Source: Candidatus Woesearchaeota archaeon (GTDB lineage Archaea; Nanobdellota; Nanobdellia; SCGC-AAA011-G17; PNOQ01). From it: DNA of 64,000 bases. The notes beneath the pieces are model-generated. The model worked only from the letters and a program-made list of their open reading frames with translations, did no database searches and was not told where the DNA came from. The DNA lies in NCBI GenBank assembly GCA_964408705.1, contig CAYPAI010000003.1, positions 5,382 through 69,381 of the forward strand. The letters are read 5' to 3'. A program made the translations under genes and the position numbers. This document shows, piece after piece, positions 1-64,000 of this stretch. How positions within the stretch are numbered: position 1 is the first letter of the stretch; each line of letters opens with the position of its first letter.

Positions 1-1
1 T

Positions 2-613
2 GAAATTTCTAACCATACTTCAGATGTACCTGGAAAAACTACAAAAGGAGGACAGAGTCAACAAAGATATGCTAGACTGAGGGAAGAAGCAGCACATAGG
101 TTTTTCCAAAGGGTTGCTGAAACTGCCAATAAAGAGTTTTCCCGTAAGGAAATAAAAGGGGTTATAATTGGGGGTCCTGGTCCAAGTAAGGAAGATTTTT
201 TCAATGGAGACTACTTGCAGACCCAAGTTAAAGATAAGGTGTTAGGGTTAAAAGATCTAAGTTATACTGGGGAATTTGGATTAAATGAATTAGTAGATAA
301 GAGTCATGATTTTCTAGCTGATGAAGAAATAGTTGAAGAAAAGAAGATTATGGAAAGATTTTTTCATTCATTATCTTCAAAAGGAGGAGGAAAGGCAGTG
401 TATAAGGAAAAGGATGTTTTAGATGCTTTAGCTAAGGGTGCAGCAGATACAGTATTATTATCTGAAGATTTAGAAGATGATTTTGTTGAAGAAATTGAAG
501 ATAAGGCAGAAAAGATTGGTGCAAAAGTAACGATGATCTCCTTAGAAACTCAAGAAGGAAAACAGTTAAAGGAGTTTGGAGGAGTTGCAGCAATATTAAG
601 ATTTAAAATTTAA
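2..613 (+). CDS. prf1: Peptide chain release factor aRF1, partial (5' end lies outside the window)
   Basis: The frame of ORF 215..613 stays open back to nt 2. It translates as ...PGKTTKGGQSQQRYARLREEAAHRF..., which carries the universal GGQ peptidyl-tRNA hydrolysis motif of eRF1/aRF1. The C-terminal part matches eRF1 domain 3. Confidence 0.8.
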   Translation, partial: EISNHTSDVPGKTTKGGQSQQRYARLREEAAHRFFQRVAETANKEFSRKEIKGVIIGGPGPSKEDFFNGDYLQTQVKDKVLGLKDLSYTGEFGLNELVDKSHDFLADEEIVEEKKIMERFFHSLSSKGGGKAVYKEKDVLDALAKGAADTVLLSEDLEDDFVEEIEDKAEKIGAKVTMISLETQEGKQLKEFGGVAAILRFKI

Positions 614-624
614 GATTGAGTTAC

Positions 625-634
625 TTTTATAAAT
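625..634 (+). promoter_or_regulatory. TATA-box-like element (ttttataaat) about 27 nt upstream of ATG 658, implying a leaderless transcript
   Basis: AT-rich octamer at the canonical archaeal -26 spacing. No Shine-Dalgarno between it and the ATG. Confidence 0.4.
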
Positions 635-657
635 ATTTAATTAATAATTATTTTGTT

Positions 658-1158
658 ATGGAAGAAAATAAAAACAAGATAGAAGCAGTTCTTTTTACTA
701 CAGGGAGGTTTTTGACTGTAGATGATATTAGTAGGCTTGTAGGCATTGGGAGTGTAGGGTACATTAAAAAAGCCCTTTTAGACTTAGAGGAAGATTATTC
801 AAATCGTAAAACTGCTTTGGAAATAATTAAAGATGAAAAAAATAGATGGAAGTTAAATATAAAAAATAGTTATTTGTATTTAACTGAAAGATTATTGACA
901 GATGCGGAGTTGGATAAACCTACTCAAGAGACTCTGGCAATTATTGCATATAGGCAACCTGCTATACAATCTGATGTAATAAATTATAGGGGAAATAAGG
1001 CTTATGATCATGTTAAAAAATTAAAAGAAGAAGGTTTCGTTCTTTCAGAGAGATTTGGTAGGACTAAACTATTAAAGTTGACTCCTAAGTTTTTTGATTA
1101 TTTTGATGTTGTTGAAGATGAATTGAAAGATAAGTTAAAAATCGGTCAAGGTGAGTGA
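658..1158 (+). CDS. scpB: Segregation and condensation protein B (ScpB-like, winged helix)
   Basis: IEAVLFTTGRFLTVDDISRLVGI... and LAIIAYRQPAIQSDVINYRG are typical of the two ScpB winged-helix domains. The start was trimmed to the internal Met that lies at promoter distance from the TATA. Confidence 0.55.
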   Translation: MEENKNKIEAVLFTTGRFLTVDDISRLVGIGSVGYIKKALLDLEEDYSNRKTALEIIKDEKNRWKLNIKNSYLYLTERLLTDAELDKPTQETLAIIAYRQPAIQSDVINYRGNKAYDHVKKLKEEGFVLSERFGRTKLLKLTPKFFDYFDVVEDELKDKLKIGQGE

Positions 1159-2387
1159 GTTTGGAATTTTTAACTTATATATATTTATTTTTTATTTTAG
1201 TTTCTTTATATTTGGGTTCTCTATTCCTTATTTTATACTATAAAAATAAAGAGTCTTTACAAGAAGATAGACCTACTACTGTGTTTCCCACAATTAGTGT
1301 TTTAGTTCCCGCATATAATGAAGAAGATACCATAGCACATACTATTACTGCAATCTTAGGTCAGGATTATCCAAAAGATAAACTGGAAATAATCGCAATT
1401 AATGATGGGAGCAAAGATAATACTTTGAAGGAAATGAAGAAATTTGGAAGTAAGATAACTGTTTTGGATAAAAAAAATTCAGGAAAGGCTGATTCATTAA
1501 ATGAGGGTTTAAAAATAGCTAAGGGAGAGTTGTTTGCAGTTATTGATGCAGATTCTTATCCTGGAAAAAATGCTATCACTAGTATGGTCGCATTTTTTGA
1601 AGAAGAAGGTGTTTCTGCTGTAACTTCAACAATTTTGGTTAAAAATAGAAAAAAAATTTTAGAGTATATGCAATCTGTTGAATATGCAGTTATTGCATGG
1701 GGTAGGAAATTATTGCAGTATTTAGAAGGTATTTATGTTACTCCAGGTCCACTAAGTATATACAAAAGAAAACAATTTATTAGTTATGGTGGTTTCGATT
1801 CTGAAAACTTAACTGAAGACATTGAAGCAACTTGGAAGATTTTAAGCCATAATAATAAAGTTAGAATAGATCTTAGATCTAAAGTGTATACGACAGTTCC
1901 TTCTAAAATAAGTGTATGGTGGAAACAAAGACTTAGGTGGAATTTAGGTGGGTTTCAAACAATGTGGAAATATAGGTCTACATTTTTTAATCCTAAACAT
2001 GGAATGATGGGTTTGTTTGTAGTTCCGTTTTTTATGTCACAATTTGTGTTAAGTTTGTTTGGGTTTGGAGTTTTTACTTATGTGTTAAGTAAAAAGGTAA
2101 TAAACACTTACTTAGTTTCTAAATATGCTTTGGCTGCCGAAAGTAATTTCCTTACATTGAGTGCATTGAATCTCAATCCTAATGTTTTTGCAGTTTTTGC
2201 AATGGTTTTGTTAGTTATGGGAGTTTTATATTTAATTTATTCTCAATTAGTTGTAGAAAATTCAAGAATCGGAGTAAAACAATATCATAAATTTGCAATA
2301 TATATGTTAGTATACTTAACTTTATATCCTCTTATTTATATTCACTCTTTATGGAGATTAATTATAACTAAGGAGAGAACATGGTAA
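1155..2387 (+). CDS. Processive family-2 glycosyltransferase (cellulose/chitin/hyaluronan-synthase-like, multi-TM)
   Basis: The GT2 core has a DxD-type signature (IDADS) and the Q(Q/R)xRW motif (WWKQRLRWNLGG) that marks processive beta-glycan synthases. There are N- and C-terminal TM helices. Confidence 0.6.
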   Translation: MSLEFLTYIYLFFILVSLYLGSLFLILYYKNKESLQEDRPTTVFPTISVLVPAYNEEDTIAHTITAILGQDYPKDKLEIIAINDGSKDNTLKEMKKFGSKITVLDKKNSGKADSLNEGLKIAKGELFAVIDADSYPGKNAITSMVAFFEEEGVSAVTSTILVKNRKKILEYMQSVEYAVIAWGRKLLQYLEGIYVTPGPLSIYKRKQFISYGGFDSENLTEDIEATWKILSHNNKVRIDLRSKVYTTVPSKISVWWKQRLRWNLGGFQTMWKYRSTFFNPKHGMMGLFVVPFFMSQFVLSLFGFGVFTYVLSKKVINTYLVSKYALAAESNFLTLSALNLNPNVFAVFAMVLLVMGVLYLIYSQLVVENSRIGVKQYHKFAIYMLVYLTLYPLIYIHSLWRLIITKERTW

Positions 2388-3055
2388 AACCTCAAACAGA
2401 TGTGTTTTGGAAAGCTTTAGTTTTTACAACAGTGGTGTTTATCATTGGAGTTTACTTGGGTGTAGTAATCGAAGATGCAAGACTAGAAGGATTTCAAGAA
2501 GAGTTTGATAATCTTGTAGTTAGATGGGGAGATTTGAGATTACAATCTTATTATTATCAAAATATAGATGAACTTTCTTGTGAAAAATCAATTGATGAAA
2601 ACTTAAAGTTTGGAGATAGGATTTATGAAGATGGATTAATTCTTGGAGAATATGAACAGGCTAATAGGTTGACTGATAAACTTGAATTTGAAAAGAAGAA
2701 GTATAATTTACTTAAAACTGAATTTTATATTAATTCAATGGTTTTAAAGGAAAAATGTGATGCAGATTATGATATTTTGCTTTATTTTTATATGGATTCT
2801 ACAGAAGATTTAGACATAAAAGCTCAACAGAATACTGTGTCTAGGGTTCTAGGAGATATCAAGGAACAGTATGGTCCTAATTTAATCTTAATACCTCTGG
2901 CAGCAGATATGGATATTTCTGTGATCAGTATTTTGTTAGAGACACATAATGTTCAATCTTTCCCTTCTGTATGGGTAGATTCTGGAGTAGTGCTTCAAGG
3001 AGTGTATAGTCTGGAAGAAATTTCTTCATTTTTATCGCCTCCCCCATCACCATAA
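2381..3055 (+). CDS. Hypothetical protein with one N-terminal TM helix; possible synthase partner
   Basis: Overlaps the GT2 gene by 7 nt and lies in the same orientation, which suggests a shared operon. I recognise no motif. Confidence 0.35.
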   Translation: MVKPQTDVFWKALVFTTVVFIIGVYLGVVIEDARLEGFQEEFDNLVVRWGDLRLQSYYYQNIDELSCEKSIDENLKFGDRIYEDGLILGEYEQANRLTDKLEFEKKKYNLLKTEFYINSMVLKEKCDADYDILLYFYMDSTEDLDIKAQQNTVSRVLGDIKEQYGPNLILIPLAADMDISVISILLETHNVQSFPSVWVDSGVVLQGVYSLEEISSFLSPPPSP

Positions 3056-3086
3056 TCTTTTTATTTTTGTTTAGTTTTCTAATTAT

Positions 3087-3545
3087 ATGGATATCTGTGA
3101 GATGTGTGGTAAAGAGGGTGAATTGGTTGATTCTATAGTCGAAGGAACAATGATGAATGTTTGTTTAGACTGTTCAAATTATGGTAAAGTTGTAATGATA
3201 AATAGGCCTGTGATAGATAGAAAGGTTAAAATGAAAAAAGAAACCGAAGAAGCAGGTTATGTGGAAGTTGTTGTTGATAATTATTCTGAAAGAATTAAAA
3301 AAGCTAGAGAAAATAAAAATATGAAACAAGAGGATTTGGCTAAAGCAATTGCTGAAAAAGAATCAGTGATACATCAACTTGAATCCTCAAAGTTAAAACC
3401 AAATTTTAAACTTGCTCAGAAACTAGAAATATTTCTTAATATAAAGATTTTAGAAAAGGCTGAAACCAATCTTTCCGAGAAAAAGAATGTAAATTTTAAA
3501 AGTTCTAATCTAACCATAGCAGATTTGATCAGCAAGAAAGACTAA
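3087..3545 (+). CDS. mbf1: Archaeal multiprotein-bridging factor 1 (aMBF1): Zn-ribbon plus HTH-XRE
   Basis: N-terminal CxxC...CxxC (CEMCGK...CLDCSNYGK). C-terminal cro/C1-type HTH (ERIKKARENKNMKQEDLAKAIAEKESVIHQLE). Confidence 0.65.
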   Translation: MDICEMCGKEGELVDSIVEGTMMNVCLDCSNYGKVVMINRPVIDRKVKMKKETEEAGYVEVVVDNYSERIKKARENKNMKQEDLAKAIAEKESVIHQLESSKLKPNFKLAQKLEIFLNIKILEKAETNLSEKKNVNFKSSNLTIADLISKKD

Positions 3546-3589
3546 CTAACCGAAAGGTTTAAAAGAATACCAAGTTCAATTTTTCTGAA

Positions 3590-3862
3590 ATGGAACTTAA
3601 TATTTTAGATAAGGGTAAGGATTTTATTAAGATTGAATTAGTTGGAGAAGATCATACTTTAGCTAATGCATTAGCAGATGAACTACATAATGATTCTCAT
3701 GTAACTGTTTCAGGATATAAAAGAGATCATCCTTTGGTAGGTAGTCCTGTGTTGGTAGTTAAGACCGATGGGAAAGAAGATCCCATTAAAGCTATTGAAG
3801 CATGTGTGGCTAGGTTGAAAAAGAAAAATTCGGAGTTCCTTTTACAGATTAAGGAAATATGA
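3590..3862 (+). CDS. rpoL: DNA-directed RNA polymerase subunit L (Rpo11)
   Basis: 90 aa. IELVGEDHTLANALADEL...VSGYKRDHPL is the conserved Rpb11/RpoL dimerisation fold sequence. Confidence 0.7.
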   Translation: MELNILDKGKDFIKIELVGEDHTLANALADELHNDSHVTVSGYKRDHPLVGSPVLVVKTDGKEDPIKAIEACVARLKKKNSEFLLQIKEI

Positions 3863-4434
3863 ACTCCTTAAGAAAAATCTGGAAATTTTTGTGGAATGAT
3901 GATACCCCATTAAGTTGGATTGTTTCTATAGGTTTAGCATTTGTTATTGTTAAGTTTTTGGTTTATCCTTCTATTGGGCTTTTGTTTGGAACTAGTTATC
4001 CAATTGTAGCAGTAGTATCAAGTAGTATGGAACATCCAGAAAATTTTGATAAATGGTGGGAGGATCATGAAGAGTGGTACACAGCTGCAGGGATAATTAA
4101 GGAAGATTTCTCAAATTTTAAGTTTAGAGATGGGTTCAATAAAGGAGATATTATGTTGGTTTTTGGTAAAAAATCAAAAGATATAAATATAGGTGATGTG
4201 CTAATTTTTGAGTCTACAACTCACTATCCAGTTATCCATAGAGTAGTCGGATTTTGGGAAGAAGGTGGAAGATATAATTTCCATACTAAAGGGGATAATA
4301 ACCAAGATAGCTATTCTAGGTTAAATGAAAAAGATATTCATGAGGATAGAGTTTTAGGAGTTGCTAGAATGAGGATACCTTTGTTGGGGTGGATAAAAAT
4401 TATGTTTACTAAACTATTAGGAGGGTTAATTTAA
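3859..4434 (+). CDS. Signal peptidase I, archaeal/ER type (Sec11/S26B)
   Basis: N-terminal TM, catalytic Ser box VVSSSMEHP, and the GDVLIF...HRV box. Confidence 0.65.
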   Translation: MNSLRKIWKFLWNDDTPLSWIVSIGLAFVIVKFLVYPSIGLLFGTSYPIVAVVSSSMEHPENFDKWWEDHEEWYTAAGIIKEDFSNFKFRDGFNKGDIMLVFGKKSKDINIGDVLIFESTTHYPVIHRVVGFWEEGGRYNFHTKGDNNQDSYSRLNEKDIHEDRVLGVARMRIPLLGWIKIMFTKLLGGLI

Positions 4435-4435
4435 A

Positions 4436-4762
4436 ATGGAAGAGTTATTTTGTTCGAAGTGTGAAAGTATAATGGTGTTAGATAGAGAAAAATCTAAACT
4501 TAGATGTATTAATTGTAATTTTATTCCTAGAAAAAAGGCCGGAAGTTTGGTGTTTAAGGAAAAAGTTGAATTGAGTAAAGATCAAGATATTGAAGTTCAA
4601 AGTAAGAAAGTTGAGACCCTTCCAAAAGTTAAAGAAGAATGTGGAAAGTGTGGAAATAAACATTCATATTATTGGACTCTTCAAACAAGGGCTTCTGATG
4701 AATCTGAAACTAGGTTTTTTGAGTGTACTAAGTGTACCCATAGATGGAGAGCCTATGACTAA
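4436..4762 (+). CDS. tfs: Transcription factor S (TFS / RpoM-like, TFIIS-type Zn ribbon)
   Basis: N-terminal Zn ribbon CSKC...CINC. C-terminal CGKCG...QTRASDESETRFFECTKCTHRWR with the acidic hairpin (RSADE-like). Confidence 0.75.
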   Translation: MEELFCSKCESIMVLDREKSKLRCINCNFIPRKKAGSLVFKEKVELSKDQDIEVQSKKVETLPKVKEECGKCGNKHSYYWTLQTRASDESETRFFECTKCTHRWRAYD

Positions 4763-4816
4763 ATGTCTAGTTTAGAATAGCAATTATTAAAAGGCATTGT
4801 GTATTCACTGTTTCTT

Positions 4817-5569
4817 ATGAAACTTGTTTTAGCTGAGCCTAGATTTTTGAAAGATAGTGTCAATATACTTTCAGATTTAGTTAGTGATGTAAGGATTAAG
4901 TTAGATTCAGATAAACTTGAAATTATTGCTATGGATCCTGCAAATGTTGCGATGATAGTCTTTAGATTATTGAATAGTGCATTTACAGAATATGATGTTA
5001 GTGGGATGGAAGTTGTTTCTGTTAATTTAGATAGTTTAAAACAAGTTTTAAGTCGTGCCAAACCTTCAGATAGTGTTGTTATAGAATTAGATGAAGAAAA
5101 AAATAAATTGAAGATAGGTCTTAGGGGAGAAACTAAAAGGAATTTTAGCCTTGGTTTAATAGATTATCATGAAAAAGATCAAAAAATTCCGGAGCTTAAT
5201 TTCCCAGGTTCAGTTAATATGAGTAGTTTAATTTTTAATGATGCAATAGAAGATATGAGTATAGTTTCAGATAGTGTTTCATTGAGCATGGTTCAAGGAA
5301 ATTTTTTAGTTGAAGCAGTTGGTACAAGTAATGATGCAAAAGTAGAAGTGAGAACTAATGAAAATACAGTTATAGATCTTGATAAAGAGAAAGAAGATAT
5401 AAAGTCTAAGTATTCTGTAACTTATTTAAAAAAAATTCTTAAAGGTGGAAAACTTACTGATAAAGTTAGTTTAAAGTTTGGTCAAGATTATCCTTTACAA
5501 ATAGAGTATAAAGTAACAGATAAATTACATCTGATGACGCTCTTAGCACCGCGTGTTAGTAATGATTAG
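4817..5569 (+). CDS. pcn: DNA polymerase sliding clamp PCNA
   Basis: MKLVLAEPRFLKDSVNILSDLVSDV... and the C-terminal LAPRVSND match the archaeal PCNA pattern. The start was trimmed to the internal Met. Confidence 0.7.
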   Translation: MKLVLAEPRFLKDSVNILSDLVSDVRIKLDSDKLEIIAMDPANVAMIVFRLLNSAFTEYDVSGMEVVSVNLDSLKQVLSRAKPSDSVVIELDEEKNKLKIGLRGETKRNFSLGLIDYHEKDQKIPELNFPGSVNMSSLIFNDAIEDMSIVSDSVSLSMVQGNFLVEAVGTSNDAKVEVRTNENTVIDLDKEKEDIKSKYSVTYLKKILKGGKLTDKVSLKFGQDYPLQIEYKVTDKLHLMTLLAPRVSND

Positions 5570-5575
5570 CGAAAT

Positions 5576-5584
5576 CTTTATAAA
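5576..5584 (+). promoter_or_regulatory. TATA box (tttataaat) about 27 nt upstream of ATG 5607; candidate promoter of the pilin-like operon
   Basis: Position and sequence fit the archaeal core promoter. It lies in the only sizeable gap before a run of six abutting genes. Confidence 0.4.
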
Positions 5585-5606
5585 TTTCTGAATAGAATCT
5601 TGTTTT

Positions 5607-6476
5607 ATGTCAAAAAGAGGCCAGATTACTATTTTTATAATCCTAGGAATTGTTATAATAACTGCCATTGCGTTATTTTTATACCTTGGTGATTTTTTTA
5701 CTAAAACCGATGTTGCCGAGGAAAATGTTGAGTCTTTTGTTTCTTCTCAAATTGAACCAAGTAAAAAAGTTGTAAGAGATTGTGTTAAGGAAAGTTTGAT
5801 TGATGCAGTTATTTTTGTTTCAAAAGGAGGAGGTTATTTTGATTCTCCAATGGGTGTTGATTTTTGTGAAGAATATTCTTCTGATTACGAAGATTGTTTA
5901 ATTCCATATGTAGCATCATATAGTTATTACCTTGGGCAGAATAGAGTTATAACAAAAGATAAATTTGCTATAGAGCTTAATGATTATATGACTAATTCTG
6001 ATAATTTTCAAGAAATTGTTGATTGTGTAAACATTAATCTAGATGTTGTCGAATCTTCAGGAGTAGACATTTCTGAGAGAGGTTTTAGTTTAAGTGTTCC
6101 TGAAGTTGGTGAAGATCGTATATATCAAACTGTTGATTTTTTTGATTTATTAACTATTAGTAAGCTTGATTATTCTGCTACAGTTTCTGAAGTTGGATTA
6201 AATATTGAAGCCCCAATAGGTAAAGTTCAACAAGTTGTATCAGATGTAGTAGGATGTTATTTAGGAGAGTATTTACCAAGTGATTATAATAGTTATTGTA
6301 ATCAAGACAATATTGTGTTTAATGCTGGATGGTATAATGTAGATGTACTTCAAGATCCAAGTATTAATATTGGAAATTTTAATGATTGTGTTGGAGAATG
6401 TGTAGATTGTTATTATGTAGGTTTTGATATAGAAGATAATGATGCTGAGTTTAATATAATATTAAAAGAATGTTAG
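5607..6476 (+). CDS. Type IV pilin-like protein (class III signal peptide), Cys-containing extracellular domain
   Basis: N-terminus MSKRGQ-ITIFIILGIVIITAIALFLYL: a short basic n-region, RG|Q, then about 22 hydrophobic residues. Confidence 0.5.
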   Translation: MSKRGQITIFIILGIVIITAIALFLYLGDFFTKTDVAEENVESFVSSQIEPSKKVVRDCVKESLIDAVIFVSKGGGYFDSPMGVDFCEEYSSDYEDCLIPYVASYSYYLGQNRVITKDKFAIELNDYMTNSDNFQEIVDCVNINLDVVESSGVDISERGFSLSVPEVGEDRIYQTVDFFDLLTISKLDYSATVSEVGLNIEAPIGKVQQVVSDVVGCYLGEYLPSDYNSYCNQDNIVFNAGWYNVDVLQDPSINIGNFNDCVGECVDCYYVGFDIEDNDAEFNIILKEC

Positions 6477-9400
6477 GAAAAAATAAGAAAAGGATGGCTG
6501 TATTTATGATTTGGTTAGTTATTTTTTCTTTTTTTAATTTTATAGCTATAGCTCCTAAAAGTGTTAGTGCAGAAGTTCCATATTGTTGTGTTCAAACTGA
6601 AGAAGATGATAATGGAAATAGGGAGTACTGTGTGTCTAGCGAAGACTCTGATGATTTTGGAGAACTGCAATGCGATGGTACTCCAGTTTATGGTTCTAAT
6701 TGTGCAGATGCTAATGCACCTCAAGATTGTGCATTAGAAACGTGTATACCTATTCTTGGTGATTCTTGTTTATCTAATTATCCTAAAGTTAAATGCTTGA
6801 ATGAAGGTGGTGTTTCTGATCCTGGAAATAAAGAGAACATAGCTGAATGTAGGCTTGGATGTTGCGACCTTGGAGGGTCTTGTACAATCGTTGAGCAAAA
6901 TGAATGCTTAGGCAGTCATGATTCTGGAATAACTAATCAAGTATCTTGTAGTCTTTCTTGTTCCCCTAGTCAGTTAGGTTGTTGTGAAATGGTAGGATCT
7001 TGTTCATTTACTAATTTAGGTGATTGTAATATAAATGATCCAAGTGTTGTTTTCCATCAAGATAGAAATTGTAATGAAGTGACCTCTTGTGCGGCAAGGG
7101 CAGATTCAAATTCATATCTTGGTTGTGGTGATTCTGGCCTAGAACAACATTCTGAACATAGTGTGTATTGGTATGATTCTGAAGGTAATCGCGAAAGTAT
7201 TCCTACTTCTGGTGTAAATTATGTTGGGCCATCTGGAGATATAATTAGTACTGGAGATGGGGCTTGCGGATATCCTGATTATACTTGTGAAGATCCTGAC
7301 GGGTTAGGAGTGGGCCAAGGGGCATATTGTAAAAGTACAGCATGTTTATTAGAAGGAGATTGTACTAATTGTAATCCTACTGAGTTCTTACATGGTGAAA
7401 CTATTTGTTTAAATCCTTGGGGTGGACATTTTACTAATGAAGCGAGAAGTAAGGAAATAAAGGGTTTTGTTTTAGAATGTAATTCTGGTCAAATAGTTGA
7501 GCCAACCGATGTATTTAGTAGGAGTGATTTTGTTTGTGTGAATGGTGAAAAAACATTTAATGATATAACTAGAAAGACTGCACGTAAGATTTCTAATGAA
7601 TATGAAAAATGTTTAGATTGTGGAGATGGCGGTTGGTCAATTTTAGACACAATATCTTATGTTCCTGGTTTTGGTGGTTTAATACAAGGTACCTTTGGAT
7701 TGCTTGGTTTTGATGATTTAGTGTGTACGTCTGGTTCTGGGTGGGATATTCTTGGTGCCGATTTTACAGGCACTAAATGTGAGGATGTTGGAAAAACTAG
7801 CGACGGTATTCAGATGTGTGAATATGATCATGATTTTTATGCGCCGATTGGATCTTGTAATCCTGTAAGCCCTCCCGAAGGAAACAGGTGTGATCTTTGT
7901 GGGAAAGGTGGAGATAAATATACAAATATTTGTACAATGGAAGAGTGTAATGTGCTTGGAGACTGTACTTTTGAACCTCAGACTGTAAATATAGAGAGTG
8001 CATTGGCAGCTGGTGCTTTATCTTTTGGAACTGCAGTATCAATATATACTGGTTGGTGGGTTGGATGTAAGGCCGCTAGTGCTTTAGGGTTTACAGGTTG
8101 TGAAGCTCCTCCAAGTTGGGCTACACCAGCTGAGTTATGGTATGGTACTGATAAAGTTGCATTATCTGTGTTTGGTCTAGATGTTACTACTTCTGCAATT
8201 TATTGGATGATTTTTGGATTAGTAGTGGATATTACAGGTGAGCTAACTAATGAAGAAGAGCAATATGTTTCTATTTTAGCAGATGAAGATGGATCCATTA
8301 ATCTTGCAAGAGCTTTGACTGTTGTGAATACTGTGTCTACTGAATCAGGGATAGAATATCATTGGATTTGGAAAAGATTATTGGGTTCATTATCTGCAGA
8401 AGTTTTTAACCCAAATCTTATTGGTGAGTTAATGTTGTCTGCAAAATTACATAAGATATATGAAAATATTATCACACGTGCAATTGAGGAAGGATATGGT
8501 CAAATGGGCTATTTATTTGTAGGTCAACCTTGTAATGCCGCTTGTGCTAATGCTATGGCCGAGGAAGTAGTAAATGCAGCTGCAGAGCAGGGTATAGAAA
8601 TTTCTCATGAAACTGCTCTTGAAGGGTTTAAGGAAATTGCAACATTTCATGGAACTCCTGCAACACCTTTAATCCCTGAAATCCCTGCAATTCCAGGAAC
8701 TTCTGCCTTAGGAGAATTTACAGATGCTAGTGGGAATATAATTACTTCAAATACTCCTGAAACTACTGTCACATGGACTGAAACTATTCCTGCAGATCCT
8801 GCAACATCTACACCTGCATTAGGAAATCTTGTAGATGCTGATGGAACTGTTTTATCTTCAGATGTTGCTCAAACCACAGTTACTTGGACTGAGACTACTC
8901 CTGCTGTAGCTGGTACGTCTGCAGTTCCTGAAGTTCCTGCTGCTGATGCAATTGCACCTGGTGCAGATTCTATAAGTGATGCTGCTGAAACTGCAGCTGA
9001 TGCTTCTGCAGATGTTGCTGATGATGCTGTAAAAAGTCAATTAGGTACTTGGACAAAACATATTCTTAGAACTGTTGGTGCAATAATCCATGTAGTTAGT
9101 ACTGCTAATTCATTGAAACCAGGAAAATGTGTTGCTGAAACTCCTTATGTTGGTAATGAGAAATGTGAAAATTGTGGAGGTGCTGAAGGACAGTGGTATT
9201 GTAGTCAAGAAAGATGTGATGTTTTAGGAGCAGTAAATAATCAATGTAAATATTTACAAGGTGAAGGTTTTGAAGATAGTAAATGTGTGTCTTTAGATCA
9301 TTCGGACGTAAACCCTCCTCAAATAACTAGGATTAGTGCTCAATTATTTGATTCATTAGGAGATTATGTTGAAACAAAAGAAGTAACTAGTAATAGTTTG

Positions 9401-10609
9401 AAAGTTAGCACTAGTTATAACTGGCCTGATTTAAACTCTATTTATTTAGAAATTCAAACTGATGAGGATGCTAAGTGTAAATATAGTAAACAAAGTAATT
9501 CGGATTTTGATATGATGGATTCTTTAGACTTTGAAGGAGGGATACATTATTCCTTGACCCATAATACAAATATTACTTTTACAGAGTTTGATAAAACTGG
9601 GGGAGACGTAGTTATTTATCTAAAATGTGAAGATATTAATGGAAATGTTCATACTGCTGGTGATGATTTTAATACTGTTGAATTTAGTTTTGGGGAGAGG
9701 CCCGACGAGTTACCCCCTGAAGTCATAGTTAAATCTCCTTCAAATGGTGCATTTTTGCCTGATACAGTGAGCACAATAGATTGGGTTCTTAATGTATATG
9801 ATAATAATGATATATCTGGTTGTAGATATACTCAAGATAACAGTACTCTTTATTCAGATATGGAATATGATTTTGAGTATAAAGGTTCAACTTCTTGTGC
9901 AGGTACTAATTATGGTTGCCAAGAGTATGACGCTAGCGTTATTTTAGAAGATTATGAAAGTTTAAATATAACCCAACTTGTTGATTATGGTGCTGGAAGT
10001 TTAAATTATAATTTTTATTTTAGTTGTATAGATGGATCTGGAAATGACAATAATCCACCTTATGGATATGCTTTTAATATTGTCCCAGGTTTTGATGTAA
10101 ATATAACTTCACCGGTTAATGGTTCAGAAATATATGAAATTAGTCCTGAGATAGTTGTTGAGACTTCAACTTCTGCATCGTGTAGTTATGAAATTGATGG
10201 AGTAGAATATGACTTTGAATATGGAGATTCTTTGTTAACTAATTTACATTCGATTTTCCACTCTGGAAATCTTACTGGAAGTCCTGCAGGAGTTTCACAT
10301 ATACTAACTGTAGGTTGTAATGATTTGGCTTATAACGAAGCTACTGATCAAATAGTTTTTGAGGTTATTCAAGATTTAGTTTCCCCTAATTTAGTTAGAT
10401 TATATACTTATAATGGGAAATTATGGTTAGTTTTAGATGAGGAATCTTCGTGTAGCTTTACAACTTTAGAAAATGATCAACCTGTAGATATGGTGAGTAT
10501 GTATGGTGAAGATAAATACTTTACAGATTTGATAGATGGAGTTGATTTGTATTATATAACTTGTGAAGATGTGTGGGAAAATGAAGCAAGTTTTACGATC
10601 TATCCATAA
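6470..10609 (+). CDS. Giant (1379 aa) cysteine-rich secreted surface protein; putative adhesin
   Basis: Sec-type signal peptide (MLGKNKKR-MAVFMIWLVIFSFFNFIAIA-PKSVSA|EV). About 500 aa of very Cys-dense sequence. A Pro/Thr-rich linker contains a 37-aa tandem repeat (TTVTWTET). A second Cys module repeats the C..C...C.VLG.C pattern. C-terminal beta-rich region. Confidence 0.6.
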   Translation: MLGKNKKRMAVFMIWLVIFSFFNFIAIAPKSVSAEVPYCCVQTEEDDNGNREYCVSSEDSDDFGELQCDGTPVYGSNCADANAPQDCALETCIPILGDSCLSNYPKVKCLNEGGVSDPGNKENIAECRLGCCDLGGSCTIVEQNECLGSHDSGITNQVSCSLSCSPSQLGCCEMVGSCSFTNLGDCNINDPSVVFHQDRNCNEVTSCAARADSNSYLGCGDSGLEQHSEHSVYWYDSEGNRESIPTSGVNYVGPSGDIISTGDGACGYPDYTCEDPDGLGVGQGAYCKSTACLLEGDCTNCNPTEFLHGETICLNPWGGHFTNEARSKEIKGFVLECNSGQIVEPTDVFSRSDFVCVNGEKTFNDITRKTARKISNEYEKCLDCGDGGWSILDTISYVPGFGGLIQGTFGLLGFDDLVCTSGSGWDILGADFTGTKCEDVGKTSDGIQMCEYDHDFYAPIGSCNPVSPPEGNRCDLCGKGGDKYTNICTMEECNVLGDCTFEPQTVNIESALAAGALSFGTAVSIYTGWWVGCKAASALGFTGCEAPPSWATPAELWYGTDKVALSVFGLDVTTSAIYWMIFGLVVDITGELTNEEEQYVSILADEDGSINLARALTVVNTVSTESGIEYHWIWKRLLGSLSAEVFNPNLIGELMLSAKLHKIYENIITRAIEEGYGQMGYLFVGQPCNAACANAMAEEVVNAAAEQGIEISHETALEGFKEIATFHGTPATPLIPEIPAIPGTSALGEFTDASGNIITSNTPETTVTWTETIPADPATSTPALGNLVDADGTVLSSDVAQTTVTWTETTPAVAGTSAVPEVPAADAIAPGADSISDAAETAADASADVADDAVKSQLGTWTKHILRTVGAIIHVVSTANSLKPGKCVAETPYVGNEKCENCGGAEGQWYCSQERCDVLGAVNNQCKYLQGEGFEDSKCVSLDHSDVNPPQITRISAQLFDSLGDYVETKEVTSNSLKVSTSYNWPDLNSIYLEIQTDEDAKCKYSKQSNSDFDMMDSLDFEGGIHYSLTHNTNITFTEFDKTGGDVVIYLKCEDINGNVHTAGDDFNTVEFSFGERPDELPPEVIVKSPSNGAFLPDTVSTIDWVLNVYDNNDISGCRYTQDNSTLYSDMEYDFEYKGSTSCAGTNYGCQEYDASVILEDYESLNITQLVDYGAGSLNYNFYFSCIDGSGNDNNPPYGYAFNIVPGFDVNITSPVNGSEIYEISPEIVVETSTSASCSYEIDGVEYDFEYGDSLLTNLHSIFHSGNLTGSPAGVSHILTVGCNDLAYNEATDQIVFEVIQDLVSPNLVRLYTYNGKLWLVLDEESSCSFTTLENDQPVDMVSMYGEDKYFTDLIDGVDLYYITCEDVWENEASFTIYP

Positions 10610-10610
10610 G

Positions 10611-11111
10611 ATGGAAAAAGGACAATTAATAGGGCAGCCTTTAGTTTTTTTATTTTATTTAATTGCTGCAAGTTTGATTTTATTTGTAGGAATTAAGGCA
10701 GTTACTTCATTAAATTGTTATAATGATAAAATAGAATATTATGATTTTATAAGGAGATTTGAGAGTAGAATCAGTACAATTAATAATGATGCAGTAGGAA
10801 GTAGGTTATCATTAAAGGAATTAAATTTACCTTCTAAATTTGATTATATTTGTTTTTTTGAAGATTCACAGAATTTAGATTTAGTAGAGAATTATAAATT
10901 AAGATTATTAATTGAAACTAGTATGAATCAAAATGATCCTCCTAATATGTTCGTTTATTCTTCTGATGCTTGCAGTGACTTTGAAGTAATGGTTGAAAAG
11001 ATTAAAGATTTGAATATAGGTGAAAATTTTTGTGATTCACTTACAGATAGATCTTTTAATGCTGTCCTTGAATCTATCCCAGGTGAAGTTAATATATCAA
11101 AATCTATTTAA
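10611..11111 (+). CDS. Type IV pilin-like protein (class III signal peptide)
   Basis: The ATG at 10611 lies immediately after the stop of the giant gene. MEKGQ-LIGQPLVFLFYLIAASLILFVGI. The listed ORF start at 10563 overlaps the upstream gene and adds a non-hydrophobic leader. Confidence 0.5.
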   Translation: MEKGQLIGQPLVFLFYLIAASLILFVGIKAVTSLNCYNDKIEYYDFIRRFESRISTINNDAVGSRLSLKELNLPSKFDYICFFEDSQNLDLVENYKLRLLIETSMNQNDPPNMFVYSSDACSDFEVMVEKIKDLNIGENFCDSLTDRSFNAVLESIPGEVNISKSI

Positions 11112-11127
11112 ATTACTTAATTAAAAA

Positions 11128-11985
11128 TTGAGTATGGAAAAGGGAGGACAAGGTATACAGTTTAATTGGATTTTTATTATTATTGCAGGAGGTTTAATTT
11201 TAATTTTTTTTATGTTTTTTATTAATAATTATTATGATCTTCATAAATTGAAAGTTGGGTCTGAAACTGCAAGGGGATTGGATCAGGTTTTTTTAAGTGC
11301 TAAATCCACTCCTCAATACAAAAATTTTGATTTGAAAGGAAATGAATTTGATTTAAATTTTGAGTGTGGTTTTTTTGTAGTAAATGATGAGTATAGGCAG
11401 GAAACAGATTATGTTGTGTTTGGGGAGGACTTAACTGAGGTGAGCGAATTAGTAATTTGGTCTAAAGAGTTTAAAAAACCATTTAATGTTGATAATGTGT
11501 TGTATGTTTTAGATGTAAGAAAAAAAGTTTATGTCGAAGGGAATCTAGATTTTTTAAAAGGTTTTCCTGAAGATATAGAGGTTGTTTCTAATGTTAATGA
11601 TGCAGAACTTGTTGTATTTTTTGATTATTGTCCTCCTGGGTATGAGAATAAGAAGAAAGTGTGCATTGTTGATGATAAAATAATTTTTGAGAATAATGTA
11701 TACCCTTATTATGATGATATCTTAGTGTATGCTATTCTATTTTCAGATCTCACTAGTTTTGAATGTGGAGTTACTCAACTCGAGAATAAATGGTCAAATC
11801 TTTTCAAGATATACTCTAAGAAAATAGATTTTATGTCAGGGTGTAGTTCACATTCTAATATCTTAAAATCTGAGTTGGATTCTGCCTTGAGCCAGGTGCT
11901 AAGTGGAGAAGGTATTTTTAATGAAGAGGAAATAATTTATGCTAACAGGAATTTAGCTAACCTTGGTTGCGGGGTGGTATTTTGA
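11128..11985 (+). CDS. Type IV pilin-like protein (class III signal peptide), Cys-containing
   Basis: MSMEKGGQ-GIQFNWIFIIIAGGLILIFFMFF. Confidence 0.5.
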   Translation: MSMEKGGQGIQFNWIFIIIAGGLILIFFMFFINNYYDLHKLKVGSETARGLDQVFLSAKSTPQYKNFDLKGNEFDLNFECGFFVVNDEYRQETDYVVFGEDLTEVSELVIWSKEFKKPFNVDNVLYVLDVRKKVYVEGNLDFLKGFPEDIEVVSNVNDAELVVFFDYCPPGYENKKKVCIVDDKIIFENNVYPYYDDILVYAILFSDLTSFECGVTQLENKWSNLFKIYSKKIDFMSGCSSHSNILKSELDSALSQVLSGEGIFNEEEIIYANRNLANLGCGVVF

Positions 11986-12419
11986 AAAAAGGACAAGTTC
12001 AAATACAAGAAACTACTCTTGTAATATTTATTTTTACTGTTATAGTCGGCTTAGGTTTGATTGGTTTTTACAAGTTTAGTATTAATAACATAGAAGATTT
12101 AGATATGAAGTACCAGGAAAATAAATTTAAACAATTAGTTGATGTTATACCAAATCTTTCTGAATTAAAATTATCTCAATTAGGAGTTGAGTCTGAGCCT
12201 TGTGTGGATTTAATTAAGGCTCAAATATTTAAGGAGATGCAAGAAGAATATGATTTCGGTTTTAAAAAAATACAAATTGTTGGTTCAACCCCGGTAATTA
12301 TATACGAGAAAAAGAAAGATTCAGATAGTTTAAGAAAGTATAGTTCTCCTATCTGCACATATGACCCCTACACCAAGAGGTTTGAAGTTGCAAAATTAGA
12401 GGTGGATTGGTATGTCTAA
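11967..12419 (+). CDS. Type IV pilin-like protein (class III signal peptide)
   Basis: MRGGILKKGQ-VQIQETTLVIFIFTVIVGLGLIGF. Overlaps the upstream gene by 19 nt. Confidence 0.5.
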   Translation: MRGGILKKGQVQIQETTLVIFIFTVIVGLGLIGFYKFSINNIEDLDMKYQENKFKQLVDVIPNLSELKLSQLGVESEPCVDLIKAQIFKEMQEEYDFGFKKIQIVGSTPVIIYEKKKDSDSLRKYSSPICTYDPYTKRFEVAKLEVDWYV

Positions 12420-12831
12420 AAAAGGACAAGTTGAAACGTTAGGTTTAGTTGTGATAATTATATTAATTTTATTTTTAGGTTTAATATTTTTAAGGTATTC
12501 AGGAAATAATGATGATCCTATCGACGATAAGTTTTTATCCCTAAAAGCTAATAATTTTCTTAGTGCAATTAAACAGTTAAGTATAGGTAATTATAATTTT
12601 GAGTATTATGTTTCTGATTGTTGCGTAGGTAATCCAAACTCTTGTAATAAAGTTAATGAGGCAGTTCTATCTTCTAAAGAATATTTGGAAGAGGATGCAG
12701 ATTTTAAATTAACTTGTTTTTCAGGAGTAGTTTATGATTTTAACATGGGAAATTGTGATTTTTATGTAAATTCTGAGACGTTTGTATTATCATCAGGAGA
12801 TAAGATATCTTTAAGAATATGTAGAATTTAG
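12412..12831 (+). CDS. Type IV pilin-like protein (class III signal peptide), Cys-rich
   Basis: MSKKGQ-VETLGLVVIIILILFLGLIFL. Overlaps the upstream gene by 8 nt. Confidence 0.5.
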   Translation: MSKKGQVETLGLVVIIILILFLGLIFLRYSGNNDDPIDDKFLSLKANNFLSAIKQLSIGNYNFEYYVSDCCVGNPNSCNKVNEAVLSSKEYLEEDADFKLTCFSGVVYDFNMGNCDFYVNSETFVLSSGDKISLRICRI

Positions 12832-12841
12832 TATTTTTGCT

Positions 12842-12865
12842 ATTTGGGGCCCTTATTGCCCAAAT
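12842..12865 (+). terminator. Hairpin (ATTTGGG-10 nt-CCCAAAT) followed by a T-rich tract, just downstream of the last pilin-like gene
   Basis: Inverted repeat read directly. Archaeal terminators are usually T-tracts, and this one is modest. Confidence 0.25.
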
Positions 12866-12898
12866 TTAGCTAAATTTAGCCTGTTTTATTTACTCAAA

Positions 12899-12917
12899 TG
12901 TATAAATGCTTATAAAG
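12899..12917 (+). promoter_or_regulatory. Tandem TATA-like elements (tgtataaa / ttataaag) about 140-160 nt upstream of the S-layer ATG; long 5' UTR
   Basis: These are the only TATA-like boxes in the 227-nt intergenic region. The downstream gene has a strong Shine-Dalgarno instead of being leaderless. Confidence 0.35.
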
Positions 12918-13042
12918 GGAAAATTTACGTAAAATAACTAGAAAAAACTTAGTTAGACGACGGTATATTGACTAAAAGTGATGACAGTAATGTTGATGCA
13001 AAAAGAGGTGATAAAAATAATATTAAAAACAATTAAACACGT

Positions 13043-13049
13043 GGAGGTG
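13043..13049 (+). promoter_or_regulatory. Shine-Dalgarno GGAGGTG 9 nt upstream of ATG 13059
   Basis: Perfect complement to the 16S 3' end. Rare in this window, where most genes appear leaderless. Confidence 0.55.
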
Positions 13050-13058
13050 TTTTGATTA

Positions 13059-15131
13059 ATGAAACAATTTATTAGAAAAGTTTCAGCTGTTGGTACTAGC
13101 GTAGCAATGTTAGGAATGACAGTTGGAGGCGCTGTGGCTGCAGATCTAGCAGATATGCCTGCTCCTTTCGTAGCAGATAATTCTTATGTTAGTACAGCTA
13201 TGGTTATTGGTAGTTCAAGTGATACTGCCGCTAGAAATACGTTAAAGACGTACTTCGACGGATTTGTTGAATCAAGTACTGCTGTTGGAGATGTTACTTC
13301 AAGTACAGATGAAGAAAAGATATATGTAGGTGAAAATCTTCTTGCAGAGTTTTCATCAACCTTAGATGATGGAGATTTAGATGGTCTATGGGACGATTCA
13401 ATCTCTTTTGAAGGTGAAAGCCTTGAAACTTCAGAAATTATTGAAGTTACAGGTAATGTTTACTTAACTACTTCAGGTGTTGAAAATGAAGAAGAATTAA
13501 GCGATAAAGTTGCTACATATACAAATGCATCAAATAGTTGGGCTTACAGATACACATTCGATGAAGATTTCAATGACACAGTTACAAGTTCAGATGAACT
13601 TAAAGTTGACTTTTTAGGTAAAGAACTTAGAATAACTAGTTTCACTGCTTCAAACAATAAAGTAGAATTTACTACAGGTGCTGATTATTCCTTAGGACAA
13701 GATTCTTCTGTTGCAGTAGGTGGACACACAGTTTATGTTGGAACTATCTTTGAATCTAAAGTTGAAATTTGGGCAGACAATGAAGATCATAAGTTTTTAT
13801 CAGATGGTGATGAAGAGACTTTCGATATAGGAAATGATCAAGTTGAAGTTAAAGTTGAAGACATAGGTTATACTGATGATGTAGCTTCAAGAACAGTTCT
13901 TGTAACTGTTGGTGAAGATATTACTACTTCAGTAAAAGATGATGACGCAGTTCAAACTGAGTTAGGTTCACCTGATGTTGATGATGATAACGACGATGCA
14001 GAGTGGAATTGGCATAATTCAATTACTAGAGATGGTGCACTTACTGCAGGAGATTACATCGGAATTCAATTCCATCAAAAGATGAATAATTACGATGACG
14101 ATCCAGCGCCATTAGGTAGTGGAGAAAGCATGTCTACACCATTCGGTTATTTGACACTAGATTTCGATGTTCCAGAACAAACCTACGATCAATATACTAT
14201 TGAGTTTGAACAAAACTACGATATCGATCATGGTGATGTTGATGAAGTACACGTTGTCTTGATTACTGCTAATGACGGAACTAGTAGTAATGAAGGAATT
14301 AGTATTGACGGAACTGACACTGCAAAACTAGCAGTATTGGATAATGGTTCAATATACTATGAAGATAACGATGGAGACTGGCAACCAGGATCAGTAGATG
14401 CAGGAAACTATTCTACTGGAAATTTATATCTTGAATCTGGAACAGGAACTACTAAAAAACTAGGATTGCTAAAAGCAAACGGAACTACTGGTATGGGTAG
14501 AGAAGGATTTATTCCTGGCGGATTAGGAGCTCTTAAGTTAGAAGATACAGAGTCTGGTGATGACGGTAGTATAACTGGAGATATTACATTTAATGTTTCA
14601 GTTAATTCTACACAGTTAGGTGAAACTGCTGAAGATTCAGATAGCGGAGACGTACAATATCAAAGAAACAGTGCTTACATTGGTACTGGTGGATGGGATG
14701 ATGGAGACATGGTAACTGCTTATGGTACTAAGTTTGTAAACTTAGAATCAAACTCAGATAATGACCAAGTTGTATTCTATTTGCCTTCTGAAGAATTGTA
14801 TGCAGATTACTCTTTTAGTTTAAGAGGATCTAGTAGTTCTTCAAGTACTGAAGCTGATTTGGTAACTGCTAGTGAAGATACATCAGGATACAGTAACTTA
14901 GTTCTTGTTGGTGGTCCTGCTGTTAACAGTGTAACTGCTAGCTTTATGGGTAAATCTTTCCCTAGTTACGGAGATGCATCTGGAATTGCTGCAGATACTG
15001 CATTAGTTCAACTTGTAGAACAAGCTGGACAAACTGCATTGATTGTAGCTGGTTGGGAAACTGCAGATACTCAAAGAGGAGCTAGTGCTGTAGCTGCAGG
15101 TGGATTGACTGGTTCAAGTCATATAGCGTAA
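13059..15131 (+). CDS. S-layer (surface layer) protein, Methanococcales/Thermococcales type
   Basis: Signal peptide ...VAMLGMTVGGAVA|ADL. Acidic Thr/Ser/Asp-rich 690-aa protein. The C-terminus (SNLVLVGGPAVNSVTASFMG...TALIVAGWETADTQRGASAVAAGG) resembles the conserved S_layer_C region (LVLVGGP...VAGW..DT..AA). The gene is visibly less AT-rich than its neighbours. Confidence 0.65.
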   Translation: MKQFIRKVSAVGTSVAMLGMTVGGAVAADLADMPAPFVADNSYVSTAMVIGSSSDTAARNTLKTYFDGFVESSTAVGDVTSSTDEEKIYVGENLLAEFSSTLDDGDLDGLWDDSISFEGESLETSEIIEVTGNVYLTTSGVENEEELSDKVATYTNASNSWAYRYTFDEDFNDTVTSSDELKVDFLGKELRITSFTASNNKVEFTTGADYSLGQDSSVAVGGHTVYVGTIFESKVEIWADNEDHKFLSDGDEETFDIGNDQVEVKVEDIGYTDDVASRTVLVTVGEDITTSVKDDDAVQTELGSPDVDDDNDDAEWNWHNSITRDGALTAGDYIGIQFHQKMNNYDDDPAPLGSGESMSTPFGYLTLDFDVPEQTYDQYTIEFEQNYDIDHGDVDEVHVVLITANDGTSSNEGISIDGTDTAKLAVLDNGSIYYEDNDGDWQPGSVDAGNYSTGNLYLESGTGTTKKLGLLKANGTTGMGREGFIPGGLGALKLEDTESGDDGSITGDITFNVSVNSTQLGETAEDSDSGDVQYQRNSAYIGTGGWDDGDMVTAYGTKFVNLESNSDNDQVVFYLPSEELYADYSFSLRGSSSSSSTEADLVTASEDTSGYSNLVLVGGPAVNSVTASFMGKSFPSYGDASGIAADTALVQLVEQAGQTALIVAGWETADTQRGASAVAAGGLTGSSHIA

Positions 15132-15168
15132 AGGAATTAATTCCTTTATTTTTTCTTTTTCTTTTTTT
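15131..15168 (+). terminator. Palindrome AAGGAATTAATTCCTT directly after the stop codon, followed by a run of about 22 T-rich nt
   Basis: Perfect 16-nt palindrome plus ttattttttctttttcttttttt. Fits the termination signal of a highly expressed gene. Confidence 0.55.
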
Positions 15169-15207
15169 AACAAAAGTTTTTTAACTTAATTGGTTCTCTA
15201 AATATAT

Positions 15208-15693
15208 ATGTCAAAGTCCAAAGAACAAAGAAATAAAATTATTTTTGGATTATTTATCATTTTTTTGATGGTAAGTAGTACTGCAGGATTCATTTATTCA
15301 GGAGGTTCAACTCAAAAAATAAATGGATTTAAATTCACTAATGTAGGGGATGGTTGGCAAGTTTGGATAGAAGAACTAAACTCTTACCTTATTTTTAGAT
15401 ATCTTCCAAATGAAATAAATTTTGATTTTGATTTTTTAGATAATAGCTCTAAGTTTAAAATATTAAATAAAAATTGGGATCAATCTTCTTTGGAAAAGTT
15501 GAGAACTGCTCTACTCTTTAGAAGTATTCAAACTGAGATTATTGATGATTTAAATTGTGAGGAGTATACTCTTGTGTTAAATAATCTTTATTCTGATTTA
15601 GTATTAACTAAAGAACAAAAATGTTTTTATATTGAAGGAGATTCATTAAAGTTTGTGGAAGGAGTTATTTACAAAGTGTTTAAGGTTATATGA
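15208..15693 (+). CDS. Hypothetical membrane-anchored protein
   Basis: N-terminal TM (IIFGLFIIFLMVSSTAGFIY). No recognisable domain. Confidence 0.3.
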   Translation: MSKSKEQRNKIIFGLFIIFLMVSSTAGFIYSGGSTQKINGFKFTNVGDGWQVWIEELNSYLIFRYLPNEINFDFDFLDNSSKFKILNKNWDQSSLEKLRTALLFRSIQTEIIDDLNCEEYTLVLNNLYSDLVLTKEQKCFYIEGDSLKFVEGVIYKVFKVI

Positions 15694-16337
15694 TGAAAAC
15701 TAATTTAAAACTTTTAGGACTATTCTTGTTGTTTTTATTTTCTTTTTTAGTTTTTACTAATCAAACTAGTAATCTATCTGAAGATGAAATTTTAACTAGT
15801 TATGAATATACTCATGCAGGAAGAACTTTTGAGTTTAATATAACTGAAATTAATGATAATACTAGGCATGTTTTGAATTATAAATATGTAAAAGGAAATT
15901 TTAATAGATTTGCATCAATCCCTTTTAGATATTCACCTTACGATTTAGAATATATGTATATGGAAGAGTTATCTGAATTTATACTTAACTCAGAAGTTAT
16001 TTACATAAGTAGAGATCACTCTTTAGAGGAATTAACAGATAGTAAAGATGGTATTGCAATGTTAACTTTAGCTAGGGTTTTAGATAGCGAGATGGATCCA
16101 GATATTTATGAATTTCCCTTAGCTATTGCTTTAACTTCTTATGTTGAAGGTATTCATTCTCCTATAGTTGGATGTGAGTATAGTAATCCTGAAGCAAGAG
16201 TTATAGAGTTAAGAGTTGGAAATAAAGATGCAGTATACAAAGAAGGAGAATATTGTGTTGTTATGGAGTTTGAAGAAGGAACAGATCCAATTAAAGTTGC
16301 TACAAAACTTACTTATCATGTCTTGGGTGTGATGTAG
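15690..16337 (+). CDS. Hypothetical secreted protein
   Basis: Signal-peptide-like N-terminus (LKLLGLFLLFLFSFLVFTNQTSN). Overlaps the upstream gene by 4 nt. Confidence 0.3.
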   Translation: MMKTNLKLLGLFLLFLFSFLVFTNQTSNLSEDEILTSYEYTHAGRTFEFNITEINDNTRHVLNYKYVKGNFNRFASIPFRYSPYDLEYMYMEELSEFILNSEVIYISRDHSLEELTDSKDGIAMLTLARVLDSEMDPDIYEFPLAIALTSYVEGIHSPIVGCEYSNPEARVIELRVGNKDAVYKEGEYCVVMEFEEGTDPIKVATKLTYHVLGVM

Positions 16338-16377
16338 ATACAAAGATTTTTAAAGAATATTTCTTCTTTTTTTTTAT

Positions 16378-16460
16378 GCCGAGATCGCATAATCTGGTAT
16401 TGCACCGGCCTTGAAAGCCGGGCCCGAAAGGGCATCTGGGTTCAAATCCCAGTCTCGGCG
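16378..16460 (+). tRNA. tRNA-Ser (anticodon TGA), type II with long variable arm; no encoded CCA
   Basis: Acceptor stem GCCGAGA/TCTCGGC with discriminator G. Anticodon stem CCGGC/GCCGG with loop CTTGAAA. Variable arm GCCCGAAAGGGC. T-arm CTGGG-TTCAAAT-CCCAG. Preceded by a T-tract. Confidence 0.85.
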
Positions 16461-16463
16461 TAT

Positions 16464-17936
16464 TTATTTAATAGTTATAGCTCCTTGGCAGAATGTTTTT
16501 GCGTAGTTTAATTTTTCCTTAGATTCAGAGTATATTGTAAACACAGTTTCATTTTTTTTAATTTTATCCTTTAGTTTTTTATGTAAATATATTCCTGCAG
16601 CTTTTTCAGAAGGAGCTCCAGCAATTCTTGCTATCTTAGTAATTTTTTTGTTATCTATTTCAATTATAGCTCCATGCTTTTTTGATTTAATGTCTACAGT
16701 GTATTTACCTAAGTGTATATTTTCAGGCTCTATCGTAGATTTACCACCTTGTGCTTTTATTATTTCCTTCATTTTAGAATATGCCTTTCCTGACTCTAAG
16801 ATTTCTCTTGCAGAAGCTTTTGTTTTGGCTAATTTGAGTAGTTTGTCTGCCATAATTATAGATTTTTCTTCTAAATCTTTTGGTGCACCTGGATGTCTTT
16901 TGAGGATGTATAATACATCTCTAGCTTCTAAATTTGGTCCAACACCGTTTCCAATTGGTTCCATTCCGTTTGTGATGATTACTTTTGTTTTCATGTTTAG
17001 TTTTTTACCTAAGTTTATGAATTTTTTACTTAATTTTTTGGCCCTTAACCTTGTTGGAATTTTTGCAGTTTTTCCAATAGGGATGTCTATTAATACGTGT
17101 GTCGATCCAACACTAGCTTTTTTTGCCATTATTGAAGAAAGCATTAATCCTTCTGGATCTAGCCTTAAGGGGTATCTTACTTTGATCAATTTATCGTCTG
17201 CTCCTGCTAGTTCCATCGCACCACCCCATATTATACATCCATTTGTTTTTTTTACTATCTGTTTTATTTTTTTTGAAGTAAAACTTACCTTGGCAAGAGT
17301 CTCCATGGTGTCTGCAGTTCCTGCTGCACTAGTGATAGATCTTGAACTACTTTTTGCCATAATAACTCCTGCTGCTGCAAGAATTGGTGTAATGAGCATA
17401 GTAGTTCTGTTATTAGGTATGCCTCCAAGGCAATGTTTATCTGCAACTATTTTTTTACCAAAATTTAATTTTTTTCCACCTTTAAGAACTGAGTTAGTGA
17501 AATTTACTGTTTCTTCTTGAGAAAGACCATTATGATAACATCCAGAAACGAAATAAGCAAGTTCAGTTTCTGTTAAGTCATTTTCACTTAAGTCTTTTAC
17601 TAATATTTCTATCTCATCTTTAGATAGTTTCTTCCCATCTAATTTATTTTTGATTAATTCTATAGATCTAGGTGTATGTGTTGGTTTGACCCTAATTTTA
17701 GTCCCTACACCTGGTTTAATTATATCAACTACTTCTTGAAATAATCCTATTGTACCTTTTCTAATGGTTCCAGAGAGGTCAGATATATTTACTGATACAA
17801 TTATTTCTTTTTTTCCTTTTTTTAATAGAATTCTATCTGCTGCCTGTACATCTAACTCTTCTGCATCTTCATGATTTAATGCTGCAACTAAAGTTCCGCC
17901 TGTTGCAACGTTTAATTCTTTAACCTTCAGTCGCAT
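16464..17936 (-). CDS. deoA: AMP phosphorylase (thymidine-phosphorylase family, DeoA-like)
   Basis: 490 aa. AMPpase-specific N-terminal domain (MRLKVKELNVATGG...). Glycosyl-transferase family 3 core (ADKHCLGGIPNNRTT, RSITSAAGTADTMETL). Confidence 0.7.
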   Translation of the reverse strand: MRLKVKELNVATGGTLVAALNHEDAEELDVQAADRILLKKGKKEIIVSVNISDLSGTIRKGTIGLFQEVVDIIKPGVGTKIRVKPTHTPRSIELIKNKLDGKKLSKDEIEILVKDLSENDLTETELAYFVSGCYHNGLSQEETVNFTNSVLKGGKKLNFGKKIVADKHCLGGIPNNRTTMLITPILAAAGVIMAKSSSRSITSAAGTADTMETLAKVSFTSKKIKQIVKKTNGCIIWGGAMELAGADDKLIKVRYPLRLDPEGLMLSSIMAKKASVGSTHVLIDIPIGKTAKIPTRLRAKKLSKKFINLGKKLNMKTKVIITNGMEPIGNGVGPNLEARDVLYILKRHPGAPKDLEEKSIIMADKLLKLAKTKASAREILESGKAYSKMKEIIKAQGGKSTIEPENIHLGKYTVDIKSKKHGAIIEIDNKKITKIARIAGAPSEKAAGIYLHKKLKDKIKKNETVFTIYSESKEKLNYAKTFCQGAITIK

Positions 17937-18939
17937 ATTCTTCCTCGTATAACTTATACACGGCTAAAATGATAGACAATGCCAATGGACCTATAATAAT
18001 TCCAGGAATCCCTACTAATTTGATCCCTCCAAACACGCCGACTAATAGTGCAACTTGATTTATTTTTGAAGTTTTACTCATTATTTGGTGCCTCAATATG
18101 TTATCTGTGTAACCTAAGGTGACTATTGAATATATGAGTAGAAGTATTGCATCAGTTGTAAACCCTGAGATCAAAAGATATATCGATGCAGGTACATAAA
18201 TTAAAGTTGGACCTAATAGTGGAACCATTGCTAAAACTATAACTAAAAATGACCAAACCAAAGGGGTAGGAATATTAAATAAATAAAATCCAATAAACGC
18301 AAGAACACCTTCAATAAGTGCTATAATTAATAATCCTAAAAATAATCCTCTAACTGAAGATACCACATCACTTTCAAATCTTTTTTTAATCCTATTTTCA
18401 AATGGAATTATTGATCTAAATTTCTTTATGAGATTTTTCCCATCTCTTAGGAAAAAGAATAAGCAAAAGAATATTACAAATATATTTAATAATCCTCCCA
18501 ATATATATCCTGTGATTTTTGAACTAGATGTTATGAATGACTGAGATAATCCAAGTACGGTTTCCTTAAAATATCTTTCATAGTTTATATCTAAATGAGT
18601 TAGTTTTTGTAATTGATTAGATTGTTCACTTAAATCCATTCCACTTGCAGCATTGTATAAATTTATTGTTTCTTGGAACATAGCATTAGCAAAGAATATC
18701 AAAGGAAGCAGGACTAGAAATATTAAGGAAAAAATCAAAATCATTGCTGATGAATTTTTATTTTTTATTTTTTTAACTAAAGCTAAGTATATAGGGTATA
18801 GGGCTATAGCTAAAACAATTGAAGTTAATAGTGCTATCTTGAACGGAGATATTATTTTATAACTAACATATAATAGTGCAATTACTGATGCTATAATTAT
18901 TAGTTTGCCATACTCCCCCTTGTCATTATTCTCCAACAT
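17920..18939 (-). CDS. AI-2E/PerM (UPF0118) family membrane transporter
   Basis: About 8 TM segments, with the typical length and hydropathy. Call is by resemblance only. Confidence 0.45.
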   Translation of the reverse strand: MLENNDKGEYGKLIIIASVIALLYVSYKIISPFKIALLTSIVLAIALYPIYLALVKKIKNKNSSAMILIFSLIFLVLLPLIFFANAMFQETINLYNAASGMDLSEQSNQLQKLTHLDINYERYFKETVLGLSQSFITSSSKITGYILGGLLNIFVIFFCLFFFLRDGKNLIKKFRSIIPFENRIKKRFESDVVSSVRGLFLGLLIIALIEGVLAFIGFYLFNIPTPLVWSFLVIVLAMVPLLGPTLIYVPASIYLLISGFTTDAILLLIYSIVTLGYTDNILRHQIMSKTSKINQVALLVGVFGGIKLVGIPGIIIGPLALSIILAVYKLYEEEYATEG

Positions 18940-19019
18940 TATTAATGATTCTGCTTAAAATATATATAAGGTTTTGGATTTTTAGAAATCTTTTTGAATG
19001 TTACTTTTTTTATTTTTGT

Positions 19020-19694
19020 ATGAGATTAGGTGTTTTATTTTCAGGAGGAAAGGATTCTTGTTTTGCTCTTGCTGAATCGGTGAAGCAAAATGAAGTAGTT
19101 TGTCTTTTGTCTATCCTTTCAGAAAACCAGGATAGTTATATGTTCCATACTCCTAACATTGAGTTAACAAGTTATCAATCTAAGGCTTTAGATATCCCCC
19201 TTTTAACTAAGGTAACCAAAGGTAAGAAGGAAGAAGAGTTGGAAGATTTGAAGATATTAATCAAAAGTGCTAAATCTAAATATAATATTGAAGGTGTTGT
19301 TACGGGTGCAGTAGGTTCAGTTTATCAATCTACGAGGGTGCAAAAAATTTGTGATGACCTAGGGCTATGGTGTTTCAATCCATTATGGCAAAAAGACCAG
19401 TTAAAGATATTGAACTATCTTGTTAAAAATAAGTTTGAAGTATTAATCACAGGGGTTTTTGGTTATCCTTTAGATGAGTCTTGGCTTGGAAAAAGAATAG
19501 ATTCTAAAATTATAGCTAAACTAGATAAACTTCATCAAAAGTATGGCCTAAATCCTGCCGGAGAAGGAGGAGAACTTGAAACTACTGTGTTAGATTCTCC
19601 ATTGTTTAAGAGGAAACTGATTGTTAAAGACTATGAGAAGGTTTATTCTAATTACTCAGGGGTTTTTAGAATAAAGGAGGTTTATTTGAAATGA
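19020..19694 (+). CDS. Diphthine-ammonia ligase-like PP-loop ATPase (Dph6 / MJ0570 family)
   Basis: MRLGVLFSGGKDSCFAL carries the PP-loop SGGxDS. The start was trimmed from 18945 to the Met preceding the motif. Confidence 0.5.
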   Translation: MRLGVLFSGGKDSCFALAESVKQNEVVCLLSILSENQDSYMFHTPNIELTSYQSKALDIPLLTKVTKGKKEEELEDLKILIKSAKSKYNIEGVVTGAVGSVYQSTRVQKICDDLGLWCFNPLWQKDQLKILNYLVKNKFEVLITGVFGYPLDESWLGKRIDSKIIAKLDKLHQKYGLNPAGEGGELETTVLDSPLFKRKLIVKDYEKVYSNYSGVFRIKEVYLK

Positions 19695-20221
19695 TTTTAA
19701 TTATTAGTACATCTAGTGCAAAATTAAGTGAAAATGAGTTTGTAAATCCTATAAAAAATATTGTTAAAGAAAAAGCAATAATTAAACATTATACTGATAT
19801 TAATAAAGATGATTTAATTAATTTTGATAAGATTATAATTTGTGGTACTGCCTTGAAAGATAATGAATATTTAGATCATATTAAAAAGTTTAAATGGATT
19901 GAGAATTATGATAAACCTTTGTTAGGTATTTGTTCAGGGATGCAAATTATTGGTTTGAGTTTTGGGGCAAAACTAATTGCTAATAAAGAAATTGGTATGG
20001 AAAAAATTAAAGTTCTTAAGAAAAATAAATTATTTTCTAAAGATTTTGAAGCATATGAATTGCATAATAATTCTTTAACTGAATTATTTGAATTTGAAAT
20101 ATTGGCAGAATCTGGTAATTCTGTGCAAGCGATAACTCATAAAGAGAAAGATATTTATGGAATTATATTTCATCCTGAGGTTAGAAATGAAAATATTATT
20201 TTGAATTTTGTTAATCTTTAA
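19691..20221 (+). CDS. Class I glutamine amidotransferase (GMP synthase subunit A-like)
   Basis: Catalytic triad context: LLGICSGMQIIG ... YGIIFHPEV. Confidence 0.5.
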   Translation: MILIISTSSAKLSENEFVNPIKNIVKEKAIIKHYTDINKDDLINFDKIIICGTALKDNEYLDHIKKFKWIENYDKPLLGICSGMQIIGLSFGAKLIANKEIGMEKIKVLKKNKLFSKDFEAYELHNNSLTELFEFEILAESGNSVQAITHKEKDIYGIIFHPEVRNENIILNFVNL

Positions 20222-21618
20222 TATACTATTCTTGGGCCATATCCCCATAATTTAACCGCTTTGGCTAGTTCAGATTCTGGATTTTGTTTTACCCATTTTT
20301 TTAAAGGTATTCTTTTTTCATAAATTTCTCTTGCTTGTTCTATTGCAATAGTTCCTCCAGTAGGTCCATCTGGATGACCTAATAACCCTCCTCCACATTG
20401 TATTAATATATCTTGTCCAAGTTGATCCATTACTGATTCAAAGTCTCCAGGATGTAGTCCTCCTGAGGCAGTCATCCATACTGGTTTAATATTATACCAT
20501 TTTTGACCAAGGCTAGGTATTTTTTTATGAGGTTTTAAGTTTTTTTCTTGAAGTACTTTTTGTATATACTTTGCTTCACCATAATCTTCCATTTTGGCTA
20601 AAGGGGATCCTCCGTGGAGTGAGTCTACACCTAATAATCTGAAGAGTTTAGCAAGTGCAATCATAGATATTGAGAAACCATTTAGTTCTCCCTTTCCATG
20701 TATCCCTTTAGAGTTATCCCTAGTAATAAATCCGTGCATTGCCCTATGTGCATGTATAGCTAATCCTGTATTAGATCTTCGCATTGTGTCTATTCCGGAA
20801 AATCCAGTAGTAATAACATCTATCATCATGAATATTCCTTTATTTTGCTTTATGATCTTTGCACGTTTTTTCATTATGTCTATATTTGAGTGAGTTATGT
20901 TACAAAGATAAAATTTTTTATTTTTTGTTAATTTTTCTGCTCTTCTTAGTTCCTTGAGAACCATCTTTGCTCTGTTATTAAATTTATTAAAATAAAGATT
21001 TGTAAGATTTTCATCATCTTTTATTCCATCATATGTCCCATTCCCGGAAGTAAATAATACTTTTGCAAGTATGGATTGTTCCTTGGCAGTTCTTCCTATT
21101 TTAGGTTTAGGTACTGTTGCAACCAAACATCCTTTTGGTTTTTTTAATAACTTTCTCACTCCCCTAATACCATATTTAGGTCCTGGAAATTTTTCTACCA
21201 TAGGTTTTGGAAATCTTATGTCAAAAACCCTCATGGCTGAAACCATTTTCATTCCCGCAATATTTCCAACAATGCCTGCAAGAAGTCCAGAAATATTATC
21301 TAATTCAAATAAGTCTAGGGGGTATGCAACTTTAAATGTTAGGTTTTTGTAATCTAAATCATAAGCTATTGCTCTTTTTTTTGAAGCCATAGGTATTCCT
21401 GAATCAGGCCCAGAATAAACTTTTGTCCAAGTTCCCGTAGAGGATTCTGCTGCTACAGAAGCTGCACCATCTTCAAATACCTTTCTTAAGGAAACTTTTT
21501 TTGCTTCATCTAATGCAGATTTGCTTAATTCAAGTTTTATAAATGTTATTAGATAATTTTTATCTGGATTTTTAGGTTTCCACCCTTTTTTAGCTAAATA
21601 ATCAAGTTGTACTGCCAT
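20218..21618 (-). CDS. rbcL: Ribulose-1,5-bisphosphate carboxylase large subunit, form III
   Basis: 466 aa. YDGIKDDEN (KDDEN active-site region), LIQCGGGLLGHPDG (compare GGGTLGHPWG), GLAIHAHRAMHG. Confidence 0.8.
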   Translation of the reverse strand: MAVQLDYLAKKGWKPKNPDKNYLITFIKLELSKSALDEAKKVSLRKVFEDGAASVAAESSTGTWTKVYSGPDSGIPMASKKRAIAYDLDYKNLTFKVAYPLDLFELDNISGLLAGIVGNIAGMKMVSAMRVFDIRFPKPMVEKFPGPKYGIRGVRKLLKKPKGCLVATVPKPKIGRTAKEQSILAKVLFTSGNGTYDGIKDDENLTNLYFNKFNNRAKMVLKELRRAEKLTKNKKFYLCNITHSNIDIMKKRAKIIKQNKGIFMMIDVITTGFSGIDTMRRSNTGLAIHAHRAMHGFITRDNSKGIHGKGELNGFSISMIALAKLFRLLGVDSLHGGSPLAKMEDYGEAKYIQKVLQEKNLKPHKKIPSLGQKWYNIKPVWMTASGGLHPGDFESVMDQLGQDILIQCGGGLLGHPDGPTGGTIAIEQAREIYEKRIPLKKWVKQNPESELAKAVKLWGYGPRIVY

Positions 21619-22264
21619 TTTTTTCCTCTTTTATCAATCTTGGAAGTTCTGTTATATCTTTAATAATAAAATTTGCATTTTTTAAACTTTTCCAAGTTTG
21701 TTTTGGCCCATGTTTTAGTATGATTGATTTTACTTTTGCAGATTTAGCAGTTTTTATATCTTGAATTGTGTCTCCTACCATAAATTTTATTTTTTTATTA
21801 AACTTTTTTTCTGCTGCATAAATTTCATCAGGAAAAGGTTTAGGTCTTTTAACTTCATCATCTCCGATGATTACTTCGAATAGTTTTTTATCTATTTTTG
21901 CTATTTCTAATATATTTATAACTTCTTTGTGTGGATTGTTTGATACAATTGCCAGATGATATTTTTTGTTTAAATTTTTTAATATTCTTTTAGTATGTGG
22001 AAAAACTTTTATCATTGATTTTGTTTTTTTTCTTATATTATAGAAATCTTTTCTTATTTTGTTTAATTCTTTTTTTGTTAGGTTAGTAGGAGATGATTTT
22101 TTAATTAAAAATCTTGAGTTTCTCCCCCAGTGTTCAAATATTTTGCTCTTAGTTGGAGCTTTTTTATGGTTTATTTTAAATGCTTCTTGGAATGAATAGA
22201 TGATCCAATCTTCAGTGTCTACCAATGTCCCATCTAAGTCGAAGCAAATTATCATTTTATCCAA
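21602..22264 (-). CDS. HAD-superfamily phosphatase (phosphoglycolate-phosphatase-like)
   Basis: Motif I ICFDLDGTLVDT. Motif IV MVGDTIQDIKTAK. Wedged between rbcL and the R15P isomerase gene. Confidence 0.55.
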   Translation of the reverse strand: MDKMIICFDLDGTLVDTEDWIIYSFQEAFKINHKKAPTKSKIFEHWGRNSRFLIKKSSPTNLTKKELNKIRKDFYNIRKKTKSMIKVFPHTKRILKNLNKKYHLAIVSNNPHKEVINILEIAKIDKKLFEVIIGDDEVKRPKPFPDEIYAAEKKFNKKIKFMVGDTIQDIKTAKSAKVKSIILKHGPKQTWKSLKNANFIIKDITELPRLIKEEKNGSTT

Positions 22265-23055
22265 GGATATGTTTTTTTTACTGTTTTTAGGAATTTTCTT
22301 ACAGAAAGTATACCAAGCTCAGAGATTATTCCTTTAATATATCTTGGATTTATTTTCTCAAAAGCTGGGTTTTCTATTTTTAAATAAGTTGAAGATTTAT
22401 TCCAAATCTCATTTGGATTTCTTTGTTCCATATCAAGGTTTTTATTTGAAAATTTCCAAGAGTTAGTACATATATAGACAGGAACATTATGCCTATATGC
22501 TATTTCTGCAAATAGGTTGCTCCCTATTTTGTTTATAACTTCTCCTTTGTTAGTTATCATATCTGCACCAATCATAAATAAATCTGATTTTTTTATAAAA
22601 TCATGTGCAGCAGAGTCTACAAAATGAGTATTTTTTATTTTGTTCTCTATCATTTCTTTACTTGTTTTTCTTCCCTGATTTAAAGGTCTAGTCTCTGTAT
22701 TAAAAACTTCCAGATTTTTGTTATTATTTTTGGATTTTATTATGGATTTAGTTACAGTGCTAGAGTGGCAATGTGTAAAGATCTTTGAATTATTTTTAAT
22801 TACTTTTTCACCATTATTTATTACTCTTTCTTGGATGTTTTTTACAAAATAGTAAGTCATATCAAGATTTGTAATTTTTGCATATTTTACTGAATTGTGT
22901 AAACATGGTTCAGTCGGTCTAGAAGATAGCAATTTTCTTATAGAAGTTGCATCGCTTTGAAGTTTAAGTGCTTTAATTCCCGCTAGTGCAACATTAGTTG
23001 CACCCTGTATTTTTAAGGTTTTAATATCGTTTAGTATTTTATTAAATGAGTTCAT
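22252..23055 (-). CDS. Ribose-1,5-bisphosphate isomerase (eIF2B-like family)
   Basis: eIF2B/MtnA-family motifs: IFTHCHSS, ETRPLNQG, IGADMITNKGEVINKIGS...VPVYICTNSWKF. Adjacent to rbcL and AMPpase. Confidence 0.6.
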   Translation of the reverse strand: MNSFNKILNDIKTLKIQGATNVALAGIKALKLQSDATSIRKLLSSRPTEPCLHNSVKYAKITNLDMTYYFVKNIQERVINNGEKVIKNNSKIFTHCHSSTVTKSIIKSKNNNKNLEVFNTETRPLNQGRKTSKEMIENKIKNTHFVDSAAHDFIKKSDLFMIGADMITNKGEVINKIGSNLFAEIAYRHNVPVYICTNSWKFSNKNLDMEQRNPNEIWNKSSTYLKIENPAFEKINPRYIKGIISELGILSVRKFLKTVKKTYPWIK

Positions 23056-23133
23056 TGTTAAATCTTTTAAGTTTTATTTATTTAAAACTTTCTGAGCAGA
23101 AAGTTATTTAAATCAAGTTTATACCTTAATATA

Positions 23134-23988
23134 TTGATGGCTTTAGAATCATTAATTAATCCTAAACGTGCAGTAGAAAGGCCTTGGGAAATGTTTTTTA
23201 TCGGTTTTTTATATGCTACTGTTGCAGTATTCCTTAGTATTTGGATTTTTAGAGGACATGCTAGTTTGATAATGGTTTTGTTGACAGTTGTAGCTTCAGT
23301 TCCATTTATGTATAAATCTATGAAAGTTCAAGAGAAATTTGATGTAACCTTAAAGAGTGAGCGGACAATCCTCAAGAGACATGGAGAAGTTATAAAATAT
23401 CTTTTGTTTTTGTTTGGAGGGTTTCTTTTTGCCTATTCAATATGGTTCATAGTTTTACCTGCAAGTACTATCCAAACTCTTTTCGCTAGTCAAATTGAAA
23501 CTATAAACGCTATAAACTCTAAAATAATGGGTGAGGCAATTAGTTCTAGTTCGATATTTTTGCAAATTTTTTTAAATAATTTTAAGGTACTTATGTTTGC
23601 AATATTTTTTGCATTTTTTTATGGTGCTGGAGCTATATTTGTCTTAACATGGAATGCTTCAGTAATCTCTGCTGCAATAGGTGGATTTGTTAAGGAAAAG
23701 ATTGCAATTTATGCTGCAAGTGTTGGTTCTGTGAGTATATTTAATTATTTTCATATGTTTTCATTAGGTTTGTTGAGATATAGCATACATGGTATTCCTG
23801 AAATTGCTGCTTACTTTATAGGTGGGCTTGCTGGAAGTATAATATCTGTTGCAGTAATCAATAGGGATTTAGAAGGAGAGCACTATAAGAGTATAATGGT
23901 TGATGTTATACACCTTGTTTTAATTGCAATAGGGATTTTAGTCTTAGCAGGTTTTTTAGAAGTGTATGTTACTCCTCTATTTTTTTAA
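23134..23988 (+). CDS. Polytopic membrane protein (DUF95/SpoIIM-like?)
   Basis: About 6 TM helices. Weak resemblance only. Confidence 0.3.
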   Translation: MMALESLINPKRAVERPWEMFFIGFLYATVAVFLSIWIFRGHASLIMVLLTVVASVPFMYKSMKVQEKFDVTLKSERTILKRHGEVIKYLLFLFGGFLFAYSIWFIVLPASTIQTLFASQIETINAINSKIMGEAISSSSIFLQIFLNNFKVLMFAIFFAFFYGAGAIFVLTWNASVISAAIGGFVKEKIAIYAASVGSVSIFNYFHMFSLGLLRYSIHGIPEIAAYFIGGLAGSIISVAVINRDLEGEHYKSIMVDVIHLVLIAIGILVLAGFLEVYVTPLFF

Positions 23989-24040
23989 TTTAATAATTTA
24001 GATTCATAATGTTTATAACTTGGTCACAATCTTTAATATT

Positions 24041-24772
24041 ATGAAAGCTTTAATTTTGGCTGCAGGTTATGCGACTAGGTTGTATCCTTTAACTAAGAAT
24101 TTACCTAAACCTTTGTTGAAAGTAGGAGATAATAAAGTAATAGAACATATTATCTCGAAAATAGAGTCTGTCAAGGATATTGACGAAATTTTTATAGTTA
24201 CTAATGAGAAATTTTATCCTGAATTTAATAAATGGTTAAATAATTATAAATCTTCAAAGAAGATAGAAATAATAAGTGATGGTACGTTGTCCAACGAGGA
24301 TAGGTTGGGATCCATAGGAGATATAGAGTTTGTTGTTAAATCTAAGGCCTTGCAAGATGATTTATTAGTTGTTGCAGGAGATAATCTTTTTGAGTTTTCC
24401 CTTAATAAGTTTGTAGATTTTTTTAAAATAAAAAATAATTATTTAGTTGCATTATGTGATTTGAAAGATAAAAATAAAATAAAAAATACTTTTGGGTGTG
24501 TAGAGCTAAAGAATGATAGTATTATTGGGTTTGAAGAAAAACCAAATTCTCCAAGGAGTAGTATTGCTGCTATAGCTTGTTATGTTTATCCTAGGCGACA
24601 TCTTCAGGATTTATTTATTAAAAATAGTTGTACTAATTTTGAGAATATAGAAGGGATTATAAATAAGTTTATAGTTAGTTCTGAAATAAATGGATATGTA
24701 TTTTCTGAAGATTGGTTTGATATAGGTAGTTTTGAGTTGTTAGAGCAAGCTAGAAAGAGGTATTCTTCATAA
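24041..24772 (+). CDS. Sugar-1-phosphate nucleotidyltransferase (G1P thymidylyl/uridylyltransferase-like)
   Basis: MKALILAAGYATRLYPLTKNLPKPLL signature. The start was trimmed to this Met. Confidence 0.6.
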   Translation: MKALILAAGYATRLYPLTKNLPKPLLKVGDNKVIEHIISKIESVKDIDEIFIVTNEKFYPEFNKWLNNYKSSKKIEIISDGTLSNEDRLGSIGDIEFVVKSKALQDDLLVVAGDNLFEFSLNKFVDFFKIKNNYLVALCDLKDKNKIKNTFGCVELKNDSIIGFEEKPNSPRSSIAAIACYVYPRRHLQDLFIKNSCTNFENIEGIINKFIVSSEINGYVFSEDWFDIGSFELLEQARKRYSS

Positions 24773-26079
24773 TGAACATAAGTGTTTTTGGTACAGGTTA
24801 TGTTGGGTTAGTTACAGGATTAGGATTAGCAGAGTTAGGCCACAAAGTAGTTTGTGTTGATTTAGATGAAGATAAGATAAGGGATCTATCCAATAGTAAG
24901 GTTTCATTTTATGAACCAGGTGTCCAAAAATTACTTGAAAAGAATATTGAAAAATCTAAAATTTCTTTTATTACAGATCCTCAGAAAGGAGTTGAGTTTG
25001 GTGAAGTTATTTTTAACTGCGTAGGGACCCCAGGTAGAGAAGATGGCTCTGCCAATTTAGATTATGTTTTAGATGTTGCTCGTAATGTTGCAGAGTATTC
25101 AACTGGAAAAAATAAACTCTTAGTAAATAAAAGCACGGTTCCACCAGGTACAGCAAGAAAATGTCAAGAAGTCATAAAGGACACAAATAATTTAAATAAT
25201 ATAACAGTTGTATCTAATCCAGAATTTCTTAGGGAAGGTAGTGCTTTTTATGATTTTACTCATCCAGATAAGATCGTAATAGGTGCACAAGATGATTTTG
25301 TTTTTGGAATAATGAGAAAAGTTTATACAGGAAGGCTTAGGACATATATTCCGATATTAGAAACTAATTGGGAAACTGCAGAGATCATAAAATATGCAAA
25401 TAATTCATTTTTAGCTACTAAAATTAGTTTTATTAATGAAATTGCTAATATTTGTGATAAAATAGGTGCAGATGTAAAAGTTGTTTCGCAGGCTATGGGC
25501 TTAGACAATAGAATAAGTCCCAAATTTCTTAGCGCAGGAATAGGATATGGCGGAAGTTGTTTCCCCAAGGATGTTAGGGCACTGAATAGTTTAGCACGTA
25601 ATAAAGGATATTCTTCAAGATTATTAAGAGAAGTAGATAGTCTTAATGAGCGTCAAAGAAAAATTATTATTGAGAAAGTTACTGATTTATTTGGACAAGA
25701 TCTTTCTAATAAACTTTTTACAATCTGGGGGTTAAGTTTTAAACCTAAAACTAGTGATATAAGGGAGTCTCCTGCTAGTGATGTAGTTATATCTCTCTTA
25801 GAGAAGGGTGCAAGGCTTAAAGTTTATGATCCTGTTGCTATGGATGAATTTAAGAAAATTTTTCCTAATCAAGTAGAGTATTCAAAGAATATTGAAGATT
25901 CGGTGTTAGGTAGTGAAGGGATTATTCTTTTGACAGAGTGGGATGAATTTAGGAATGTTAATTTTTTAGAAATAGGAAAGTCTATGAAGTCTAAATGTTT
26001 ATTTGATGGAAGAAATATTTATGAACCTGCATTGATTAATGAAGAGGGATTTAAATATCTGGGAATTGGTAGGAAGTAA
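24772..26079 (+). CDS. ugd: UDP-glucose / nucleotide-sugar 6-dehydrogenase
   Basis: Rossmann VFGTGYVGLVTG. Catalytic Cys region GYGGSCFPKD. 435 aa. Confidence 0.75.
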   Translation: MNISVFGTGYVGLVTGLGLAELGHKVVCVDLDEDKIRDLSNSKVSFYEPGVQKLLEKNIEKSKISFITDPQKGVEFGEVIFNCVGTPGREDGSANLDYVLDVARNVAEYSTGKNKLLVNKSTVPPGTARKCQEVIKDTNNLNNITVVSNPEFLREGSAFYDFTHPDKIVIGAQDDFVFGIMRKVYTGRLRTYIPILETNWETAEIIKYANNSFLATKISFINEIANICDKIGADVKVVSQAMGLDNRISPKFLSAGIGYGGSCFPKDVRALNSLARNKGYSSRLLREVDSLNERQRKIIIEKVTDLFGQDLSNKLFTIWGLSFKPKTSDIRESPASDVVISLLEKGARLKVYDPVAMDEFKKIFPNQVEYSKNIEDSVLGSEGIILLTEWDEFRNVNFLEIGKSMKSKCLFDGRNIYEPALINEEGFKYLGIGRK

Positions 26080-26646
26080 TTAACTATCTCTATTCCTGTA
26101 TAGTTTTTTGTCTATTACTTTAGTTATATGTTTAGAGTTTATATCTCTATTTAAGAATTTTTTTAATTTTATACATTCTTCTGAAGGGTTGTTTAATAGT
26201 TCATTATAATTAATGTATACTGCACTAATATTTTTTTGTGAGTTTATCCAATCTTCGGTTTTTTTAAGATGGTCTTTGAAAGATTTTAACATCAATTCTT
26301 CAGAAATTTTGTCTTCAGTTTCAAGATTTTCTAACATTTTTTTTTGAGACATTAAAATTTCATTTAAGTTTCTTTTAACAAAAATTATTTTGTAATTCAC
26401 GTTGGAAGGTAAAAATCTTAGTAAAGGTGATACAATTTTTATGGCCTTTCCCTTTGCAGAATTTATCCAAGAAGAGTCTTTATGTATTTTTTTTACTTTT
26501 TCAAATTCATAGTATCCTTTTGGATTGTTTATGTCAGATTTTCGGATTCCATCAGATAAAATTTCTATCTTAAGGCTGTCTAAGATCTTCATTAATAATG
26601 AAGTTCCAGATCTTGGTAATCCTGAAACAATTAATATTTCTTCCAT
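26080..26646 (-). CDS. Sulfotransferase-family protein (PAPS-dependent)
   Basis: 5'-PSB loop LPRSGTSLL near the N-terminus. Length is about 190 aa. Confidence 0.5.
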   Translation of the reverse strand: MEEILIVSGLPRSGTSLLMKILDSLKIEILSDGIRKSDINNPKGYYEFEKVKKIHKDSSWINSAKGKAIKIVSPLLRFLPSNVNYKIIFVKRNLNEILMSQKKMLENLETEDKISEELMLKSFKDHLKKTEDWINSQKNISAVYINYNELLNNPSEECIKLKKFLNRDINSKHITKVIDKKLYRNRDS

Positions 26647-26648
26647 TT

Positions 26649-26861
26649 TTATTCAAGGTATCCCAGTCCTCTTAATCTTTTTTTTACCCTTTCTTCATCT
26701 TCGGCAGAATAGACTTTTTTTTCATTTTCTTTTTCTTTTAGTTTGTTACATACTTCAGTTAATATATAGTTTATATATTCTTCAAGATCATTATAGTCCT
26801 TATTGGAATCTATTCTTTTTTTCAATTTTTCTGCTATTTCATTTTTTATATCGATTTTCAT
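26649..26861 (-). CDS. Small hypothetical protein (70 aa, charged/coiled)
   Basis: ORF abuts the sulfotransferase gene. No motif recognised. Confidence 0.2.
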   Translation of the reverse strand: MKIDIKNEIAEKLKKRIDSNKDYNDLEEYINYILTEVCNKLKEKENEKKVYSAEDEERVKKRLRGLGYLE

Positions 26862-26942
26862 GAGTATTTGGTTAGTTTTATTCTTTTAAAGATTTATGAA
26901 TTTGGATTCATAAACTTTTTAATGCTATAGTTTTGATTTAAT

Positions 26943-28427
26943 ATGATGGGTGCTTATACTAAAAAAGTGATAAGAGGTGCAACTTACTTATTTATCTTTT
27001 CAGTTTTAGCATCATTCATTTCTTATTTTACAAGGATTTATCTAGCTAGAAATCTCACTCTTGAAGAATTTGGTTTATTTTTTGCAGTTTTTTCTTTGTT
27101 TAATTTTTTGGTTATTTTTAAAGACCTAGGACTAGGTCAGGCCATGGTTAAATTTTTATCTGAATTTCAGGCTAATAATGAGTTTAATAAATCTAAGACT
27201 TCAATTTTTATCGTAACATCTATTCAATTGTCTTTAGCTTTTATAATATCTGCATTTATGATTTTTTTTGCAAAGTTTCTTAGTGAAAATTATTTTAAGA
27301 ATCCAGAATCTTTTTATCTAATCATTATTTTATCACTTTGGTTTTTCTTAAGTACTATTCAAGGAATTGTATTTCAAGTGTTTTATGGTTTAAAATATTT
27401 TTTTATTTTTTCACTAAAAGATTTTATTAAGAATTTTATTTTTATTTTATTACTTATTCTTTTATTTTCTTTAGGTTTCGGATTGTTTAGTCCTGCTCTT
27501 GCATGGTTGTTTACAACTATTTTACTTGCTTTATTTTTCTTTCCTTTAATGTTATCAAAATTTAATTTTTTTAAATATCGTTTAGTGAATCAATTTGAAA
27601 TTTCTAAAAAATTATTTTGGTTTGGAGTTCCTTTAATATTTTTAACTGCAGGTAGTTTGGTTATAGGGTATCTAGATACTTTGATGTTGACTTATTTTAG
27701 GAGTCTTGAAGAAGTTGGCATTTATAATGTAGTCTTGCCTTCTGCAATGCTTCTTATTTTTCTTGGGCGTTCTATTGCGCTTACGATCTTTCCAATAGGT
27801 TCCGAACTTTGGATAAAAAACCAAAAGAAAAAACTTTCTAATGGGTTAAGTTTAATGTTAAAGTATTCTTTTTTAGCTGTAATGCCTATAGCATTGTCTT
27901 TAATAATCTTCTCAGATTTATTTTTAAAAATATTTTTTGGTCCAGAGTATATTGCAGGAAGTTTATCTTTTAAAATACTATTAGTAGGAGTTATTTTCTA
28001 TATTATTGCACAAATAAATAATTCAATTATATCTTCGATAGGTATGCCTAAAAAAGTTACAAAAATTGTGTTGTGGGCAGCACTTCTGAATATTCTAGTT
28101 AATTTGATACTTATTCCTATTTTTGGAATTGTTGGAGCAGCTTTTGCCACTACTATGAGTTATATGTTGGTTTGTTTTTTAAGCATACTTGAAATAAGGA
28201 AAGTTTTTGATTTTAATCCACCTTGGAGCTCATGGATTAAGACACTATTTTCAGGAATATTATTTGTGTTATCTATTGAAGTTATGTCCAATCTATTTAA
28301 TTTTAATTTATGGTTAGAATTAATTGTTGTATTATTTGCTTCTATTCTTGTATACTTATTTGCATTATTTATTACTCGCGTTATAACATATTCTGAAATA
28401 AAAGGTCTTATTAAAAATATTATCTAA
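26943..28427 (+). CDS. Oligosaccharide flippase (Wzx / MOP superfamily polysaccharide biosynthesis protein)
   Basis: 494 aa, about 12-14 TM. The layout is typical of MOP flippases. Confidence 0.55.
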   Translation: MMGAYTKKVIRGATYLFIFSVLASFISYFTRIYLARNLTLEEFGLFFAVFSLFNFLVIFKDLGLGQAMVKFLSEFQANNEFNKSKTSIFIVTSIQLSLAFIISAFMIFFAKFLSENYFKNPESFYLIIILSLWFFLSTIQGIVFQVFYGLKYFFIFSLKDFIKNFIFILLLILLFSLGFGLFSPALAWLFTTILLALFFFPLMLSKFNFFKYRLVNQFEISKKLFWFGVPLIFLTAGSLVIGYLDTLMLTYFRSLEEVGIYNVVLPSAMLLIFLGRSIALTIFPIGSELWIKNQKKKLSNGLSLMLKYSFLAVMPIALSLIIFSDLFLKIFFGPEYIAGSLSFKILLVGVIFYIIAQINNSIISSIGMPKKVTKIVLWAALLNILVNLILIPIFGIVGAAFATTMSYMLVCFLSILEIRKVFDFNPPWSSWIKTLFSGILFVLSIEVMSNLFNFNLWLELIVVLFASILVYLFALFITRVITYSEIKGLIKNII

Positions 28428-29941
28428 AGGTTTATACTATCTATTGTTTCTTTTATCAAATTTTTAGTTTCGTCTGATTTTTTAATCTTTAAATCGTCCA
28501 TCAAATTTTCTATTACTTCTCCATCCATATCTGAGGGTATAGGTATTCCAAAATATGCTAGTGCTGTGGGAGTTATATTTAAAACATGAGTATTTATTTC
28601 TTTATTTTTTTTAACTTTATTTCCAAGTGCAATAAATATTCCATCTACATGGTGATCTGCTTGAATATGTTCATCATTTATTTCTGTTATTACTTTTTTT
28701 TCAATGTTATATCCTGTGTTTGACTTTACTGCTCCTTCTTCTGCAATAAAAACTATATCTGGTGCTTTCTCTAAGTAAGGACCATGATATAATTCCTCCC
28801 TAGTGTAGACTTCTAGTTTTATTTCTTTTTCCTTAAAGAATTTTTTTAAATCTTTCATTATTTTTTCCTTAGTCTCTACGTATTCTTCTTCAGAAACACT
28901 TCCTTCATTTTCTCTGCCTTTGAGATTTATGATTATTCTACCTTGTACTCCTGCAGAATAAGCTTTTGTTTTTTCCCAGTCTATTAAATTAGTTACATCT
29001 GTTTCTTTTTCATTTTTTATTATTGAGCCAATAAAGAATCTATATTTGTTTCTCACGTTTTTACTTATATATTTCATTAGTTTCAATTTTACTAATATTG
29101 AAACCATTGGATTAAATATTTTTTCATAGTTTTTTGAGTTTAATCCCAATTTTGCCAAAATACTGGGCTTTGCTTTCTTTTTTAAAGTTAAATATCCTTT
29201 TTCTTCTAACCAGTTGTTTATATTAAAATTTTTCTTTAGTTTTGTCATCCCATGATCTGAAACAATGATTAAACAAGTATCTTTATCTAATTTTTTTACA
29301 AATTTTTCTAATCTACTGTCTATTTTTTTAAGTGCAGTTTTTATAAATTCTTTATGATTCCACCTAAAGTGTAATATTGGATCATTTACATAAATGTTCA
29401 TAGATAATAAATTAAACTTTTTATTTTTTAGTATATAATCTAATTGATCAAATCTTAAGTCAAGAAGATCTAATAATCTTTGATTAAACATAGGGTTTCT
29501 TGAATTTAATCCTGCAGTTGTATCTTCTGGCCATGAGAAATTGAACCAATCTTTTCTTAAATGGTCTCCTTCACCAAAGCTTATTTCAGATCTGAAAGGA
29601 GAAGATAAAGGTATATTGATAAGTCCACATTTTAGATCTGATTCTTGAAGATATTCCCATAAAAATTTAGATTTTATATCGCTTGAGCATACATAATGGC
29701 CAGGTTTATAATTATTTATTGAACAAAAATCAAACACCCCATGTTTACCAGGGTTTTTACCTGTAAATATTGCTGGCCATGCTGTTGCTGTAATTGGTAA
29801 TATAACACTTCTTAGTTTTCCCCATGCTTTTTCTTTTTTTAGCTTATTAAAGAATTTTAAGTCGCCTGATTCGATTAAAGGATCTATTGCATTCCAAGTT
29901 GCCCCATCTAGGCCTAATATTATTAATTTTTTTTTATTCAT
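28424..29941 (-). CDS. Alkaline-phosphatase-superfamily protein (type I phosphodiesterase/nucleotide pyrophosphatase family)
   Basis: N-terminal LILGLDGATWNAID metal-binding motif, and VSDHGM. Confidence 0.5.
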   Translation of the reverse strand: MNKKKLIILGLDGATWNAIDPLIESGDLKFFNKLKKEKAWGKLRSVILPITATAWPAIFTGKNPGKHGVFDFCSINNYKPGHYVCSSDIKSKFLWEYLQESDLKCGLINIPLSSPFRSEISFGEGDHLRKDWFNFSWPEDTTAGLNSRNPMFNQRLLDLLDLRFDQLDYILKNKKFNLLSMNIYVNDPILHFRWNHKEFIKTALKKIDSRLEKFVKKLDKDTCLIIVSDHGMTKLKKNFNINNWLEEKGYLTLKKKAKPSILAKLGLNSKNYEKIFNPMVSILVKLKLMKYISKNVRNKYRFFIGSIIKNEKETDVTNLIDWEKTKAYSAGVQGRIIINLKGRENEGSVSEEEYVETKEKIMKDLKKFFKEKEIKLEVYTREELYHGPYLEKAPDIVFIAEEGAVKSNTGYNIEKKVITEINDEHIQADHHVDGIFIALGNKVKKNKEINTHVLNITPTALAYFGIPIPSDMDGEVIENLMDDLKIKKSDETKNLIKETIDSINL

Positions 29942-30947
29942 TTGTATATGGTTTGATCATTCTCATTATTTCAAGTATTGTTAAATGTTTGGAACTTCTT
30001 GAGTCATATTCAGTTTTTTGATTTTTTGATTCAAATCCTTTCTCAATCTCATGAGGATTAAAATGTCCAGGGTACAATACAAACATATCTTTTAAGTTTT
30101 TAACATTTCTTGATTCTTCTTGAGTTAGTAGTATTTCATGTAACTTTTCTCCTGGTCTTACTCCAGTTATTTTTATCCTTGACCTATTATTCTCTGAGGA
30201 GATGTTCATATTATTTATTACAGCTTTAGCTAGATCTATAATTCTTAAACTTTTCATTTTTAGTATAAAAATTTCTCTACCTTTAGAAATTTCTGCTGCC
30301 CTTAAGACAAGATTGGTTGCTTCTTTTATTGACATAAAAAATCTAGTCATATCTGTTGATGTTATTGTTATGGGTTTACCTTTTTTTATTTGATTTATGA
30401 AAGTAGGAATTACAGATCCGCTGGAGTTTAATACATTTCCAAATCTTACACAACAAAATTTTGTCTTGTAGGATCCGATATCATTTATTATTAATTTTTC
30501 ACTCAATAGTTTGGTTGCACCCATTGTGTTGATTGGATTTACTGCCTTATCTGTACTTATAAAAACTACTTTATCTATTTCTTCTTCTCTAGATATTTTA
30601 ATTACATTCTGAGTTCCTATCACGTTAGTTTTTACTGCTTCATAAGGATTATACTCACACAGAGGTACGTGTTTTAATGCAGCGCAATGGAATACTATAT
30701 TCGTATTTTTCATTGCAACTTTTAATCTCGTTTCATCTCTAATATCTCCTATTAAGTATCTTGCTTTTTTGAAATTATTTAATTCCTGCTGTATTTCGAA
30801 CATTTTTGCTTCGTCGTTATCAAATATTTTAATAAGTTTTGGTTTATGTTTTATTAATTGCCTAACTATCTCTGACCCTATTGATCCACATCCTCCTGTA
30901 ACAAGGATTTCTTTATTTTTGAATATATTTTTCTTTAAAAAATTCAT
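29934..30947 (-). CDS. UDP-GlcNAc 4,6-dehydratase (CapD/PseB/LegB-like)
   Basis: ILVTGGCGSIGSEI Rossmann. Polysacc_synt_2 pattern. Confidence 0.7.
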   Translation of the reverse strand: MNFLKKNIFKNKEILVTGGCGSIGSEIVRQLIKHKPKLIKIFDNDEAKMFEIQQELNNFKKARYLIGDIRDETRLKVAMKNTNIVFHCAALKHVPLCEYNPYEAVKTNVIGTQNVIKISREEEIDKVVFISTDKAVNPINTMGATKLLSEKLIINDIGSYKTKFCCVRFGNVLNSSGSVIPTFINQIKKGKPITITSTDMTRFFMSIKEATNLVLRAAEISKGREIFILKMKSLRIIDLAKAVINNMNISSENNRSRIKITGVRPGEKLHEILLTQEESRNVKNLKDMFVLYPGHFNPHEIEKGFESKNQKTEYDSRSSKHLTILEIMRMIKPYTNE

Positions 30948-32067
30948 TTATACTCTCAACCATATAGTTTAATTCTTCATTTTTTAGTTCTACATGCATA
31001 GGTAATGTTAAAACTTTGTTTGCAATATCTTCTGTGTTAGGTAGGTGTCCTTTAGCCAAATTTAGCTCTTTTTGATATAATTTACTTAAGTGAATTGGAT
31101 TAAAATATACTTTAGTCATTATTCCTTTTTGTTCTAAGAACTTTTGAAGGTTATTTCTTTGTTCATTATTTTTTAAAATAATTGTATACATCTGATATAC
31201 ATTAAAATGGTTTTTAGGTGCTATTGGTAAGATTATGTCATTTATCTTGGATAATTCTTGGTTAAGGTAACTTGCAATATCATTTCTTTTTTTTATTATC
31301 TTGTCTAATTTATTTAATTGACTTATTCCTAGTGCTGCATTTATTGTCGGTAGCCTAAAATTATATCCAATAGTAGTATATTCGTTTTCATTAATGTTAG
31401 AAAAATAATCTCCATGCTTTTCTTCAAATCTCCCATGGGATCTTATTAGTTTCATCTTTTCATATATTTTTTTAGACTTAGTTAGTGCAATTCCACCTTC
31501 ACCTGTTGTGATTATTTTATTTTGACAAAGACTAAATATTGAACTATCTCCCAATGTTCCAACGTGCTCTTCTTCAATTTTTGCACCAAATGCTTGTGCT
31601 GCATCTTCAATTAAAAGTATATTTTTTTCTTTTGCTAATTTTTTTAGTTTTATTGTGTCTCTTGCAGGACAACCCTGAAAATGTACTAATATTATTGCTT
31701 TTGTTTTATCACTTATTTTTCTTTTTACATCTTCAAAGTCTAAACCCAAAGTTTCTGTTTCAGATTCTGCAAAGATGGGTATACCTTTTGCAAGAAGTAC
31801 TGCATTAGATGTCGCTATAAATGTAAAAGAAGGCACTATAATCTCTTTTTCTTCTATATCATGAGCTAATAATAAAGTATGTAATGCTGAGGTTCCAGAG
31901 TTAAATGCAAGTACATTTTGCATGTCTAATAATTTTCCAATTTTATTTTCAAATTCTTTTATTTCTGGACCATCTGCCCAAAATGAACCCCTTCTTAGAA
32001 CTTTTTCTACTGAAGAAATGTCTTCTTCATCATAATGCATTTTGAATAAAGGTATTTTCCAGTTCAT
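30913..32067 (-). CDS. DegT/DnrJ/EryC1-family PLP-dependent sugar aminotransferase (PseC/LegC-like)
   Basis: AFNSGTSALHTLL, IVPSFTFIATSNAV, IEDAAQAFG, LCQNKIITTGEGG. Confidence 0.7.
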   Translation of the reverse strand: MNWKIPLFKMHYDEEDISSVEKVLRRGSFWADGPEIKEFENKIGKLLDMQNVLAFNSGTSALHTLLLAHDIEEKEIIVPSFTFIATSNAVLLAKGIPIFAESETETLGLDFEDVKRKISDKTKAIILVHFQGCPARDTIKLKKLAKEKNILLIEDAAQAFGAKIEEEHVGTLGDSSIFSLCQNKIITTGEGGIALTKSKKIYEKMKLIRSHGRFEEKHGDYFSNINENEYTTIGYNFRLPTINAALGISQLNKLDKIIKKRNDIASYLNQELSKINDIILPIAPKNHFNVYQMYTIILKNNEQRNNLQKFLEQKGIMTKVYFNPIHLSKLYQKELNLAKGHLPNTEDIANKVLTLPMHVELKNEELNYMVESINEFFKEKYIQK

Positions 32068-32070
32068 TAT

Positions 32071-33138
32071 TTATCTCCTATAATAAGGGAAAAAATTATC
32101 GTTTACTTTGCTTTTGTTATTCCCGTCTACCGAGTCTCTGAGAGCGCATAGTCTTTTATAAGTTTTATTATCGTGAATTATATTTGCAGTATAAAGCCTT
32201 CTCCTTAACTTAGAAAAACTTTTTTTGAACTTAAATAATGAATCACCATCATTCAATCCACCCCCCAAATGAAGGAACTTATTTTTATTTTTTTTACCCA
32301 TCTTTATTGCCTCCCAAATTATTAAATTATTTGGTGATAAGTTTAAGTATGTTTTATCTGAACCGGCAAAATGATAATTGATAAATTTATCCATCTGAAT
32401 AAATAATGCTGCAGATATCATTTGGCCATTATGTTCTGCTATTATTATTGAAATTTTGTTTTTTAAAAATTTTAGATGGTTTTCAAAAAATTTAATCGGG
32501 AATAAATATTTTAAATTTGCTTTATTTTTCTTCATAGTAGATAGATACAATTTTGTGAAATTTTTTAGGTCTTTCTTGTCTTTTGAAAATCTTATTTTAA
32601 CATTTTTTTTAATGGCTTTTCTAATTAAATTTCTAGTTTTTTTATTTAGCTCCATTAAAATATGTTCTTGGGTTAAGTCTACATATACTGTTTTATTTTG
32701 TTTTTTTAGTTTATATAATCTTGAGTATATCTTATGGTTTTCTATTAAAGGATGAAATCTTATGAAGCTTGTAACAATCCTTTTCTTCTTACATAAAGAG
32801 GAGTATTCTAATTTGAAATATTCTAATAATTTTTCTTTATTTTTTCCAAATTTAGATAAAGGTCCTGAATAACCATAAGGAGAGATCAAATCATAATACT
32901 TTTTTCCATTCAGGTTTATTTCCCTTTTAATCAAACTTAAAAGTATAAACTCATTTTTATTTCCAAAGAATAATAAGATTGGTTTTCCACAAAAGTTTTC
33001 ATCGATATGTTTGTTATAATTATCATTGTATATTTTTAAATATTCTGGTGTAAAATATACATCCTTATCTTTGATTTTAGAAAGAAGTTTATTCCATTCT
33101 TTAGTGTTTTCAATGTCAATTATTTTAGACTCAAACAT
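32071..33138 (-). CDS. FemAB-like / GNAT (Acetyltransf_6) acyltransferase
   Basis: C-terminal ...LHLGGG...LFKFKKSF, typical of the FemAB/BioF2-like acyltransferase family. Sits inside the nonulosonic acid cluster. Confidence 0.45.
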   Translation of the reverse strand: MFESKIIDIENTKEWNKLLSKIKDKDVYFTPEYLKIYNDNYNKHIDENFCGKPILLFFGNKNEFILLSLIKREINLNGKKYYDLISPYGYSGPLSKFGKNKEKLLEYFKLEYSSLCKKKRIVTSFIRFHPLIENHKIYSRLYKLKKQNKTVYVDLTQEHILMELNKKTRNLIRKAIKKNVKIRFSKDKKDLKNFTKLYLSTMKKNKANLKYLFPIKFFENHLKFLKNKISIIIAEHNGQMISAALFIQMDKFINYHFAGSDKTYLNLSPNNLIIWEAIKMGKKNKNKFLHLGGGLNDGDSLFKFKKSFSKLRRRLYTANIIHDNKTYKRLCALRDSVDGNNKSKVNDNFFPYYRR

Positions 33139-34186
33139 TTTTTAATATTATCTCCATAATTTTTTTTATATCTTTTTGAGAGTATCTTTGGTCAATAGGT
33201 ATTGTTAATATTGTTTTTGATATTTTCCAGCAGTTTTCGAATTCCTTACAGTTTATCTCTTCTGGAAGGGCCCAGTGAATAGGGGGGTATATTTTATTTT
33301 GGATTAATTTTTGTCTTATTTCATTTCTAACTTCATTAGACTGAAACAAAACTGGAAATCCTAAGGGGCATTCTTCATTAGTTAGATTAGTTATTACTGG
33401 TTTTAATTTATTAGTTCGATTTATTTGTGATAAGACGTAGTTATAATTTTTTTTTCTTTTTAGGTGGATCTCATTAAAATTAGTTCTTTCTATGATATAT
33501 TTTGATACTTTGGATATAGGTTTAGGTCTCCTATAGTTATTGATTAATTTTTCTTCTGATCTGATTATCAGTTTTCTTGCTAGTTTTTTAAAACCTACTA
33601 GTTTTAAGATTCCTGCATATAATCTTGTTTTATAAAATTTATTTGTATGTGTGTTTGGTAATATCTTTTTTTTAAAATCTCCAATTAAGAATGCCCCATC
33701 TGGGACTGGTAAAAACTTTCGATAACTATTGAAATTAAAATCACCATATTTAATATGGGAAGAGATAAATGATTGTACATTGTCTTCAACTAGTTTAATC
33801 TTTCTTTTTTCACAAACTTTCTTTATTTCTTTTATTTTTGGTTGAATTTTTCCGAAATAATTAATTAAAAAAAGTAATTTTATTGATTTATCTTTTAGTT
33901 TATTTTTAATATCTGTTAAATTTGGTTCCAAGTTATTATTAAGTTTATAGAATTTATAGCCTATATTATTTTTTTTTAATGGTTCCAGTATTGAGTCGCA
34001 TAAATATGAAGGGACTAAAACTTTTGATTTAAAAGTTATATTTTGAGATTTTATTATGTAATCTATACAATCCCTTCCATTAGATAATAATATCATTTTT
34101 GGATGGATATTTTTTATTTTTTTAGTAAAGATTGGAAGTTTTATCTTAAAATCTCCTCCAATCTCTTTTTTAAGATTAGTAATCAT
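33131..34186 (-). CDS. DegT-like fold-type-I enzyme (second putative sugar aminotransferase/dehydratase)
   Basis: VLVPSYLCDSI, KLVEDNVQSF and FNSYRKFLPVPDG resemble the DegT pattern loosely. Confidence 0.35.
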   Translation of the reverse strand: MITNLKKEIGGDFKIKLPIFTKKIKNIHPKMILLSNGRDCIDYIIKSQNITFKSKVLVPSYLCDSILEPLKKNNIGYKFYKLNNNLEPNLTDIKNKLKDKSIKLLFLINYFGKIQPKIKEIKKVCEKRKIKLVEDNVQSFISSHIKYGDFNFNSYRKFLPVPDGAFLIGDFKKKILPNTHTNKFYKTRLYAGILKLVGFKKLARKLIIRSEEKLINNYRRPKPISKVSKYIIERTNFNEIHLKRKKNYNYVLSQINRTNKLKPVITNLTNEECPLGFPVLFQSNEVRNEIRQKLIQNKIYPPIHWALPEEINCKEFENCWKISKTILTIPIDQRYSQKDIKKIMEIILKNV

Positions 34187-35300
34187 TTTTTTTATCTATT
34201 AATTTTTTGTTTAATTCTATTTTTTCTAAGATTTTACATATTTTTCCTTCAAAATTTTTTGACTTATAAGGATTTTTCAAATTTTCTAGTTTTTTTATAA
34301 AATTTTTATTTATTGCCTTTTGTATAGCTCTAGTTATTTCTTTTTGATTATGTTTAACATTTAATACATTATTTCCTTGTTCTCTGCCTCTTTGTCTATT
34401 TCCTATATTGATGCAAGGGGTCTTGAATTGAGGAGTTTCAACTATTCCAGAACTTGAGTTCCCAACTATAGCTGAACAATTCTTTAGTAGGCCCAAATAT
34501 GTGGATGGTTTCAAATTCTGAAAAGCTATAAAATTATCTTTTGAACTATACTCTTCAATTAAATCAATCATTTCTTTGGAGCCAGGTTCACCATTGGGAT
34601 AGATGATTATTGATTTTAGGTTAAGATTTTCTATTGACTTTAGGGTTTCTTCTAATTGTTTTTTAGATTTTTTTATTTCAGAAAAAACTGGGTGTTGCAA
34701 TACTAAGATAATCTCTTTGGATAAATCTATTTTTAAAATTTTTTCTAATTTTTCTTTTTTTGTTATTTTATTAAACAAAGGAGTTCCTATCATATGGATT
34801 CTCCACTTTTCCTCTCCCATCTTGATTATTCTTTGTTTGCTTTTTTTACTTCCTGGAAAGTGTATGTGGGAAAGTTTAGTTAATGCATGGCGAATTCTAT
34901 CATCTATAGATCCTGATATGTCTCCCCCTGAAATGTGGATTAAAGGAATATTAAGATGCATTCCTGCTATTGCAGTTGCTAATTGTTCATATCTATCTCC
35001 TTCTATCAAAATCAAATCTGGTTTTATTTCTTCAAAGGTTTTTGATAGTTCAATCAATAATTCTCCTGTAAAAACTGAAGTGTTTAATCCCTTATGGGAG
35101 ATGTTTACTGATCCTCTAATTTTTTTAAAAATAGGTAATTTTGTTTTTTCCAAAATTTTGATTCCAAGTTTATTAGTTAGATGTGTTCCAGTTACAATAA
35201 GTTGTAATTCTAGGTTCTTATTTTGATTTATCTGTTGTAAGGTGGGTAACATTAATCCAAACTCAGATCTTGATCCTGTAACATAAGCTATTTTTCTCAT
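34176..35300 (-). CDS. neuC: UDP-N-acetylglucosamine 2-epimerase, hydrolysing (NeuC/LegG-like)
   Basis: MRKIAYVTGSRSEFG, GDRYEQLATA, HISGGD. Confidence 0.7.
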   Translation of the reverse strand: MRKIAYVTGSRSEFGLMLPTLQQINQNKNLELQLIVTGTHLTNKLGIKILEKTKLPIFKKIRGSVNISHKGLNTSVFTGELLIELSKTFEEIKPDLILIEGDRYEQLATAIAGMHLNIPLIHISGGDISGSIDDRIRHALTKLSHIHFPGSKKSKQRIIKMGEEKWRIHMIGTPLFNKITKKEKLEKILKIDLSKEIILVLQHPVFSEIKKSKKQLEETLKSIENLNLKSIIIYPNGEPGSKEMIDLIEEYSSKDNFIAFQNLKPSTYLGLLKNCSAIVGNSSSGIVETPQFKTPCINIGNRQRGREQGNNVLNVKHNQKEITRAIQKAINKNFIKKLENLKNPYKSKNFEGKICKILEKIELNKKLIDKKNDY

Positions 35301-36379
35301 TCTAAATCTTCCATAACTATTATTTTATTTTTTTGTATACTTTTTTTGGTTTTTTTACCTAAAATTTTCTTAATTTCTTCTGGTCTGATACCCTTACCAT
35401 CTGCTCTTTTCATAGATGTGTTATTTTTAGTTAGTGTATCTCCTTTTTCTAAATTGAAGCTAGATACTATCGACTTTTGAAGGACTTTTTTATTTTTTAG
35501 TTCTGTCTTAGTAGGTATTTTATCATAAGAACCCCTTATTAGGTCATAGAATTTAGTTCCAATTTTGTTTTTTACATATTCTTTCTTGTTTTGTATTTTT
35601 TCTAATTTTCTAATTTCAAGCACTAATTCCTTTAATTGAGAAGAAGATAGTGCAAATTTATGATCTGGCCCATCTGCTAATGGATCATGGGTAAAGTGTT
35701 TTTCTATTATCTTTGCTCCGAGTGATACGGCTACAAGTGAACATTCAATGCCTAAAGTGTGGTCCGAGTATCCTACTATTCCTCCAGTTTTTTCCCTTAT
35801 AGTTAGCATTGAATTTAAATTTGCATCTTCATATTTAGTAGGATATTCACTTGTACAATGGAGAAAAATTAAGTTATTATTTATTTTACTAATTTTTTTT
35901 TGAATATCTGTTATTTGTTCAATATTGCTCATTCCAGTAGAAATAATTATTTTTTTTTGATAACTTGCAACATATTTTAAAAAACCTATGTTTGTTAATT
36001 CTCCTGAGCCAATTTTGATTATAGGTAAGTTTAGTTCTTCTATTAAAAATTTTGCACTTTTTTCTTCATCTGGAGTAGATAAAAATAATATATTTTTTTC
36101 TTCACAATATCTTTTTAATTTTTCAAAGTCTTTGTAAGTGAGTTCTAAGTTTTTTATCATATCAAATTGGCTTTCATTAGAACTTGTTCTTTCTTTTTGA
36201 TAATCTGCTTTTTTAGTGTTAGGAATAATTAACTCTTCAGTGATCCATGTTTGAAATTTAACTGCATCTGCTCCAGAGTCTTTAGCAATATCTACTAATA
36301 GTTTAGCTTTATCTAAACTACCGTCGTGACAAACTCCTGCTTCAGCAATAATAAAACAGCTATTATCTTCAGATAACAT
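35297..36379 (-). CDS. neuB: N-acylneuraminate (nonulosonic acid) synthase, NeuB/LegI-like with SAF domain
   Basis: CFIIAEAGVCHDGSLDKAKLLVDIAKDSGADAVKFQTW plus a C-terminal antifreeze-like domain. Confidence 0.8.
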   Translation of the reverse strand: MLSEDNSCFIIAEAGVCHDGSLDKAKLLVDIAKDSGADAVKFQTWITEELIIPNTKKADYQKERTSSNESQFDMIKNLELTYKDFEKLKRYCEEKNILFLSTPDEEKSAKFLIEELNLPIIKIGSGELTNIGFLKYVASYQKKIIISTGMSNIEQITDIQKKISKINNNLIFLHCTSEYPTKYEDANLNSMLTIREKTGGIVGYSDHTLGIECSLVAVSLGAKIIEKHFTHDPLADGPDHKFALSSSQLKELVLEIRKLEKIQNKKEYVKNKIGTKFYDLIRGSYDKIPTKTELKNKKVLQKSIVSSFNLEKGDTLTKNNTSMKRADGKGIRPEEIKKILGKKTKKSIQKNKIIVMEDLE

Positions 36380-36428
36380 AGTAGATTATACTCCCATTAT
36401 AGGCATTATAAGTCTTGTGAAAAAAAGA

Positions 36429-36986
36429 TTAAGAACTGTTATTTTGGTTGTATTCTTCTATTTCCATCCAGATTGAGTTTGGTGGAAACATAAACATAAG
36501 AAAGCTTTTTTCATAATATGTTTGCATTCTTTCTGATTTATTTATTAATTTTTTAATTAAATTTATTGGAAAATATTTATCAAAGTTTAAATTAAACCAT
36601 ATCTTATTTATTTTTAGGTTATAGTCTCTATTTATCCAATCATTCTTCTTTTTTCTTCTCTTGTCTAAATTTCTTAAATCAGTTATAGAGTATCCCATTG
36701 AAGAGATATCCTTTTCAAATATTACTGTCGACCTATAAATCAAAGGTGTGAAGTTTATTATTACTTTTTGTCCAATCCTACATAGTTCTTTCAAACTTGG
36801 TATGATCTCAGAAGTTTTTATATATGGTGTTACGCTTTTGCAGTATACCACACTAAACTCTTTATTTTTGAAAGGTTGTAGTTTAGGTAGAGGGGGTACA
36901 ACTTTATCAGGATTTACTTCTTTAGTTATATCTACATTTAAATATTCTTTTAATTTTTCTTTCCCGCATCCATAATTAATCTTCAT
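36429..36986 (-). CDS. Small class-I SAM methyltransferase-like protein
   Basis: INYGCGKEKLKEYLNVDI resembles Methyltransf_11/23 motif I. Confidence 0.3.
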   Translation of the reverse strand: MKINYGCGKEKLKEYLNVDITKEVNPDKVVPPLPKLQPFKNKEFSVVYCKSVTPYIKTSEIIPSLKELCRIGQKVIINFTPLIYRSTVIFEKDISSMGYSITDLRNLDKRRKKKNDWINRDYNLKINKIWFNLNFDKYFPINLIKKLINKSERMQTYYEKSFLMFMFPPNSIWMEIEEYNQNNSS

Positions 36987-38299
36987 TTTTTCTCTCTGAA
37001 TACAGGTCTTATTGAATCTCCTGTGAGGTGTTTTTTTATGTTTTCATCTTTCATTAAACATTTCATTGAAACCATGGCTTCACCATATATCTTTAATGCT
37101 AAATCTATGTCTTTTTCATTATGGGCGTAGCATGGTGCATGGTATAATCCTGCCAAAAGTCCCCTTTTCATACATTCTTGCTGAAATAAACTTTTAAACT
37201 CAAGATTTTCGATATCTAAATCATTGCTGTCCACTTCTATATCTGTCCAAGGAGCATATCCTTCGCACCAAAAATAATTTTTCAAGTTTAATTCTTCTGA
37301 TTTTTTGTTAAATCCGTCCTTGAGTTTAGAACCCATATGCCATATATGATCTATTATGTTATTTTTTTTAATTAAATCTATACATTTTATTGCTCCAGCT
37401 AATGATGCGCATTCTCCTCCAAAAGTTGATGAAAAAAATACTCCATCGAAAGTAAAATTATCCATTAGTTCAGCCTTTCCAACTAATGCAGATATCGGCA
37501 TCCCATTACCTATTGCTTTTCCAAATGTTGCTAAGTCTGGAGTTACGTTAAAATATTTTTGTGCACCCCCTAAACTAAATCTAAATCCAGTTATAATTTC
37601 ATCAAATATATATATTGCACCATGTTTGTGTGTCAATTCTTTTGATTTTTGTAAGAAATTATCTTTGGGTTCAGAAAGCTGTACTGGTTCCAATATTACT
37701 GCGGCTATCTCATTTGGATGTTCTCTAAATAGTTTTTTTAAAGATTCTAAGTTATTGTACTCAAATTTTAAAGTTAATTCTCTTATCTCATTTGGTATCC
37801 CTTTTTTCCTGTTCGTAGTCCCTATAAACCAATCATGAAATCCATGATATCCTCCGACTGCTATTTTTTTTCTTCCAGTTACTGCTCTTGCTAATCTTAT
37901 TGCCATAGTTGTTACATCTGATCCATTTTTTGCAAATTTAACTCTTTCAGCACAAGGAATATTTTCAATTAGTTTTTTTGCAGCCTCATTTTCTATAGGG
38001 CTTGGCATTGGAAAAAGTAATCCTTTTTTTAACTGATTAGTTATTGCTTTGTTAAATTCTTCATTATTATATCCTAAAATTGCAGGAAATCCTCCTGGTG
38101 CTAAATCTAGGAATTTATTCCCATCTACATCCCAGACATAACAACCCTCTCCCCTTTCTAAAAATTTAGGAGATGAGTTTGATACGTATTGAGTAGATCC
38201 ATGGCTTAAGGTATGGCACTGTGCAGGGATCGTAGTTTTTGCTTCAGAAAATATTTCTTCAGATTTTTTGTAATTATAATTTTTTAAATATTCATCCAT
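36983..38299 (-). CDS. Class-III PLP aminotransferase (glutamate-1-semialdehyde aminomutase-like)
   Basis: IFDEIITGFR; the PLP lysine region TFGKAIGNG. Confidence 0.65.
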   Translation of the reverse strand: MDEYLKNYNYKKSEEIFSEAKTTIPAQCHTLSHGSTQYVSNSSPKFLERGEGCYVWDVDGNKFLDLAPGGFPAILGYNNEEFNKAITNQLKKGLLFPMPSPIENEAAKKLIENIPCAERVKFAKNGSDVTTMAIRLARAVTGRKKIAVGGYHGFHDWFIGTTNRKKGIPNEIRELTLKFEYNNLESLKKLFREHPNEIAAVILEPVQLSEPKDNFLQKSKELTHKHGAIYIFDEIITGFRFSLGGAQKYFNVTPDLATFGKAIGNGMPISALVGKAELMDNFTFDGVFFSSTFGGECASLAGAIKCIDLIKKNNIIDHIWHMGSKLKDGFNKKSEELNLKNYFWCEGYAPWTDIEVDSNDLDIENLEFKSLFQQECMKRGLLAGLYHAPCYAHNEKDIDLALKIYGEAMVSMKCLMKDENIKKHLTGDSIRPVFREKK

Positions 38300-39026
38300 C
38301 TTGAGTTTCCTCCTTCATAATTAGTTCTGCTAACTTGAATTGAATAATATCATCTATTTCTATACTTCTTTTTTTTGGCATCAAAACTATTTTTGTTTTT
38401 AAGTGACTGTTTTCCCCATATGGATTAAATATTTTTGTGTTTGGGTCAAATAAGGTGTTATAAGTTATAGCATATACACCACCATTTATTATTAATTTAT
38501 TAAACTTATCATCTTGTCTTCTACTGTTTAATTTTTCTGTGTTTTCATATGGCTCAATATATCCATCTAATTTTTTAACCATTATGTCTGAGTTATCTAT
38601 TTCAAAAGGTGTAACTCCTACTACTGTGTTGACATCCTCTTTTTTTATTTCTTTAATTGCATTTTCAATATCTTCAATACTTCTTAGTGGGCTTGTCGGT
38701 TCTAATAAAATTATATACTCATAATGTTCCCCATTTTTTTCAAGGAATTTAGTTGCATGTCTTACTACTTCCATTGATGATGCACTATCTGTAGCTAAGT
38801 GTTCTGGCCTAATAAATGGTACTTCTGCACCATATTTTTTAGATATTTCTGCAATTTCCAAGTCATCTGTTGATACTATAGTTTTGTCTATTGATCTACA
38901 TTTGAGGGATTTTTCTATAGTATGGGCTATAAGTGGTTTTTTATTAAACTTTTTAATGTTTTTTCTAGGAATTCCTTTTGATCCGCCCCTTGCAGGTATT
39001 ACTGCTAATACTTTATTTTTTTCCAT
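38292..39026 (-). CDS. neuA: CMP-nonulosonic acid synthetase (acylneuraminate cytidylyltransferase, NeuA/LegF-like)
   Basis: VLAVIPARGGSKGIPRKNIKKFNKKPLIAHTI. Confidence 0.75.
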   Translation of the reverse strand: MEKNKVLAVIPARGGSKGIPRKNIKKFNKKPLIAHTIEKSLKCRSIDKTIVSTDDLEIAEISKKYGAEVPFIRPEHLATDSASSMEVVRHATKFLEKNGEHYEYIILLEPTSPLRSIEDIENAIKEIKKEDVNTVVGVTPFEIDNSDIMVKKLDGYIEPYENTEKLNSRRQDDKFNKLIINGGVYAITYNTLFDPNTKIFNPYGENSHLKTKIVLMPKKRSIEIDDIIQFKLAELIMKEETQDG

Positions 39027-40020
39027 TTTTTACTGATATTTGTTTTTTTTCTTTAGAACTTTCTTCAATTAGTTCTAAAATTTTTAGATTATAAAGATCT
39101 TCTTCTAAAGGATAAGGATATTTTGTTTTATTGTTTAGTGCAGAAATAAAACTTTTCATTTCTTCAATGTAGGGTTCTTCCTTATGGATGTATCCTTTTT
39201 CAATAGTTCCAGTTTCTTCACTATACTTTTTCCATTTTTTGTCTTTAGTTGTATAAACTTTGACTTGATTTTCTTTTTTATCCCATATGATTGTTCCTTT
39301 TTCCCCAATTATCTTTAATGATCTTTCAGGAATTCTTGAAATAACATCAACTATGATATTTCCTAAGGTATGTTCAAATCTTAAACTTATATTATATGTG
39401 TCCTCATAGTTTATATCTAGTGTTGAAAATTTACCTTTCATACAGTTTAAACTGTATATTTTTCCAAAAATCCAAGTTAGCCAAGTAAGTTCTCCAGGTA
39501 TTATTTCCCTACAGCCTCCAACTTCTTTATCTGACATGAAAAATTCATTAAAATTTTCCCAAGGGTGCCAATCTGGAAGATACTGTCCAACATGATAATT
39601 AAATGAGGAAACATTTCCTATTGTTTTTTTGTCCATTATCTGTTTAATCTTTTTAATTGATTCTAAGTTCCTCATATCATGTGATGCTGCAGCAAGTATA
39701 TTTTTTTCTTTTGCTAATTTAACAACTTTGTCTAATCCATTATTGATTATATTTAGTTCTGTAAAGAAAGGTTTATTTGCTTCTAATGATTTTTTTGCAT
39801 ACTCTGAATGATGTTGAGGAGGTGTAGATATAATTACAGCATCAGGGTCTTTACTCATGGCTTTTTGAAAATTATCAAATGTTTTTATCCCCATGCTCTC
39901 TACTTCCTTACGCCTATCTTCTCTTATATCAAATCCAATTATGTTGTTTTGTTTTAAGAATTTTAAATTTCTTATTCTTCTCTTTCCCATAGATCCTAAT
40001 CCTGCTATTAGAAATTTCAT
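39013..40020 (-). CDS. Gfo/Idh/MocA-family NAD(P) oxidoreductase
   Basis: MKFLIAGLGSMGKRRIRNL. Length 335 aa. Confidence 0.6.
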   Translation of the reverse strand: MKFLIAGLGSMGKRRIRNLKFLKQNNIIGFDIREDRRKEVESMGIKTFDNFQKAMSKDPDAVIISTPPQHHSEYAKKSLEANKPFFTELNIINNGLDKVVKLAKEKNILAAASHDMRNLESIKKIKQIMDKKTIGNVSSFNYHVGQYLPDWHPWENFNEFFMSDKEVGGCREIIPGELTWLTWIFGKIYSLNCMKGKFSTLDINYEDTYNISLRFEHTLGNIIVDVISRIPERSLKIIGEKGTIIWDKKENQVKVYTTKDKKWKKYSEETGTIEKGYIHKEEPYIEEMKSFISALNNKTKYPYPLEEDLYNLKILELIEESSKEKKQISVKNGKK

Positions 40021-40268
40021 AGTTTTACCTCTATAATTTGGTTTAGTTCTATTACTAGTTTTTCTTTTTGTTCATTAGACAGACCATGGGTCTCCATAGC
40101 TTCACCAAGTGTTTCTTTCCAGCTTCTCCTTCTACACATTGAACAGTAAAGGCCATACCTTCCCATGATCTTGCTTAAAATTTCATTGTCTGTAGATAAT
40201 ATTTTTTCTATAGGTGTATTTTTGTTTATGTTACTAGTATTTTCTTTTTTTATTTCTTTATCTTTCAT
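40017..40268 (-). CDS. DUF1858-like small protein (hybrid-cluster-associated redox-disulfide domain)
   Basis: GLYCSMCRRRSWKETLGEAMETHGL...LVIELNQI matches the DUF1858 pattern (C..C...TLEEA...HG). Confidence 0.35.
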   Translation of the reverse strand: MKDKEIKKENTSNINKNTPIEKILSTDNEILSKIMGRYGLYCSMCRRRSWKETLGEAMETHGLSNEQKEKLVIELNQIIEVKL

Positions 40269-41859
40269 AGTTTTTTATTATGTCCTTTATTTCCTTTATG
40301 ATCCTAGTTGTTGTCTTTCCATCTAATTTATAGCAATATTTTTTTATAAATTCCTTATTCTCCTTGTTTAATTTCTCTTTATATCTTTTATTAAATAGAA
40401 TTTTTTTGCTTTCTTTGTATAATTCTTCTGGTTTTTTAATTTTAGGGATTCCTTTGCTGTTTTTGTGAAAAACTCCATCCTTATCTATCATCTCACATGG
40501 ATAAATATCTATAAGTACTACTGGTTTTTTTAGAATACTAGCTTCCCATATTACTGAAGAGTAAAATGTTATTAACATATCTGAGTTTTTGATTAAAGAG
40601 TATAGGTGTTTTTTTCCTAGTTTTGCCTTTTTTATCTTGAAGTTTGTTAAATTTTTATTTTTAATTATTTTCGAGTATTCTACTATATTTTTTTCAAGAG
40701 GATGTGGTTTTATGATTATGTCATATCCCTCTATTTTTGATAATTTTTCTAGATATTTAGATATGTGTTTGAAGTATTTATCTTTTGAAATTACGTTTTC
40801 TTCAACCATAGGAGAGGTGCTGAATAAGATATATTTTTTCTTCTTTTTTTTATCTTCTGTTTTTGAAAATCTTATGAGTTTATTGTTAAAAATACTTCCA
40901 ACTACTCTTATTTGGTTTTTATTTGCACCTTTAGCTATGAACATTTTTTTTTGTAATTCGCCTGCTGTAAGAATGTGATGTGTATTTGGTAAATCCCATC
41001 TATATCCTGTAAGTCCGATTCCGTGAGAGATAGTTATACTTGGAATATTTAATTTATCTGAGGAGTATACTAGACACCTATCAGTTATATTATTTGGGGC
41101 ATAGAGGATTGATCCTTTAGTATTATTAATTTTTAATATTTTTTTGAAAGTTTCATAGTATAATATGGTAATAAATATCATTTCTTTTGAAAAAAAGAAG
41201 TTAAATGAATCATGATATATGTTAAATATTTGTTTATTTAATCCAGAAAATCTTATTTTTTTATTAACTATTTTCCAGTTATTAGATATTATTTTAGAAG
41301 CTAATTTAGCTTTTTTAATTTCTTTTAAGCCAACAAAACTGTTTAATAAATTTTTATGCTTTAATATGGAAAAGGAAATTTTTTCAGATAAGGGACTGAT
41401 TATGACCATATTTTTTTTTAAAGTTTTTTCCTTATCTATCAAGTTTAATACTTCTTCTATTCTGTCTATTTTATGTTTATGCTTGGTGAAAGATATTGCA
41501 TTAGTGTGTATTTGAAATAAGAGGTTTGAGTTCATATTTTTATTTAATCTTTTTTCTGTTAGTTTAGATAGTATTATTTTTCCAATTTCATTAAATAAAA
41601 TTCCTTTCCTTCTTAAATAATTTTTTAATCTTTTTCTTTTTGAATGTTTTTTTCTAATTAGTTTTATAATTGTAGAATCAAAATTATTAAAACCAGGGGG
41701 TAACATATTTCTTGCAAATCTTCTCCTATAGAAATTATCCCAAATAGAGTATCCATCATGTTTGAAATATTCTGAGAATTTAATTTCTCCGATTTTCTTG
41801 GTGGAAAGTTTATCAAAAAAATCTTCTAATTTACTGTATAATTCCTTTTTTAATTGCAT
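40258..41859 (-). CDS. CDP-glycerol glycerophosphotransferase-like (TagB/TagF family) putative phospho-alcohol transferase
   Basis: Basic 533-aa protein. DIIIKPHPLEK resembles the KPHP catalytic-His motif of the Glyphos_transf family. The call rests on one motif. Confidence 0.35.
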   Translation of the reverse strand: MQLKKELYSKLEDFFDKLSTKKIGEIKFSEYFKHDGYSIWDNFYRRRFARNMLPPGFNNFDSTIIKLIRKKHSKRKRLKNYLRRKGILFNEIGKIILSKLTEKRLNKNMNSNLLFQIHTNAISFTKHKHKIDRIEEVLNLIDKEKTLKKNMVIISPLSEKISFSILKHKNLLNSFVGLKEIKKAKLASKIISNNWKIVNKKIRFSGLNKQIFNIYHDSFNFFFSKEMIFITILYYETFKKILKINNTKGSILYAPNNITDRCLVYSSDKLNIPSITISHGIGLTGYRWDLPNTHHILTAGELQKKMFIAKGANKNQIRVVGSIFNNKLIRFSKTEDKKKKKKYILFSTSPMVEENVISKDKYFKHISKYLEKLSKIEGYDIIIKPHPLEKNIVEYSKIIKNKNLTNFKIKKAKLGKKHLYSLIKNSDMLITFYSSVIWEASILKKPVVLIDIYPCEMIDKDGVFHKNSKGIPKIKKPEELYKESKKILFNKRYKEKLNKENKEFIKKYCYKLDGKTTTRIIKEIKDIIKNYER

Positions 41860-43060
41860 TTTTTAATTTTGCTCTCCTTATAGATTTGCTTATTACTAAA
41901 AATAATTTATGTGCAAATGATTTAGTAATTAAATAATCAAATTTCATGATTGGTTTAAAATAAAACTTATTTTTGTTAAGAAAATCTATTTCTTCCCTAT
42001 ATAGCTTAAATCTTTTATTTAATACTTTCAGATATTCCTTTTTAATCTTAAAATTTTTTAAAGATTTATGTTTTATTAAATAGTCAAGGTAAATTCTTTG
42101 GTAAAAAAATTCTATAGGTAATACTGAATTTATTTCTTTTGTTTTTTTATAGATTCGGTTAGTTTTTTCGAATGAATCTTTTGAATCCCATTTTTTCAAG
42201 AATATACAGCTGTGTTCTTTTTCGATAAAAATGGCTATTTTTAAGTTTGAGTTAATGAATTTATTTTTTTTATATTCTTTTTTTAATTCTTCTATTAAGA
42301 AATAATTAAAAATTATGTTTTTTTTCATAATTTTGATAAGAGTGTCATATTTTTTGGGACCTAGTTTAAACCAATCTCTTCTTAATTTGTCTATACTGAG
42401 CATGTGTTTTTCCCATTCTGGGTACTTTTTGTTTGTTATTTCTTTCAATAGGTGCAAAGGATATTTCATGGAATTAAGTCTAGATAATACATTCCGTATA
42501 GGAATTTCCAATTTTCCTAAATTTATACCAAAAAGTTTAGATATTTCTTTAAAAATATATGAATATTTATTATTTGTTTTTATTTTCTTTTCTAAAAAGT
42601 ATCTTGTAAACTCTCTTGGCCAGTGAAAATTTATGTAGTCAGTTAATATTATTGTAGAGATTATTTTTTTATTTTTTATTTTTTTTATTTTTATGCTATT
42701 CCCATGCAACTTTTTTATAGAGAATACTGGGAATAAGTAATTTAATTCTGAAAAGTTTTTTTCACTTATCATTAAAGGATGGTGCATAATCAAGTAAGGA
42801 TGGGTCTTCATTGATTTTTCGATATAAGTTATGGTATTTTTTGTATCTACAATTTTATTTTTTAGTACAACTATAAAATCTAAGTCAGACATACCTAGTC
42901 TTGATACTTCACCGATTTGGTATATTGCACTAACATCTTTAGATTTTGAAACATATCTAATGAAATCTTTTTTTGCTTTATCATAATCAAGATTATTACG
43001 TTTTTTTGGAACATCTCTAAAGGTGAAGTTATCTTTTTGAATATCATTAAAAATTTTCAT
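41831..43060 (-). CDS. Nucleotidyltransferase-fold protein (minimal pol-beta-like motif), paralogous to the next gene
   Basis: QIGEVSRLGMSDLDFIVVL (G..S...DxD) near the N-terminus. Extremely Lys/Ile/Asn-rich. Confidence 0.3.
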   Translation of the reverse strand: MKIFNDIQKDNFTFRDVPKKRNNLDYDKAKKDFIRYVSKSKDVSAIYQIGEVSRLGMSDLDFIVVLKNKIVDTKNTITYIEKSMKTHPYLIMHHPLMISEKNFSELNYLFPVFSIKKLHGNSIKIKKIKNKKIISTIILTDYINFHWPREFTRYFLEKKIKTNNKYSYIFKEISKLFGINLGKLEIPIRNVLSRLNSMKYPLHLLKEITNKKYPEWEKHMLSIDKLRRDWFKLGPKKYDTLIKIMKKNIIFNYFLIEELKKEYKKNKFINSNLKIAIFIEKEHSCIFLKKWDSKDSFEKTNRIYKKTKEINSVLPIEFFYQRIYLDYLIKHKSLKNFKIKKEYLKVLNKRFKLYREEIDFLNKNKFYFKPIMKFDYLITKSFAHKLFLVISKSIRRAKLKNAIKKGIIQ

Positions 43061-44262
43061 TATTTCTCCTTTCTTAATTTTTTTTCCATCTTTGTTGCTA
43101 AGCTATCTGAAGCTATGATTAGTTTTTTCTTTTGTTTATCTAACTTAATAGGTTGTAAGTATGTTATCAAAGATGGTAGGTGTGGATTCCCTAATTTTGC
43201 CATTACTTTTAATATTTTTTTTAAAAGTTTATTCTCTTCTTTCCAGTTTTTCCTTATTTCTGTTGCCAAATCTATTGGTTCCCAATAATCAGTAAATTCT
43301 TTTTTAGCTGTATTGAAAGATTTTTTTTTATGAATATGGTGTCCTTTAGCTTGAAGATATAGTGTTGGAAGTAATAAGAGTTTAGATAAAAATAGTTTCC
43401 ATTGATATTTATTTTTTATTTTTATTTTATTATTTTTTACTTTGTTAAAATATTCTGTAAATTTTAAAAATATTTTTTTTCTTTCATCAAAATCATCTAA
43501 TACATCAAATTTTAATTCCTTTTTTCGGTTAGTTATTGCAATACAATGTTTGAATAGGTTTATTGGAAAATAATTTTGAGGATAGTTTTTCATTTCTTGT
43601 TCCAGAATTATTGAAAAACCATGGTGTTGTGCTGAGTCTAGAGTATAGAATTTGGATCTTAGTTTGGCAACTTCTTTCCTTAAACTAATTATTTTTTTCC
43701 ATTTCCAAGTGGTTTTTTCTTTTATTATAATCAGTGTATCAAGATCACTAAACCCTTTATAGTAATCTAAGGTAGACATACTTCCCTGTAAATAAATTCC
43801 ATCTACCCACTTTGATAAATCTTTAGATTTTTCTTCTATTTTGAATATGGGTTTTAAAAATTCTTTATCATTTGTTCTATTTTTCCAGTCATAGTAGTTT
43901 ATTATATCTTTTTTATTAATTATTTTTTTTGTTTTTGATAGGTTTAATGTAATAATTTGCTCATAAAATTCTTGTATTAGTAAGCTAATTATTTTTGAAT
44001 ATTTCTTAGAACTGAGATTTTTGTTTTTATTAGATTTGACTATCACATAACTGTATCTTAATATGTTGTTATATTCTTTGTTTATAGTTTTTATTTCTTT
44101 TAGAAGATGAGTTAGGTCATTTTTTGTTGTATCTATCATTGGGAAAAATAATTTGCTGCTAATTGTTAAGTTATCTAGATTTATGAACTCCTTAATTCTT
44201 TTGTGTAAACTGTTTTGATAGTTTAAGATTACATTTATTCTTGACATTTTTATTATCTTCAT
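43060..44262 (-). CDS. LicD-like nucleotidyltransferase-fold protein (candidate phospho(no)alcohol transferase)
   Basis: LQGSMSTLDYYKGFSDLDTLIII parallels the LicD core ([20 protein letters not shown]): G[ST]-x6-[HY]KGF-x-DxD. Confidence 0.4.
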   Translation of the reverse strand: MKIIKMSRINVILNYQNSLHKRIKEFINLDNLTISSKLFFPMIDTTKNDLTHLLKEIKTINKEYNNILRYSYVIVKSNKNKNLSSKKYSKIISLLIQEFYEQIITLNLSKTKKIINKKDIINYYDWKNRTNDKEFLKPIFKIEEKSKDLSKWVDGIYLQGSMSTLDYYKGFSDLDTLIIIKEKTTWKWKKIISLRKEVAKLRSKFYTLDSAQHHGFSIILEQEMKNYPQNYFPINLFKHCIAITNRKKELKFDVLDDFDERKKIFLKFTEYFNKVKNNKIKIKNKYQWKLFLSKLLLLPTLYLQAKGHHIHKKKSFNTAKKEFTDYWEPIDLATEIRKNWKEENKLLKKILKVMAKLGNPHLPSLITYLQPIKLDKQKKKLIIASDSLATKMEKKLRKEK

Positions 44263-44344
44263 TCATTAGATTAATTTAAAACGTTTATTATATAGAGATT
44301 CATGGTTGTTTTTGAATAAACTTATAAAATTTAAGGTATAGCTT

Positions 44345-45331
44345 TTGAAGATGAATCCAGAAGTATCAATAATCATTGTGACATGGAATCAGCCTAGTTA
44401 TACTATTCCTTGTGTAAGGTCTGTTCTTCAGCAAACTGGAAGTTTTGAGGTCATTATAGTAGATAATGGGTCTAAAGACGATTCAATTAGGAAGTATAGG
44501 GATAACTTTGGAAAAAATGGAAAAGTTAAGATTATAGCTTCTAATAGAAACTTGGGGTATGCTGGTGGAAATAATCTTGGAGTAAAAAAAAGTAAGGGTA
44601 AATATATTGTTATTTTGAATAATGATACTACTGTAGAACAAAACTGGTTAAATGAGCTTATCAAACCCTTAAAAGAGGATGAGGATGTTGGTGCAGTTAA
44701 TTCACATGAGATTAGGAATGGCAAAAGAATAAGTATAAATTATTTTAAAAATTTTGAGGTTAAAATGAATGTGCTTCAGTATGGGGTTAAACAAAAAAGA
44801 AAAAAGCAATTAAAAGATTTAGAAATTATCGATTCTGGAAGTATAAAAGGTGCTTGTTTTGCATACAGGAGAGAACTTATTGGGATCCCATTCGATAAAG
44901 ATTATTTTATCTACGGGGAAGATACTAAACTGGGATGGATTATAAAATGTAAAGGATATAAGATTAAGACTGCCATTAAGTCTGTATTTAACCATCATCA
45001 TAATGTTACACGTAAGGAAAATAAAACTTTCAATAAACATGCGGCATTTTTAGGTGAGAGAAATATGATTATGAATTTACTTACTTTTTATAATCTTTTT
45101 AATACTCTTAGGATTATTCCATTTTTAATTTTAAGAATATTTGTTATAAATATTTTACAACCTAGAGATATTTTTATGAGAATTAAGGCATATCTGTGGT
45201 TGTGTTTAAACTTAAAATTAGTTTTTAAAAAAAGAAAAGAAATTTCTTTCTTAAAAATCAACAAAGACAAAGAATTATTTAAGGATCTGACTTGGAAATT
45301 TTTTTCACGTACCTCAGAGGATTACAATTAA
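44345..45331 (+). CDS. Family-2 glycosyltransferase
   Basis: VSIIIVTWNQ...IIVDNGSKDDS...NLGYAGGNN...LNNDT. Confidence 0.7.
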   Translation: MKMNPEVSIIIVTWNQPSYTIPCVRSVLQQTGSFEVIIVDNGSKDDSIRKYRDNFGKNGKVKIIASNRNLGYAGGNNLGVKKSKGKYIVILNNDTTVEQNWLNELIKPLKEDEDVGAVNSHEIRNGKRISINYFKNFEVKMNVLQYGVKQKRKKQLKDLEIIDSGSIKGACFAYRRELIGIPFDKDYFIYGEDTKLGWIIKCKGYKIKTAIKSVFNHHHNVTRKENKTFNKHAAFLGERNMIMNLLTFYNLFNTLRIIPFLILRIFVINILQPRDIFMRIKAYLWLCLNLKLVFKKRKEISFLKINKDKELFKDLTWKFFSRTSEDYN

Positions 45332-46449
45332 TATATTTTTTTTAATATCTCGATTAAGTTTTGCTTTTTGATTCTTCTTGGATTATTTTTCATTCTGTCT
45401 TTGTTAAATCCATTGTTTATAATGATATCAATATCTTTCTTTGTATTAATTTTTAGACTATTTAGTGAAGTTTCTAAATTAATTTTTTTTAATAATTTTT
45501 TTAAGTCTTGCCTAGGATTTTTGAATTTTGTTAAATCTTTTAATTTGTCCATAGTTTGTTTTACATATTTTAAACCCCGAATATCTTCGCAATCCTTAGA
45601 GTTTGTTTTTAAATTATATTCAAATATTTCTCCTAGGGTTAATGAAACTGCATGTCCATGAGGGATCCCAAAATAGGAAGTTAATGGGTAGGAGATTGAA
45701 TGACATGCTGTAGTTTGAGATATATTTATTGCTTTTCCTGCTAAGTTAGATGCTTTTGACATCATAATCCTATTTTTCTTACTTGGATTGTTTACTGCAT
45801 CTTCAATGTTTTCTATAGTTAGAGTTATTGCTTTTTTTGCATACATTTTAGATTCTTCTGTAGATTTAATTGACCAGTAACTCTCTATGGCCTGACTTAA
45901 TGCATCCATTCCAGTACTTGCAGTGATATGTGGTGGCAGATTAAATGTTAATTCAGGATCAATTATGGAATAATCTGGTAATATCTTTTTGTTATTTAAT
46001 GAATGTTTATTTTTTCCAATATACACTGTAGCAAATTGAGTTGCTTCGCTTCCAGTTCCCGAAGTTGTGGGGATTGCAATTAATTTATTGTTTTTTTTAA
46101 TTAGACTTTTATTTTTTAGAATATAACTTATTGGGTTTTCTTTTTGATAAGCTAGAATATTTATCGATTTTGCTATATCTATCACGCTACCTCCGCCAAT
46201 TGCAATAATCATATCATAATCTTTTTTATTGTATTCTTTAATTCCTTTTTCTATATCTTTTAATTTGTTATTTTTTGAAAAATTGTTAAATTGAGTAAAA
46301 TTATAACTGGATAAAATATTTTCTAATTTTTGTTTTATTTTGCTGTATGATCTTTTACCAGTAATTAAAAAAATATTTTTAGAATTCTCCTTTTTTAAGA
46401 TATCCTCTAAATGGTGTATACTTCCTGTTCCAAAATATTCTTTTTGCAT
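45328..46449 (-). CDS. Group-III iron-containing alcohol dehydrogenase (candidate phosphonoacetaldehyde reductase, PhpC/FomC-like)
   Basis: DMIIAIGGGSVIDIAKS metal/NAD motif. Immediately downstream of the phosphonopyruvate decarboxylase gene, in the same operon orientation. Confidence 0.6.
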   Translation of the reverse strand: MQKEYFGTGSIHHLEDILKKENSKNIFLITGKRSYSKIKQKLENILSSYNFTQFNNFSKNNKLKDIEKGIKEYNKKDYDMIIAIGGGSVIDIAKSINILAYQKENPISYILKNKSLIKKNNKLIAIPTTSGTGSEATQFATVYIGKNKHSLNNKKILPDYSIIDPELTFNLPPHITASTGMDALSQAIESYWSIKSTEESKMYAKKAITLTIENIEDAVNNPSKKNRIMMSKASNLAGKAINISQTTACHSISYPLTSYFGIPHGHAVSLTLGEIFEYNLKTNSKDCEDIRGLKYVKQTMDKLKDLTKFKNPRQDLKKLLKKINLETSLNSLKINTKKDIDIIINNGFNKDRMKNNPRRIKKQNLIEILKKIY

Positions 46450-46450
46450 T

Positions 46451-47578
46451 TTATTTTTTTAAAAATTTCATGAATGATTTTTTGTTTTCAATTGGTAAGG
46501 TTTTTGGTCTTCCCAAATCATTCCTACTGCCCTTTCTTATTTTTATTTCTAATAGTATTGGCCCATTTTTTTCCTTTAAAAATTTTAAATTATGTTTTAA
46601 TTCCTGTTTATTTTTTGCTTCTAGAGTATGTTTATAATTACAGGCTCTTGCAATTTTTTGGAGATCTATATATCTGCTAGATGTTGGTTGACCACCTACT
46701 GAATCATGTGATTCGTTGTTAAAAATTATGTGTTTAAAATTAGTTGGAGAAATTGATCCTATTGTTGCTAATGCCCCCATATGCATGATTAAAGATCCAT
46801 CACCATCTAAACAGAATATACTTTTGTCTTTTTTTTGTAAAGCTATGCCCAATGCAATTGAAGATGTGTGCCCCATTGATCCAACTGTATAAAAATCATT
46901 TTCATGTTTTTGATAGTTTTTTTCTCTAAACTCAAATAACTCTCTAGATAGTTTTCCCGTAGTAGAAACTATTACGTTTTCCTTATTTAAACCTTTAACA
47001 ACTTCAGTTAATGCTTCTTCTCTTGAAAGGTTATACTTCTTTGGCGATTCTTCAAGTAATTCATATTGTTCAAAAGTATTTTTTTTAATTACTAATGCAT
47101 AAGGAGAATTATTCTTTTCAGAATAATTTACTGCTTCGGTTATAATTTTAGAAATTTCCTTTGTTTCAGACGATATTATCTTGTAAGGTATTTCTAAATC
47201 TTCTAATAATCTTAAAGTAATTTTTCCTTGTTTTATATGTTGTGGCTCATCCTTTAATCCTGGTTCCCCCCTCCACCCTATCATTAATAATAATGGGATG
47301 CTATAAACTTCTTTGTCAGTTAATGAGCTTAAAGGATTTATTGCGTTTCCTTGTCCAGAATTTTGTAAGTATGCTAGTCCAATTTTTTTAGTAGATAAGT
47401 GATATCCTGCAGCTAATGCTATAGAATTTCCTTCATTTGCAGCAATTATATGGTTTTGTTTATCTACATTATCTTGAAGATATGCGCAAAATGATTTCAG
47501 TAAGGAATCTGGGACCCCTGTGAAAAATTCTATCCCATTTTTCTTTAAAATATTATAAAATTCTTTTATATTTATCAT
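46451..47578 (-). CDS. ppd: Phosphonopyruvate (sulfopyruvate-type) decarboxylase, TPP-dependent
   Basis: [14 protein letters not shown]-domain. TPP motif [16 protein letters not shown]...[11 protein letters not shown]. About 375 aa. The start was trimmed to Met 16, giving a 4-nt overlap with the upstream gene. Confidence 0.65.
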
Positions 47579-48873
47579 TTGTGTTCTGGAATTAAGTTTA
47601 TTATCTCCTTGATAGGCATACATATTTTATTGTTAGCTTCAAAAGATCTTCCTTCTTTTAAGATAGATTCTGCAGTTTTTATCATTGCAGGGTATGCACT
47701 TCTTAAAAGATGATTTGCATAAATTACTACACTAATTCCCTCTTTTTTTAATTCTTTTTCTGTGATATGGCAATATGTGGAAGGTACTACTACTAATGGT
47801 ACTTTATTCTCTATTTTGGAGAATTCCTTGCAAAACTCTAATATCTCTGTTGATTCTTTTTCTTTACTATGAATCATTATTCCATCGGCCCCTGCCGAAA
47901 TGTATGCTTTTGATCTTTTTATTGCGTCTTCTATTCCCTTTCCTAGAATTAGACTTTCTATCCTTGCAATTATCATAAAATCTTCCGATATCTGTGATTT
48001 TTTTCCTGCTTTTATTTTTTTACTGAACAATTCCATACTGTCTTGTTTTTGGTTAGCATCTTTTCCGAATAATGAATTTTTTTTGAATCCTATTTTGTCT
48101 TCTATTATTATTGCAGATACTCCAAGTCGTTCTAATGTCCTAATTGTAAATGGAAAATGTTCTGTTCTCCCTCCAGTATCTCCATCAACTATAATTGGTT
48201 TTGTAGTTGTTTCTATTACTTGATTTAAGGTATCCATTCTTTCAACTAGTTCTATGTCAGGTTTTCCTTTTGCAGTTGAATCAGTTAAACTACTTATCCA
48301 AATTCCATCAAATTCTTCTTTTTTATTATTTTTTATTATTTTTGTATTTTCTACTATGAGTCCACTTAAGCCATTATGTGCTTCTAAAAATCTAATAATC
48401 TCTTTTGCATTCAATAATCTTCTTAATTTTTTCATTCTAATCTCAGGAGTGGTTCCAATTTTTTTAATTAGTTGATGTAATTGGGTTGAAGAGATTCCTG
48501 GAGTATATGGTATTTCTATTAGTTCCCCACCCCATAAGGAAATAGTGTCTAAAACTCTTTTTCTTGTTTCTTTTTGTATTCCTTCTTTCCAATCATCTCC
48601 ATGTACAACATAATCTGGTTTTATTTTCATTAAATTTGGAACATAATCTAAGGTATCTTGAGGGACAACTTGGCTAATTCCCTTGATATTCTCAATTACT
48701 TTTTTTCTTTGTTCATAAGTCAGGGCAGGCAATCTTTTGTAGCTGGCTATCGCTTTGTCAGTTAGTAATCCCAATGTCACTTCCCCATATTTTTTTGCTT
48801 CGTTGATTATGTTTAGGTGTCCGTGATGTATTAAATCTGCACTCATCCCAATATACACTTTTTTAGCTTTCAT
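47575..48873 (-). CDS. pepM: Cytidylyltransferase-PEP mutase fusion (N-terminal HxGH nucleotidyltransferase, C-terminal phosphoenolpyruvate phosphomutase)
   Basis: N-terminal [16 protein letters not shown] (CTP-transferase HxGH). C-terminal [12 protein letters not shown]...DGDTGG...[14 protein letters not shown], that is the PepM-specific EDKxxxxxNS motif that separates PepM from other ICL-family members. Confidence 0.75.
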
Positions 48874-48968
48874 TTTATAATTTTAGATTTTAAACTATTA
48901 ATAAAAGTTGTTTATCTATGTTCTATATTAAAAATTGATGATTATATCGAAAATTAAATAAACATATC

Positions 48969-49631
48969 TTGATTTATAAGGATATGAGTCAGATTATGAA
49001 TTTAAGAAAAAAGCCATATAGTGAGTCTTATTTAACTCAATTATTTAGATTTTTTTCTTATCCATTTACATATTTACTTTGTAAGATTAATGTTACACCT
49101 AATCAAATCTCATTTTTTAGTTTTATTTTAGTTTTATTTTCAGCATATCTTTTTTCTACAGGATTAAGTAATTATTTAGTAGTTGGTGGTCTAATTTATT
49201 TTTTTAGTGCAATTTTAGACCATTCAGATGGTGAAGTTGCAAGAGTAAAGGGTGTTGAGAGTAAATTTGGTATGTGGTTTGATGGAGTTTTAGATAGGGT
49301 TGGAGATGTTTTTGTTTTAATAGGTATCTCTATAGGTGTTTTTGTTAAATCTCCTAAAATAGAAATTTTAATATTAGTTTTATTTGCAGTTATTAGTACT
49401 ACCATCTGGAGATTTTTAACTCTTTATACTGATTCAATTTTAAATTTTGATAAAAATACTACTATAAAAGCTAAAAAGATTGGTTTTGATGCTCCTATGA
49501 TGTATTTTTTAGTAACTTTAGCAGCGTTATTTGATAAATTTGTTTATCTTTTGTTATTTTTTGCAATTTTAGTAAATTTGGCATGGGTAAGAAATTTAAT
49601 TATTTGGTCCATTAAATATAGAAAAACCTAA
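48969..49631 (+). CDS. CDP-alcohol phosphatidyltransferase-family membrane protein
   Basis: DHSDGEVARVKGVESKFGMWFDGVLDRVGD matches D-G-x2-A-R-x8-G-x3-D-x3-D. Multi-TM. Confidence 0.65.
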   Translation: MIYKDMSQIMNLRKKPYSESYLTQLFRFFSYPFTYLLCKINVTPNQISFFSFILVLFSAYLFSTGLSNYLVVGGLIYFFSAILDHSDGEVARVKGVESKFGMWFDGVLDRVGDVFVLIGISIGVFVKSPKIEILILVLFAVISTTIWRFLTLYTDSILNFDKNTTIKAKKIGFDAPMMYFLVTLAALFDKFVYLLLFFAILVNLAWVRNLIIWSIKYRKT

Positions 49632-50735
49632 TTTTTTGTAAACATTATTGTATTTCTTTATGATGTTTTCCCATTTGTACTTTTTTGATTCCTTAATTAT
49701 TTTTGATTTATTCCATTCCTGGTGTAGTGAAGAAGATATTGCATTACTCAAGGCCTTGGAATCTTTTGTTGGAACTAACTTTCCATTATAGTTAGATATA
49801 ATATCTTCAGGCCCACCGCACTTAGTAGTTACAATAGGTAGGCCGCATGCTAGTGAATCAACGTAAACTATTCCAAATCCTTCATATAAACTAGGTAGTG
49901 TGAAAAGGTCTGATTGTTCATAATAATTTTTTAATCTATTGTCAGGGATAAATCCAGTAAATATTATATTTTCATTAATTTCTAATTTTCTTGATAATCT
50001 TTCTAATCTTTCTTTTTCAGGGCCCTTTCCACCTATTAAAAATTTTATATTTTTTGTTTTGGTTAATATTTCTGGTATAGCTCTTATCAAGTATTCCATT
50101 CCCTTTCTTGGATATAGTCTTTGTATGCTCAGAACTATTTTATCTTCTTCTTTTATGTTATGGGCCTTTCTAATATCGAAGGATGGGTCTGATTTTTCAT
50201 TAAACATATTTGTTCCATGAGGTATTTTTATTATTTCATTTTTGCATCCTTGTTTTTTTGCACTTTTAATCATATGGTCACACATCGTAGTTATATACTC
50301 AGAGTTATTCATAATATAACTTATATATGGGTTGAAGAGTTTTGGAATTGGTTTTATTGGATCATAAGTGTCCCATCCAGTTAGGCTAGTTATTAATGGG
50401 ATTTTCAATCTTTTTTTAATAGGTATAACTATCCCACCTAGTTGGTATGTGTGAAACATGTGAATAATATCTATATTATTTTTTTTAATAAATTTTGATA
50501 AGATTGTTCCTAGGCTGATCTGAGAAGATAGTGTGTTAAGTATTGGTAAGTTTATGAAAGGAAACCTATAAACTTCAATGTTATCTATTACTTCCCATTT
50601 TTTGGATCCCTTTAGTTTAGGGGTAAGTATATATATCTTATTAGTTTTTGCAAATCTTTTTGCAATTTCAAGTATTATTTGTTCTGTTCCACCCCTTGTT
50701 GGTAAAAAGGTAGGCGTAATCATTAATATTTTCAT
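49596..50735 (-). CDS. Family-4 (GT-B) glycosyltransferase
   Basis: GGxE...E motif region YEGFGIVYVDSLACGLPIVTTKCGGPEDII. Confidence 0.7.
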   Translation of the reverse strand: MKILMITPTFLPTRGGTEQIILEIAKRFAKTNKIYILTPKLKGSKKWEVIDNIEVYRFPFINLPILNTLSSQISLGTILSKFIKKNNIDIIHMFHTYQLGGIVIPIKKRLKIPLITSLTGWDTYDPIKPIPKLFNPYISYIMNNSEYITTMCDHMIKSAKKQGCKNEIIKIPHGTNMFNEKSDPSFDIRKAHNIKEEDKIVLSIQRLYPRKGMEYLIRAIPEILTKTKNIKFLIGGKGPEKERLERLSRKLEINENIIFTGFIPDNRLKNYYEQSDLFTLPSLYEGFGIVYVDSLACGLPIVTTKCGGPEDIISNYNGKLVPTKDSKALSNAISSSLHQEWNKSKIIKESKKYKWENIIKKYNNVYKKLGFSIFNGPNN

Positions 50736-51262
50736 TTTTTTACTTCCAATAAAAAATGTACTTCTGATGAAGGAACGGTAAAACTAAATAATCTTTGATA
50801 AAAAATTGGCGCTAAATTTATTAAAATATCAAAAATTGATGATAGTTTGTTACTTTTCATAAATTTTCTTGAGGAGAGGAAAAATATTTTTCTTTTTTTA
50901 ATTTTAAATCTTGCCGAAGAATAATATCCTCCTTCAAAATATTCAAAAGTTTTGTATGTAAAAAATCTTTTATGAGTAGGATCATTAAAGGCACCTTGTC
51001 CGGAAAAATAAGGCACTATTATTTTTATTTTTGCACCATTTTTACATATTCTGTGTAATTCTTCCATAACTTTGACTAAGTCATTTAAATGTTCCAATGT
51101 GTGTTGAGTATATACTTCACTGATTTCATTATCTTCAAAAGGGTATGGGAATTTTTCAAGGTCTTGGATTATGTCTACACCTTTTAAGTTTGCTATATCT
51201 ATATTGATGTATCCTTCTTTTATATTGTTCCCACAGCCTAAATGTAATCTTTTTGACTTCAT
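50732..51262 (-). CDS. Class-I SAM-dependent methyltransferase (Methyltransf_11-like)
   Basis: LHLGCGNNIKEGYINIDI ... TLEHL. Confidence 0.5.
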   Translation of the reverse strand: MKSKRLHLGCGNNIKEGYINIDIANLKGVDIIQDLEKFPYPFEDNEISEVYTQHTLEHLNDLVKVMEELHRICKNGAKIKIIVPYFSGQGAFNDPTHKRFFTYKTFEYFEGGYYSSARFKIKKRKIFFLSSRKFMKSNKLSSIFDILINLAPIFYQRLFSFTVPSSEVHFLLEVKK

Positions 51263-52485
51263 TTCATATATTCCTTGATTATCTTTTTTATTACTATGTC
51301 TTTTTTGAATTTGTTGTTAAATATTTTTTTACTATTTTTACCCATCTCATTTCTTAATTGAGAATTATTTATAAGTATCATCATTTTATCTTCCAATTCT
51401 TTTTGAGATTTAATTAAAAAACCATTTATCGAATCTTTAACAAACTCTTCATTACCTCCACTATTAGTAGATATAATTGGTTTTCCAAAATAAGTTGCTT
51501 CAAATAAAACTCTAGGTAGTGGTTCTGGCCATAGCGATGATTGAATTATTATGTCTGATTGTTCATATATTGAAGGAATATATTTGTAGTCTATATTACC
51601 ATAAAAATTTATATTTTTATTTGATATTTTTTTTAAATAATTTTTTTGAGATCCTTCTCCAAATATAGAAAGATAAGTATTTTTTGGGTTGAGTTTGGTG
51701 AATGCTTTGATTAATAGCTCGGTCCCTTTAATTTTTTCTAAAGTTCCAATATAACTTATATTTATTTTATTTTTTTTGATTTTAAACTCAGATTTTTTTA
51801 CGGTTATATCAAACAAGTTTGGGATTTTAGGTATTTTATGTTTTGCTATATTATTCTTTAGTAATATCTTTATGGAGTAATCAGATAGTGCGATATACTT
51901 GTCAATATTCTTTAAACTTTTGTTATTTTTTTTGTATACTAAGTATAGTGCTATCCAAAATAAAGGATTATATCTAAGGTATTTTGGCATTTCATATTTG
52001 CCTATGAATTTGGAGTTAGATATGCAGTTAACACATTTTGTGAATTTTGCCCCGGAACATGATGTTTTTTCTTTGTAAAACAAGTTTCTTTTTGGGCAAA
52101 AATTTGTGTAACTGTTAAATGTTGCTATCTTTTTTGCTTTTGATTTGATTTTAAAACTAGGGATGGTTGTAGTATTTAGAAAATGGATAACATCATAATT
52201 TTCTTTTTTTATTATTTTTTTTATTTCAGTTTTTAAACTATGCTGTAGAAAGATTATTCTTTTAATATTTTCATATAAACTTGATGGATTTTTTCCAGTT
52301 TTCAATAATCTGAATATTCTAATTCCATTTTTATTTTCTATAGTTTTTTTATTAAATTTTTTTGAGGTTAGCACATCTACTTCTATTTTATTTTCTTTTA
52401 ATTCTTTAGCTAAGTTGAATGCACTTATTTCTCCGCCTCCAAAAATTAAAGGAGGAAAATATTCTGTAACGATTAAAACTTTCAT
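51259..52485 (-). CDS. Family-4 glycosyltransferase
   Basis: C-terminal LWPEPLPRVLFEATYFGKPIISTNSGGNEEFV. Confidence 0.7.
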   Translation of the reverse strand: MKVLIVTEYFPPLIFGGGEISAFNLAKELKENKIEVDVLTSKKFNKKTIENKNGIRIFRLLKTGKNPSSLYENIKRIIFLQHSLKTEIKKIIKKENYDVIHFLNTTTIPSFKIKSKAKKIATFNSYTNFCPKRNLFYKEKTSCSGAKFTKCVNCISNSKFIGKYEMPKYLRYNPLFWIALYLVYKKNNKSLKNIDKYIALSDYSIKILLKNNIAKHKIPKIPNLFDITVKKSEFKIKKNKINISYIGTLEKIKGTELLIKAFTKLNPKNTYLSIFGEGSQKNYLKKISNKNINFYGNIDYKYIPSIYEQSDIIIQSSLWPEPLPRVLFEATYFGKPIISTNSGGNEEFVKDSINGFLIKSQKELEDKMMILINNSQLRNEMGKNSKKIFNNKFKKDIVIKKIIKEYMK

Positions 52486-53615
52486 ATTGTCTCCAAATAT
52501 ATCTTTTCTATTTTCTTAGATATTTCTTTCCAGTCATATTCTTTTGAGATGGTTTTTGTTTCATTATATTTTTTTAAATATAAATCTTGATCATAGATTA
52601 GTTTTAATAATTTTTTACTTAAGTCTCTACTATTTTCTTTTTCAAAAAATAGTCCACCCCTACCTTGTTTAGTTGTTTCTTTTAATACTTCTATGTCTGC
52701 ACATACATAAGGGATATTTGCAGAACATGATTCTATTAGCACTATACCAAATCCTTCTAGAACACTTGGTAAACAGAAAATATCGCTTTTTTTGAGAATT
52801 TTTATTACTTCTTTATGGTCTTTCACATATCCTTTTAGAATTATATTTTCATTTAGTTTTAATTTGTTTATTGTTTCTTTTATTTCATTTTCTTCTGGAC
52901 CTTGCCCAATTATTATGCAACTTATGTTGGGAACTATTTTTTTTAGTTTGTTTATTGCAAGAATTAAGTCTTTTACTCTTTTTTGTTTAGTTAGCCTAGA
53001 TACACAACATACTGTGGGTTTATCATATTTTTTTTCAATTTTTGAATATTCTTTTATATTTATTCCGTTAGGGATTATGATTATATCTTCTCTTTTGGTT
53101 TTAGATTTTATTCTATCTTTTGTATATTTACTAACTGAAATTATTTTGTCCCATTTTTTAGATAATACTGCTCTCTCCCAGACCTCTCCGAACATACCAG
53201 AGATAAATCCTTTATTTTTTATCCATTCTCCTTTCCAAGTTTCATGATATGTTGCTATGTTTTTGCAGTTAGTTTTTTTTGATGCAAAGTAAGCAGGAAG
53301 ATAACTTATGAAATTATAACCATCTATTATATCGGATTTTATTGATTTTGCTTTTTTATATGCAGCTATCGCAAATATAAATCTAGAGATCAAGTTTCCT
53401 TTATTGCTGTAAGGATGATTAATTCCAACTTTGTGTATGTTTATATTTTTTAAGTTATAATTTCTTTTTTCATTTTTTTTCCAAGAAGTTATTACATTTA
53501 TTTTATGTTTTTTTGCTAGTTGTTTAGCGATATTAAAACAACGAGATTCTACTCCTCCAGTTATATCTCCTGCTCCAGAATACGGAAAATATTCAGAGAT
53601 TAAAGTAATATTCAT
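52482..53615 (-). CDS. Family-4 glycosyltransferase
   Basis: LEGFGIVLIESCSANIPYVCADI... Confidence 0.7.
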   Translation of the reverse strand: MNITLISEYFPYSGAGDITGGVESRCFNIAKQLAKKHKINVITSWKKNEKRNYNLKNINIHKVGINHPYSNKGNLISRFIFAIAAYKKAKSIKSDIIDGYNFISYLPAYFASKKTNCKNIATYHETWKGEWIKNKGFISGMFGEVWERAVLSKKWDKIISVSKYTKDRIKSKTKREDIIIIPNGINIKEYSKIEKKYDKPTVCCVSRLTKQKRVKDLILAINKLKKIVPNISCIIIGQGPEENEIKETINKLKLNENIILKGYVKDHKEVIKILKKSDIFCLPSVLEGFGIVLIESCSANIPYVCADIEVLKETTKQGRGGLFFEKENSRDLSKKLLKLIYDQDLYLKKYNETKTISKEYDWKEISKKIEKIYLETI

Positions 53616-53938
53616 TTTGCTTTTTTTATTGCAATTGTCCTTATGATTTTGGTTATTCTTTTATTTGTGTCTACTAAATGTATATAAACTCTAAATATTA
53701 GGTAGCAGATTACGACTAATCCGGAGTATACTATTGCATCTGTACCTCTTTCTATCCCTAATGTTTTAGCAATAATGCTTAAATAATTAGGAAATATTAA
53801 TACTAAAATTATGAATACCCATAAAACTGTCCAAAATATTGCCTCTACTCCTTTTAGATTTTTATTTTTTATTTGTAAAAAAACTCTACTTATTGCAAAT
53901 AATGAGAAGATTATGAACACTATTTGAAATATTTCCAT
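53612..53938 (-). CDS. Small 3-TM membrane protein (DUF2304/GtrA-like partner of the adjacent GT2)
   Basis: 108 aa, hydrophobic. Overlaps the stop/start of neighbouring genes. Confidence 0.35.
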   Translation of the reverse strand: MEIFQIVFIIFSLFAISRVFLQIKNKNLKGVEAIFWTVLWVFIILVLIFPNYLSIIAKTLGIERGTDAIVYSGLVVICYLIFRVYIHLVDTNKRITKIIRTIAIKKAK

Positions 53939-53939
53939 T

Positions 53940-54629
53940 TTATTTTAATTTCTCCAATATCATTTTTAGTAATATACTTATTGAGTTTAGGTTACTTTGC
54001 CCATTTTTTAAACTTTCTGATGTATATTTTATTGTAACAGGCACTTCTTTATATTTTAATTTATTTTTTTTAACCTGATTGATTATTTCTGATGCATGTT
54101 CCATACCTTCTGGAAGTCTAAATTTTTTTGCAGCTGAGTTAGATATTGCTCTAAATCCGTTATGTGCATCTGTTAATTTCATACCATACATTGCCCATAT
54201 GATCAGAATTGCACCTTTTAGGATTATTTTTCTAGATAATGGTATGTTTTGTTTTTTCATAAATCTAGATCCTAAACAAATTTCTGCCTCATTATTTAAA
54301 ATTGGTTTTACTAATTTTGAAATTTCTTTCGCATCGTGTTGATTATCTCCATCGAATGTTATTATTATTTTTGCATTATTTATCAATGCATAATCTATTC
54401 CAGTTTGTAATGCTGCACCTTGGCCACAATTAAGTATGTGAGTTAAGACTTTAACTTTTTTTGATTTTACTATTTCTTCAGTTTTATCTTTAGACCCATC
54501 ATTTACTATTATTATATTAGTATAACCTTCCTTTTTTAGAGAGTCTATTGTTTTAGAAATATTTCTTTCTTCATTATATGCAGGAGTTATGATAAATATT
54601 TCTTTTTTGTTCATAAATTTAAGACACAT
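53940..54629 (-). CDS. GT2 dolichyl-phosphate-sugar synthase-like glycosyltransferase
   Basis: IFIITPAYNEERNI...IIIVNDGSKDKT...FDGDNQHD (the DxD motif). Confidence 0.65.
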   Translation of the reverse strand: MCLKFMNKKEIFIITPAYNEERNISKTIDSLKKEGYTNIIIVNDGSKDKTEEIVKSKKVKVLTHILNCGQGAALQTGIDYALINNAKIIITFDGDNQHDAKEISKLVKPILNNEAEICLGSRFMKKQNIPLSRKIILKGAILIIWAMYGMKLTDAHNGFRAISNSAAKKFRLPEGMEHASEIINQVKKNKLKYKEVPVTIKYTSESLKNGQSNLNSISILLKMILEKLK

Positions 54630-54722
54630 ATATTAATTTAAAAGAGTTATGCACTAAAAATCTTTTATTAATTTATTTCCGATTAATAAGTTATTTAAAT
54701 AGAAGGTTTTTACATTAAGATA

Positions 54723-55730
54723 GTGGAAAAAACAATATTTATAACTGGTATTGCTGGATTTCTTGGAAGTCATTTAGCTGATAGATTTTTACAGGAAGGA
54801 CATAGAGTTATTGGAACTGATAGTTTGATAGGTGGTTATACAGATAATGTTCCTAAAGGTGCAGAATTTTATACTTATGATTGTAATCATTATAATTCCA
54901 TGAAGAAAATAACTAAAGGAGTAGATGTAGTTTATCATTGTGCTGCTACAGCATATGAAGGGCTTAGTGTTTTTTCACCTTATTTTGTTAATAAAAATGT
55001 TTATCAGAATACTGCTTCTGTTTTAAGTGCTTCAGTTTCAAATGGGGTTAAAAGGTTTGTTTTTACTTCATCTATGGCTAGATACGGGAGTAATAAAGTT
55101 CCATTTACTGAAGATATGATACCAAAACCTCAAGACCCATATGGGATAGCAAAATATTCTTCCGAATTACTTATAAAAAATTTAGCAGAAACTCATGGAA
55201 TGGAACATGTTATTGCAGTACCTCACAATATAATTGGACCTAGGCAAAAATATGACGATCCTTATCGTAATGTTGCTTCAATATTTATTAATCGTATGTT
55301 AAAAGGTCAGCAGCCAATCATTTATGGAGACGGTGAACAAAAGAGATGTTTTTCATTTGTTCAAGACTGTATACAATGTTTAGAACGTGTTGCTTTTGAC
55401 AAAAAAGTAGATGGTGAAATAATAAATATTGGCCCAGATGAAGAGTTTGTAACTATAAATAAACTTGCTAAAACTATTGCAGATCTAACTAAATTTAATC
55501 TTAAACCTATATATTATCCAGATAGACCTCAGGAAGTTAAACTTGCTACATGTTCTGCAGATAAAGCAAGAAAGTTATTGAATTATGAAACTAAATATAC
55601 CCTTAACCAAGGTTTATCTGAAATGATAAATTCTATAAAAGAAAGAGGTACCAAACCATTTAGATACCACATTGATCTAGAAATTGTTAATAATAAAACC
55701 CCTAAGACTTGGAAGGATAAATTATTTTAA
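54723..55730 (+). CDS. NAD-dependent nucleotide-sugar epimerase/dehydratase (SDR, UDP-glucuronate decarboxylase / 4-epimerase-like)
   Basis: IFITGIAGFLGSHL, catalytic YGIAKYSSE. Confidence 0.7.
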   Translation: MEKTIFITGIAGFLGSHLADRFLQEGHRVIGTDSLIGGYTDNVPKGAEFYTYDCNHYNSMKKITKGVDVVYHCAATAYEGLSVFSPYFVNKNVYQNTASVLSASVSNGVKRFVFTSSMARYGSNKVPFTEDMIPKPQDPYGIAKYSSELLIKNLAETHGMEHVIAVPHNIIGPRQKYDDPYRNVASIFINRMLKGQQPIIYGDGEQKRCFSFVQDCIQCLERVAFDKKVDGEIINIGPDEEFVTINKLAKTIADLTKFNLKPIYYPDRPQEVKLATCSADKARKLLNYETKYTLNQGLSEMINSIKERGTKPFRYHIDLEIVNNKTPKTWKDKLF

Positions 55731-55731
55731 G

Positions 55732-57375
55732 ATGAATTTTAATTTAAAACTACTTTTCAAATCTAAGAAGAATTTAGTTTTATTATTATTATTATTATTA
55801 GTATTAGCATTTGCTTTTTATCTTAGAGTATATCATGTTGATTATCCTGTAATAGGATATCATAATTGGAAAGAAACTCATTATTTAACAGAGTCTAGGA
55901 ATTTTGCTTCTGATGGTTTTTTTCAAAATGGATTTTTAGTTCCTGCCTGGGATTATCCTTCAATCAATTCAGATCCTTCCGGTGCACACTCAGATAGTTT
56001 TCCATCTGGCCCAATTATTTTAGGTATTTTGTTTATGATTTTTGGACCTAGCTTAATTTTAGCTAGATTAGTTTCAATATTCCTTTCACTTGGTTCAATA
56101 TTTTTAGTTTATTTAATTGTAAAAAAACTTTTTAAGAGAACTGACCTTGCATTAATTTCTTCCTTAGTTTTAGCTATTGCACCATTACATATATTTTTTG
56201 GAAGACAAGTCCAATTAATTAGTTATGCCTTGTTTTTTGTATTGTTGGGTACTTATTATTATCTTGATTGGAGAAAAAATTTTAGTTGGAAAAATACAGT
56301 CCTATTTTCTTTTTTTATGGGGTTGGGTATTTTAACAAAATACAGTTATTTTCTTTTTGCTTTACCAATAATTTTTACAATTCCTTACAAAAGGTTTTTC
56401 AGAAAAATAAATTTTAAAAAAATTATGTTTATATTTTGTTTATGTTTGATTTTTCTTTCATGGATACCTTATTCTTATTCAATTTCAGAGAATACTAATT
56501 CTTCACATCAATTGACTAATGCAATAAATTTAGGTACAATTAAAGATTCTGGTTTTTGGGATGCAATGAAAGTTTATGGAGTAGATAATTATTCAAAAGT
56601 TGGATTAATATTTGTAGTATTAGGGTTGCTATTCTATCTTTTTTTGATTAATCTAGATAAAAATAGTTTTCAATATAAATTTATATTTTTTCATATTCTT
56701 TTTGTTTTTATTTGGTTTTTCTTAATGGCAAATAAACTTAAGGGACACAGTTATCATCAGTTTCCTTTATTGTTTATTTTTAGTTTTTTGGTTGCAGTCT
56801 TTATTTTATCAAGTTCAATATTTTTAAGTAGAATCATATATCTTAAAAAATTAAAATGGCTAATTGTTTCAGGATTTATTATTTTATTTTTTTTAAGTAG
56901 TCTTGCCCCAGTTAATAGGATGTTTGATACTCAATTTTTTGGTATAGAGTTGGGCGGAAAATATCTTAATGACTATGGCCTTGAAGGAGAAAGAGTTATG
57001 CATAGTTCACACCAAGCATTTGGATTGCTTTGGCATGCGGATATGATGGGGACTAGAGGAATACCTTCGACTGTTGAAGAGATGGAACGTTCAAGAATTG
57101 AACTGAATGCTACTTGGTTATTTATTTACGAGTGGGATAATCACATATTATATGGTAGTGATGAAAGGTCAGAATATATAAAAAATAATTATCAATTAAA
57201 CCAGTTTGGATTTAAAATTGAGGGTGATAAAATTGTTCCAATCTACTCTTTGTTGAAGTATGGTGGTCAGTTTTCTGAGGAAGAATTAACAACTAGGATT
57301 CAACAAGGGGATTTTTTAAGCAAAACTTATGAATTAAGTCAGAGAGATGTAACACTAAATTATCTCGATTTATGA
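55732..57375 (+). CDS. Polytopic glycosyltransferase of the PMT/ArnT (GT39/GT83) type
   Basis: About 11 N-terminal TM helices and a soluble C-terminal domain. The start was trimmed to the ATG at 55732, right after the upstream stop. Family call by architecture only. Confidence 0.45.
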   Translation: MNFNLKLLFKSKKNLVLLLLLLLVLAFAFYLRVYHVDYPVIGYHNWKETHYLTESRNFASDGFFQNGFLVPAWDYPSINSDPSGAHSDSFPSGPIILGILFMIFGPSLILARLVSIFLSLGSIFLVYLIVKKLFKRTDLALISSLVLAIAPLHIFFGRQVQLISYALFFVLLGTYYYLDWRKNFSWKNTVLFSFFMGLGILTKYSYFLFALPIIFTIPYKRFFRKINFKKIMFIFCLCLIFLSWIPYSYSISENTNSSHQLTNAINLGTIKDSGFWDAMKVYGVDNYSKVGLIFVVLGLLFYLFLINLDKNSFQYKFIFFHILFVFIWFFLMANKLKGHSYHQFPLLFIFSFLVAVFILSSSIFLSRIIYLKKLKWLIVSGFIILFFLSSLAPVNRMFDTQFFGIELGGKYLNDYGLEGERVMHSSHQAFGLLWHADMMGTRGIPSTVEEMERSRIELNATWLFIYEWDNHILYGSDERSEYIKNNYQLNQFGFKIEGDKIVPIYSLLKYGGQFSEEELTTRIQQGDFLSKTYELSQRDVTLNYLDL

Positions 57376-57980
57376 TTTTCTTTTATTTCAATTATAATGA
57401 AAGTAGGGGATAAAAAATTTATCCTTTTTTTTATTGTAAATTTTTTTATTAAATAAGGGAAGAATCCATAAATTTTTCCATTAGGAAATAGAGTTACAAT
57501 ATCCTTTTCGGAAAAGAAATGTTTATGTCCTTTATTTTGTAAATCTTTTGGGCTTTTATTGAATAGTTTTGCTAGTTTATATAGCCAAAAAAAGGAGTTT
57601 GGAGTTGTTATTACTAATTTTCCCCCTGGTCTTAATACTCTTCTAAACTCAGATACGCTTTTAACAGGATCTTCTAAATGTTCTATAACTTCACTACACC
57701 ATATTATGTCAAATTCTCCATCTTTGAAAGGCAATTCTTTATCTGCGTTAACTATCACACATTTTTCATATTTGTTTTCTATGTCTGTTGAAGTAGTATT
57801 ATATCCCTTACTTTCTAACCACCTAGATTGAATACCTTCCCTACATCCTACATCTAATGCCTTTTTGTTTTTTCCAAATGGAATATGGGACATTGCGATT
57901 ATCTTTCCTTGTGTAGTTTTTCTAAGATTTCCTTGCCCTAGGTCAATAGGTATCCTTTTTAGAAGATTAATTATGTTCAT
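57360..57980 (-). CDS. Class-I SAM-dependent methyltransferase
   Basis: ALDVGCREGIQSRWL...DIIWCSEVIEHLEDP. Confidence 0.6.
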   Translation of the reverse strand: MNIINLLKRIPIDLGQGNLRKTTQGKIIAMSHIPFGKNKKALDVGCREGIQSRWLESKGYNTTSTDIENKYEKCVIVNADKELPFKDGEFDIIWCSEVIEHLEDPVKSVSEFRRVLRPGGKLVITTPNSFFWLYKLAKLFNKSPKDLQNKGHKHFFSEKDIVTLFPNGKIYGFFPYLIKKFTIKKRINFLSPTFIIIEIKENHKSR

Positions 57981-58177
57981 TCTGTAAATCCTGTTTTCTT
58001 ATACATATAAAATTTTAATATAAAAAGTCCTCCAACAATGATCGTACTACTAAGTATAGTTGGGATGTTTAATAAATCTATGAAGATCCACAGTAAAATA
58101 ATATTCAAAAAAGTTATGAATAATCCTACATAACTATAAGTTATAAAATTTTTATTTTTTTCAAACATTTTTTTCAT
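57977..58177 (-). CDS. Small 2-TM membrane protein (GtrA-like fragment/partner)
   Basis: 66 aa. Sits directly upstream of the GT2 Dol-P-sugar synthase-like gene, the usual GtrA position. Confidence 0.3.
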   Translation of the reverse strand: MKKMFEKNKNFITYSYVGLFITFLNIILLWIFIDLLNIPTILSSTIIVGGLFILKFYMYKKTGFTE

Positions 58178-58179
58178 TT

Positions 58180-59118
58180 TTATGATTTCATTATTGAATA
58201 ACTTTCCTTATCTTTATAATATATTTTTACCAAAATATCTGCTAATAATCCAAATACAAGTAAGATCAATCCACTAACAATTAATAGTGCAGATAACACT
58301 AGTAATGGCCTGTTTGCAATAGCTTCTCCATTAATCAGTTTTATGTAAGTTAGATATATTCCAATTAAGAATCCACTTATTCCACTTAATATTCCTAGTC
58401 CTCCAAAAAGATGTATTGGTTTTGTAGAATATTTCATCCAAAATTTTAGTAGGATCATGTCTAAAAATCCATTCAATGTTCTTTTGAATGTATAGTTGGT
58501 TTTTCCAAATTTTCTTTTTCGATGGTTGACTTTCATTTCTGATATTTTAAAACCGTTTAGACTAAGTAAGGCTGGGATAAATCTATGCATTTCTCCATAA
58601 AGTTTTAAATCTTTAAAACATTCTCTCCGATATGCCTTTAATGTGCACCCTGAATCGGTTATTGTATCATTTATGATTAATTTTCTTAAAATATTTGCAC
58701 CTCTTGACAATACTCTTTTTGAAAAATTATCTTTTCTATTGTATCTCCACCCAGATACTACATCATATCCTCTGCTTAATTCCTTGATCAAGTTAGGTAT
58801 ATCTCTTGGGTCGTTTTGTAAATCACTATCCATAGTGATAATTATTTTTCCAAGCGAATTTTTGATCCCTGCATCTAATGCTGCAGTTTGTCCAAAATTT
58901 TTCCTAAATCTGATAAGTTTTATATTGTTGTCTTTTTTAGATATTTCTTCTATAATCTTTGAACTTTTATCCATAGATTTATCATCAACAAAGATTATTT
59001 CATAATTTTTGTCTAATTTATCTAGTACGAGTACTAGTTCATGATATAATATTTCTATGTTTTTCTCTTCATTGTATACTGGAAGTACTACAGATATGTC
59101 TACCATTTTATTTTCCAT
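58180..59118 (-). CDS. GT2 dolichyl-phosphate hexose synthase-like glycosyltransferase with C-terminal TM anchor
   Basis: ISVVLPVYNEEKNI...IIFVDDKSMDKS...MDSDLQND, then two C-terminal TM helices (AglK/ArnC-like). Confidence 0.65.
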   Translation of the reverse strand: MENKMVDISVVLPVYNEEKNIEILYHELVLVLDKLDKNYEIIFVDDKSMDKSSKIIEEISKKDNNIKLIRFRKNFGQTAALDAGIKNSLGKIIITMDSDLQNDPRDIPNLIKELSRGYDVVSGWRYNRKDNFSKRVLSRGANILRKLIINDTITDSGCTLKAYRRECFKDLKLYGEMHRFIPALLSLNGFKISEMKVNHRKRKFGKTNYTFKRTLNGFLDMILLKFWMKYSTKPIHLFGGLGILSGISGFLIGIYLTYIKLINGEAIANRPLLVLSALLIVSGLILLVFGLLADILVKIYYKDKESYSIMKS

Positions 59119-61658
59119 GTTTCTATCCTGAAACCATCTATTCCTATGTTTGTGTTAAAACTTTCGAATTTATTTAAATTTTTTCCTTCATAATAAAATA
59201 ATTCTGTAAACATGCTACCTATTAATTCAGGACTCATTAGCATAATCTGAGAAGTTTTTGGTAGATAAGCTATACTTATTTCTTCAGTACCTTCTTCAGA
59301 TGAATAAACTTGTAAATCGTCTCTATAATTTTTTATTAAAATTTGTCCTTCTTCAGTTTGTAATATTGCGATCTTATTTTCATTATCGATTATTATTCCA
59401 TTATCACAGATAATGAGATTTTCTTGTGTGTTACAGTTAATTTTTTCTTGATTATAAGTTGGATAATGGTATATCCATGAGTTTATTTGTTTATCTGACA
59501 TTAGATTTATTTCGTCATAAACTGAATTTGCTTCTTCCAAAGTATATCCCAATTCTTCAATAATTATGTTTATTGCATCTTCTTTTTTATGATCTTTTAT
59601 AGTATTATACATGAAAGATTTATCAAAATTCCAACCTCCAAAGTGGGACCATACTCCTGATTTTGATACCATATCTTGAGAAGTTATTAAATAGCCTTCA
59701 GGAGGGTCACAATGTGTATTTTTTAATATTTCTTCAGGATTAGCTACATATTCTTTAAGAATTTCTTTTGCTGAATTTTCTTCTTTGGTTAATATTGAAT
59801 CAACTATTCTTTTTGTAAGAACTGGATTTTCTGTTTCACTTAGGATCAAGTCGTATGCATTATTTCCACCACAATCTAGCATTCTTATAATCCCTACAGA
59901 TTCTTCTTCATTGGAAGTAAGTAATGCCTTTCCAACCCAATGTGCTTGTGGCCTATTTTGTGTACCTCCGTCAAAAGTCACAGGTCTATCTGCTACTGCC
60001 TTAAACCAGTGTCCGAAGTCCCACCATGAAGTAATTATTGAGTTTTTAGGTGTTTCTTCTTCTATCTTGTTAAGAGTATGGATCCAGCCATCATTGATAC
60101 TTGGTACTCCATGTTTTGAAATTGATTTTGCTTCATTAAATAAAGGAACTAATGGAATGAATAGTAAGAAGATTAATATTACAGATATAATTTTTTTATT
60201 TATTTCAAGTTCTTTAATTGTCCAATTTAGAGTTAAATTATATAATTTTGAGAAAAATGATCCTAACCCTATTGCAAATATAGGAATAACTAGCATAACA
60301 AATCTTGTACCTTTTGAAGTTGTGAATAGAGTAGTTACAAACCATACAGCTAACAATATTCCATATTTTATGTCTAATTGTATTTTGTTTTTTTTGAGCA
60401 GGATTAGTATTATTCCTATCATTGATCCGGTAAATAAAAATTTTCCACCAAGAACAGAAATTACTTGAGAGAAACTTACATCACTTAGTTCTGCAACTGT
60501 AGTGTAAACATTGGGCCATAAGTCTGATTTTACAGCTTCTTTTAAAAATAAGAAGTTGAATGGGGCTTTTATGGTTGTTAAAATTTTATTGAAATTTGTA
60601 AATAATGTAACAAAGATTATGGAAGATATTATGTAAGATCCAGCAGTTATTGCTAGGTTTTTGGTTTTTAATTTTTTAAAAAGTTTAGATCTATATTTTA
60701 TAATTAAGTACATTAGATATATGGCCATGCTTGCTAATATTATATCAAATATGTACCACCATCCTGCCCATGCAAATGAAAATATTCCTGTAACTGCTCC
60801 TGCAGCTATGCCCAAGTATATTTTCTTTTTTTTGTTCATAGTAACAAATGCTTCCGAGAAACACCATAATATAATTAGAGGTAAAAGAATTGTGTAAGAG
60901 TCTGTATCTGAAAAACCTGCAGTGGTTCTAGCTAAGAAACTAGGGTGGATTGCTAGAACAAAAGATGCTATAAATCCTCCTAAGTTTCCACTGATCTTCC
61001 TAGCTATAAAAAAAATTGGAATTAAAGTTAAACTTGCTAAAATGAGTGGTAGTATGAACATAGTTTTGAGTAATGAATCATTACCAAAAATAGAGCTTAT
61101 TTTGTGTGAAAATGCTCCAACCGAGGAGTGCAAGTCATTTGATACCTTTTTCCCATTTGGGGCAACAATGTAGGAATCATACGTTTCATAATCTCTCACT
61201 TCATTTCCAACTTGACCATAATCAATTAAGTTTTGTGCTCTTCTATAAAAATGATAAGGGTCTATCGCTAAAAGGTATGTTTGGCCACTTTTATCTTGAT
61301 AATAGTTTTTTAGTTGAAGAGATATTTCTTCTTGTTTTATTTTTATTTCATCAGGCCTTTCTTTAAGTAGTTGAGAATATTGTTGTGAAACTGCTAGTTC
61401 CAAATCTTCCATAGTTATTTCAGGGTATTGAGATATTATTTCATTTCTGAGACTATTCTTTAAGTCTTGTTCTAATGAATTTTCTGCCCAATCATCAGTG
61501 ATAGGTAGATCGTAAGATTGCATCCTAAGAAATACCGAGAAGATTAATGCAATAATTATTAAAAAAATAGCTTTATTGTTTATTATAAATTTATGATAGG
61601 TTGTGAATTTATTTTTTAAGTTTTTTATTTTTAAATTTATATTAAATTCTTCTGCCAT
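59100..61658 (-). CDS. aglB: Archaeal oligosaccharyltransferase AglB (STT3 homologue)
   Basis: 852 aa with 13 N-terminal TM helices. WWDYG-type motif TSWWDFGHW. Large C-terminal soluble domain. Confidence 0.8.
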   Translation of the reverse strand: MAEEFNINLKIKNLKNKFTTYHKFIINNKAIFLIIIALIFSVFLRMQSYDLPITDDWAENSLEQDLKNSLRNEIISQYPEITMEDLELAVSQQYSQLLKERPDEIKIKQEEISLQLKNYYQDKSGQTYLLAIDPYHFYRRAQNLIDYGQVGNEVRDYETYDSYIVAPNGKKVSNDLHSSVGAFSHKISSIFGNDSLLKTMFILPLILASLTLIPIFFIARKISGNLGGFIASFVLAIHPSFLARTTAGFSDTDSYTILLPLIILWCFSEAFVTMNKKKKIYLGIAAGAVTGIFSFAWAGWWYIFDIILASMAIYLMYLIIKYRSKLFKKLKTKNLAITAGSYIISSIIFVTLFTNFNKILTTIKAPFNFLFLKEAVKSDLWPNVYTTVAELSDVSFSQVISVLGGKFLFTGSMIGIILILLKKNKIQLDIKYGILLAVWFVTTLFTTSKGTRFVMLVIPIFAIGLGSFFSKLYNLTLNWTIKELEINKKIISVILIFLLFIPLVPLFNEAKSISKHGVPSINDGWIHTLNKIEEETPKNSIITSWWDFGHWFKAVADRPVTFDGGTQNRPQAHWVGKALLTSNEEESVGIIRMLDCGGNNAYDLILSETENPVLTKRIVDSILTKEENSAKEILKEYVANPEEILKNTHCDPPEGYLITSQDMVSKSGVWSHFGGWNFDKSFMYNTIKDHKKEDAINIIIEELGYTLEEANSVYDEINLMSDKQINSWIYHYPTYNQEKINCNTQENLIICDNGIIIDNENKIAILQTEEGQILIKNYRDDLQVYSSEEGTEEISIAYLPKTSQIMLMSPELIGSMFTELFYYEGKNLNKFESFNTNIGIDGFRIETWKIKW

Positions 61659-61710
61659 TAAATTACGCTTTCAATTAAGATTATAAAGTTTACTCTTGTT
61701 TTAAATTTAT

Positions 61711-61792
61711 GCCAGCGTGGCGGAATTGGTATACGCGCACGTCTCGAAAACGTGTGTCTTAGGACATCCAGGTTCAACTCCTGGCGCTGGCG
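61711..61792 (+). tRNA. tRNA-Ser (anticodon CGA), type II with long variable arm; no encoded CCA
   Basis: Acceptor stem GCCAGCG/CGCTGGC with discriminator G. Anticodon stem CACGT/ACGTG with loop CTCGAAA. Variable arm TGTCTTAGGACA. T-arm CCAGG-TTCAACT-CCTGG. The listed ORF 61717.. spuriously runs through it. Confidence 0.85.
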
Positions 61793-61800
61793 TTCATAAG

Positions 61801-61810
61801 TTTTATAAAA
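61801..61810 (+). promoter_or_regulatory. TATA box (ttttataaaa) about 26 nt upstream of ATG 61831
   Basis: Canonical spacing. It lies between the tRNA 3' end and the epimerase start. Confidence 0.4.
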
Positions 61811-61830
61811 ACTTAGTAGTTTCTGTCATT

Positions 61831-62766
61831 ATGAATTATTTGGTTACAGGTGGAGCAGGATTCATTGGAAGCAATCTAGTAGATAAATTACTTAAAGACG
61901 GCCAAAATGTATCAATTATTGATGATTTTTCTTCTGGAAAAATTAAAAATATAGATCATCATAAAAAAAATAAAAATCTTACTATTTATGAAAGAGATAT
62001 CTGTGGGAATTTGGAAGATATTTTTGATAATAATTCCTTTGACGGGGTATTTCATTTTGCTGCAATACCAAGAGTACAATATTCTATTCAAAATCCGGAT
62101 AAATCTCATAAAGCAAATGTAGATGGAACTTTTAATCTTTTGATGAATTGTAAAAATAAAAATGTTAAGAGGTTTGTTTTTTCATCAAGTTCTTCAATTT
62201 ATGGGGATCAAGATGAGTTACCATTAACAGAAGATATGTCTCCAAATCCATTGTCACCATATGCATTACATAAATTAATTGGTGAACAATATTGTAAGAT
62301 GTTCAATGGATTATATGGTCTTGAAACTGTAAGTTTAAGATATTTTAATGTTTATGGTCCAAGGCAAGATCCAAAAGGAGATTATGCTTGTTTAATACCA
62401 AAATTTATAGACATGGTGAATAAAAATGAATCTCCAATAATTAATGGGGATGGAGAACAGACTAGAGATTTTACTTATGTGGAGGATGTAGTAAATGCTA
62501 ATATTTCTGCTATGAATACTGCCAATCCTAAATCATTTGGACAAGCTTTTAATGTTGGTGCAGCTAATAGCTATTCAGTTAATGATATTACTTCTAAAAT
62601 AACTAAAAATTTTGAGAATGGTGTAGAACCAGTGTATGGTCCTTCTGTGATTGAAGCTAAACATAGTCTAGCTAGTATAGATAAAACTAAAAATTATTTA
62701 TCTTGGAGTCCTGAAGTAAGTTTAACCAAGGGTATGAAAAATACTATGGATTATTTAGTTAAATAA
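61831..62766 (+). CDS. UDP-glucose 4-epimerase-like NAD-dependent epimerase
   Basis: MNYLVTGGAGFIGSNLV, catalytic YALHKLIGE. The start was moved from 61717 to the Met after the tRNA. Confidence 0.7.
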   Translation: MNYLVTGGAGFIGSNLVDKLLKDGQNVSIIDDFSSGKIKNIDHHKKNKNLTIYERDICGNLEDIFDNNSFDGVFHFAAIPRVQYSIQNPDKSHKANVDGTFNLLMNCKNKNVKRFVFSSSSSIYGDQDELPLTEDMSPNPLSPYALHKLIGEQYCKMFNGLYGLETVSLRYFNVYGPRQDPKGDYACLIPKFIDMVNKNESPIINGDGEQTRDFTYVEDVVNANISAMNTANPKSFGQAFNVGAANSYSVNDITSKITKNFENGVEPVYGPSVIEAKHSLASIDKTKNYLSWSPEVSLTKGMKNTMDYLVK

Positions 62767-62902
62767 TAAGGCTTATAAATTTGTTTTTTTATTATTGACT
62801 ATGGTTAAAAAAGAAAATAAGGATTTTTTTAAAGAAGCATTAGAATTACTTAAAGAGTATGATGAAGATTTTGAACCAAGAAAAGTAGAGGAGGATATGT
62901 GA

Positions 62903-63013
62903 ATGAATATAGATCCAATGTATGGTCCAGTAAAGAGTACAATTAATTATCTAGGTGCTTTTGTTTTTTTAGTTATTATTTATATTATATACAAAATTAT
63001 GAAGAAGAACTAA
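62903..63013 (+). CDS. Tiny (36 aa) single-TM protein, hypothetical
   Basis: GGAGGA Shine-Dalgarno 8 nt upstream. MNIDPMYGPVKSTINYLGAFVFLVIIYIIYKIMKKN. Preceded by another 33-aa acidic ORF (62801..62902) that has a TATA box at 62771-62780. Confidence 0.25.
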   Translation: MNIDPMYGPVKSTINYLGAFVFLVIIYIIYKIMKKN

Positions 63014-64000
63014 TCATTCTTCATTCAATTTTTCTACTATAGCTGCAAATGCTGGTCTTGTAATAAAGACTCCCACTGTAACTCCAACTATTGTTATTAA
63101 TGCAAACCCTCTTAGTAATCCTGCTCCTGCTCCAAAAAGTGGAACCATTGCTGCTAAAGTAGTTATATATGCTGCAAAAATTATAAAAAATGCTTTTTTT
63201 AGTTTTTCTTTCCATCTATAAGAATATCCTGTTGTCCCTTGGGTAACTTCGTCTATTATTACTATATTATCATCTATTCCTGTTCCAACTGCAGCTATCA
63301 GTCCCGCTATTGCAGCTAAGTCTAAGTTGTATTTACTAAACGCTGAAAAACCTAGTATAATTATTACTTCGGATAATAATGCTATTACAATTGGAATAGA
63401 TATTTTTAGATTTCTGTACCTTATAAATATTATAAGAGATACTCCAAGAATTGCAAGCATTCCTACTTGTATTGCATTTTTTGTAAACTCTTCACCATAT
63501 ACTGCAGGGATTGGATTTAAGTCTTCTATTTCTAATTCCGTAGGGAATGATCCAGTTAGCAATATGGTTTGAAGTTGATTCATCTGGAATAATGCTTCTT
63601 CTACTGCTTGTTCTCTATTATCTCCGCTGCCAGGTCCAGAAATAATTATTTTTGTTGCTTCTAATCCTTTTAGATCGCTACCAATGTTTAAACTATCTAC
63701 TAAATTTTCATCTAAGTAGAAGTCTATTGTTTCAGATAAGTAACCTTCTACAATTTCTAAATTTTCAGTTAATTCTGCATGTCTTTTTGCAGCATCTTGG
63801 CTAAGGTGTATTAAAAACTCAAATTTACAATAATGCCCACCACTTTCCAAAGGAACACACTGTCTTATTCCTGAACAAGTTCCATCACTTCTACAGACAT
63901 AAGTTATGTCTTTAGAGCCACCACTAAAAACTGTTTCATTTCCTATTCTTGCTTCAAAGACTCCTTGGGAGGCAATTAAATCTGAAATTTCTTGATTAGT
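63014..64000 (-). CDS. secD: SecD-like protein-export membrane protein, partial (5' end beyond window)
   Basis: The listed ORF 63014..63850 'starts' at TTG. The same frame stays open to nt 64000 (...TNQEISDLIASQGVFEARIGNETVFSGGSKDITYV...), which is SecD periplasmic-domain-like. The C-terminus has the SecD/F RND-like TM bundle (AIAGLIAAVGTGIDDNIVIIDE). Confidence 0.6.
   Translation of the reverse strand, partial: TNQEISDLIASQGVFEARIGNETVFSGGSKDITYVCRSDGTCSGIRQCVPLESGGHYCKFEFLIHLSQDAAKRHAELTENLEIVEGYLSETIDFYLDENLVDSLNIGSDLKGLEATKIIISGPGSGDNREQAVEEALFQMNQLQTILLTGSFPTELEIEDLNPIPAVYGEEFTKNAIQVGMLAILGVSLIIFIRYRNLKISIPIVIALLSEVIIILGFSAFSKYNLDLAAIAGLIAAVGTGIDDNIVIIDEVTQGTTGYSYRWKEKLKKAFFIIFAAYITTLAAMVPLFGAGAGLLRGFALITIVGVTVGVFITRPAFAAIVEKLNEE

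Follow-up and report, generated by a model that had tools for sequence, protein, structure and literature searches.

The question raised by this locus is what is done by three adjacent genes, here ORF1, ORF2 and ORF3, that were initially annotated as LicD-like and TagF-like proteins, candidate transferases attaching a phosphonate or another phospho-alcohol to a glycan. We have analyzed the window, a stretch of 64,000 nucleotides from a Candidatus Woesearchaeota archaeon, in which the ORF listing confirmed the three genes on the minus strand (Table 1). They open an operon of ~14–16 kb that runs on into the genes of a legionaminic/pseudaminic-type nonulosonic acid (NulO) pathway. The stop codon of ORF3 and the start of ORF2 overlap by 1 nt (junction sequence), ORF1 and ORF2 overlap by 29 nt, and throughout the NulO part the start and stop codons are overlapping or closely spaced (ORF listing). 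The trio does lie between CMP-nonulosonate synthesis and a CMP-phosphonate module, as first described, but the start/stop overlap joins it to the NulO side only. A GT2 glycosyltransferase gene, the counterpart of which (58% identity) adjoins the ORF3/ORF2 pair in a related locus (L001), stands between the trio and the phosphonate genes. No transmembrane segments were predicted in the three proteins.

Table 1. Coordinates of the trio and of the neighbouring features, in positions of the window.
Feature	Position	Strand	Length	Content or basis
ORF3	43060-44262	minus	400 aa	first gene of the operon
ORF2	41831-43060	minus	409 aa	
ORF1	40258-41859	minus	533 aa	
NulO pathway, downstream part of the trio's operon	29934..40268	minus		Pfam and NCBIfam matches; in transcription order: 83-aa DUF1858-like; GFO/IDH/MocA oxidoreductase; CMP-NulO synthetase; class-III aminotransferase; 185-aa unknown; NeuB; NeuC-like hydrolysing 2-epimerase; DegT-like; FemAB-like; DegT aminotransferase; PseB-like dehydratase
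GT2 glycosyltransferase	44345-45331	plus		divergent from the trio
Phosphonate module, outside the trio's operon	45328..49631			NCBIfam matches; Fe-alcohol dehydrogenase; phosphonopyruvate decarboxylase; cytidylyltransferase-PEP mutase fusion (Fom1-like)
Membrane CDP-alcohol phosphotransferase-family protein, in the phosphonate module	48969-49631	plus		CDP-OH family matches

The three genes rank with the most AT-rich and Lys-rich ones of the window, and the per-gene composition profile agrees with what had been noted before. Their GC content is 0.224–0.239 against a gene mean of 0.285 (sd 0.030), and Lys makes up 18–19% of the residues where the gene mean is 11% (sd 4.2%); several other genes of the window, e.g., those at 51259-52485 and 33131-34186, have a comparable composition. 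The GC3 of the trio (0.204–0.210) is not below that of the rest of the window (mean 0.190), so that the AT-richness resides in codon positions 1 and 2, i.e., in proteins rich in K, N and I. The low GC reflects amino-acid drift and does not support the foreign origin hinted at in the initial annotation.

ORF3 is a soluble protein and consists of an N-terminal helical region (~1–130), a Pol-beta-type nucleotidyltransferase (NTase) core (~137–255) with G160-S161, D173-x-D175, D209 and Q212-H213-H214, and a C-terminal helical bundle bearing K289, K312 and R337. The motif that had drawn attention to it, GSMSTLDYYKGFSDLDTLIII at residues 160–180, is present and conserved, not a chance resemblance: among 64 relatives S161, D173 and D175 are invariant, together with H214 and K312, and D209, K289 and R337 nearly so. 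The AlphaFold model is of high confidence (pLDDT 95.5, pTM 0.92), and its best solved-structure matches (Foldseek, PDB) were AAD(9), AadA, ANT(4'), LinB, DrrA and GlnE, with weak E-values against the ANT enzymes (5e-3 or worse) and low TM-scores. PF01909 was matched in 37 of the 64 relatives and Polbeta in 11. Judging from the model and these matches, we are confident that ORF3 has the NTase fold with a G-S...D-x-D core, as had been proposed; it is most like aminoglycoside adenylyltransferases. The family to which it belongs has ~1,560 clusters at 50% identity.

ORF2 is a remote paralogue of ORF3, since the comparison of the two families by hhalign gave a probability of 90% (E 1.5e-6, 175 columns) and the Polbeta match of natural fusion proteins falls in their ORF2-like half; its earlier description as a weaker relative of the NTase fold holds in this respect. 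The motif GEVSRLGMSDLDFIVVL (residues 50–66) was also found as quoted, with G50, G56, S58, D59 and D61 invariant in 15 relatives, and the conserved set takes in D141, R227 and W230. The core comprises G50, G56, S58, D59-x-D61 and D141, while R227 and W230 are located in the helical C-terminal region. AlphaFold gave a model of low overall quality (pLDDT 54) in which residues 10–100 are nevertheless confident, and Foldseek matched it to AAD(9) and to the Sulfolobus minimal NTase 2rff. As D59, D61, D141, R227 and W230 are kept in ORF2, and the D-x-D and other residues in ORF3, both subunits retain catalytic-type residues.

The LicD-like label did not withstand profile searches. Neither the trio proteins nor the 64 ORF3 relatives nor the fold search gave a match to LicD (PF04991), fukutin/FKRP or Maf. 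LicD-type proteins have an extended motif, G-T-L-L-G...W-D-D-D-x-D, that is not present in ORF3 or ORF2; the resemblance is only to the motif common to the whole NTase superfamily, and a LicD-like identity is not supported. The superfamily, the fold and the D-x-D metal site are shared with LicD, fukutin and FKRP, which decorate glycans from CDP-activated donors, and genomic association with cytidylyltransferases may be counted as a further likeness, but the family-wide neighbours of the pair are NulO genes and not CDP-alcohol pathways.

The nearest systems for both proteins are ANT(9)/AAD(9), AadA ANT(3'')(9), ANT(4')/kanamycin nucleotidyltransferase and LinB, their top structural matches. The likeness lies in the two-domain layout, in which a Pol-beta NTase core (G-S...D-x-D) precedes a helical domain that binds the substrate or triphosphate. 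The aminoglycoside O-nucleotidyltransferases act on the hydroxyls of amino sugars, and kanamycin nucleotidyltransferase and LinB are dimers with active sites at the interface. However, sequence similarity is limited to the motif, ORF3 carries an additional N-terminal region of ~130 residues, the arrangement is a hetero-pair or fusion instead of a homodimer, and the genes, whose activity is putative, are located in biosynthetic glycan operons and not in resistance elements. GlnE (glutamine synthetase adenylyltransferase) also combines two tandem NTase modules and helical domains in one functional unit, but its target is a protein tyrosine, it lacks a glycan context and its similarity to the pair is very low.

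The pairing of the two genes is not particular to this archaeon. In 46 non-redundant loci an ORF2-like gene was adjacent to the ORF3-like gene in 34, nearby in three and fused to it in three. The fusion proteins P0111 (786 aa) and P0163 (979 aa) have the ORF3-like module followed by the ORF2-like one, and L020 codes for a 648-aa fusion. In P0127 an ORF3-like module is joined to a sugar O-methyltransferase. The neighbours, counted over 48 non-redundant locus groups, included CMP-NulO synthetase in 21 and NeuB in 20, a statistical association of the pair with NulO genes, and also DegT, GFO, Wzx and GT4 families. A cytidylyltransferase was found in 3/48, a CDP-alcohol transferase in 3/48 and PEP mutase in a single group, that of this window.

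ORF1 is soluble, has the GT-B architecture and belongs to the TagF/TarL (Glyphos_transf) family, and its sequence bears out the TagF-like assignment. PF04464 was matched with 37.7 bits (cut-off 22.1; E 1.6e-9, Pfam) and also in 9 of 11 relatives, two relatives matched the polysialyltransferase PF07388, and TarL (8va1, 1.2e-9) was the best solved structure in a PDB profile search. Other Pfam matches were Epimerase_2 (1.2e-9) and Capsule_synth (3e-5). The quoted KPHP (residues 384–387) is there and conserved, P387 being invariant in the 11 relatives. Features in common with TagF, TarF and TarL are the C-terminal domain of the GT-B fold, the HP motif (H386-P387) and the terminal D-G...R (D513-G514...R519), but the alignment is limited to the C-terminal half, the first 300 residues being unique to a small ORF1 clade. 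The gene belongs to a NulO operon, and stand-alone TagD or TarIJ genes are absent. The top NCBIfam model was the BFO_1060 family (1e-16), with 61 bits far under the curated cut-off of 200, compared with 32 bits (8e-8) for TarF. That family comprises the Tannerella transferases for Pse/Leg derivatives, which were validated genetically, knock-outs of Tanf_01245 / TFUB4_00887 in T. forsythia losing NulO (PMC5420450). These proteins, like SpsB of Bacillus subtilis, are TagB-domain GT-B proteins that are encoded in NulO clusters and carry HP and acidic motifs, although ORF1 has E-E-N (352–354) instead of the sialyltransferase D/E-D/E-G.

Does the trio serve the phosphonate module? The module itself was recognized by NCBIfam models for Ppd (1.9e-151) and PEP mutase (1e-116), the latter protein having a cytidylyltransferase domain at its N-terminus, with Fom1 as a precedent for the fusion (PMC6697681). 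Its CDP-alcohol phosphotransferase had been overlooked. According to the initial annotation ORF3 and ORF2 would, like LicD or FKRP, move a phospho(no)alcohol from a CMP/CDP donor, here CMP-2-hydroxyethylphosphonate (CMP-HEP) from the adjacent Fom1-like module, to a glycan hydroxyl, freeing CMP. Such chemistry is feasible, as LicD and FKRP belong to the NTase superfamily. Bacterial CMP-phosphonate synthesis is accompanied by LicD-like phosphotransferases (PMC6697681), and in the three closest loci (window, L001 and L009, the last with a PhnD-type phosphonate importer in addition) a cytidylyltransferase and a CDP-alcohol transferase lie no more than a few kb from the pair. However, these loci are close relatives and may owe their common gene order to shared descent, the trio and the phosphonate genes do not have the same orientation, and a dedicated CDP-alcohol phosphotransferase adjoins the phosphonate module. 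With the missing LicD matches, the NTP-using ANT enzymes as nearest structures and the rarity of phosphonate and CDP-alcohol neighbours beside ~20 groups each for the NulO genes, we regard this model as improbable. The same counts and the same CDP-alcohol phosphotransferase speak against the trio as best candidates for phosphonate attachment, a role that is possible but poorly supported; the earlier reading is partly supported, being right about the folds and not about LicD or the phosphonate link. A somewhat better case, although still on the unlikely side, can be made for ORF1, and not the NTase pair, as the enzyme that decorates the glycan with hydroxyethylphosphonyl (CMP-HEP being the donor) or with glycerol/ribitol phosphate, NulO being transferred by another enzyme. 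The PF04464 and TarL matches point this way, and CMP-HEP is a phosphonate analogue of a CDP-alcohol. Fom1 provides the precedent (PMC6697681), and Leg transfer does not need SpsB, the product of a Leg cluster (PMC7439481). Against it stand the higher score of the NulO-transferase model, the polysialyltransferase matches, the translational link of ORF1 to the NulO pathway, and the multiple ORF1-like copies that CPR bacteria have in NulO loci where no homologue of PEP mutase was found.

The pair could also act on a surface protein, e.g., a pilin or an S-layer protein, either as a nucleotidylyl transferase similar to GlnE or DrrA or as a NulO/protein-modifying enzyme of a new kind. The fold search returned both DrrA and GlnE, the latter likewise with two tandem modules, and some fused relatives (P0117, P0163) bear C-terminal TPR repeats; but these are a small minority, another relative (P0127) is fused to a sugar O-methyltransferase, and the pair stands among nucleotide-sugar and glycosyltransferase genes, often right behind the Wzx flippase gene, which makes a protein target very improbable. 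Still less probable, and already disfavoured, is a defence NTase module, whether toxin-antitoxin, CBASS-like or other, that merely happens to lie in a variable glycan island. Archaeal toxin-antitoxin systems are rich in minimal NTases and CD-NTases (CdnD, CdnE) appeared among the weak matches, but the PADLOC defence-system search gave no match, a HEPN partner is missing, the proteins resemble ANT-type enzymes in size and helical domains, and in archaea as well as in several bacterial phyla the pair is part of glycan operons.

Going beyond the established folds, family placement, pairing, fusions, operon structure and NulO association, the explanation that we consider best as a whole, with a probability of about 0.45, is that ORF3 and ORF2 form a two-subunit NTase acting on surface-glycan sugars and ORF1 is a CMP-releasing transferase. 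We infer the heterodimer, from gene pairing and fusions only, as well as its acceptor, donor and chemistry. One cytoplasmic enzyme would be composed of two divergent modules similar to aminoglycoside nucleotidyltransferases, both of them combining a Pol-beta NTase core and a helical substrate domain. They would assemble in the manner of the kanamycin nucleotidyltransferase dimer, the active sites lying where the subunits meet. The D-x-D pairs would hold Mg2+, and a surface-glycan precursor would receive a phosphodiester at one of its sugar hydroxyls, the acceptor in most cases being a glycan that contains NulO, or NulO itself. The donor would most likely be an NTP, giving O-nucleotidylylation as in ANT, and less likely CMP- or CDP-linked; we know of no established modification of this kind in surface glycans. 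ORF1, as a TagF/TarL-type GT-B transferase, would most likely use CMP-NulO made by the downstream genes, as the Tannerella transferases of the BFO_1060 family do.

Searches of Pfam, NCBIfam, PDB and the literature found no characterised close relatives of the trio proteins. The ORF3-like and ORF2-like genes are a widely conserved, uncharacterised pair, a new finding here, that occurs in cell-surface sugar clusters of tiny archaea and bacteria. In about one quarter of the loci, belonging to a Woesearchaeota clade, the pair has no NeuB within 10 kb and is accompanied instead by B12-radical-SAM and other unknown genes, suggesting that the acceptor is not always a NulO.

The three genes ORF3, ORF2 and ORF1 (the trio) were found exactly where the initial annotation had placed them, all on the minus strand. 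The start codon of ORF2 and the stop codon of ORF3 share 1 nt, ORF2 and ORF1 overlap by 29 nt, and ORF1 overlaps an 83-aa gene that itself overlaps the next one. These overlapping ends indicate that the trio heads a long minus-strand operon. Beyond the 83-aa gene, Pfam and NCBIfam identify a GFO/IDH/MocA oxidoreductase, a CMP-nonulosonic acid (NulO, legionaminic/pseudaminic-type) synthetase that is PseF-like, a class-III aminotransferase and NeuB, together with a NeuC-like hydrolysing 2-epimerase, a FemAB-like protein, a DegT aminotransferase and a PseB-like dehydratase. The 83-aa gene, which is DUF1858-like, was discarded as part of a conserved module, having no homologue in related loci. The FemAB-family protein within the NulO pathway may attach an amino acid to the amino group of a sugar, perhaps depending on an aminoacyl-tRNA, and an unusual N-acyl NulO would result. 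The last gene of the operon codes for a 505-aa protein of the type I phosphodiesterase/alkaline phosphatase superfamily; as this superfamily includes phospho-alcohol transferases, it is another possible glycan-decorating enzyme.

The trio genes are among those of lowest GC in the window (0.224–0.239; the mean over genes is 0.285, sd 0.030) and are the most Lys-rich (18–19% vs. a mean of 11%), so that the AT and Lys richness noticed before was real. A foreign origin, which had been hinted at, was unsupported, and we have rejected a recent import: the GC3 values (0.204–0.210) were not under the window mean of 0.190. Hence, the AT-richness reflects the K/N/I-rich composition of the proteins, as expected for weakly constrained proteins of an AT-rich genome. 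The window is probably of DPANN (Woesearchaeota-like) archaeal origin. AMP phosphorylase, a ribose-1,5-bisphosphate isomerase-like protein of the IF-2B family, RuBisCO and an AglB/STT3-like oligosaccharyltransferase are encoded in it, and the closest named relatives of the trio were found in Woesearchaeota MAGs.

Features located in the window, with the strand where it was recorded
Feature	Position	Strand	Remarks
AMP phosphorylase	16464-17936		archaeal AMP-salvage set
RuBisCO large subunit	20218-21618		archaeal AMP-salvage set
Ribose-1,5-bisphosphate isomerase-like, IF-2B family	22252-23055		archaeal AMP-salvage set
ORF of 1379 aa	6470-10609		no NCBIfam match at E <= 1e-5
ORF of 690 aa	13059-15131		no NCBIfam match at E <= 1e-5
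Type I phosphodiesterase/alkaline phosphatase superfamily, 505 aa	28424-29941	-	last gene of NulO operon
FemAB-family protein	32071-33138	-	within NulO pathway
ORF1, 533 aa	40258-41859	-	ORF call
ORF2, 409 aa	41831-43060	-	ORF call
ORF3, 400 aa	43060-44262	-	ORF call
Phosphonate module	45328-49631		Fe-alcohol dehydrogenase, phosphonopyruvate decarboxylase, cytidylyltransferase-PEP mutase fusion (Fom1-like)
CDP-alcohol phosphotransferase family, membrane protein	48969-49631		directly beside phosphonate genes
PMT_2-family glycosyltransferase	55684-57375		flanks glycan cluster
AglB/STT3-like oligosaccharyltransferase, 852 aa	59100-61658		flanks glycan cluster

ORF3 belongs to a large family. A word-indexed search recovered 10 relatives of ORF3 and three each of ORF2 and ORF1, and for ORF3 an exhaustive profile search over 1.84 billion cluster representatives was needed to see its size: 1,561 clusters at E <= 1e-3 and 725 at E <= 1e-30. 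These approximately 1,560 clusters (at 50% identity) have no family-specific Pfam or NCBIfam model. The AlphaFold model of ORF3, built on a 64-sequence alignment (pLDDT 95.5, pTM 0.92), consists of an N-terminal helical region, a nucleotidyltransferase (NTase) core and a C-terminal helical bundle. ORF3 carries G160-S161, 11 residues, D173-L-D175, and its model shows helix 137-151, strand 153-159 and strand 175-180, so that ORF3 has the hG[GS]-x9-13-D-h-[DE]-h pattern on a helix-strand-turn-strand core by which the Pol-beta-like superfamily (PF01909/PF18765) is recognized. PF01909 was matched by 37 of 64 relatives (best 1.7e-7) and Polbeta by 11; ORF3 itself scored 20.1 bits against PF01909, for a cut-off of 21. 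Over the same 64-sequence alignment S161, D173, D175, H214, P299 and K312 were invariant, and H159, G160, D209, Q212, H213, K289 and R337 nearly so.

ORF2 itself had no Pfam or NCBIfam match. Three close relatives were available at first and fifteen were recovered from related loci, across which G50, G56, S58, D59, D61, D141, R227 and W230 were invariant. The comparison of the ORF3 and ORF2 family profiles gave a probability of 90% (E 1.5e-6, 175 columns) in a region that spans the NTase core and some of the helical domain, with a common R-x-x-W motif. The structure model of ORF2, from a 6-sequence alignment, was poor (pLDDT 54), and its confident N-terminal core retrieved with Foldseek AAD(9) (top, E 1.2e-2) and the Sulfolobus minimal NTase. 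For the third catalytic carboxylate, D209 or E221 in ORF3 and D141 in ORF2 are candidates. Some 390-aa neighbours in marine loci were considered as ORF2 or ORF1 homologues and rejected (weak HMM matches, no Pfam match).

The initial annotation had described these proteins as carrying a LicD-like core. The NTase fold with its D-x-D holds, whereas the LicD assignment does not: PF04991 gave no match at E <= 1 for ORF3 or ORF2 and none at E <= 0.01 in the 64 ORF3 relatives, and neither the FKRP catalytic domain nor any LicD chain appeared among the Foldseek PDB matches listed for ORF3. LicD has the NTase core and the D-x-D in common with ORF3 and ORF2, but these two proteins fall outside the LicD family in the profile searches. 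The metal site (D173-x-D175 in ORF3 and D59-x-D61 in ORF2, both invariant) is superfamily-wide and not LicD-specific, so the generic G-S...D-x-D motif establishes the fold and not LicD ancestry. The best structural neighbours of both proteins are the ANT-type enzymes, in which, like in ORF3, the NTase domain is followed by a helical domain. The top PDB match of ORF3 was AAD(9) (6xxq, E 5e-3, probability 0.98), which like AadA, the next one, is a spectinomycin/streptomycin adenylyltransferase; ANT(4'), LinB, DrrA and GlnE followed, and all scores were weak. The resemblance does not extend to family membership by sequence: ANT-specific Pfam or NCBIfam models did not match ORF3 or ORF2, and the PDB profile search aligned AAD(9) over the motif only (E 0.076). 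Single-sequence PDB searches with ORF1, ORF2 and ORF3 found nothing, the BFVD viral fold search returned generic NTases only, and tblastn of ORF3 against plasmids gave no match. A defence or toxin-antitoxin module (MNT-HEPN, CBASS CD-NTase) was also rejected, since the trio had no PADLOC match and the neighbours are glycan genes.

The main new result is that ORF3-like and ORF2-like genes travel together. We analyzed 108 related loci, drawn from metagenomes and from species-representative genomes, 68 of them of at least 8 kb, and 46 non-redundant ones had an ORF3-like gene. An ORF2-like gene was located at 300 bp or less in 34 of these 46 and 0.7–2.5 kb away in three, another three had a single fused gene, and in the remaining six no ORF2-like gene was detected at E < 1e-5. 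The HMMs of the two families did not cross-match at E <= 1e-5. Among natural fusions, P0111 (786 aa) and P0163 (979 aa, with a C-terminal TPR) have the ORF3-like module followed by the ORF2-like one. A 648-aa fusion is encoded in a Patescibacteria-group MAG (L020), and in a Saccharibacteria MAG (L018) one ORF apparently spans both modules. P0117 (1122 aa, likewise with TPR) contains a complete ORF3-like module plus another region bearing the NTase motif, where the ORF2 profile found no match. In P0127 a sugar O-methyltransferase is fused to the ORF3-like module and the ORF2-like gene comes next; its match to phages was through the methyltransferase half only. L027/L028 (59 kb contigs) represent a phage-like contig, rich in small ORFs and with two DNA methyltransferases of the N6/N4 type. 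On it are two NeuB, a CMP-sugar synthetase, a GT2, an ORF2-like gene and a sugar-O-methyltransferase::ORF3-like fusion, apparently a NulO pathway, NTase pair included, borne on a mobile or viral element.

We also counted the gene families within about 10 kb of the pair in 48 locus groups. CMP-NulO synthetase was present in 21, NeuB in 20, DegT aminotransferase in 19, GFO oxidoreductase in 14 and the Wzx flippase in 13; GT4 glycosyltransferases and methyltransferases were also frequent, as were B12-radical-SAM genes in one Woesearchaeota clade. In this clade (L003, L010-L016 and related metagenome loci) the pair comes right behind Wzx in a convergent arrangement, always with proteins of ~267–293 aa and ~731–746 aa without Pfam match and with up to three B12-radical-SAM genes per locus. 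The Fom1-type cytidylyltransferase domain and the CDP-alcohol transferase were each found in three groups, namely the window, L001 and L009 (the last two being the closest relatives of the window), and PEP mutase in one, the window. The presence of the first two beside the pair is suggestive, although shared ancestry of the gene order may account for it. L001 keeps the order ORF3-ORF2-ORF1 beside a class-III aminotransferase, a CMP-NulO synthetase fusion and NeuB, has two cytidylyltransferases and lacks PEP mutase. In both relatives (L009 4251-8688, L001 4015-7820) the same CDP-alcohol transferase, along with an HD-domain protein and a small cytidylyltransferase, adjoins a transporter in place of PEP mutase; the transporter is a PhnD-type phosphonate ABC importer in L009 and an MFS transporter in L001. 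This set suggests that a phosphonate or phospho-alcohol is scavenged and then cytidylyl-activated, with a Lic-like logic. Within L001 12336-15572, a 62-aa ORF between the ORF2-like and B12-radical-SAM genes looks similar, by eye, to the N-terminal end of the ORF1-like gene located downstream. It may be a duplicated fragment of that gene, which would mean that an ancestral ORF3-ORF2-ORF1 order was interrupted when the radical-SAM gene was inserted.

ORF1 is a member of the known superfamily of TagF-like GT-B enzymes, and the TagF-like designation it had received is correct at the family level. PF04464 (Glyphos_transf) matched its C-terminal half (residues 371-524, 37.7 bits, cut-off 22.1), with UDP-GlcNAc 2-epimerase scoring similarly and Capsule_synth weaker. 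In the 11-member family PF04464 was detected in nine (best 1.7e-15) and the polysialyltransferase PF07388 in two, and the family profile retrieved from the PDB the ribitol-phosphate polymerase TarL (8va1, 1.2e-9). The best NCBIfam model was the BFO_1060 family (NF046086; 1e-16, 61.1 bits, under the curated cut-off of 200), and TarF gave 32 bits. BFO_1060 and its orthologues Tanf_01245 and TFUB4_00887 carry the TagB domain, and the Tannerella O-glycan loses its pseudaminic or legionaminic acid derivative when they are deleted; bacterial sialyltransferases carry HP and D/E-D/E-G motifs (PMC5420450). The KPHP motif singled out in ORF1 corresponds to the HP (386-387, with P387 invariant in the family) common to TagF/BFO_1060-type enzymes and bacterial sialyltransferases. 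Its acidic motif reads E-E-N (352-354), with E-D-N in relatives, and lacks the final G. By way of caution, Leg transfer in B. subtilis can do without SpsB, the TagB-domain protein of its Leg cluster (PMC7439481). The Maf/DUF115 flagellin NulO transferase models of Pfam matched none of ORF1, ORF2 and ORF3.

The phosphonate genes are located upstream of the trio, past a plus-strand GT2 gene. A cytidylyltransferase-PEP mutase fusion has a precedent in Fom1 (PMC6697681), and this early fosfomycin-like module is predicted to make CMP-2-hydroxyethylphosphonate. The only cytidylyltransferase-like domain of the window (TagD type) is part of this fusion, and neither TagD nor TarIJ occurs there as a separate gene. 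The adjacent CDP-alcohol phosphotransferase-family protein is a candidate for phosphonyl transfer to lipid or glycan which, if true, would be interesting in a DPANN archaeon. The PMT_2 and AglB/STT3-like genes that flank the cluster suggest that its glycan is attached to protein.

As the best-supported model we propose, with a probability of about 0.45, that ORF3 and ORF2 would form a cytoplasmic two-subunit NTase-fold enzyme creating a phosphodiester at a sugar hydroxyl in glycan precursors, often NulO-containing ones, and that ORF1 would serve this operon as a GT-B transferase that releases CMP and most likely transfers NulO. KNTase and LinB are obligate dimers with active sites at the interface; with the D-x-D kept in both partners, a heterodimeric ANT-like enzyme would be the simplest reading. 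None of the three proteins has transmembrane segments. Because of the structural neighbours and the conserved Lys/Arg in the helical domain, we favour a pair that would transfer NMP from NTP, as ANT enzymes do, over one that would transfer a phospho(no)alcohol from a CMP-linked donor in the LicD manner, an option kept alive by the local cytidylyltransferase and phosphonate neighbourhood. The link drawn at the outset between the trio, LicD and phosphonate attachment was tempting and is unsupported. Although cytidylyltransferase and phosphonate genes are nearby in the window, PEP mutase accompanies the pair in one of 48 groups, against 20 for NeuB and 21 for CMP-NulO synthetase, and we consider it improbable that the pair is a phosphonate transferase.

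The evidence points to ORF1 and the neighbouring CDP-alcohol phosphotransferase as better candidates than the pair for using CMP-linked donors. TagF-type and sialyltransferase-type enzymes both release CMP, and the donor of ORF1 would most likely be CMP-NulO because of the operon, CMP-hydroxyethylphosphonate or a CDP-alcohol being possible instead. That ORF1, and not the pair, is the phospho(no)alcohol transferase seems to us less likely than not, with PF04464 and TarL on its side and the NulO genes of the operon on the other.

NulO (sialic-acid-like) sugars decorate many microbial surfaces, and little is known of the enzymes responsible for their transfer and tailoring. Within the known superfamily of Pol-beta NTases, ORF3 and ORF2 are a hetero-pair set apart by its architecture, paired or fused, and by its NulO-glycan context; our searches of the literature for NTases encoded in NulO clusters brought up nothing relevant. 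Tentatively, they might represent an undescribed and widespread class of heteromeric, sometimes fused, NTases acting at a step of NulO-glycan building in DPANN, CPR, SAR11 and some phage-like elements. This step could be the O-nucleotidylylation or other phosphodiester decoration of the glycan or, more radically, NulO transfer by an NTase fold, which if true would be a new kind of sialyltransferase-like activity. Paired ANT-like NTase proteins accompany NulO and other surface-glycan loci in ultra-small archaea, CPR bacteria and marine SAR11-type bacteria, and this large and taxonomically broad family is a concrete candidate for a missing step of NulO tailoring or transfer.

Follow-up and report, generated by a model that had tools for sequence, protein, structure and literature searches.

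The window, the whole 64,000-nucleotide stretch of DNA that was analysed, contains a phosphonate cassette adjoined, in divergent orientation, by a gene of the CDP-alcohol phosphotransferase (CDP-OH) family. A sequence-only reading had placed four genes here. All four were borne out in the window's translated ORFs (Fe-alcohol dehydrogenase, 45328-46449, minus strand; phosphonopyruvate decarboxylase, 46451-47623, minus; a cytidylyltransferase-PEP mutase fusion, 47575-48873, minus; CDP-OH transferase, 48969-49631, plus), and their translations carry the four motifs quoted for them. With the likeliest start codons, the features are as follows.

45328-46449, minus strand: group III (Fe/Zn) alcohol dehydrogenase (ADH; PF00465, PF25137, synteny)
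46451-47578, minus strand: phosphonopyruvate decarboxylase (Ppd; TIGR03297, PF02776, PF02775, GDG...NN)
47575-48435, minus strand: C-terminal PEP mutase (PepM) domain of the fusion, residues 147-432 plus stop codon (TIGR02320, PF13714)
48457-48873, minus strand: N-terminal HIGH-type cytidylyltransferase domain of the fusion, residues 1-139 (PF01467 61.2 bits, HHGH)
48874-48983, no strand: divergent intergenic spacer between the fusion and CDP-OH transferase genes, AT-rich
48984-49631, plus strand: stand-alone CDP-alcohol phosphotransferase, 215 aa (PF01066, full Asp motif)

The Ppd frame is readable from 47623, but an ATG at 47578, which overlaps the fusion stop codon as ATGA and gives a protein of 375 aa, is most likely the true start; Ppd genes of relatives encode 374-376 aa and have a 4-nt overlap with the fusion. 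The ADH gene begins after a one-base gap, and these two junctions indicate that fusion, Ppd and ADH form one operon. On the opposite strand, the CDP-OH frame can be read from a TTG at 48969, and its most likely start is the ATG at 48984, as called by JGI. The divergent arrangement described earlier stands, but with this start the spacer measures 110 bp and not 95 bp. It presumably holds the promoters of both genes. TATA-like strings within it are uninformative at 28% GC.

Pfam and NCBIfam profiles, with equivalog cut-offs applied, gave family scores far beyond chance for all four proteins. In a profile search, the N-terminal domain of the fusion matched PF01467 at 61.2 bits (1.6e-16). Its HxGH motif is present as HHGH, and it is 63% identical (86/136) to PDB 5x3d, which we take to be the cytidylyltransferase domain of Fom1, the enzyme of fosfomycin synthesis that forms CMP-HEP. 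JGI annotates homologues of the fusion as 'PEP phosphomutase / 2-hydroxyethylphosphonate cytidylyltransferase'. The predicted reaction is that of CTP with 2-hydroxyethylphosphonate (HEP) to give CMP-HEP. The CMP-activated phosphonate proposed from the sequence agrees with this homologue, as Fom1 cytidylylates HEP (PMC6697681).

The C-terminal domain was proposed to be a genuine PepM, and the profile evidence upholds this. It scored 388.9 bits against TIGR02320 (PEP_mutase), above the NCBIfam equivalog cut-off of 319.55, and matched PF13714 at 3e-55. It contains the EDKxxxxxNS motif, and alignment to Mytilus PepM (1m1b) revealed conservation of D58, D85, D87, E114, K120, N122, S123, R159 and H190, all of the active-site residues. 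Models for methylisocitrate lyase, carboxy-PEP mutase and phosphonopyruvate hydrolase all fell far under their cut-offs. Conversion of PEP to phosphonopyruvate is the predicted reaction. Similarly, the identity of Ppd was confirmed by TIGR03297 (504.1 bits, equivalog cut-off 312.5), together with matches to PF02776 and PF02775 and the TPP GDG...NN motif. The ADH matched PF00465 (2.6e-39) and PF25137 (7.2e-36) and passed no NCBIfam equivalog model (Phn_Fe-ADH, 189.6 against 423.7). Its membership of the cassette is supported by synteny, as it is found at this place in about 60 of the 80 related loci and in 11/11 annotated relatives, and we infer that it is a phosphonoacetaldehyde reductase of PhpC/FomC type, giving HEP.

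The order fusion, Ppd, Fe-ADH is tight in those roughly 60 of 80 genome loci, which span many archaeal and bacterial phyla, and in most of the 80 Ppd is the next gene after the fusion. Both the fusion and the three-gene cassette belong to a published, annotated class spread over many bacterial and archaeal phyla and represent no new architecture; PF01467-Ppm fusions account for 23.6% of the Ppm proteins in RefSeq (PMC6697681). The cassette here is of the Fom1/Fom2/FomC type, known from the early fosfomycin pathway of Streptomyces wedmorensis, where Ppd and a group III ADH likewise come after a bifunctional PF01467 cytidylyltransferase-PEP mutase fusion, with the same predicted product, CMP-HEP. 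In contrast to the Fom system, the window has no Fom3, Fom4 or FomD genes and is not an antibiotic cluster; its cassette lies in an archaeal surface-glycan island beside a CDP-OH transferase. This setting suggests that cytidylylation presumably serves transfer here and is not transient as in the Fom system.

The host is a small, marine, Woesearchaeota-like DPANN archaeon; its DPANN origin is supported by PCNA homologues, of which all named ones come from Woesearchaeota, Nanoarchaeota or "archaeon" MAGs. GT2 and GT4 genes, AglB, a flippase, PMT and a nonulosonic-acid pathway surround the cassette, in agreement with the glycan island described before, and the cassette has glycan or flippase genes around it in all of the archaeal relatives. 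As the sequence-only reading had it, there is no AEP transaminase or MpnS/HEPD gene, nor a radical SAM gene, within 10 kb on either side of the cassette. A class III aminotransferase at 36983-38299 resembles glutamate-1-semialdehyde aminomutase. No other CDP-alcohol-making enzyme is encoded near the cassette. Two further genes of the window could encode partners of the cassette.

40258-41859, minus strand: TagF-like / capsule-synthesis-like GT-B protein, 533 aa (PF04464 37.7, PF02350 37.9, PF05159 24 bits)
28424-29941, minus strand: type I phosphodiesterase / nucleotide pyrophosphatase family protein, 505 aa (PF01663 131 bits)

The first competes with the CDP-OH enzyme as a candidate for moving HEP from CMP-HEP onto a glycan; it may instead be a transferase for a CMP-nonulosonic acid. 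The second is a weaker, third candidate; in one relative (carrying P0021), the ADH gene is immediately followed by genes for a 510-aa PF01663 protein and a sulfatase.

The CDP-OH transferase scored 50.6 bits against PF01066 (cut-off 22) and carries DHSDGEVARVKGVESKFGMWFDGVLD, that is D-x2-D-G-x2-A-R-x8-G-x3-D-x3-D. Among NCBIfam models, AIP synthase gave 74 bits (cut-off 180), DIPPS 64 (cut-off 580) and PIP synthase 53. By its failure in the AIP synthase model, the enzyme is not the housekeeping AIP synthase; the gene is also absent from the closest relative, which keeps the cassette. The best PDB match is AF2299, and the best homologue (43% identity, 99% coverage, E = 1e-56) is a gene that a related archaeon (L169) has within its cassette operon. 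The closest sequence relatives are IPCT/DIPPS (di-myo-inositol-phosphate-phosphate synthase) and AF2299 (PDB 4o6m, 4mnd), and IPCT/DIPPS-like enzymes use a soluble CDP-alcohol from a partner cytidylyltransferase, as is predicted here. Unlike IPCT/DIPPS, the window's enzyme is stand-alone, lies far under the DIPPS cut-off and has no inositol-1-phosphate synthase neighbour, and its partner cytidylyltransferase is fused to PepM. A set of 80 metagenomic relatives of the transferase (29-43% identity) are mostly DIPPS-like fusions beside inositol-1-phosphate synthase, and the cassette was found beside none of the 80. As the nearest models, AIPS, PIPS and DIPPS, share the acceptor inositol-1-phosphate and not the donor type, this affinity could reflect the acceptor. 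The protein is a candidate CMP-HEP phosphonyl transferase.

We then consider how the CDP-OH gene is tied to the cassette. In L169 the orthologue directly follows the ADH on the same strand; in a syntenic contig (P0003), CDP-OH genes lie immediately upstream of the cassette on the same strand, in an operon ending with cytidylate kinase; and in L171 another CDP-OH gene lies immediately downstream. Such a gene is present in 5/12 loci, the window and its 11 closest relatives. Among long loci, the cassette has a CDP-OH gene at its side in 7 of 12 from archaea but in 1 of 46 from bacteria (Fisher p = 2e-5), and the chance probability is at most 7e-6 under an assumed density of 4 such genes per Mb of archaeal genome, p-values that overstate the evidence because the loci are phylogenetically non-independent. 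Some loci (L045, L057) have two or three tandem paralogues. The linked proteins are mutually divergent (20-43% identity), indicating that the association is one at the family level and not within one clade. The closest relative, whose fusion is 90% identical, has the cassette but lacks any CDP-OH gene up to 10 kb away, which shows that the cassette can do without this enzyme. In other relatives the slot is filled by LicD-like, TagF-like, GT-B-like or sulfatase/phosphodiesterase-like genes, LicD and TagF-like genes belonging to families that also use CDP-activated donors. The in-operon orthologue and the enrichment in archaeal relatives support the link proposed between cassette and transferase.

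In the reading that we favour, and consider probable, a conserved cassette supplies CMP-HEP as donor and the transferase beside it can be exchanged; in the window this would be the CDP-OH enzyme, working on an acceptor in the membrane. From strong homology, PepM would convert PEP to phosphonopyruvate, and Ppd would decarboxylate this to phosphonoacetaldehyde, pulling an unfavourable equilibrium forward. The ADH, judged by family membership and conserved synteny, would reduce the aldehyde to HEP. The PepM-fused cytidylyltransferase, again by strong homology, would join HEP and CTP into CMP-HEP, a structural analogue of a CDP-alcohol. CMP-HEP may then serve as donor to decorate a molecule of the membrane or cell surface that the glycan genes around the cassette produce, with the divergent CDP-OH enzyme (48984-49631) carrying out the transfer in this strain. 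Its Asp-rich motif would bind CMP-HEP at its metal-pyrophosphate part; a hydroxyl of the acceptor would attack the phosphonate phosphorus, and CMP would leave, giving acceptor-O-P(O)(O-)-CH2CH2OH. An archaeol-type lipid, a lipid-linked glycan or a small phospho-alcohol might be the acceptor. Across relatives, the donor cassette would stay constant while the adjoining transferase is swapped. In the phosphonolipid synthesis of ciliates, a Kennedy-type CMP-AEP:diacylglycerol phosphonotransferase of the CDP-OH family uses a CMP-phosphonate as a CDP-alcohol analogue. There the head group is AEP and not HEP, and the lipids are eukaryotic ester lipids.

It is possible, though rather unlikely, that CMP-HEP is made but that the TagF-like GT-B protein or another island enzyme attaches HEP to a glycan, be it an N-glycan, an S-layer glycan or a precursor of exopolysaccharide, the CDP-OH gene being an unrelated lipid or solute synthase next door. 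We know of no characterised CDP-OH family member that takes a glycan acceptor, so CDP-OH transfer fits the glycan-island setting, with its many GT2/GT4 genes, AglB and flippase, poorly. In about 20 loci from bacteria a TagF-like gene borders directly on the cassette, and the HMM of these genes matches the window's 533-aa protein (E = 8e-17); the closest relative's cassette without a CDP-OH gene points the same way. HEP and methylphosphonate are known glycan esters in S. nassauensis and N. maritimus (PMC8942020, PMC9381506). The methylphosphonate cluster of Nitrosopumilus maritimus and the HEP-phosphonoglycan systems of Stackebrandtia and Glycomyces also combine PepM, Ppd and ADH, leading to HEP, with a glycan-gene setting. 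Their product is esterified to a polymer, as that of the window may be; the window has a CDP-OH transferase in place of their sulfatase-like or LicD-like partners and, compared with N. maritimus, has no MpnS and comes from DPANN, not Thaumarchaeota. Against the glycan route, the 533-aa protein is encoded 3.5 kb off in an operon of CMP-nonulosonic-acid genes and also matches Capsule_synth and Epimerase_2, so that it may transfer nonulosonic acid, and the CDP-OH gene is linked to the cassette by its orthologue within the L169 operon and by its enrichment among archaeal loci.

Alternatively, and improbably, the CDP-OH enzyme would transfer from CDP-archaeol to free HEP or to some other phospho- or phosphono-alcohol, by the logic of AIP/PGP synthase, to give archaetidyl-HEP with a terminal phosphonate. 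Its best NCBIfam models (AIP synthase, DIPPS, PIP synthase) all take an anionic phospho-alcohol acceptor, which HEP is, and CMP would still be released, in keeping with the cytidylate kinase of the P0003 operon. Yet the fused cytidylyltransferase, needless for such a step, is invariant in the cassette, the LicD or TagF-like slot enzymes of other loci need a CDP-activated head group, and no CDP-archaeol synthase (CarS) is encoded within the 64-kb window. To our knowledge, DPANN archaea are generally without lipid synthesis, which also counts against this route. A diffusible phosphonate, fosfomycin-like or a DIP-like soluble phosphonodiester, in place of a surface or membrane decoration is more doubtful still: although Fom1, Fom2 and FomC catalyse the first fosfomycin steps (PMC6697681) and the transferase's nearest sequence relatives are DIPPS-like solute synthases, genes for a Fom3-type radical SAM enzyme, an epoxidase or a CMP-hydrolase are absent from the window, and the cassette sits amid glycan or flippase genes in every archaeal relative.

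The preferred reading, transfer from CMP-HEP by the CDP-OH enzyme, resembles what is predicted for the PntC-Ppm phosphonyl-tailoring clusters, including the 'Burkholderiales CDP-OH family' (PMC6697681, PMC8942020). These too have a nucleotidyltransferase-Ppm fusion, a CMP-phosphonate head group, a nearby CDP-OH-type or LicD-type transferase, itself uncharacterised, and a predicted cell-surface or lipid product. They use AEP (having AEPT) and mostly PF12804 nucleotidyltransferases, whereas the window has HEP via ADH, PF01467 and an archaeal host, and its CDP-OH enzyme, unlike theirs, is DIPPS/AF2299-like. A Ppm cluster type with a CDP-OH gene has already been catalogued in Burkholderiales (PMC8942020). 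The cassette itself is ordinary; its tie to the CDP-OH enzyme offers a testable candidate for a phosphonate transfer step without prior characterisation.

Four open reading frames had been assigned to a phosphonate module by a sequence-only reading, and we confirmed all four, with each quoted motif present in the translations:

45328-46449, minus strand: iron-dependent alcohol dehydrogenase (ADH), group III fold (PF00465, 135 bits; PF25137, 124 bits)
46451-47623, minus strand, likely start 47578: phosphonopyruvate decarboxylase, Ppd (TIGR03297, 504.1 against a cut-off of 312.5)
47575-48873, minus strand: 432-aa cytidylyltransferase-PEP mutase fusion, an ORF call (PF01467, residues 11-132; PF13714, residues 150-405, 3e-55)
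48969-49631, plus strand, likely ATG 48984: CDP-alcohol phosphotransferase, hereafter CDP-OH transferase (PF01066, 50.6 against a gathering score of 22)

The PEP mutase (PepM, also Ppm) domain of the fusion was compared with its sister families. It passed the TIGR02320 equivalog for EC 5.4.2.9 (388.9 bits; cut-off 319.55) and stayed below the cut-offs for phosphonopyruvate hydrolase (141.8 against 374.4), methylisocitrate lyase (prpB; 101.1 against 354.4) and carboxy-PEP mutase (CPEP mutase; 55.5 against 420). The EDKxxxxxNS motif was found in the translation. Alignment to Mytilus PepM (1m1b) showed identity at D58, D85, D87, E114, K120, N122, S123, R159 and H190, which we take to be the catalytic and Mg-binding residues of that enzyme. 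The domain thus holds up as a genuine PepM, as had been proposed. The N-terminal domain matched PF01467 with 61.2 bits, its HxGH motif reading HHGH, and shared 86 of 136 residues (63%, E = 1.9e-59) with PDB 5x3d, an entry that is labelled only 'phosphoenolpyruvate phosphomutase' in the database and is presumably the Fom1 cytidylyltransferase domain (Streptomyces wedmorensis). This identity, together with the ADH partner, leads us to predict that the domain is a CTP:HEP cytidylyltransferase (HEP, 2-hydroxyethylphosphonate). The Fom1 domain forms CMP-HEP by passing CMP from CTP onto HEP, and PF01467 fusions account for 23.6% of the Ppm proteins in RefSeq (Rice et al., PMC6697681); such fusions also occur in clusters for 2-aminoethylphosphonate (AEP) (PMC8942020). 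JGI annotates homologues of the fusion as 'phosphoenolpyruvate phosphomutase / 2-hydroxyethylphosphonate cytidylyltransferase', and the best 120 of at least 8000 candidates in a homology search were 68-90% identical, all with the same two-domain architecture.

The TPP-binding GDG...NN motif was seen in Ppd, whose start is most likely 47578, where start and fusion stop codon overlap as ATGA; this position agrees with relatives, whose Ppd genes encode 374-376 aa and overlap the fusion by 4 nt. Only one base separates the end of Ppd from the start of ADH, and this gap and the ATGA overlap indicate that the three minus-strand genes form one tight operon, referred to here as the cassette. ADH scored above no equivalog model, including that for phosphonate-associated iron-dependent enzymes (TIGR03405, 189.6 against 423.7). 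Because published PhpC-type enzymes are highly divergent (PMC13576164), this is weak evidence against a PhpC/FomC-type role. A catabolic role as HEP dehydrogenase (PMC13576164) was ruled out, as PepM and Ppd share the operon and phnX, phnA and phnY are absent. ADH directly follows Ppd in about 60 of 80 loci and in all 11 annotated relatives. Around residues 176-190 it reads GMDALSQAIE, with Gln where group III ADHs would usually carry their first metal-binding His; 6jko, the best match in the PDB, likewise reads GMDVLSQAIE.

The window differs from the fosfomycin cluster, whose combination of Fom3 (a B12 radical SAM enzyme), Fom4 (an epoxidase) and FomD it does not hold: no radical SAM gene was found in the window, and none in the Pfam annotation of ±10 kb around the cluster. 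Genes for B12-binding radical SAM proteins (450-530 aa) do directly abut the cassette in many DPANN relatives (L169:8474-9916; L171:18545-19891; L173:8583-9995; also L004, L006, L008 and L016; L and P labels denote relatives' loci and contigs reached through homologues of the fusion). The top matches of the L169 protein were P-methyltransferase families (Sden_1168, 245.6 against 575; PhpK family, 108.7 against 600), a hint that DPANN relatives make phosphonates or phosphinates methylated at C or P. Genes of AEP or methylphosphonate pathways (PhnW-type AEP transaminase, MpnS/HEPD cupin) were not found within ±10 kb, in line with the sequence-only reading.

The CDP-OH transferase lies divergently across a short spacer from the fusion. 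Its start is most likely ATG 48984, giving 215 aa as in the JGI call, and it carries the D-x2-D-G-x2-A-R-x8-G-x3-D-x3-D motif as DHSDGEVARVKGVESKFGMWFDGVLD. It did not reach the equivalog cut-off for archaetidylinositol-phosphate synthase (NF040950, 74 against 180) or for IPCT/DIPPS (NF041135, 64 against 580). The protein is stand-alone, having no fused NTP-transferase domain, and no inositol-1-phosphate synthase gene was found in the window region. Judged by these sequence comparisons, it is neither a housekeeping archaetidylinositol-phosphate synthase nor a DIPPS. The housekeeping alternative that had been raised for it is dismissed on the NF040950 score and because the closest relative listed has no such gene in this place. 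Its nearest relative of solved structure is AF2299, and a word-index search returned 3 matches only.

We then considered how firmly this gene is linked to the cassette. In a reciprocal context search, none of the 80 top-ranking metagenomic relatives of the CDP-OH transferase (29-43% identity) had the cassette beside it; these were mostly IPCT/DIPPS-like fusions of about 440 aa, and 31 of the 80 adjoined inositol-1-phosphate synthase. This result limits the link and does not refute it, since the pattern-based metagenome search had missed a 43% identical orthologue that was reached only through relatives of the fusion protein. That orthologue is the 214-aa gene of L169 (fusion 73% identical), lying directly after ADH on the same strand; the alignment with the CDP-OH transferase of the window covers 99% of the protein (E = 1e-56), and no better homologue appeared among the matches listed. 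L171 has a CDP-OH gene in the same place. The P0003 contig (fusion 76% identical) carries a 243-aa CDP-OH gene on the same strand, 31 bp upstream of the fusion, and its flanks match those of the window on both sides (PMT-GT2-DUF2304-GT4-GT4-MT on one, flippase-SpoIIM-IF-2B-HAD-RuBisCO on the other). On the P0004 contig the gene lies 5 kb from the cassette.

The five-gene arrangement held in part among relatives. The order fusion-Ppd-ADH was kept in about 60 of 80 genome loci, and a CDP-OH gene was present in 5 of 12 loci (the window and its 11 closest relatives), immediately adjacent in 4 of those 5. The closest relative listed (fusion 90% identical) kept the cassette with no CDP-OH gene within 10 kb. 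When the long genome loci were scanned by HMM, 7 of the 12 archaeal ones held CDP-OH genes, compared with 1 of the 46 bacterial ones (Fisher p = 2e-5), and the chance of at least 7 such archaeal loci is P <= 7e-6 at 4 such genes per Mb; both values are indicative only, because the density is our assumption and the loci are phylogenetically non-independent. Some genome loci hold duplicate or triplicate CDP-OH genes in tandem. Three divergent paralogues adjoin the cassette in a Methanosarcinales MAG (L045:6562-9655) and two in a Bacillota MAG (L057:5940-7591), which suggests diversification toward different acceptors. Relatives' operons also hold a cytidylate kinase gene after ADH (as on P0003), a HIT-like protein gene that separates the fusion from Ppd, and, just upstream of the fusion, a second PF01467 cytidylyltransferase gene that stands alone; such accessory genes occur on the P0003 contig and at L171:11287-11913, L170:2900-3430, L171:9456-10004 and L172:9456-10004.

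Other genes stand beside the cassette where CDP-OH is absent: LicD-like genes in L172 and L173, with 15 loci in a separate count. TagF-like glycerophosphotransferase homologues directly abut it in about 20 loci, mostly bacterial; a conserved GT-B-like gene of 375-382 aa adjoins it in L085, L170 and L174, and a sulfatase-phosphodiesterase pair in one relative. CDP-activated phospho-alcohols serve as donors for LicD, TagF and CDP-OH enzymes alike. The simplest reading is that a single conserved cassette supplying CMP-HEP works with different transferases, each specific for its acceptor. Within the window, possible partners number three: the CDP-OH gene next to the cassette, the TagF-like protein and the PF01663 protein. 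The last two lie in the surrounding surface-glycan island, listed here with neighbouring genes:

28424-29941: PF01663 type I phosphodiesterase-family protein, a candidate partner
29934-39026, minus strand: complete-looking nonulosonic-acid operon, legionaminic or pseudaminic type
40258-41859: TagF-like or capsule-synthesis-like protein of 533 aa, in an operon with CMP-nonulosonic-acid genes
41831-43060 and 43060-44262, minus strand: two adjacent proteins (409 and 400 aa) encoded between the TagF-like gene and the cassette

The TagF-like protein may serve nonulosonic acid instead of HEP. The nonulosonic-acid operon encodes a PseB-like dehydratase, DegT aminotransferase, FemAB-like protein, NeuC-like epimerase and NeuB, followed in our inventory by a class III aminotransferase, a CMP-sugar synthetase (CTP_transf_3) and a GFO/IDH/MocA oxidoreductase. 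The class III aminotransferase (36983-38299) was rejected as an AEP transaminase, its best match being GSA aminomutase (422 against 486). The 409-aa and 400-aa proteins are distantly related (21% identity), and a profile search gave them a Polβ-type nucleotidyltransferase motif (hGS...D.D) and fold; their family is uncharacterised, with 1,211 cluster representatives. As LicD-like phosphotransferases they were discarded, a LicD-cluster HMM giving no match. The island further comprises GT2, GT4, methyltransferase, DUF2304, PMT and AglB genes, a Polysacc_synt flippase and the type I phosphodiesterase-family protein, so that the glycan setting described before is upheld.

The pathway read from the sequence, with nucleotidyl activation at its end, proved correct on the PepM and Ppd equivalogs, the Fom1-like domain and ADH synteny. 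By strong homology, PepM would convert PEP to phosphonopyruvate and Ppd would convert this to phosphonoacetaldehyde; ADH, from its family membership and synteny, would yield HEP; and the Fom1-like domain, again by strong homology, would join HEP and CTP into CMP-HEP. Genomic context suggests that the CDP-OH enzyme could accept CMP-HEP as a CDP-alcohol analogue and pass its hydroxyethylphosphonyl group on to a hydroxyl of the acceptor; this would free CMP, which in one relative (P0003) could be recycled by the operon-encoded CMP kinase. An alternative is that CDP-archaeol is the donor and HEP the acceptor, in keeping with the phospho-alcohol acceptor that the nearest family models, AIPS, PIPS and DIPPS, have in common. 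With CMP-HEP as donor, a phosphonolipid or small phosphonodiester product is favoured by the lipid or small-alcohol acceptors of the characterised CDP-OH family members known to us, and a lipid-linked glycan acceptor by the glycan-island context and known HEP glycan esters. We consider it rather unlikely that this DPANN archaeon places a HEP head group on an archaeol-type lipid, possibly host-acquired, by way of CMP-HEP and a DIPPS/AF2299-like CDP-OH enzyme. More speculatively, HEP might be polymerised or further glycosylated, by analogy with glycerol-phosphate in teichoic acids, since it carries both a hydroxyl and a phosphonate.

A DPANN origin is supported by the archaeal gene set of the window and by PCNA homologues, on which the taxonomy is based. 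Further genes of the window include:

6470-10609, plus strand: 1379-aa ORF, no Pfam match
13059-15131, plus strand: 690-aa protein, weak match to S-layer outer domain PF05124
16464-17936, 20218-21618, 22252-23055: clustered AMP-salvage genes (AMP phosphorylase, form III RuBisCO and ribose-1,5-bisphosphate isomerase of the IF-2B family)

Archaeal markers include PCNA, diphthamide synthase, AglB/STT3 and an S-layer-like protein, accompanied by the AMP-salvage trio. All named PCNA homologues (55-63% identity) belong to Candidatus Woesearchaeota, Nanoarchaeota or unclassified 'archaeon' MAGs. GC content is 24-36% across the window, the cluster showing no compositional break, and marine metagenomes contain the same contig. 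The 1379-aa and 690-aa proteins are probably surface proteins and possibly carry the island's glycans. The SpoIIM/IF-2B/HAD/RuBisCO flank is syntenic in contigs with P0001, P0003 and P0031, and the glycan island between it and the cassette varies in content from strain to strain.

Cassette loci occur in archaea including Woesearchaeota, Pacearchaeota, Nanoarchaeota, Lokiarchaeum and Methanosarcinales, and in bacteria including Bacteroidales, Marinifilaceae, Syntrophomonadaceae, Spirochaetes, Clostridium, Gastranaerophilales and one Nomurabacteria genome. The window's fusion is 64-73% identical to those of bacteria (Ignavibacteria, Bacteroidales, Syntrophomonadaceae and others), more than PCNA is among Woesearchaeota, and this comparison of identities suggests that the cassette moved between domains. 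A Borg element of Methanoperedens holds a similar fusion within a glycoconjugate region (PMC12660748), and one type of AEP Ppm cluster catalogued from Burkholderiales, with no product assigned, includes a CDP-OH gene (PMC8942020). The cassette itself is thus already known and annotated. DPANN cassettes are visible in public records, and we found no discussion of them in the literature searched; archaeal operons that pair HEP with a CDP-OH transferase of the DIPPS/AF2299-like type appear undescribed so far.

The synthesis of CMP-activated phosphonates is understood, and the enzymes that move phosphonate to lipids or glycans are not; these transfer steps have been called 'enigmatic' (Rice et al., PMC6697681), and no characterised prokaryotic transferase for CMP-phosphonates was found in the literature searched. 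The window locus and its relatives provide compact operons open to testing, for example CDP-OH – Fom1-like – Ppd – ADH – CMP kinase. Their constant donor cassette with a swapped transferase points to enzymes of the CDP-OH, LicD-like and TagF-like kinds as alternative candidates for CMP-HEP transfer. A HEP head group on an archaeol-type lipid, if true, would be the first archaeal phosphonolipid as far as we could find, and the enzyme behind it would be the CMP-phosphonate transferase so far missing from 'phosphonyl tailoring'. In the sea, high-molecular-weight dissolved organic phosphorus is known to include HEP esters (PMC9381506). Marine DPANN archaea, which are not named among phosphonate producers in the published surveys searched, are a possible added source of these esters. 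DPANN archaea are thought to depend on hosts for lipids. In such lipid-dependent archaea, a dedicated, phosphatase-resistant head-group or surface modification could matter for symbiont-host interaction.
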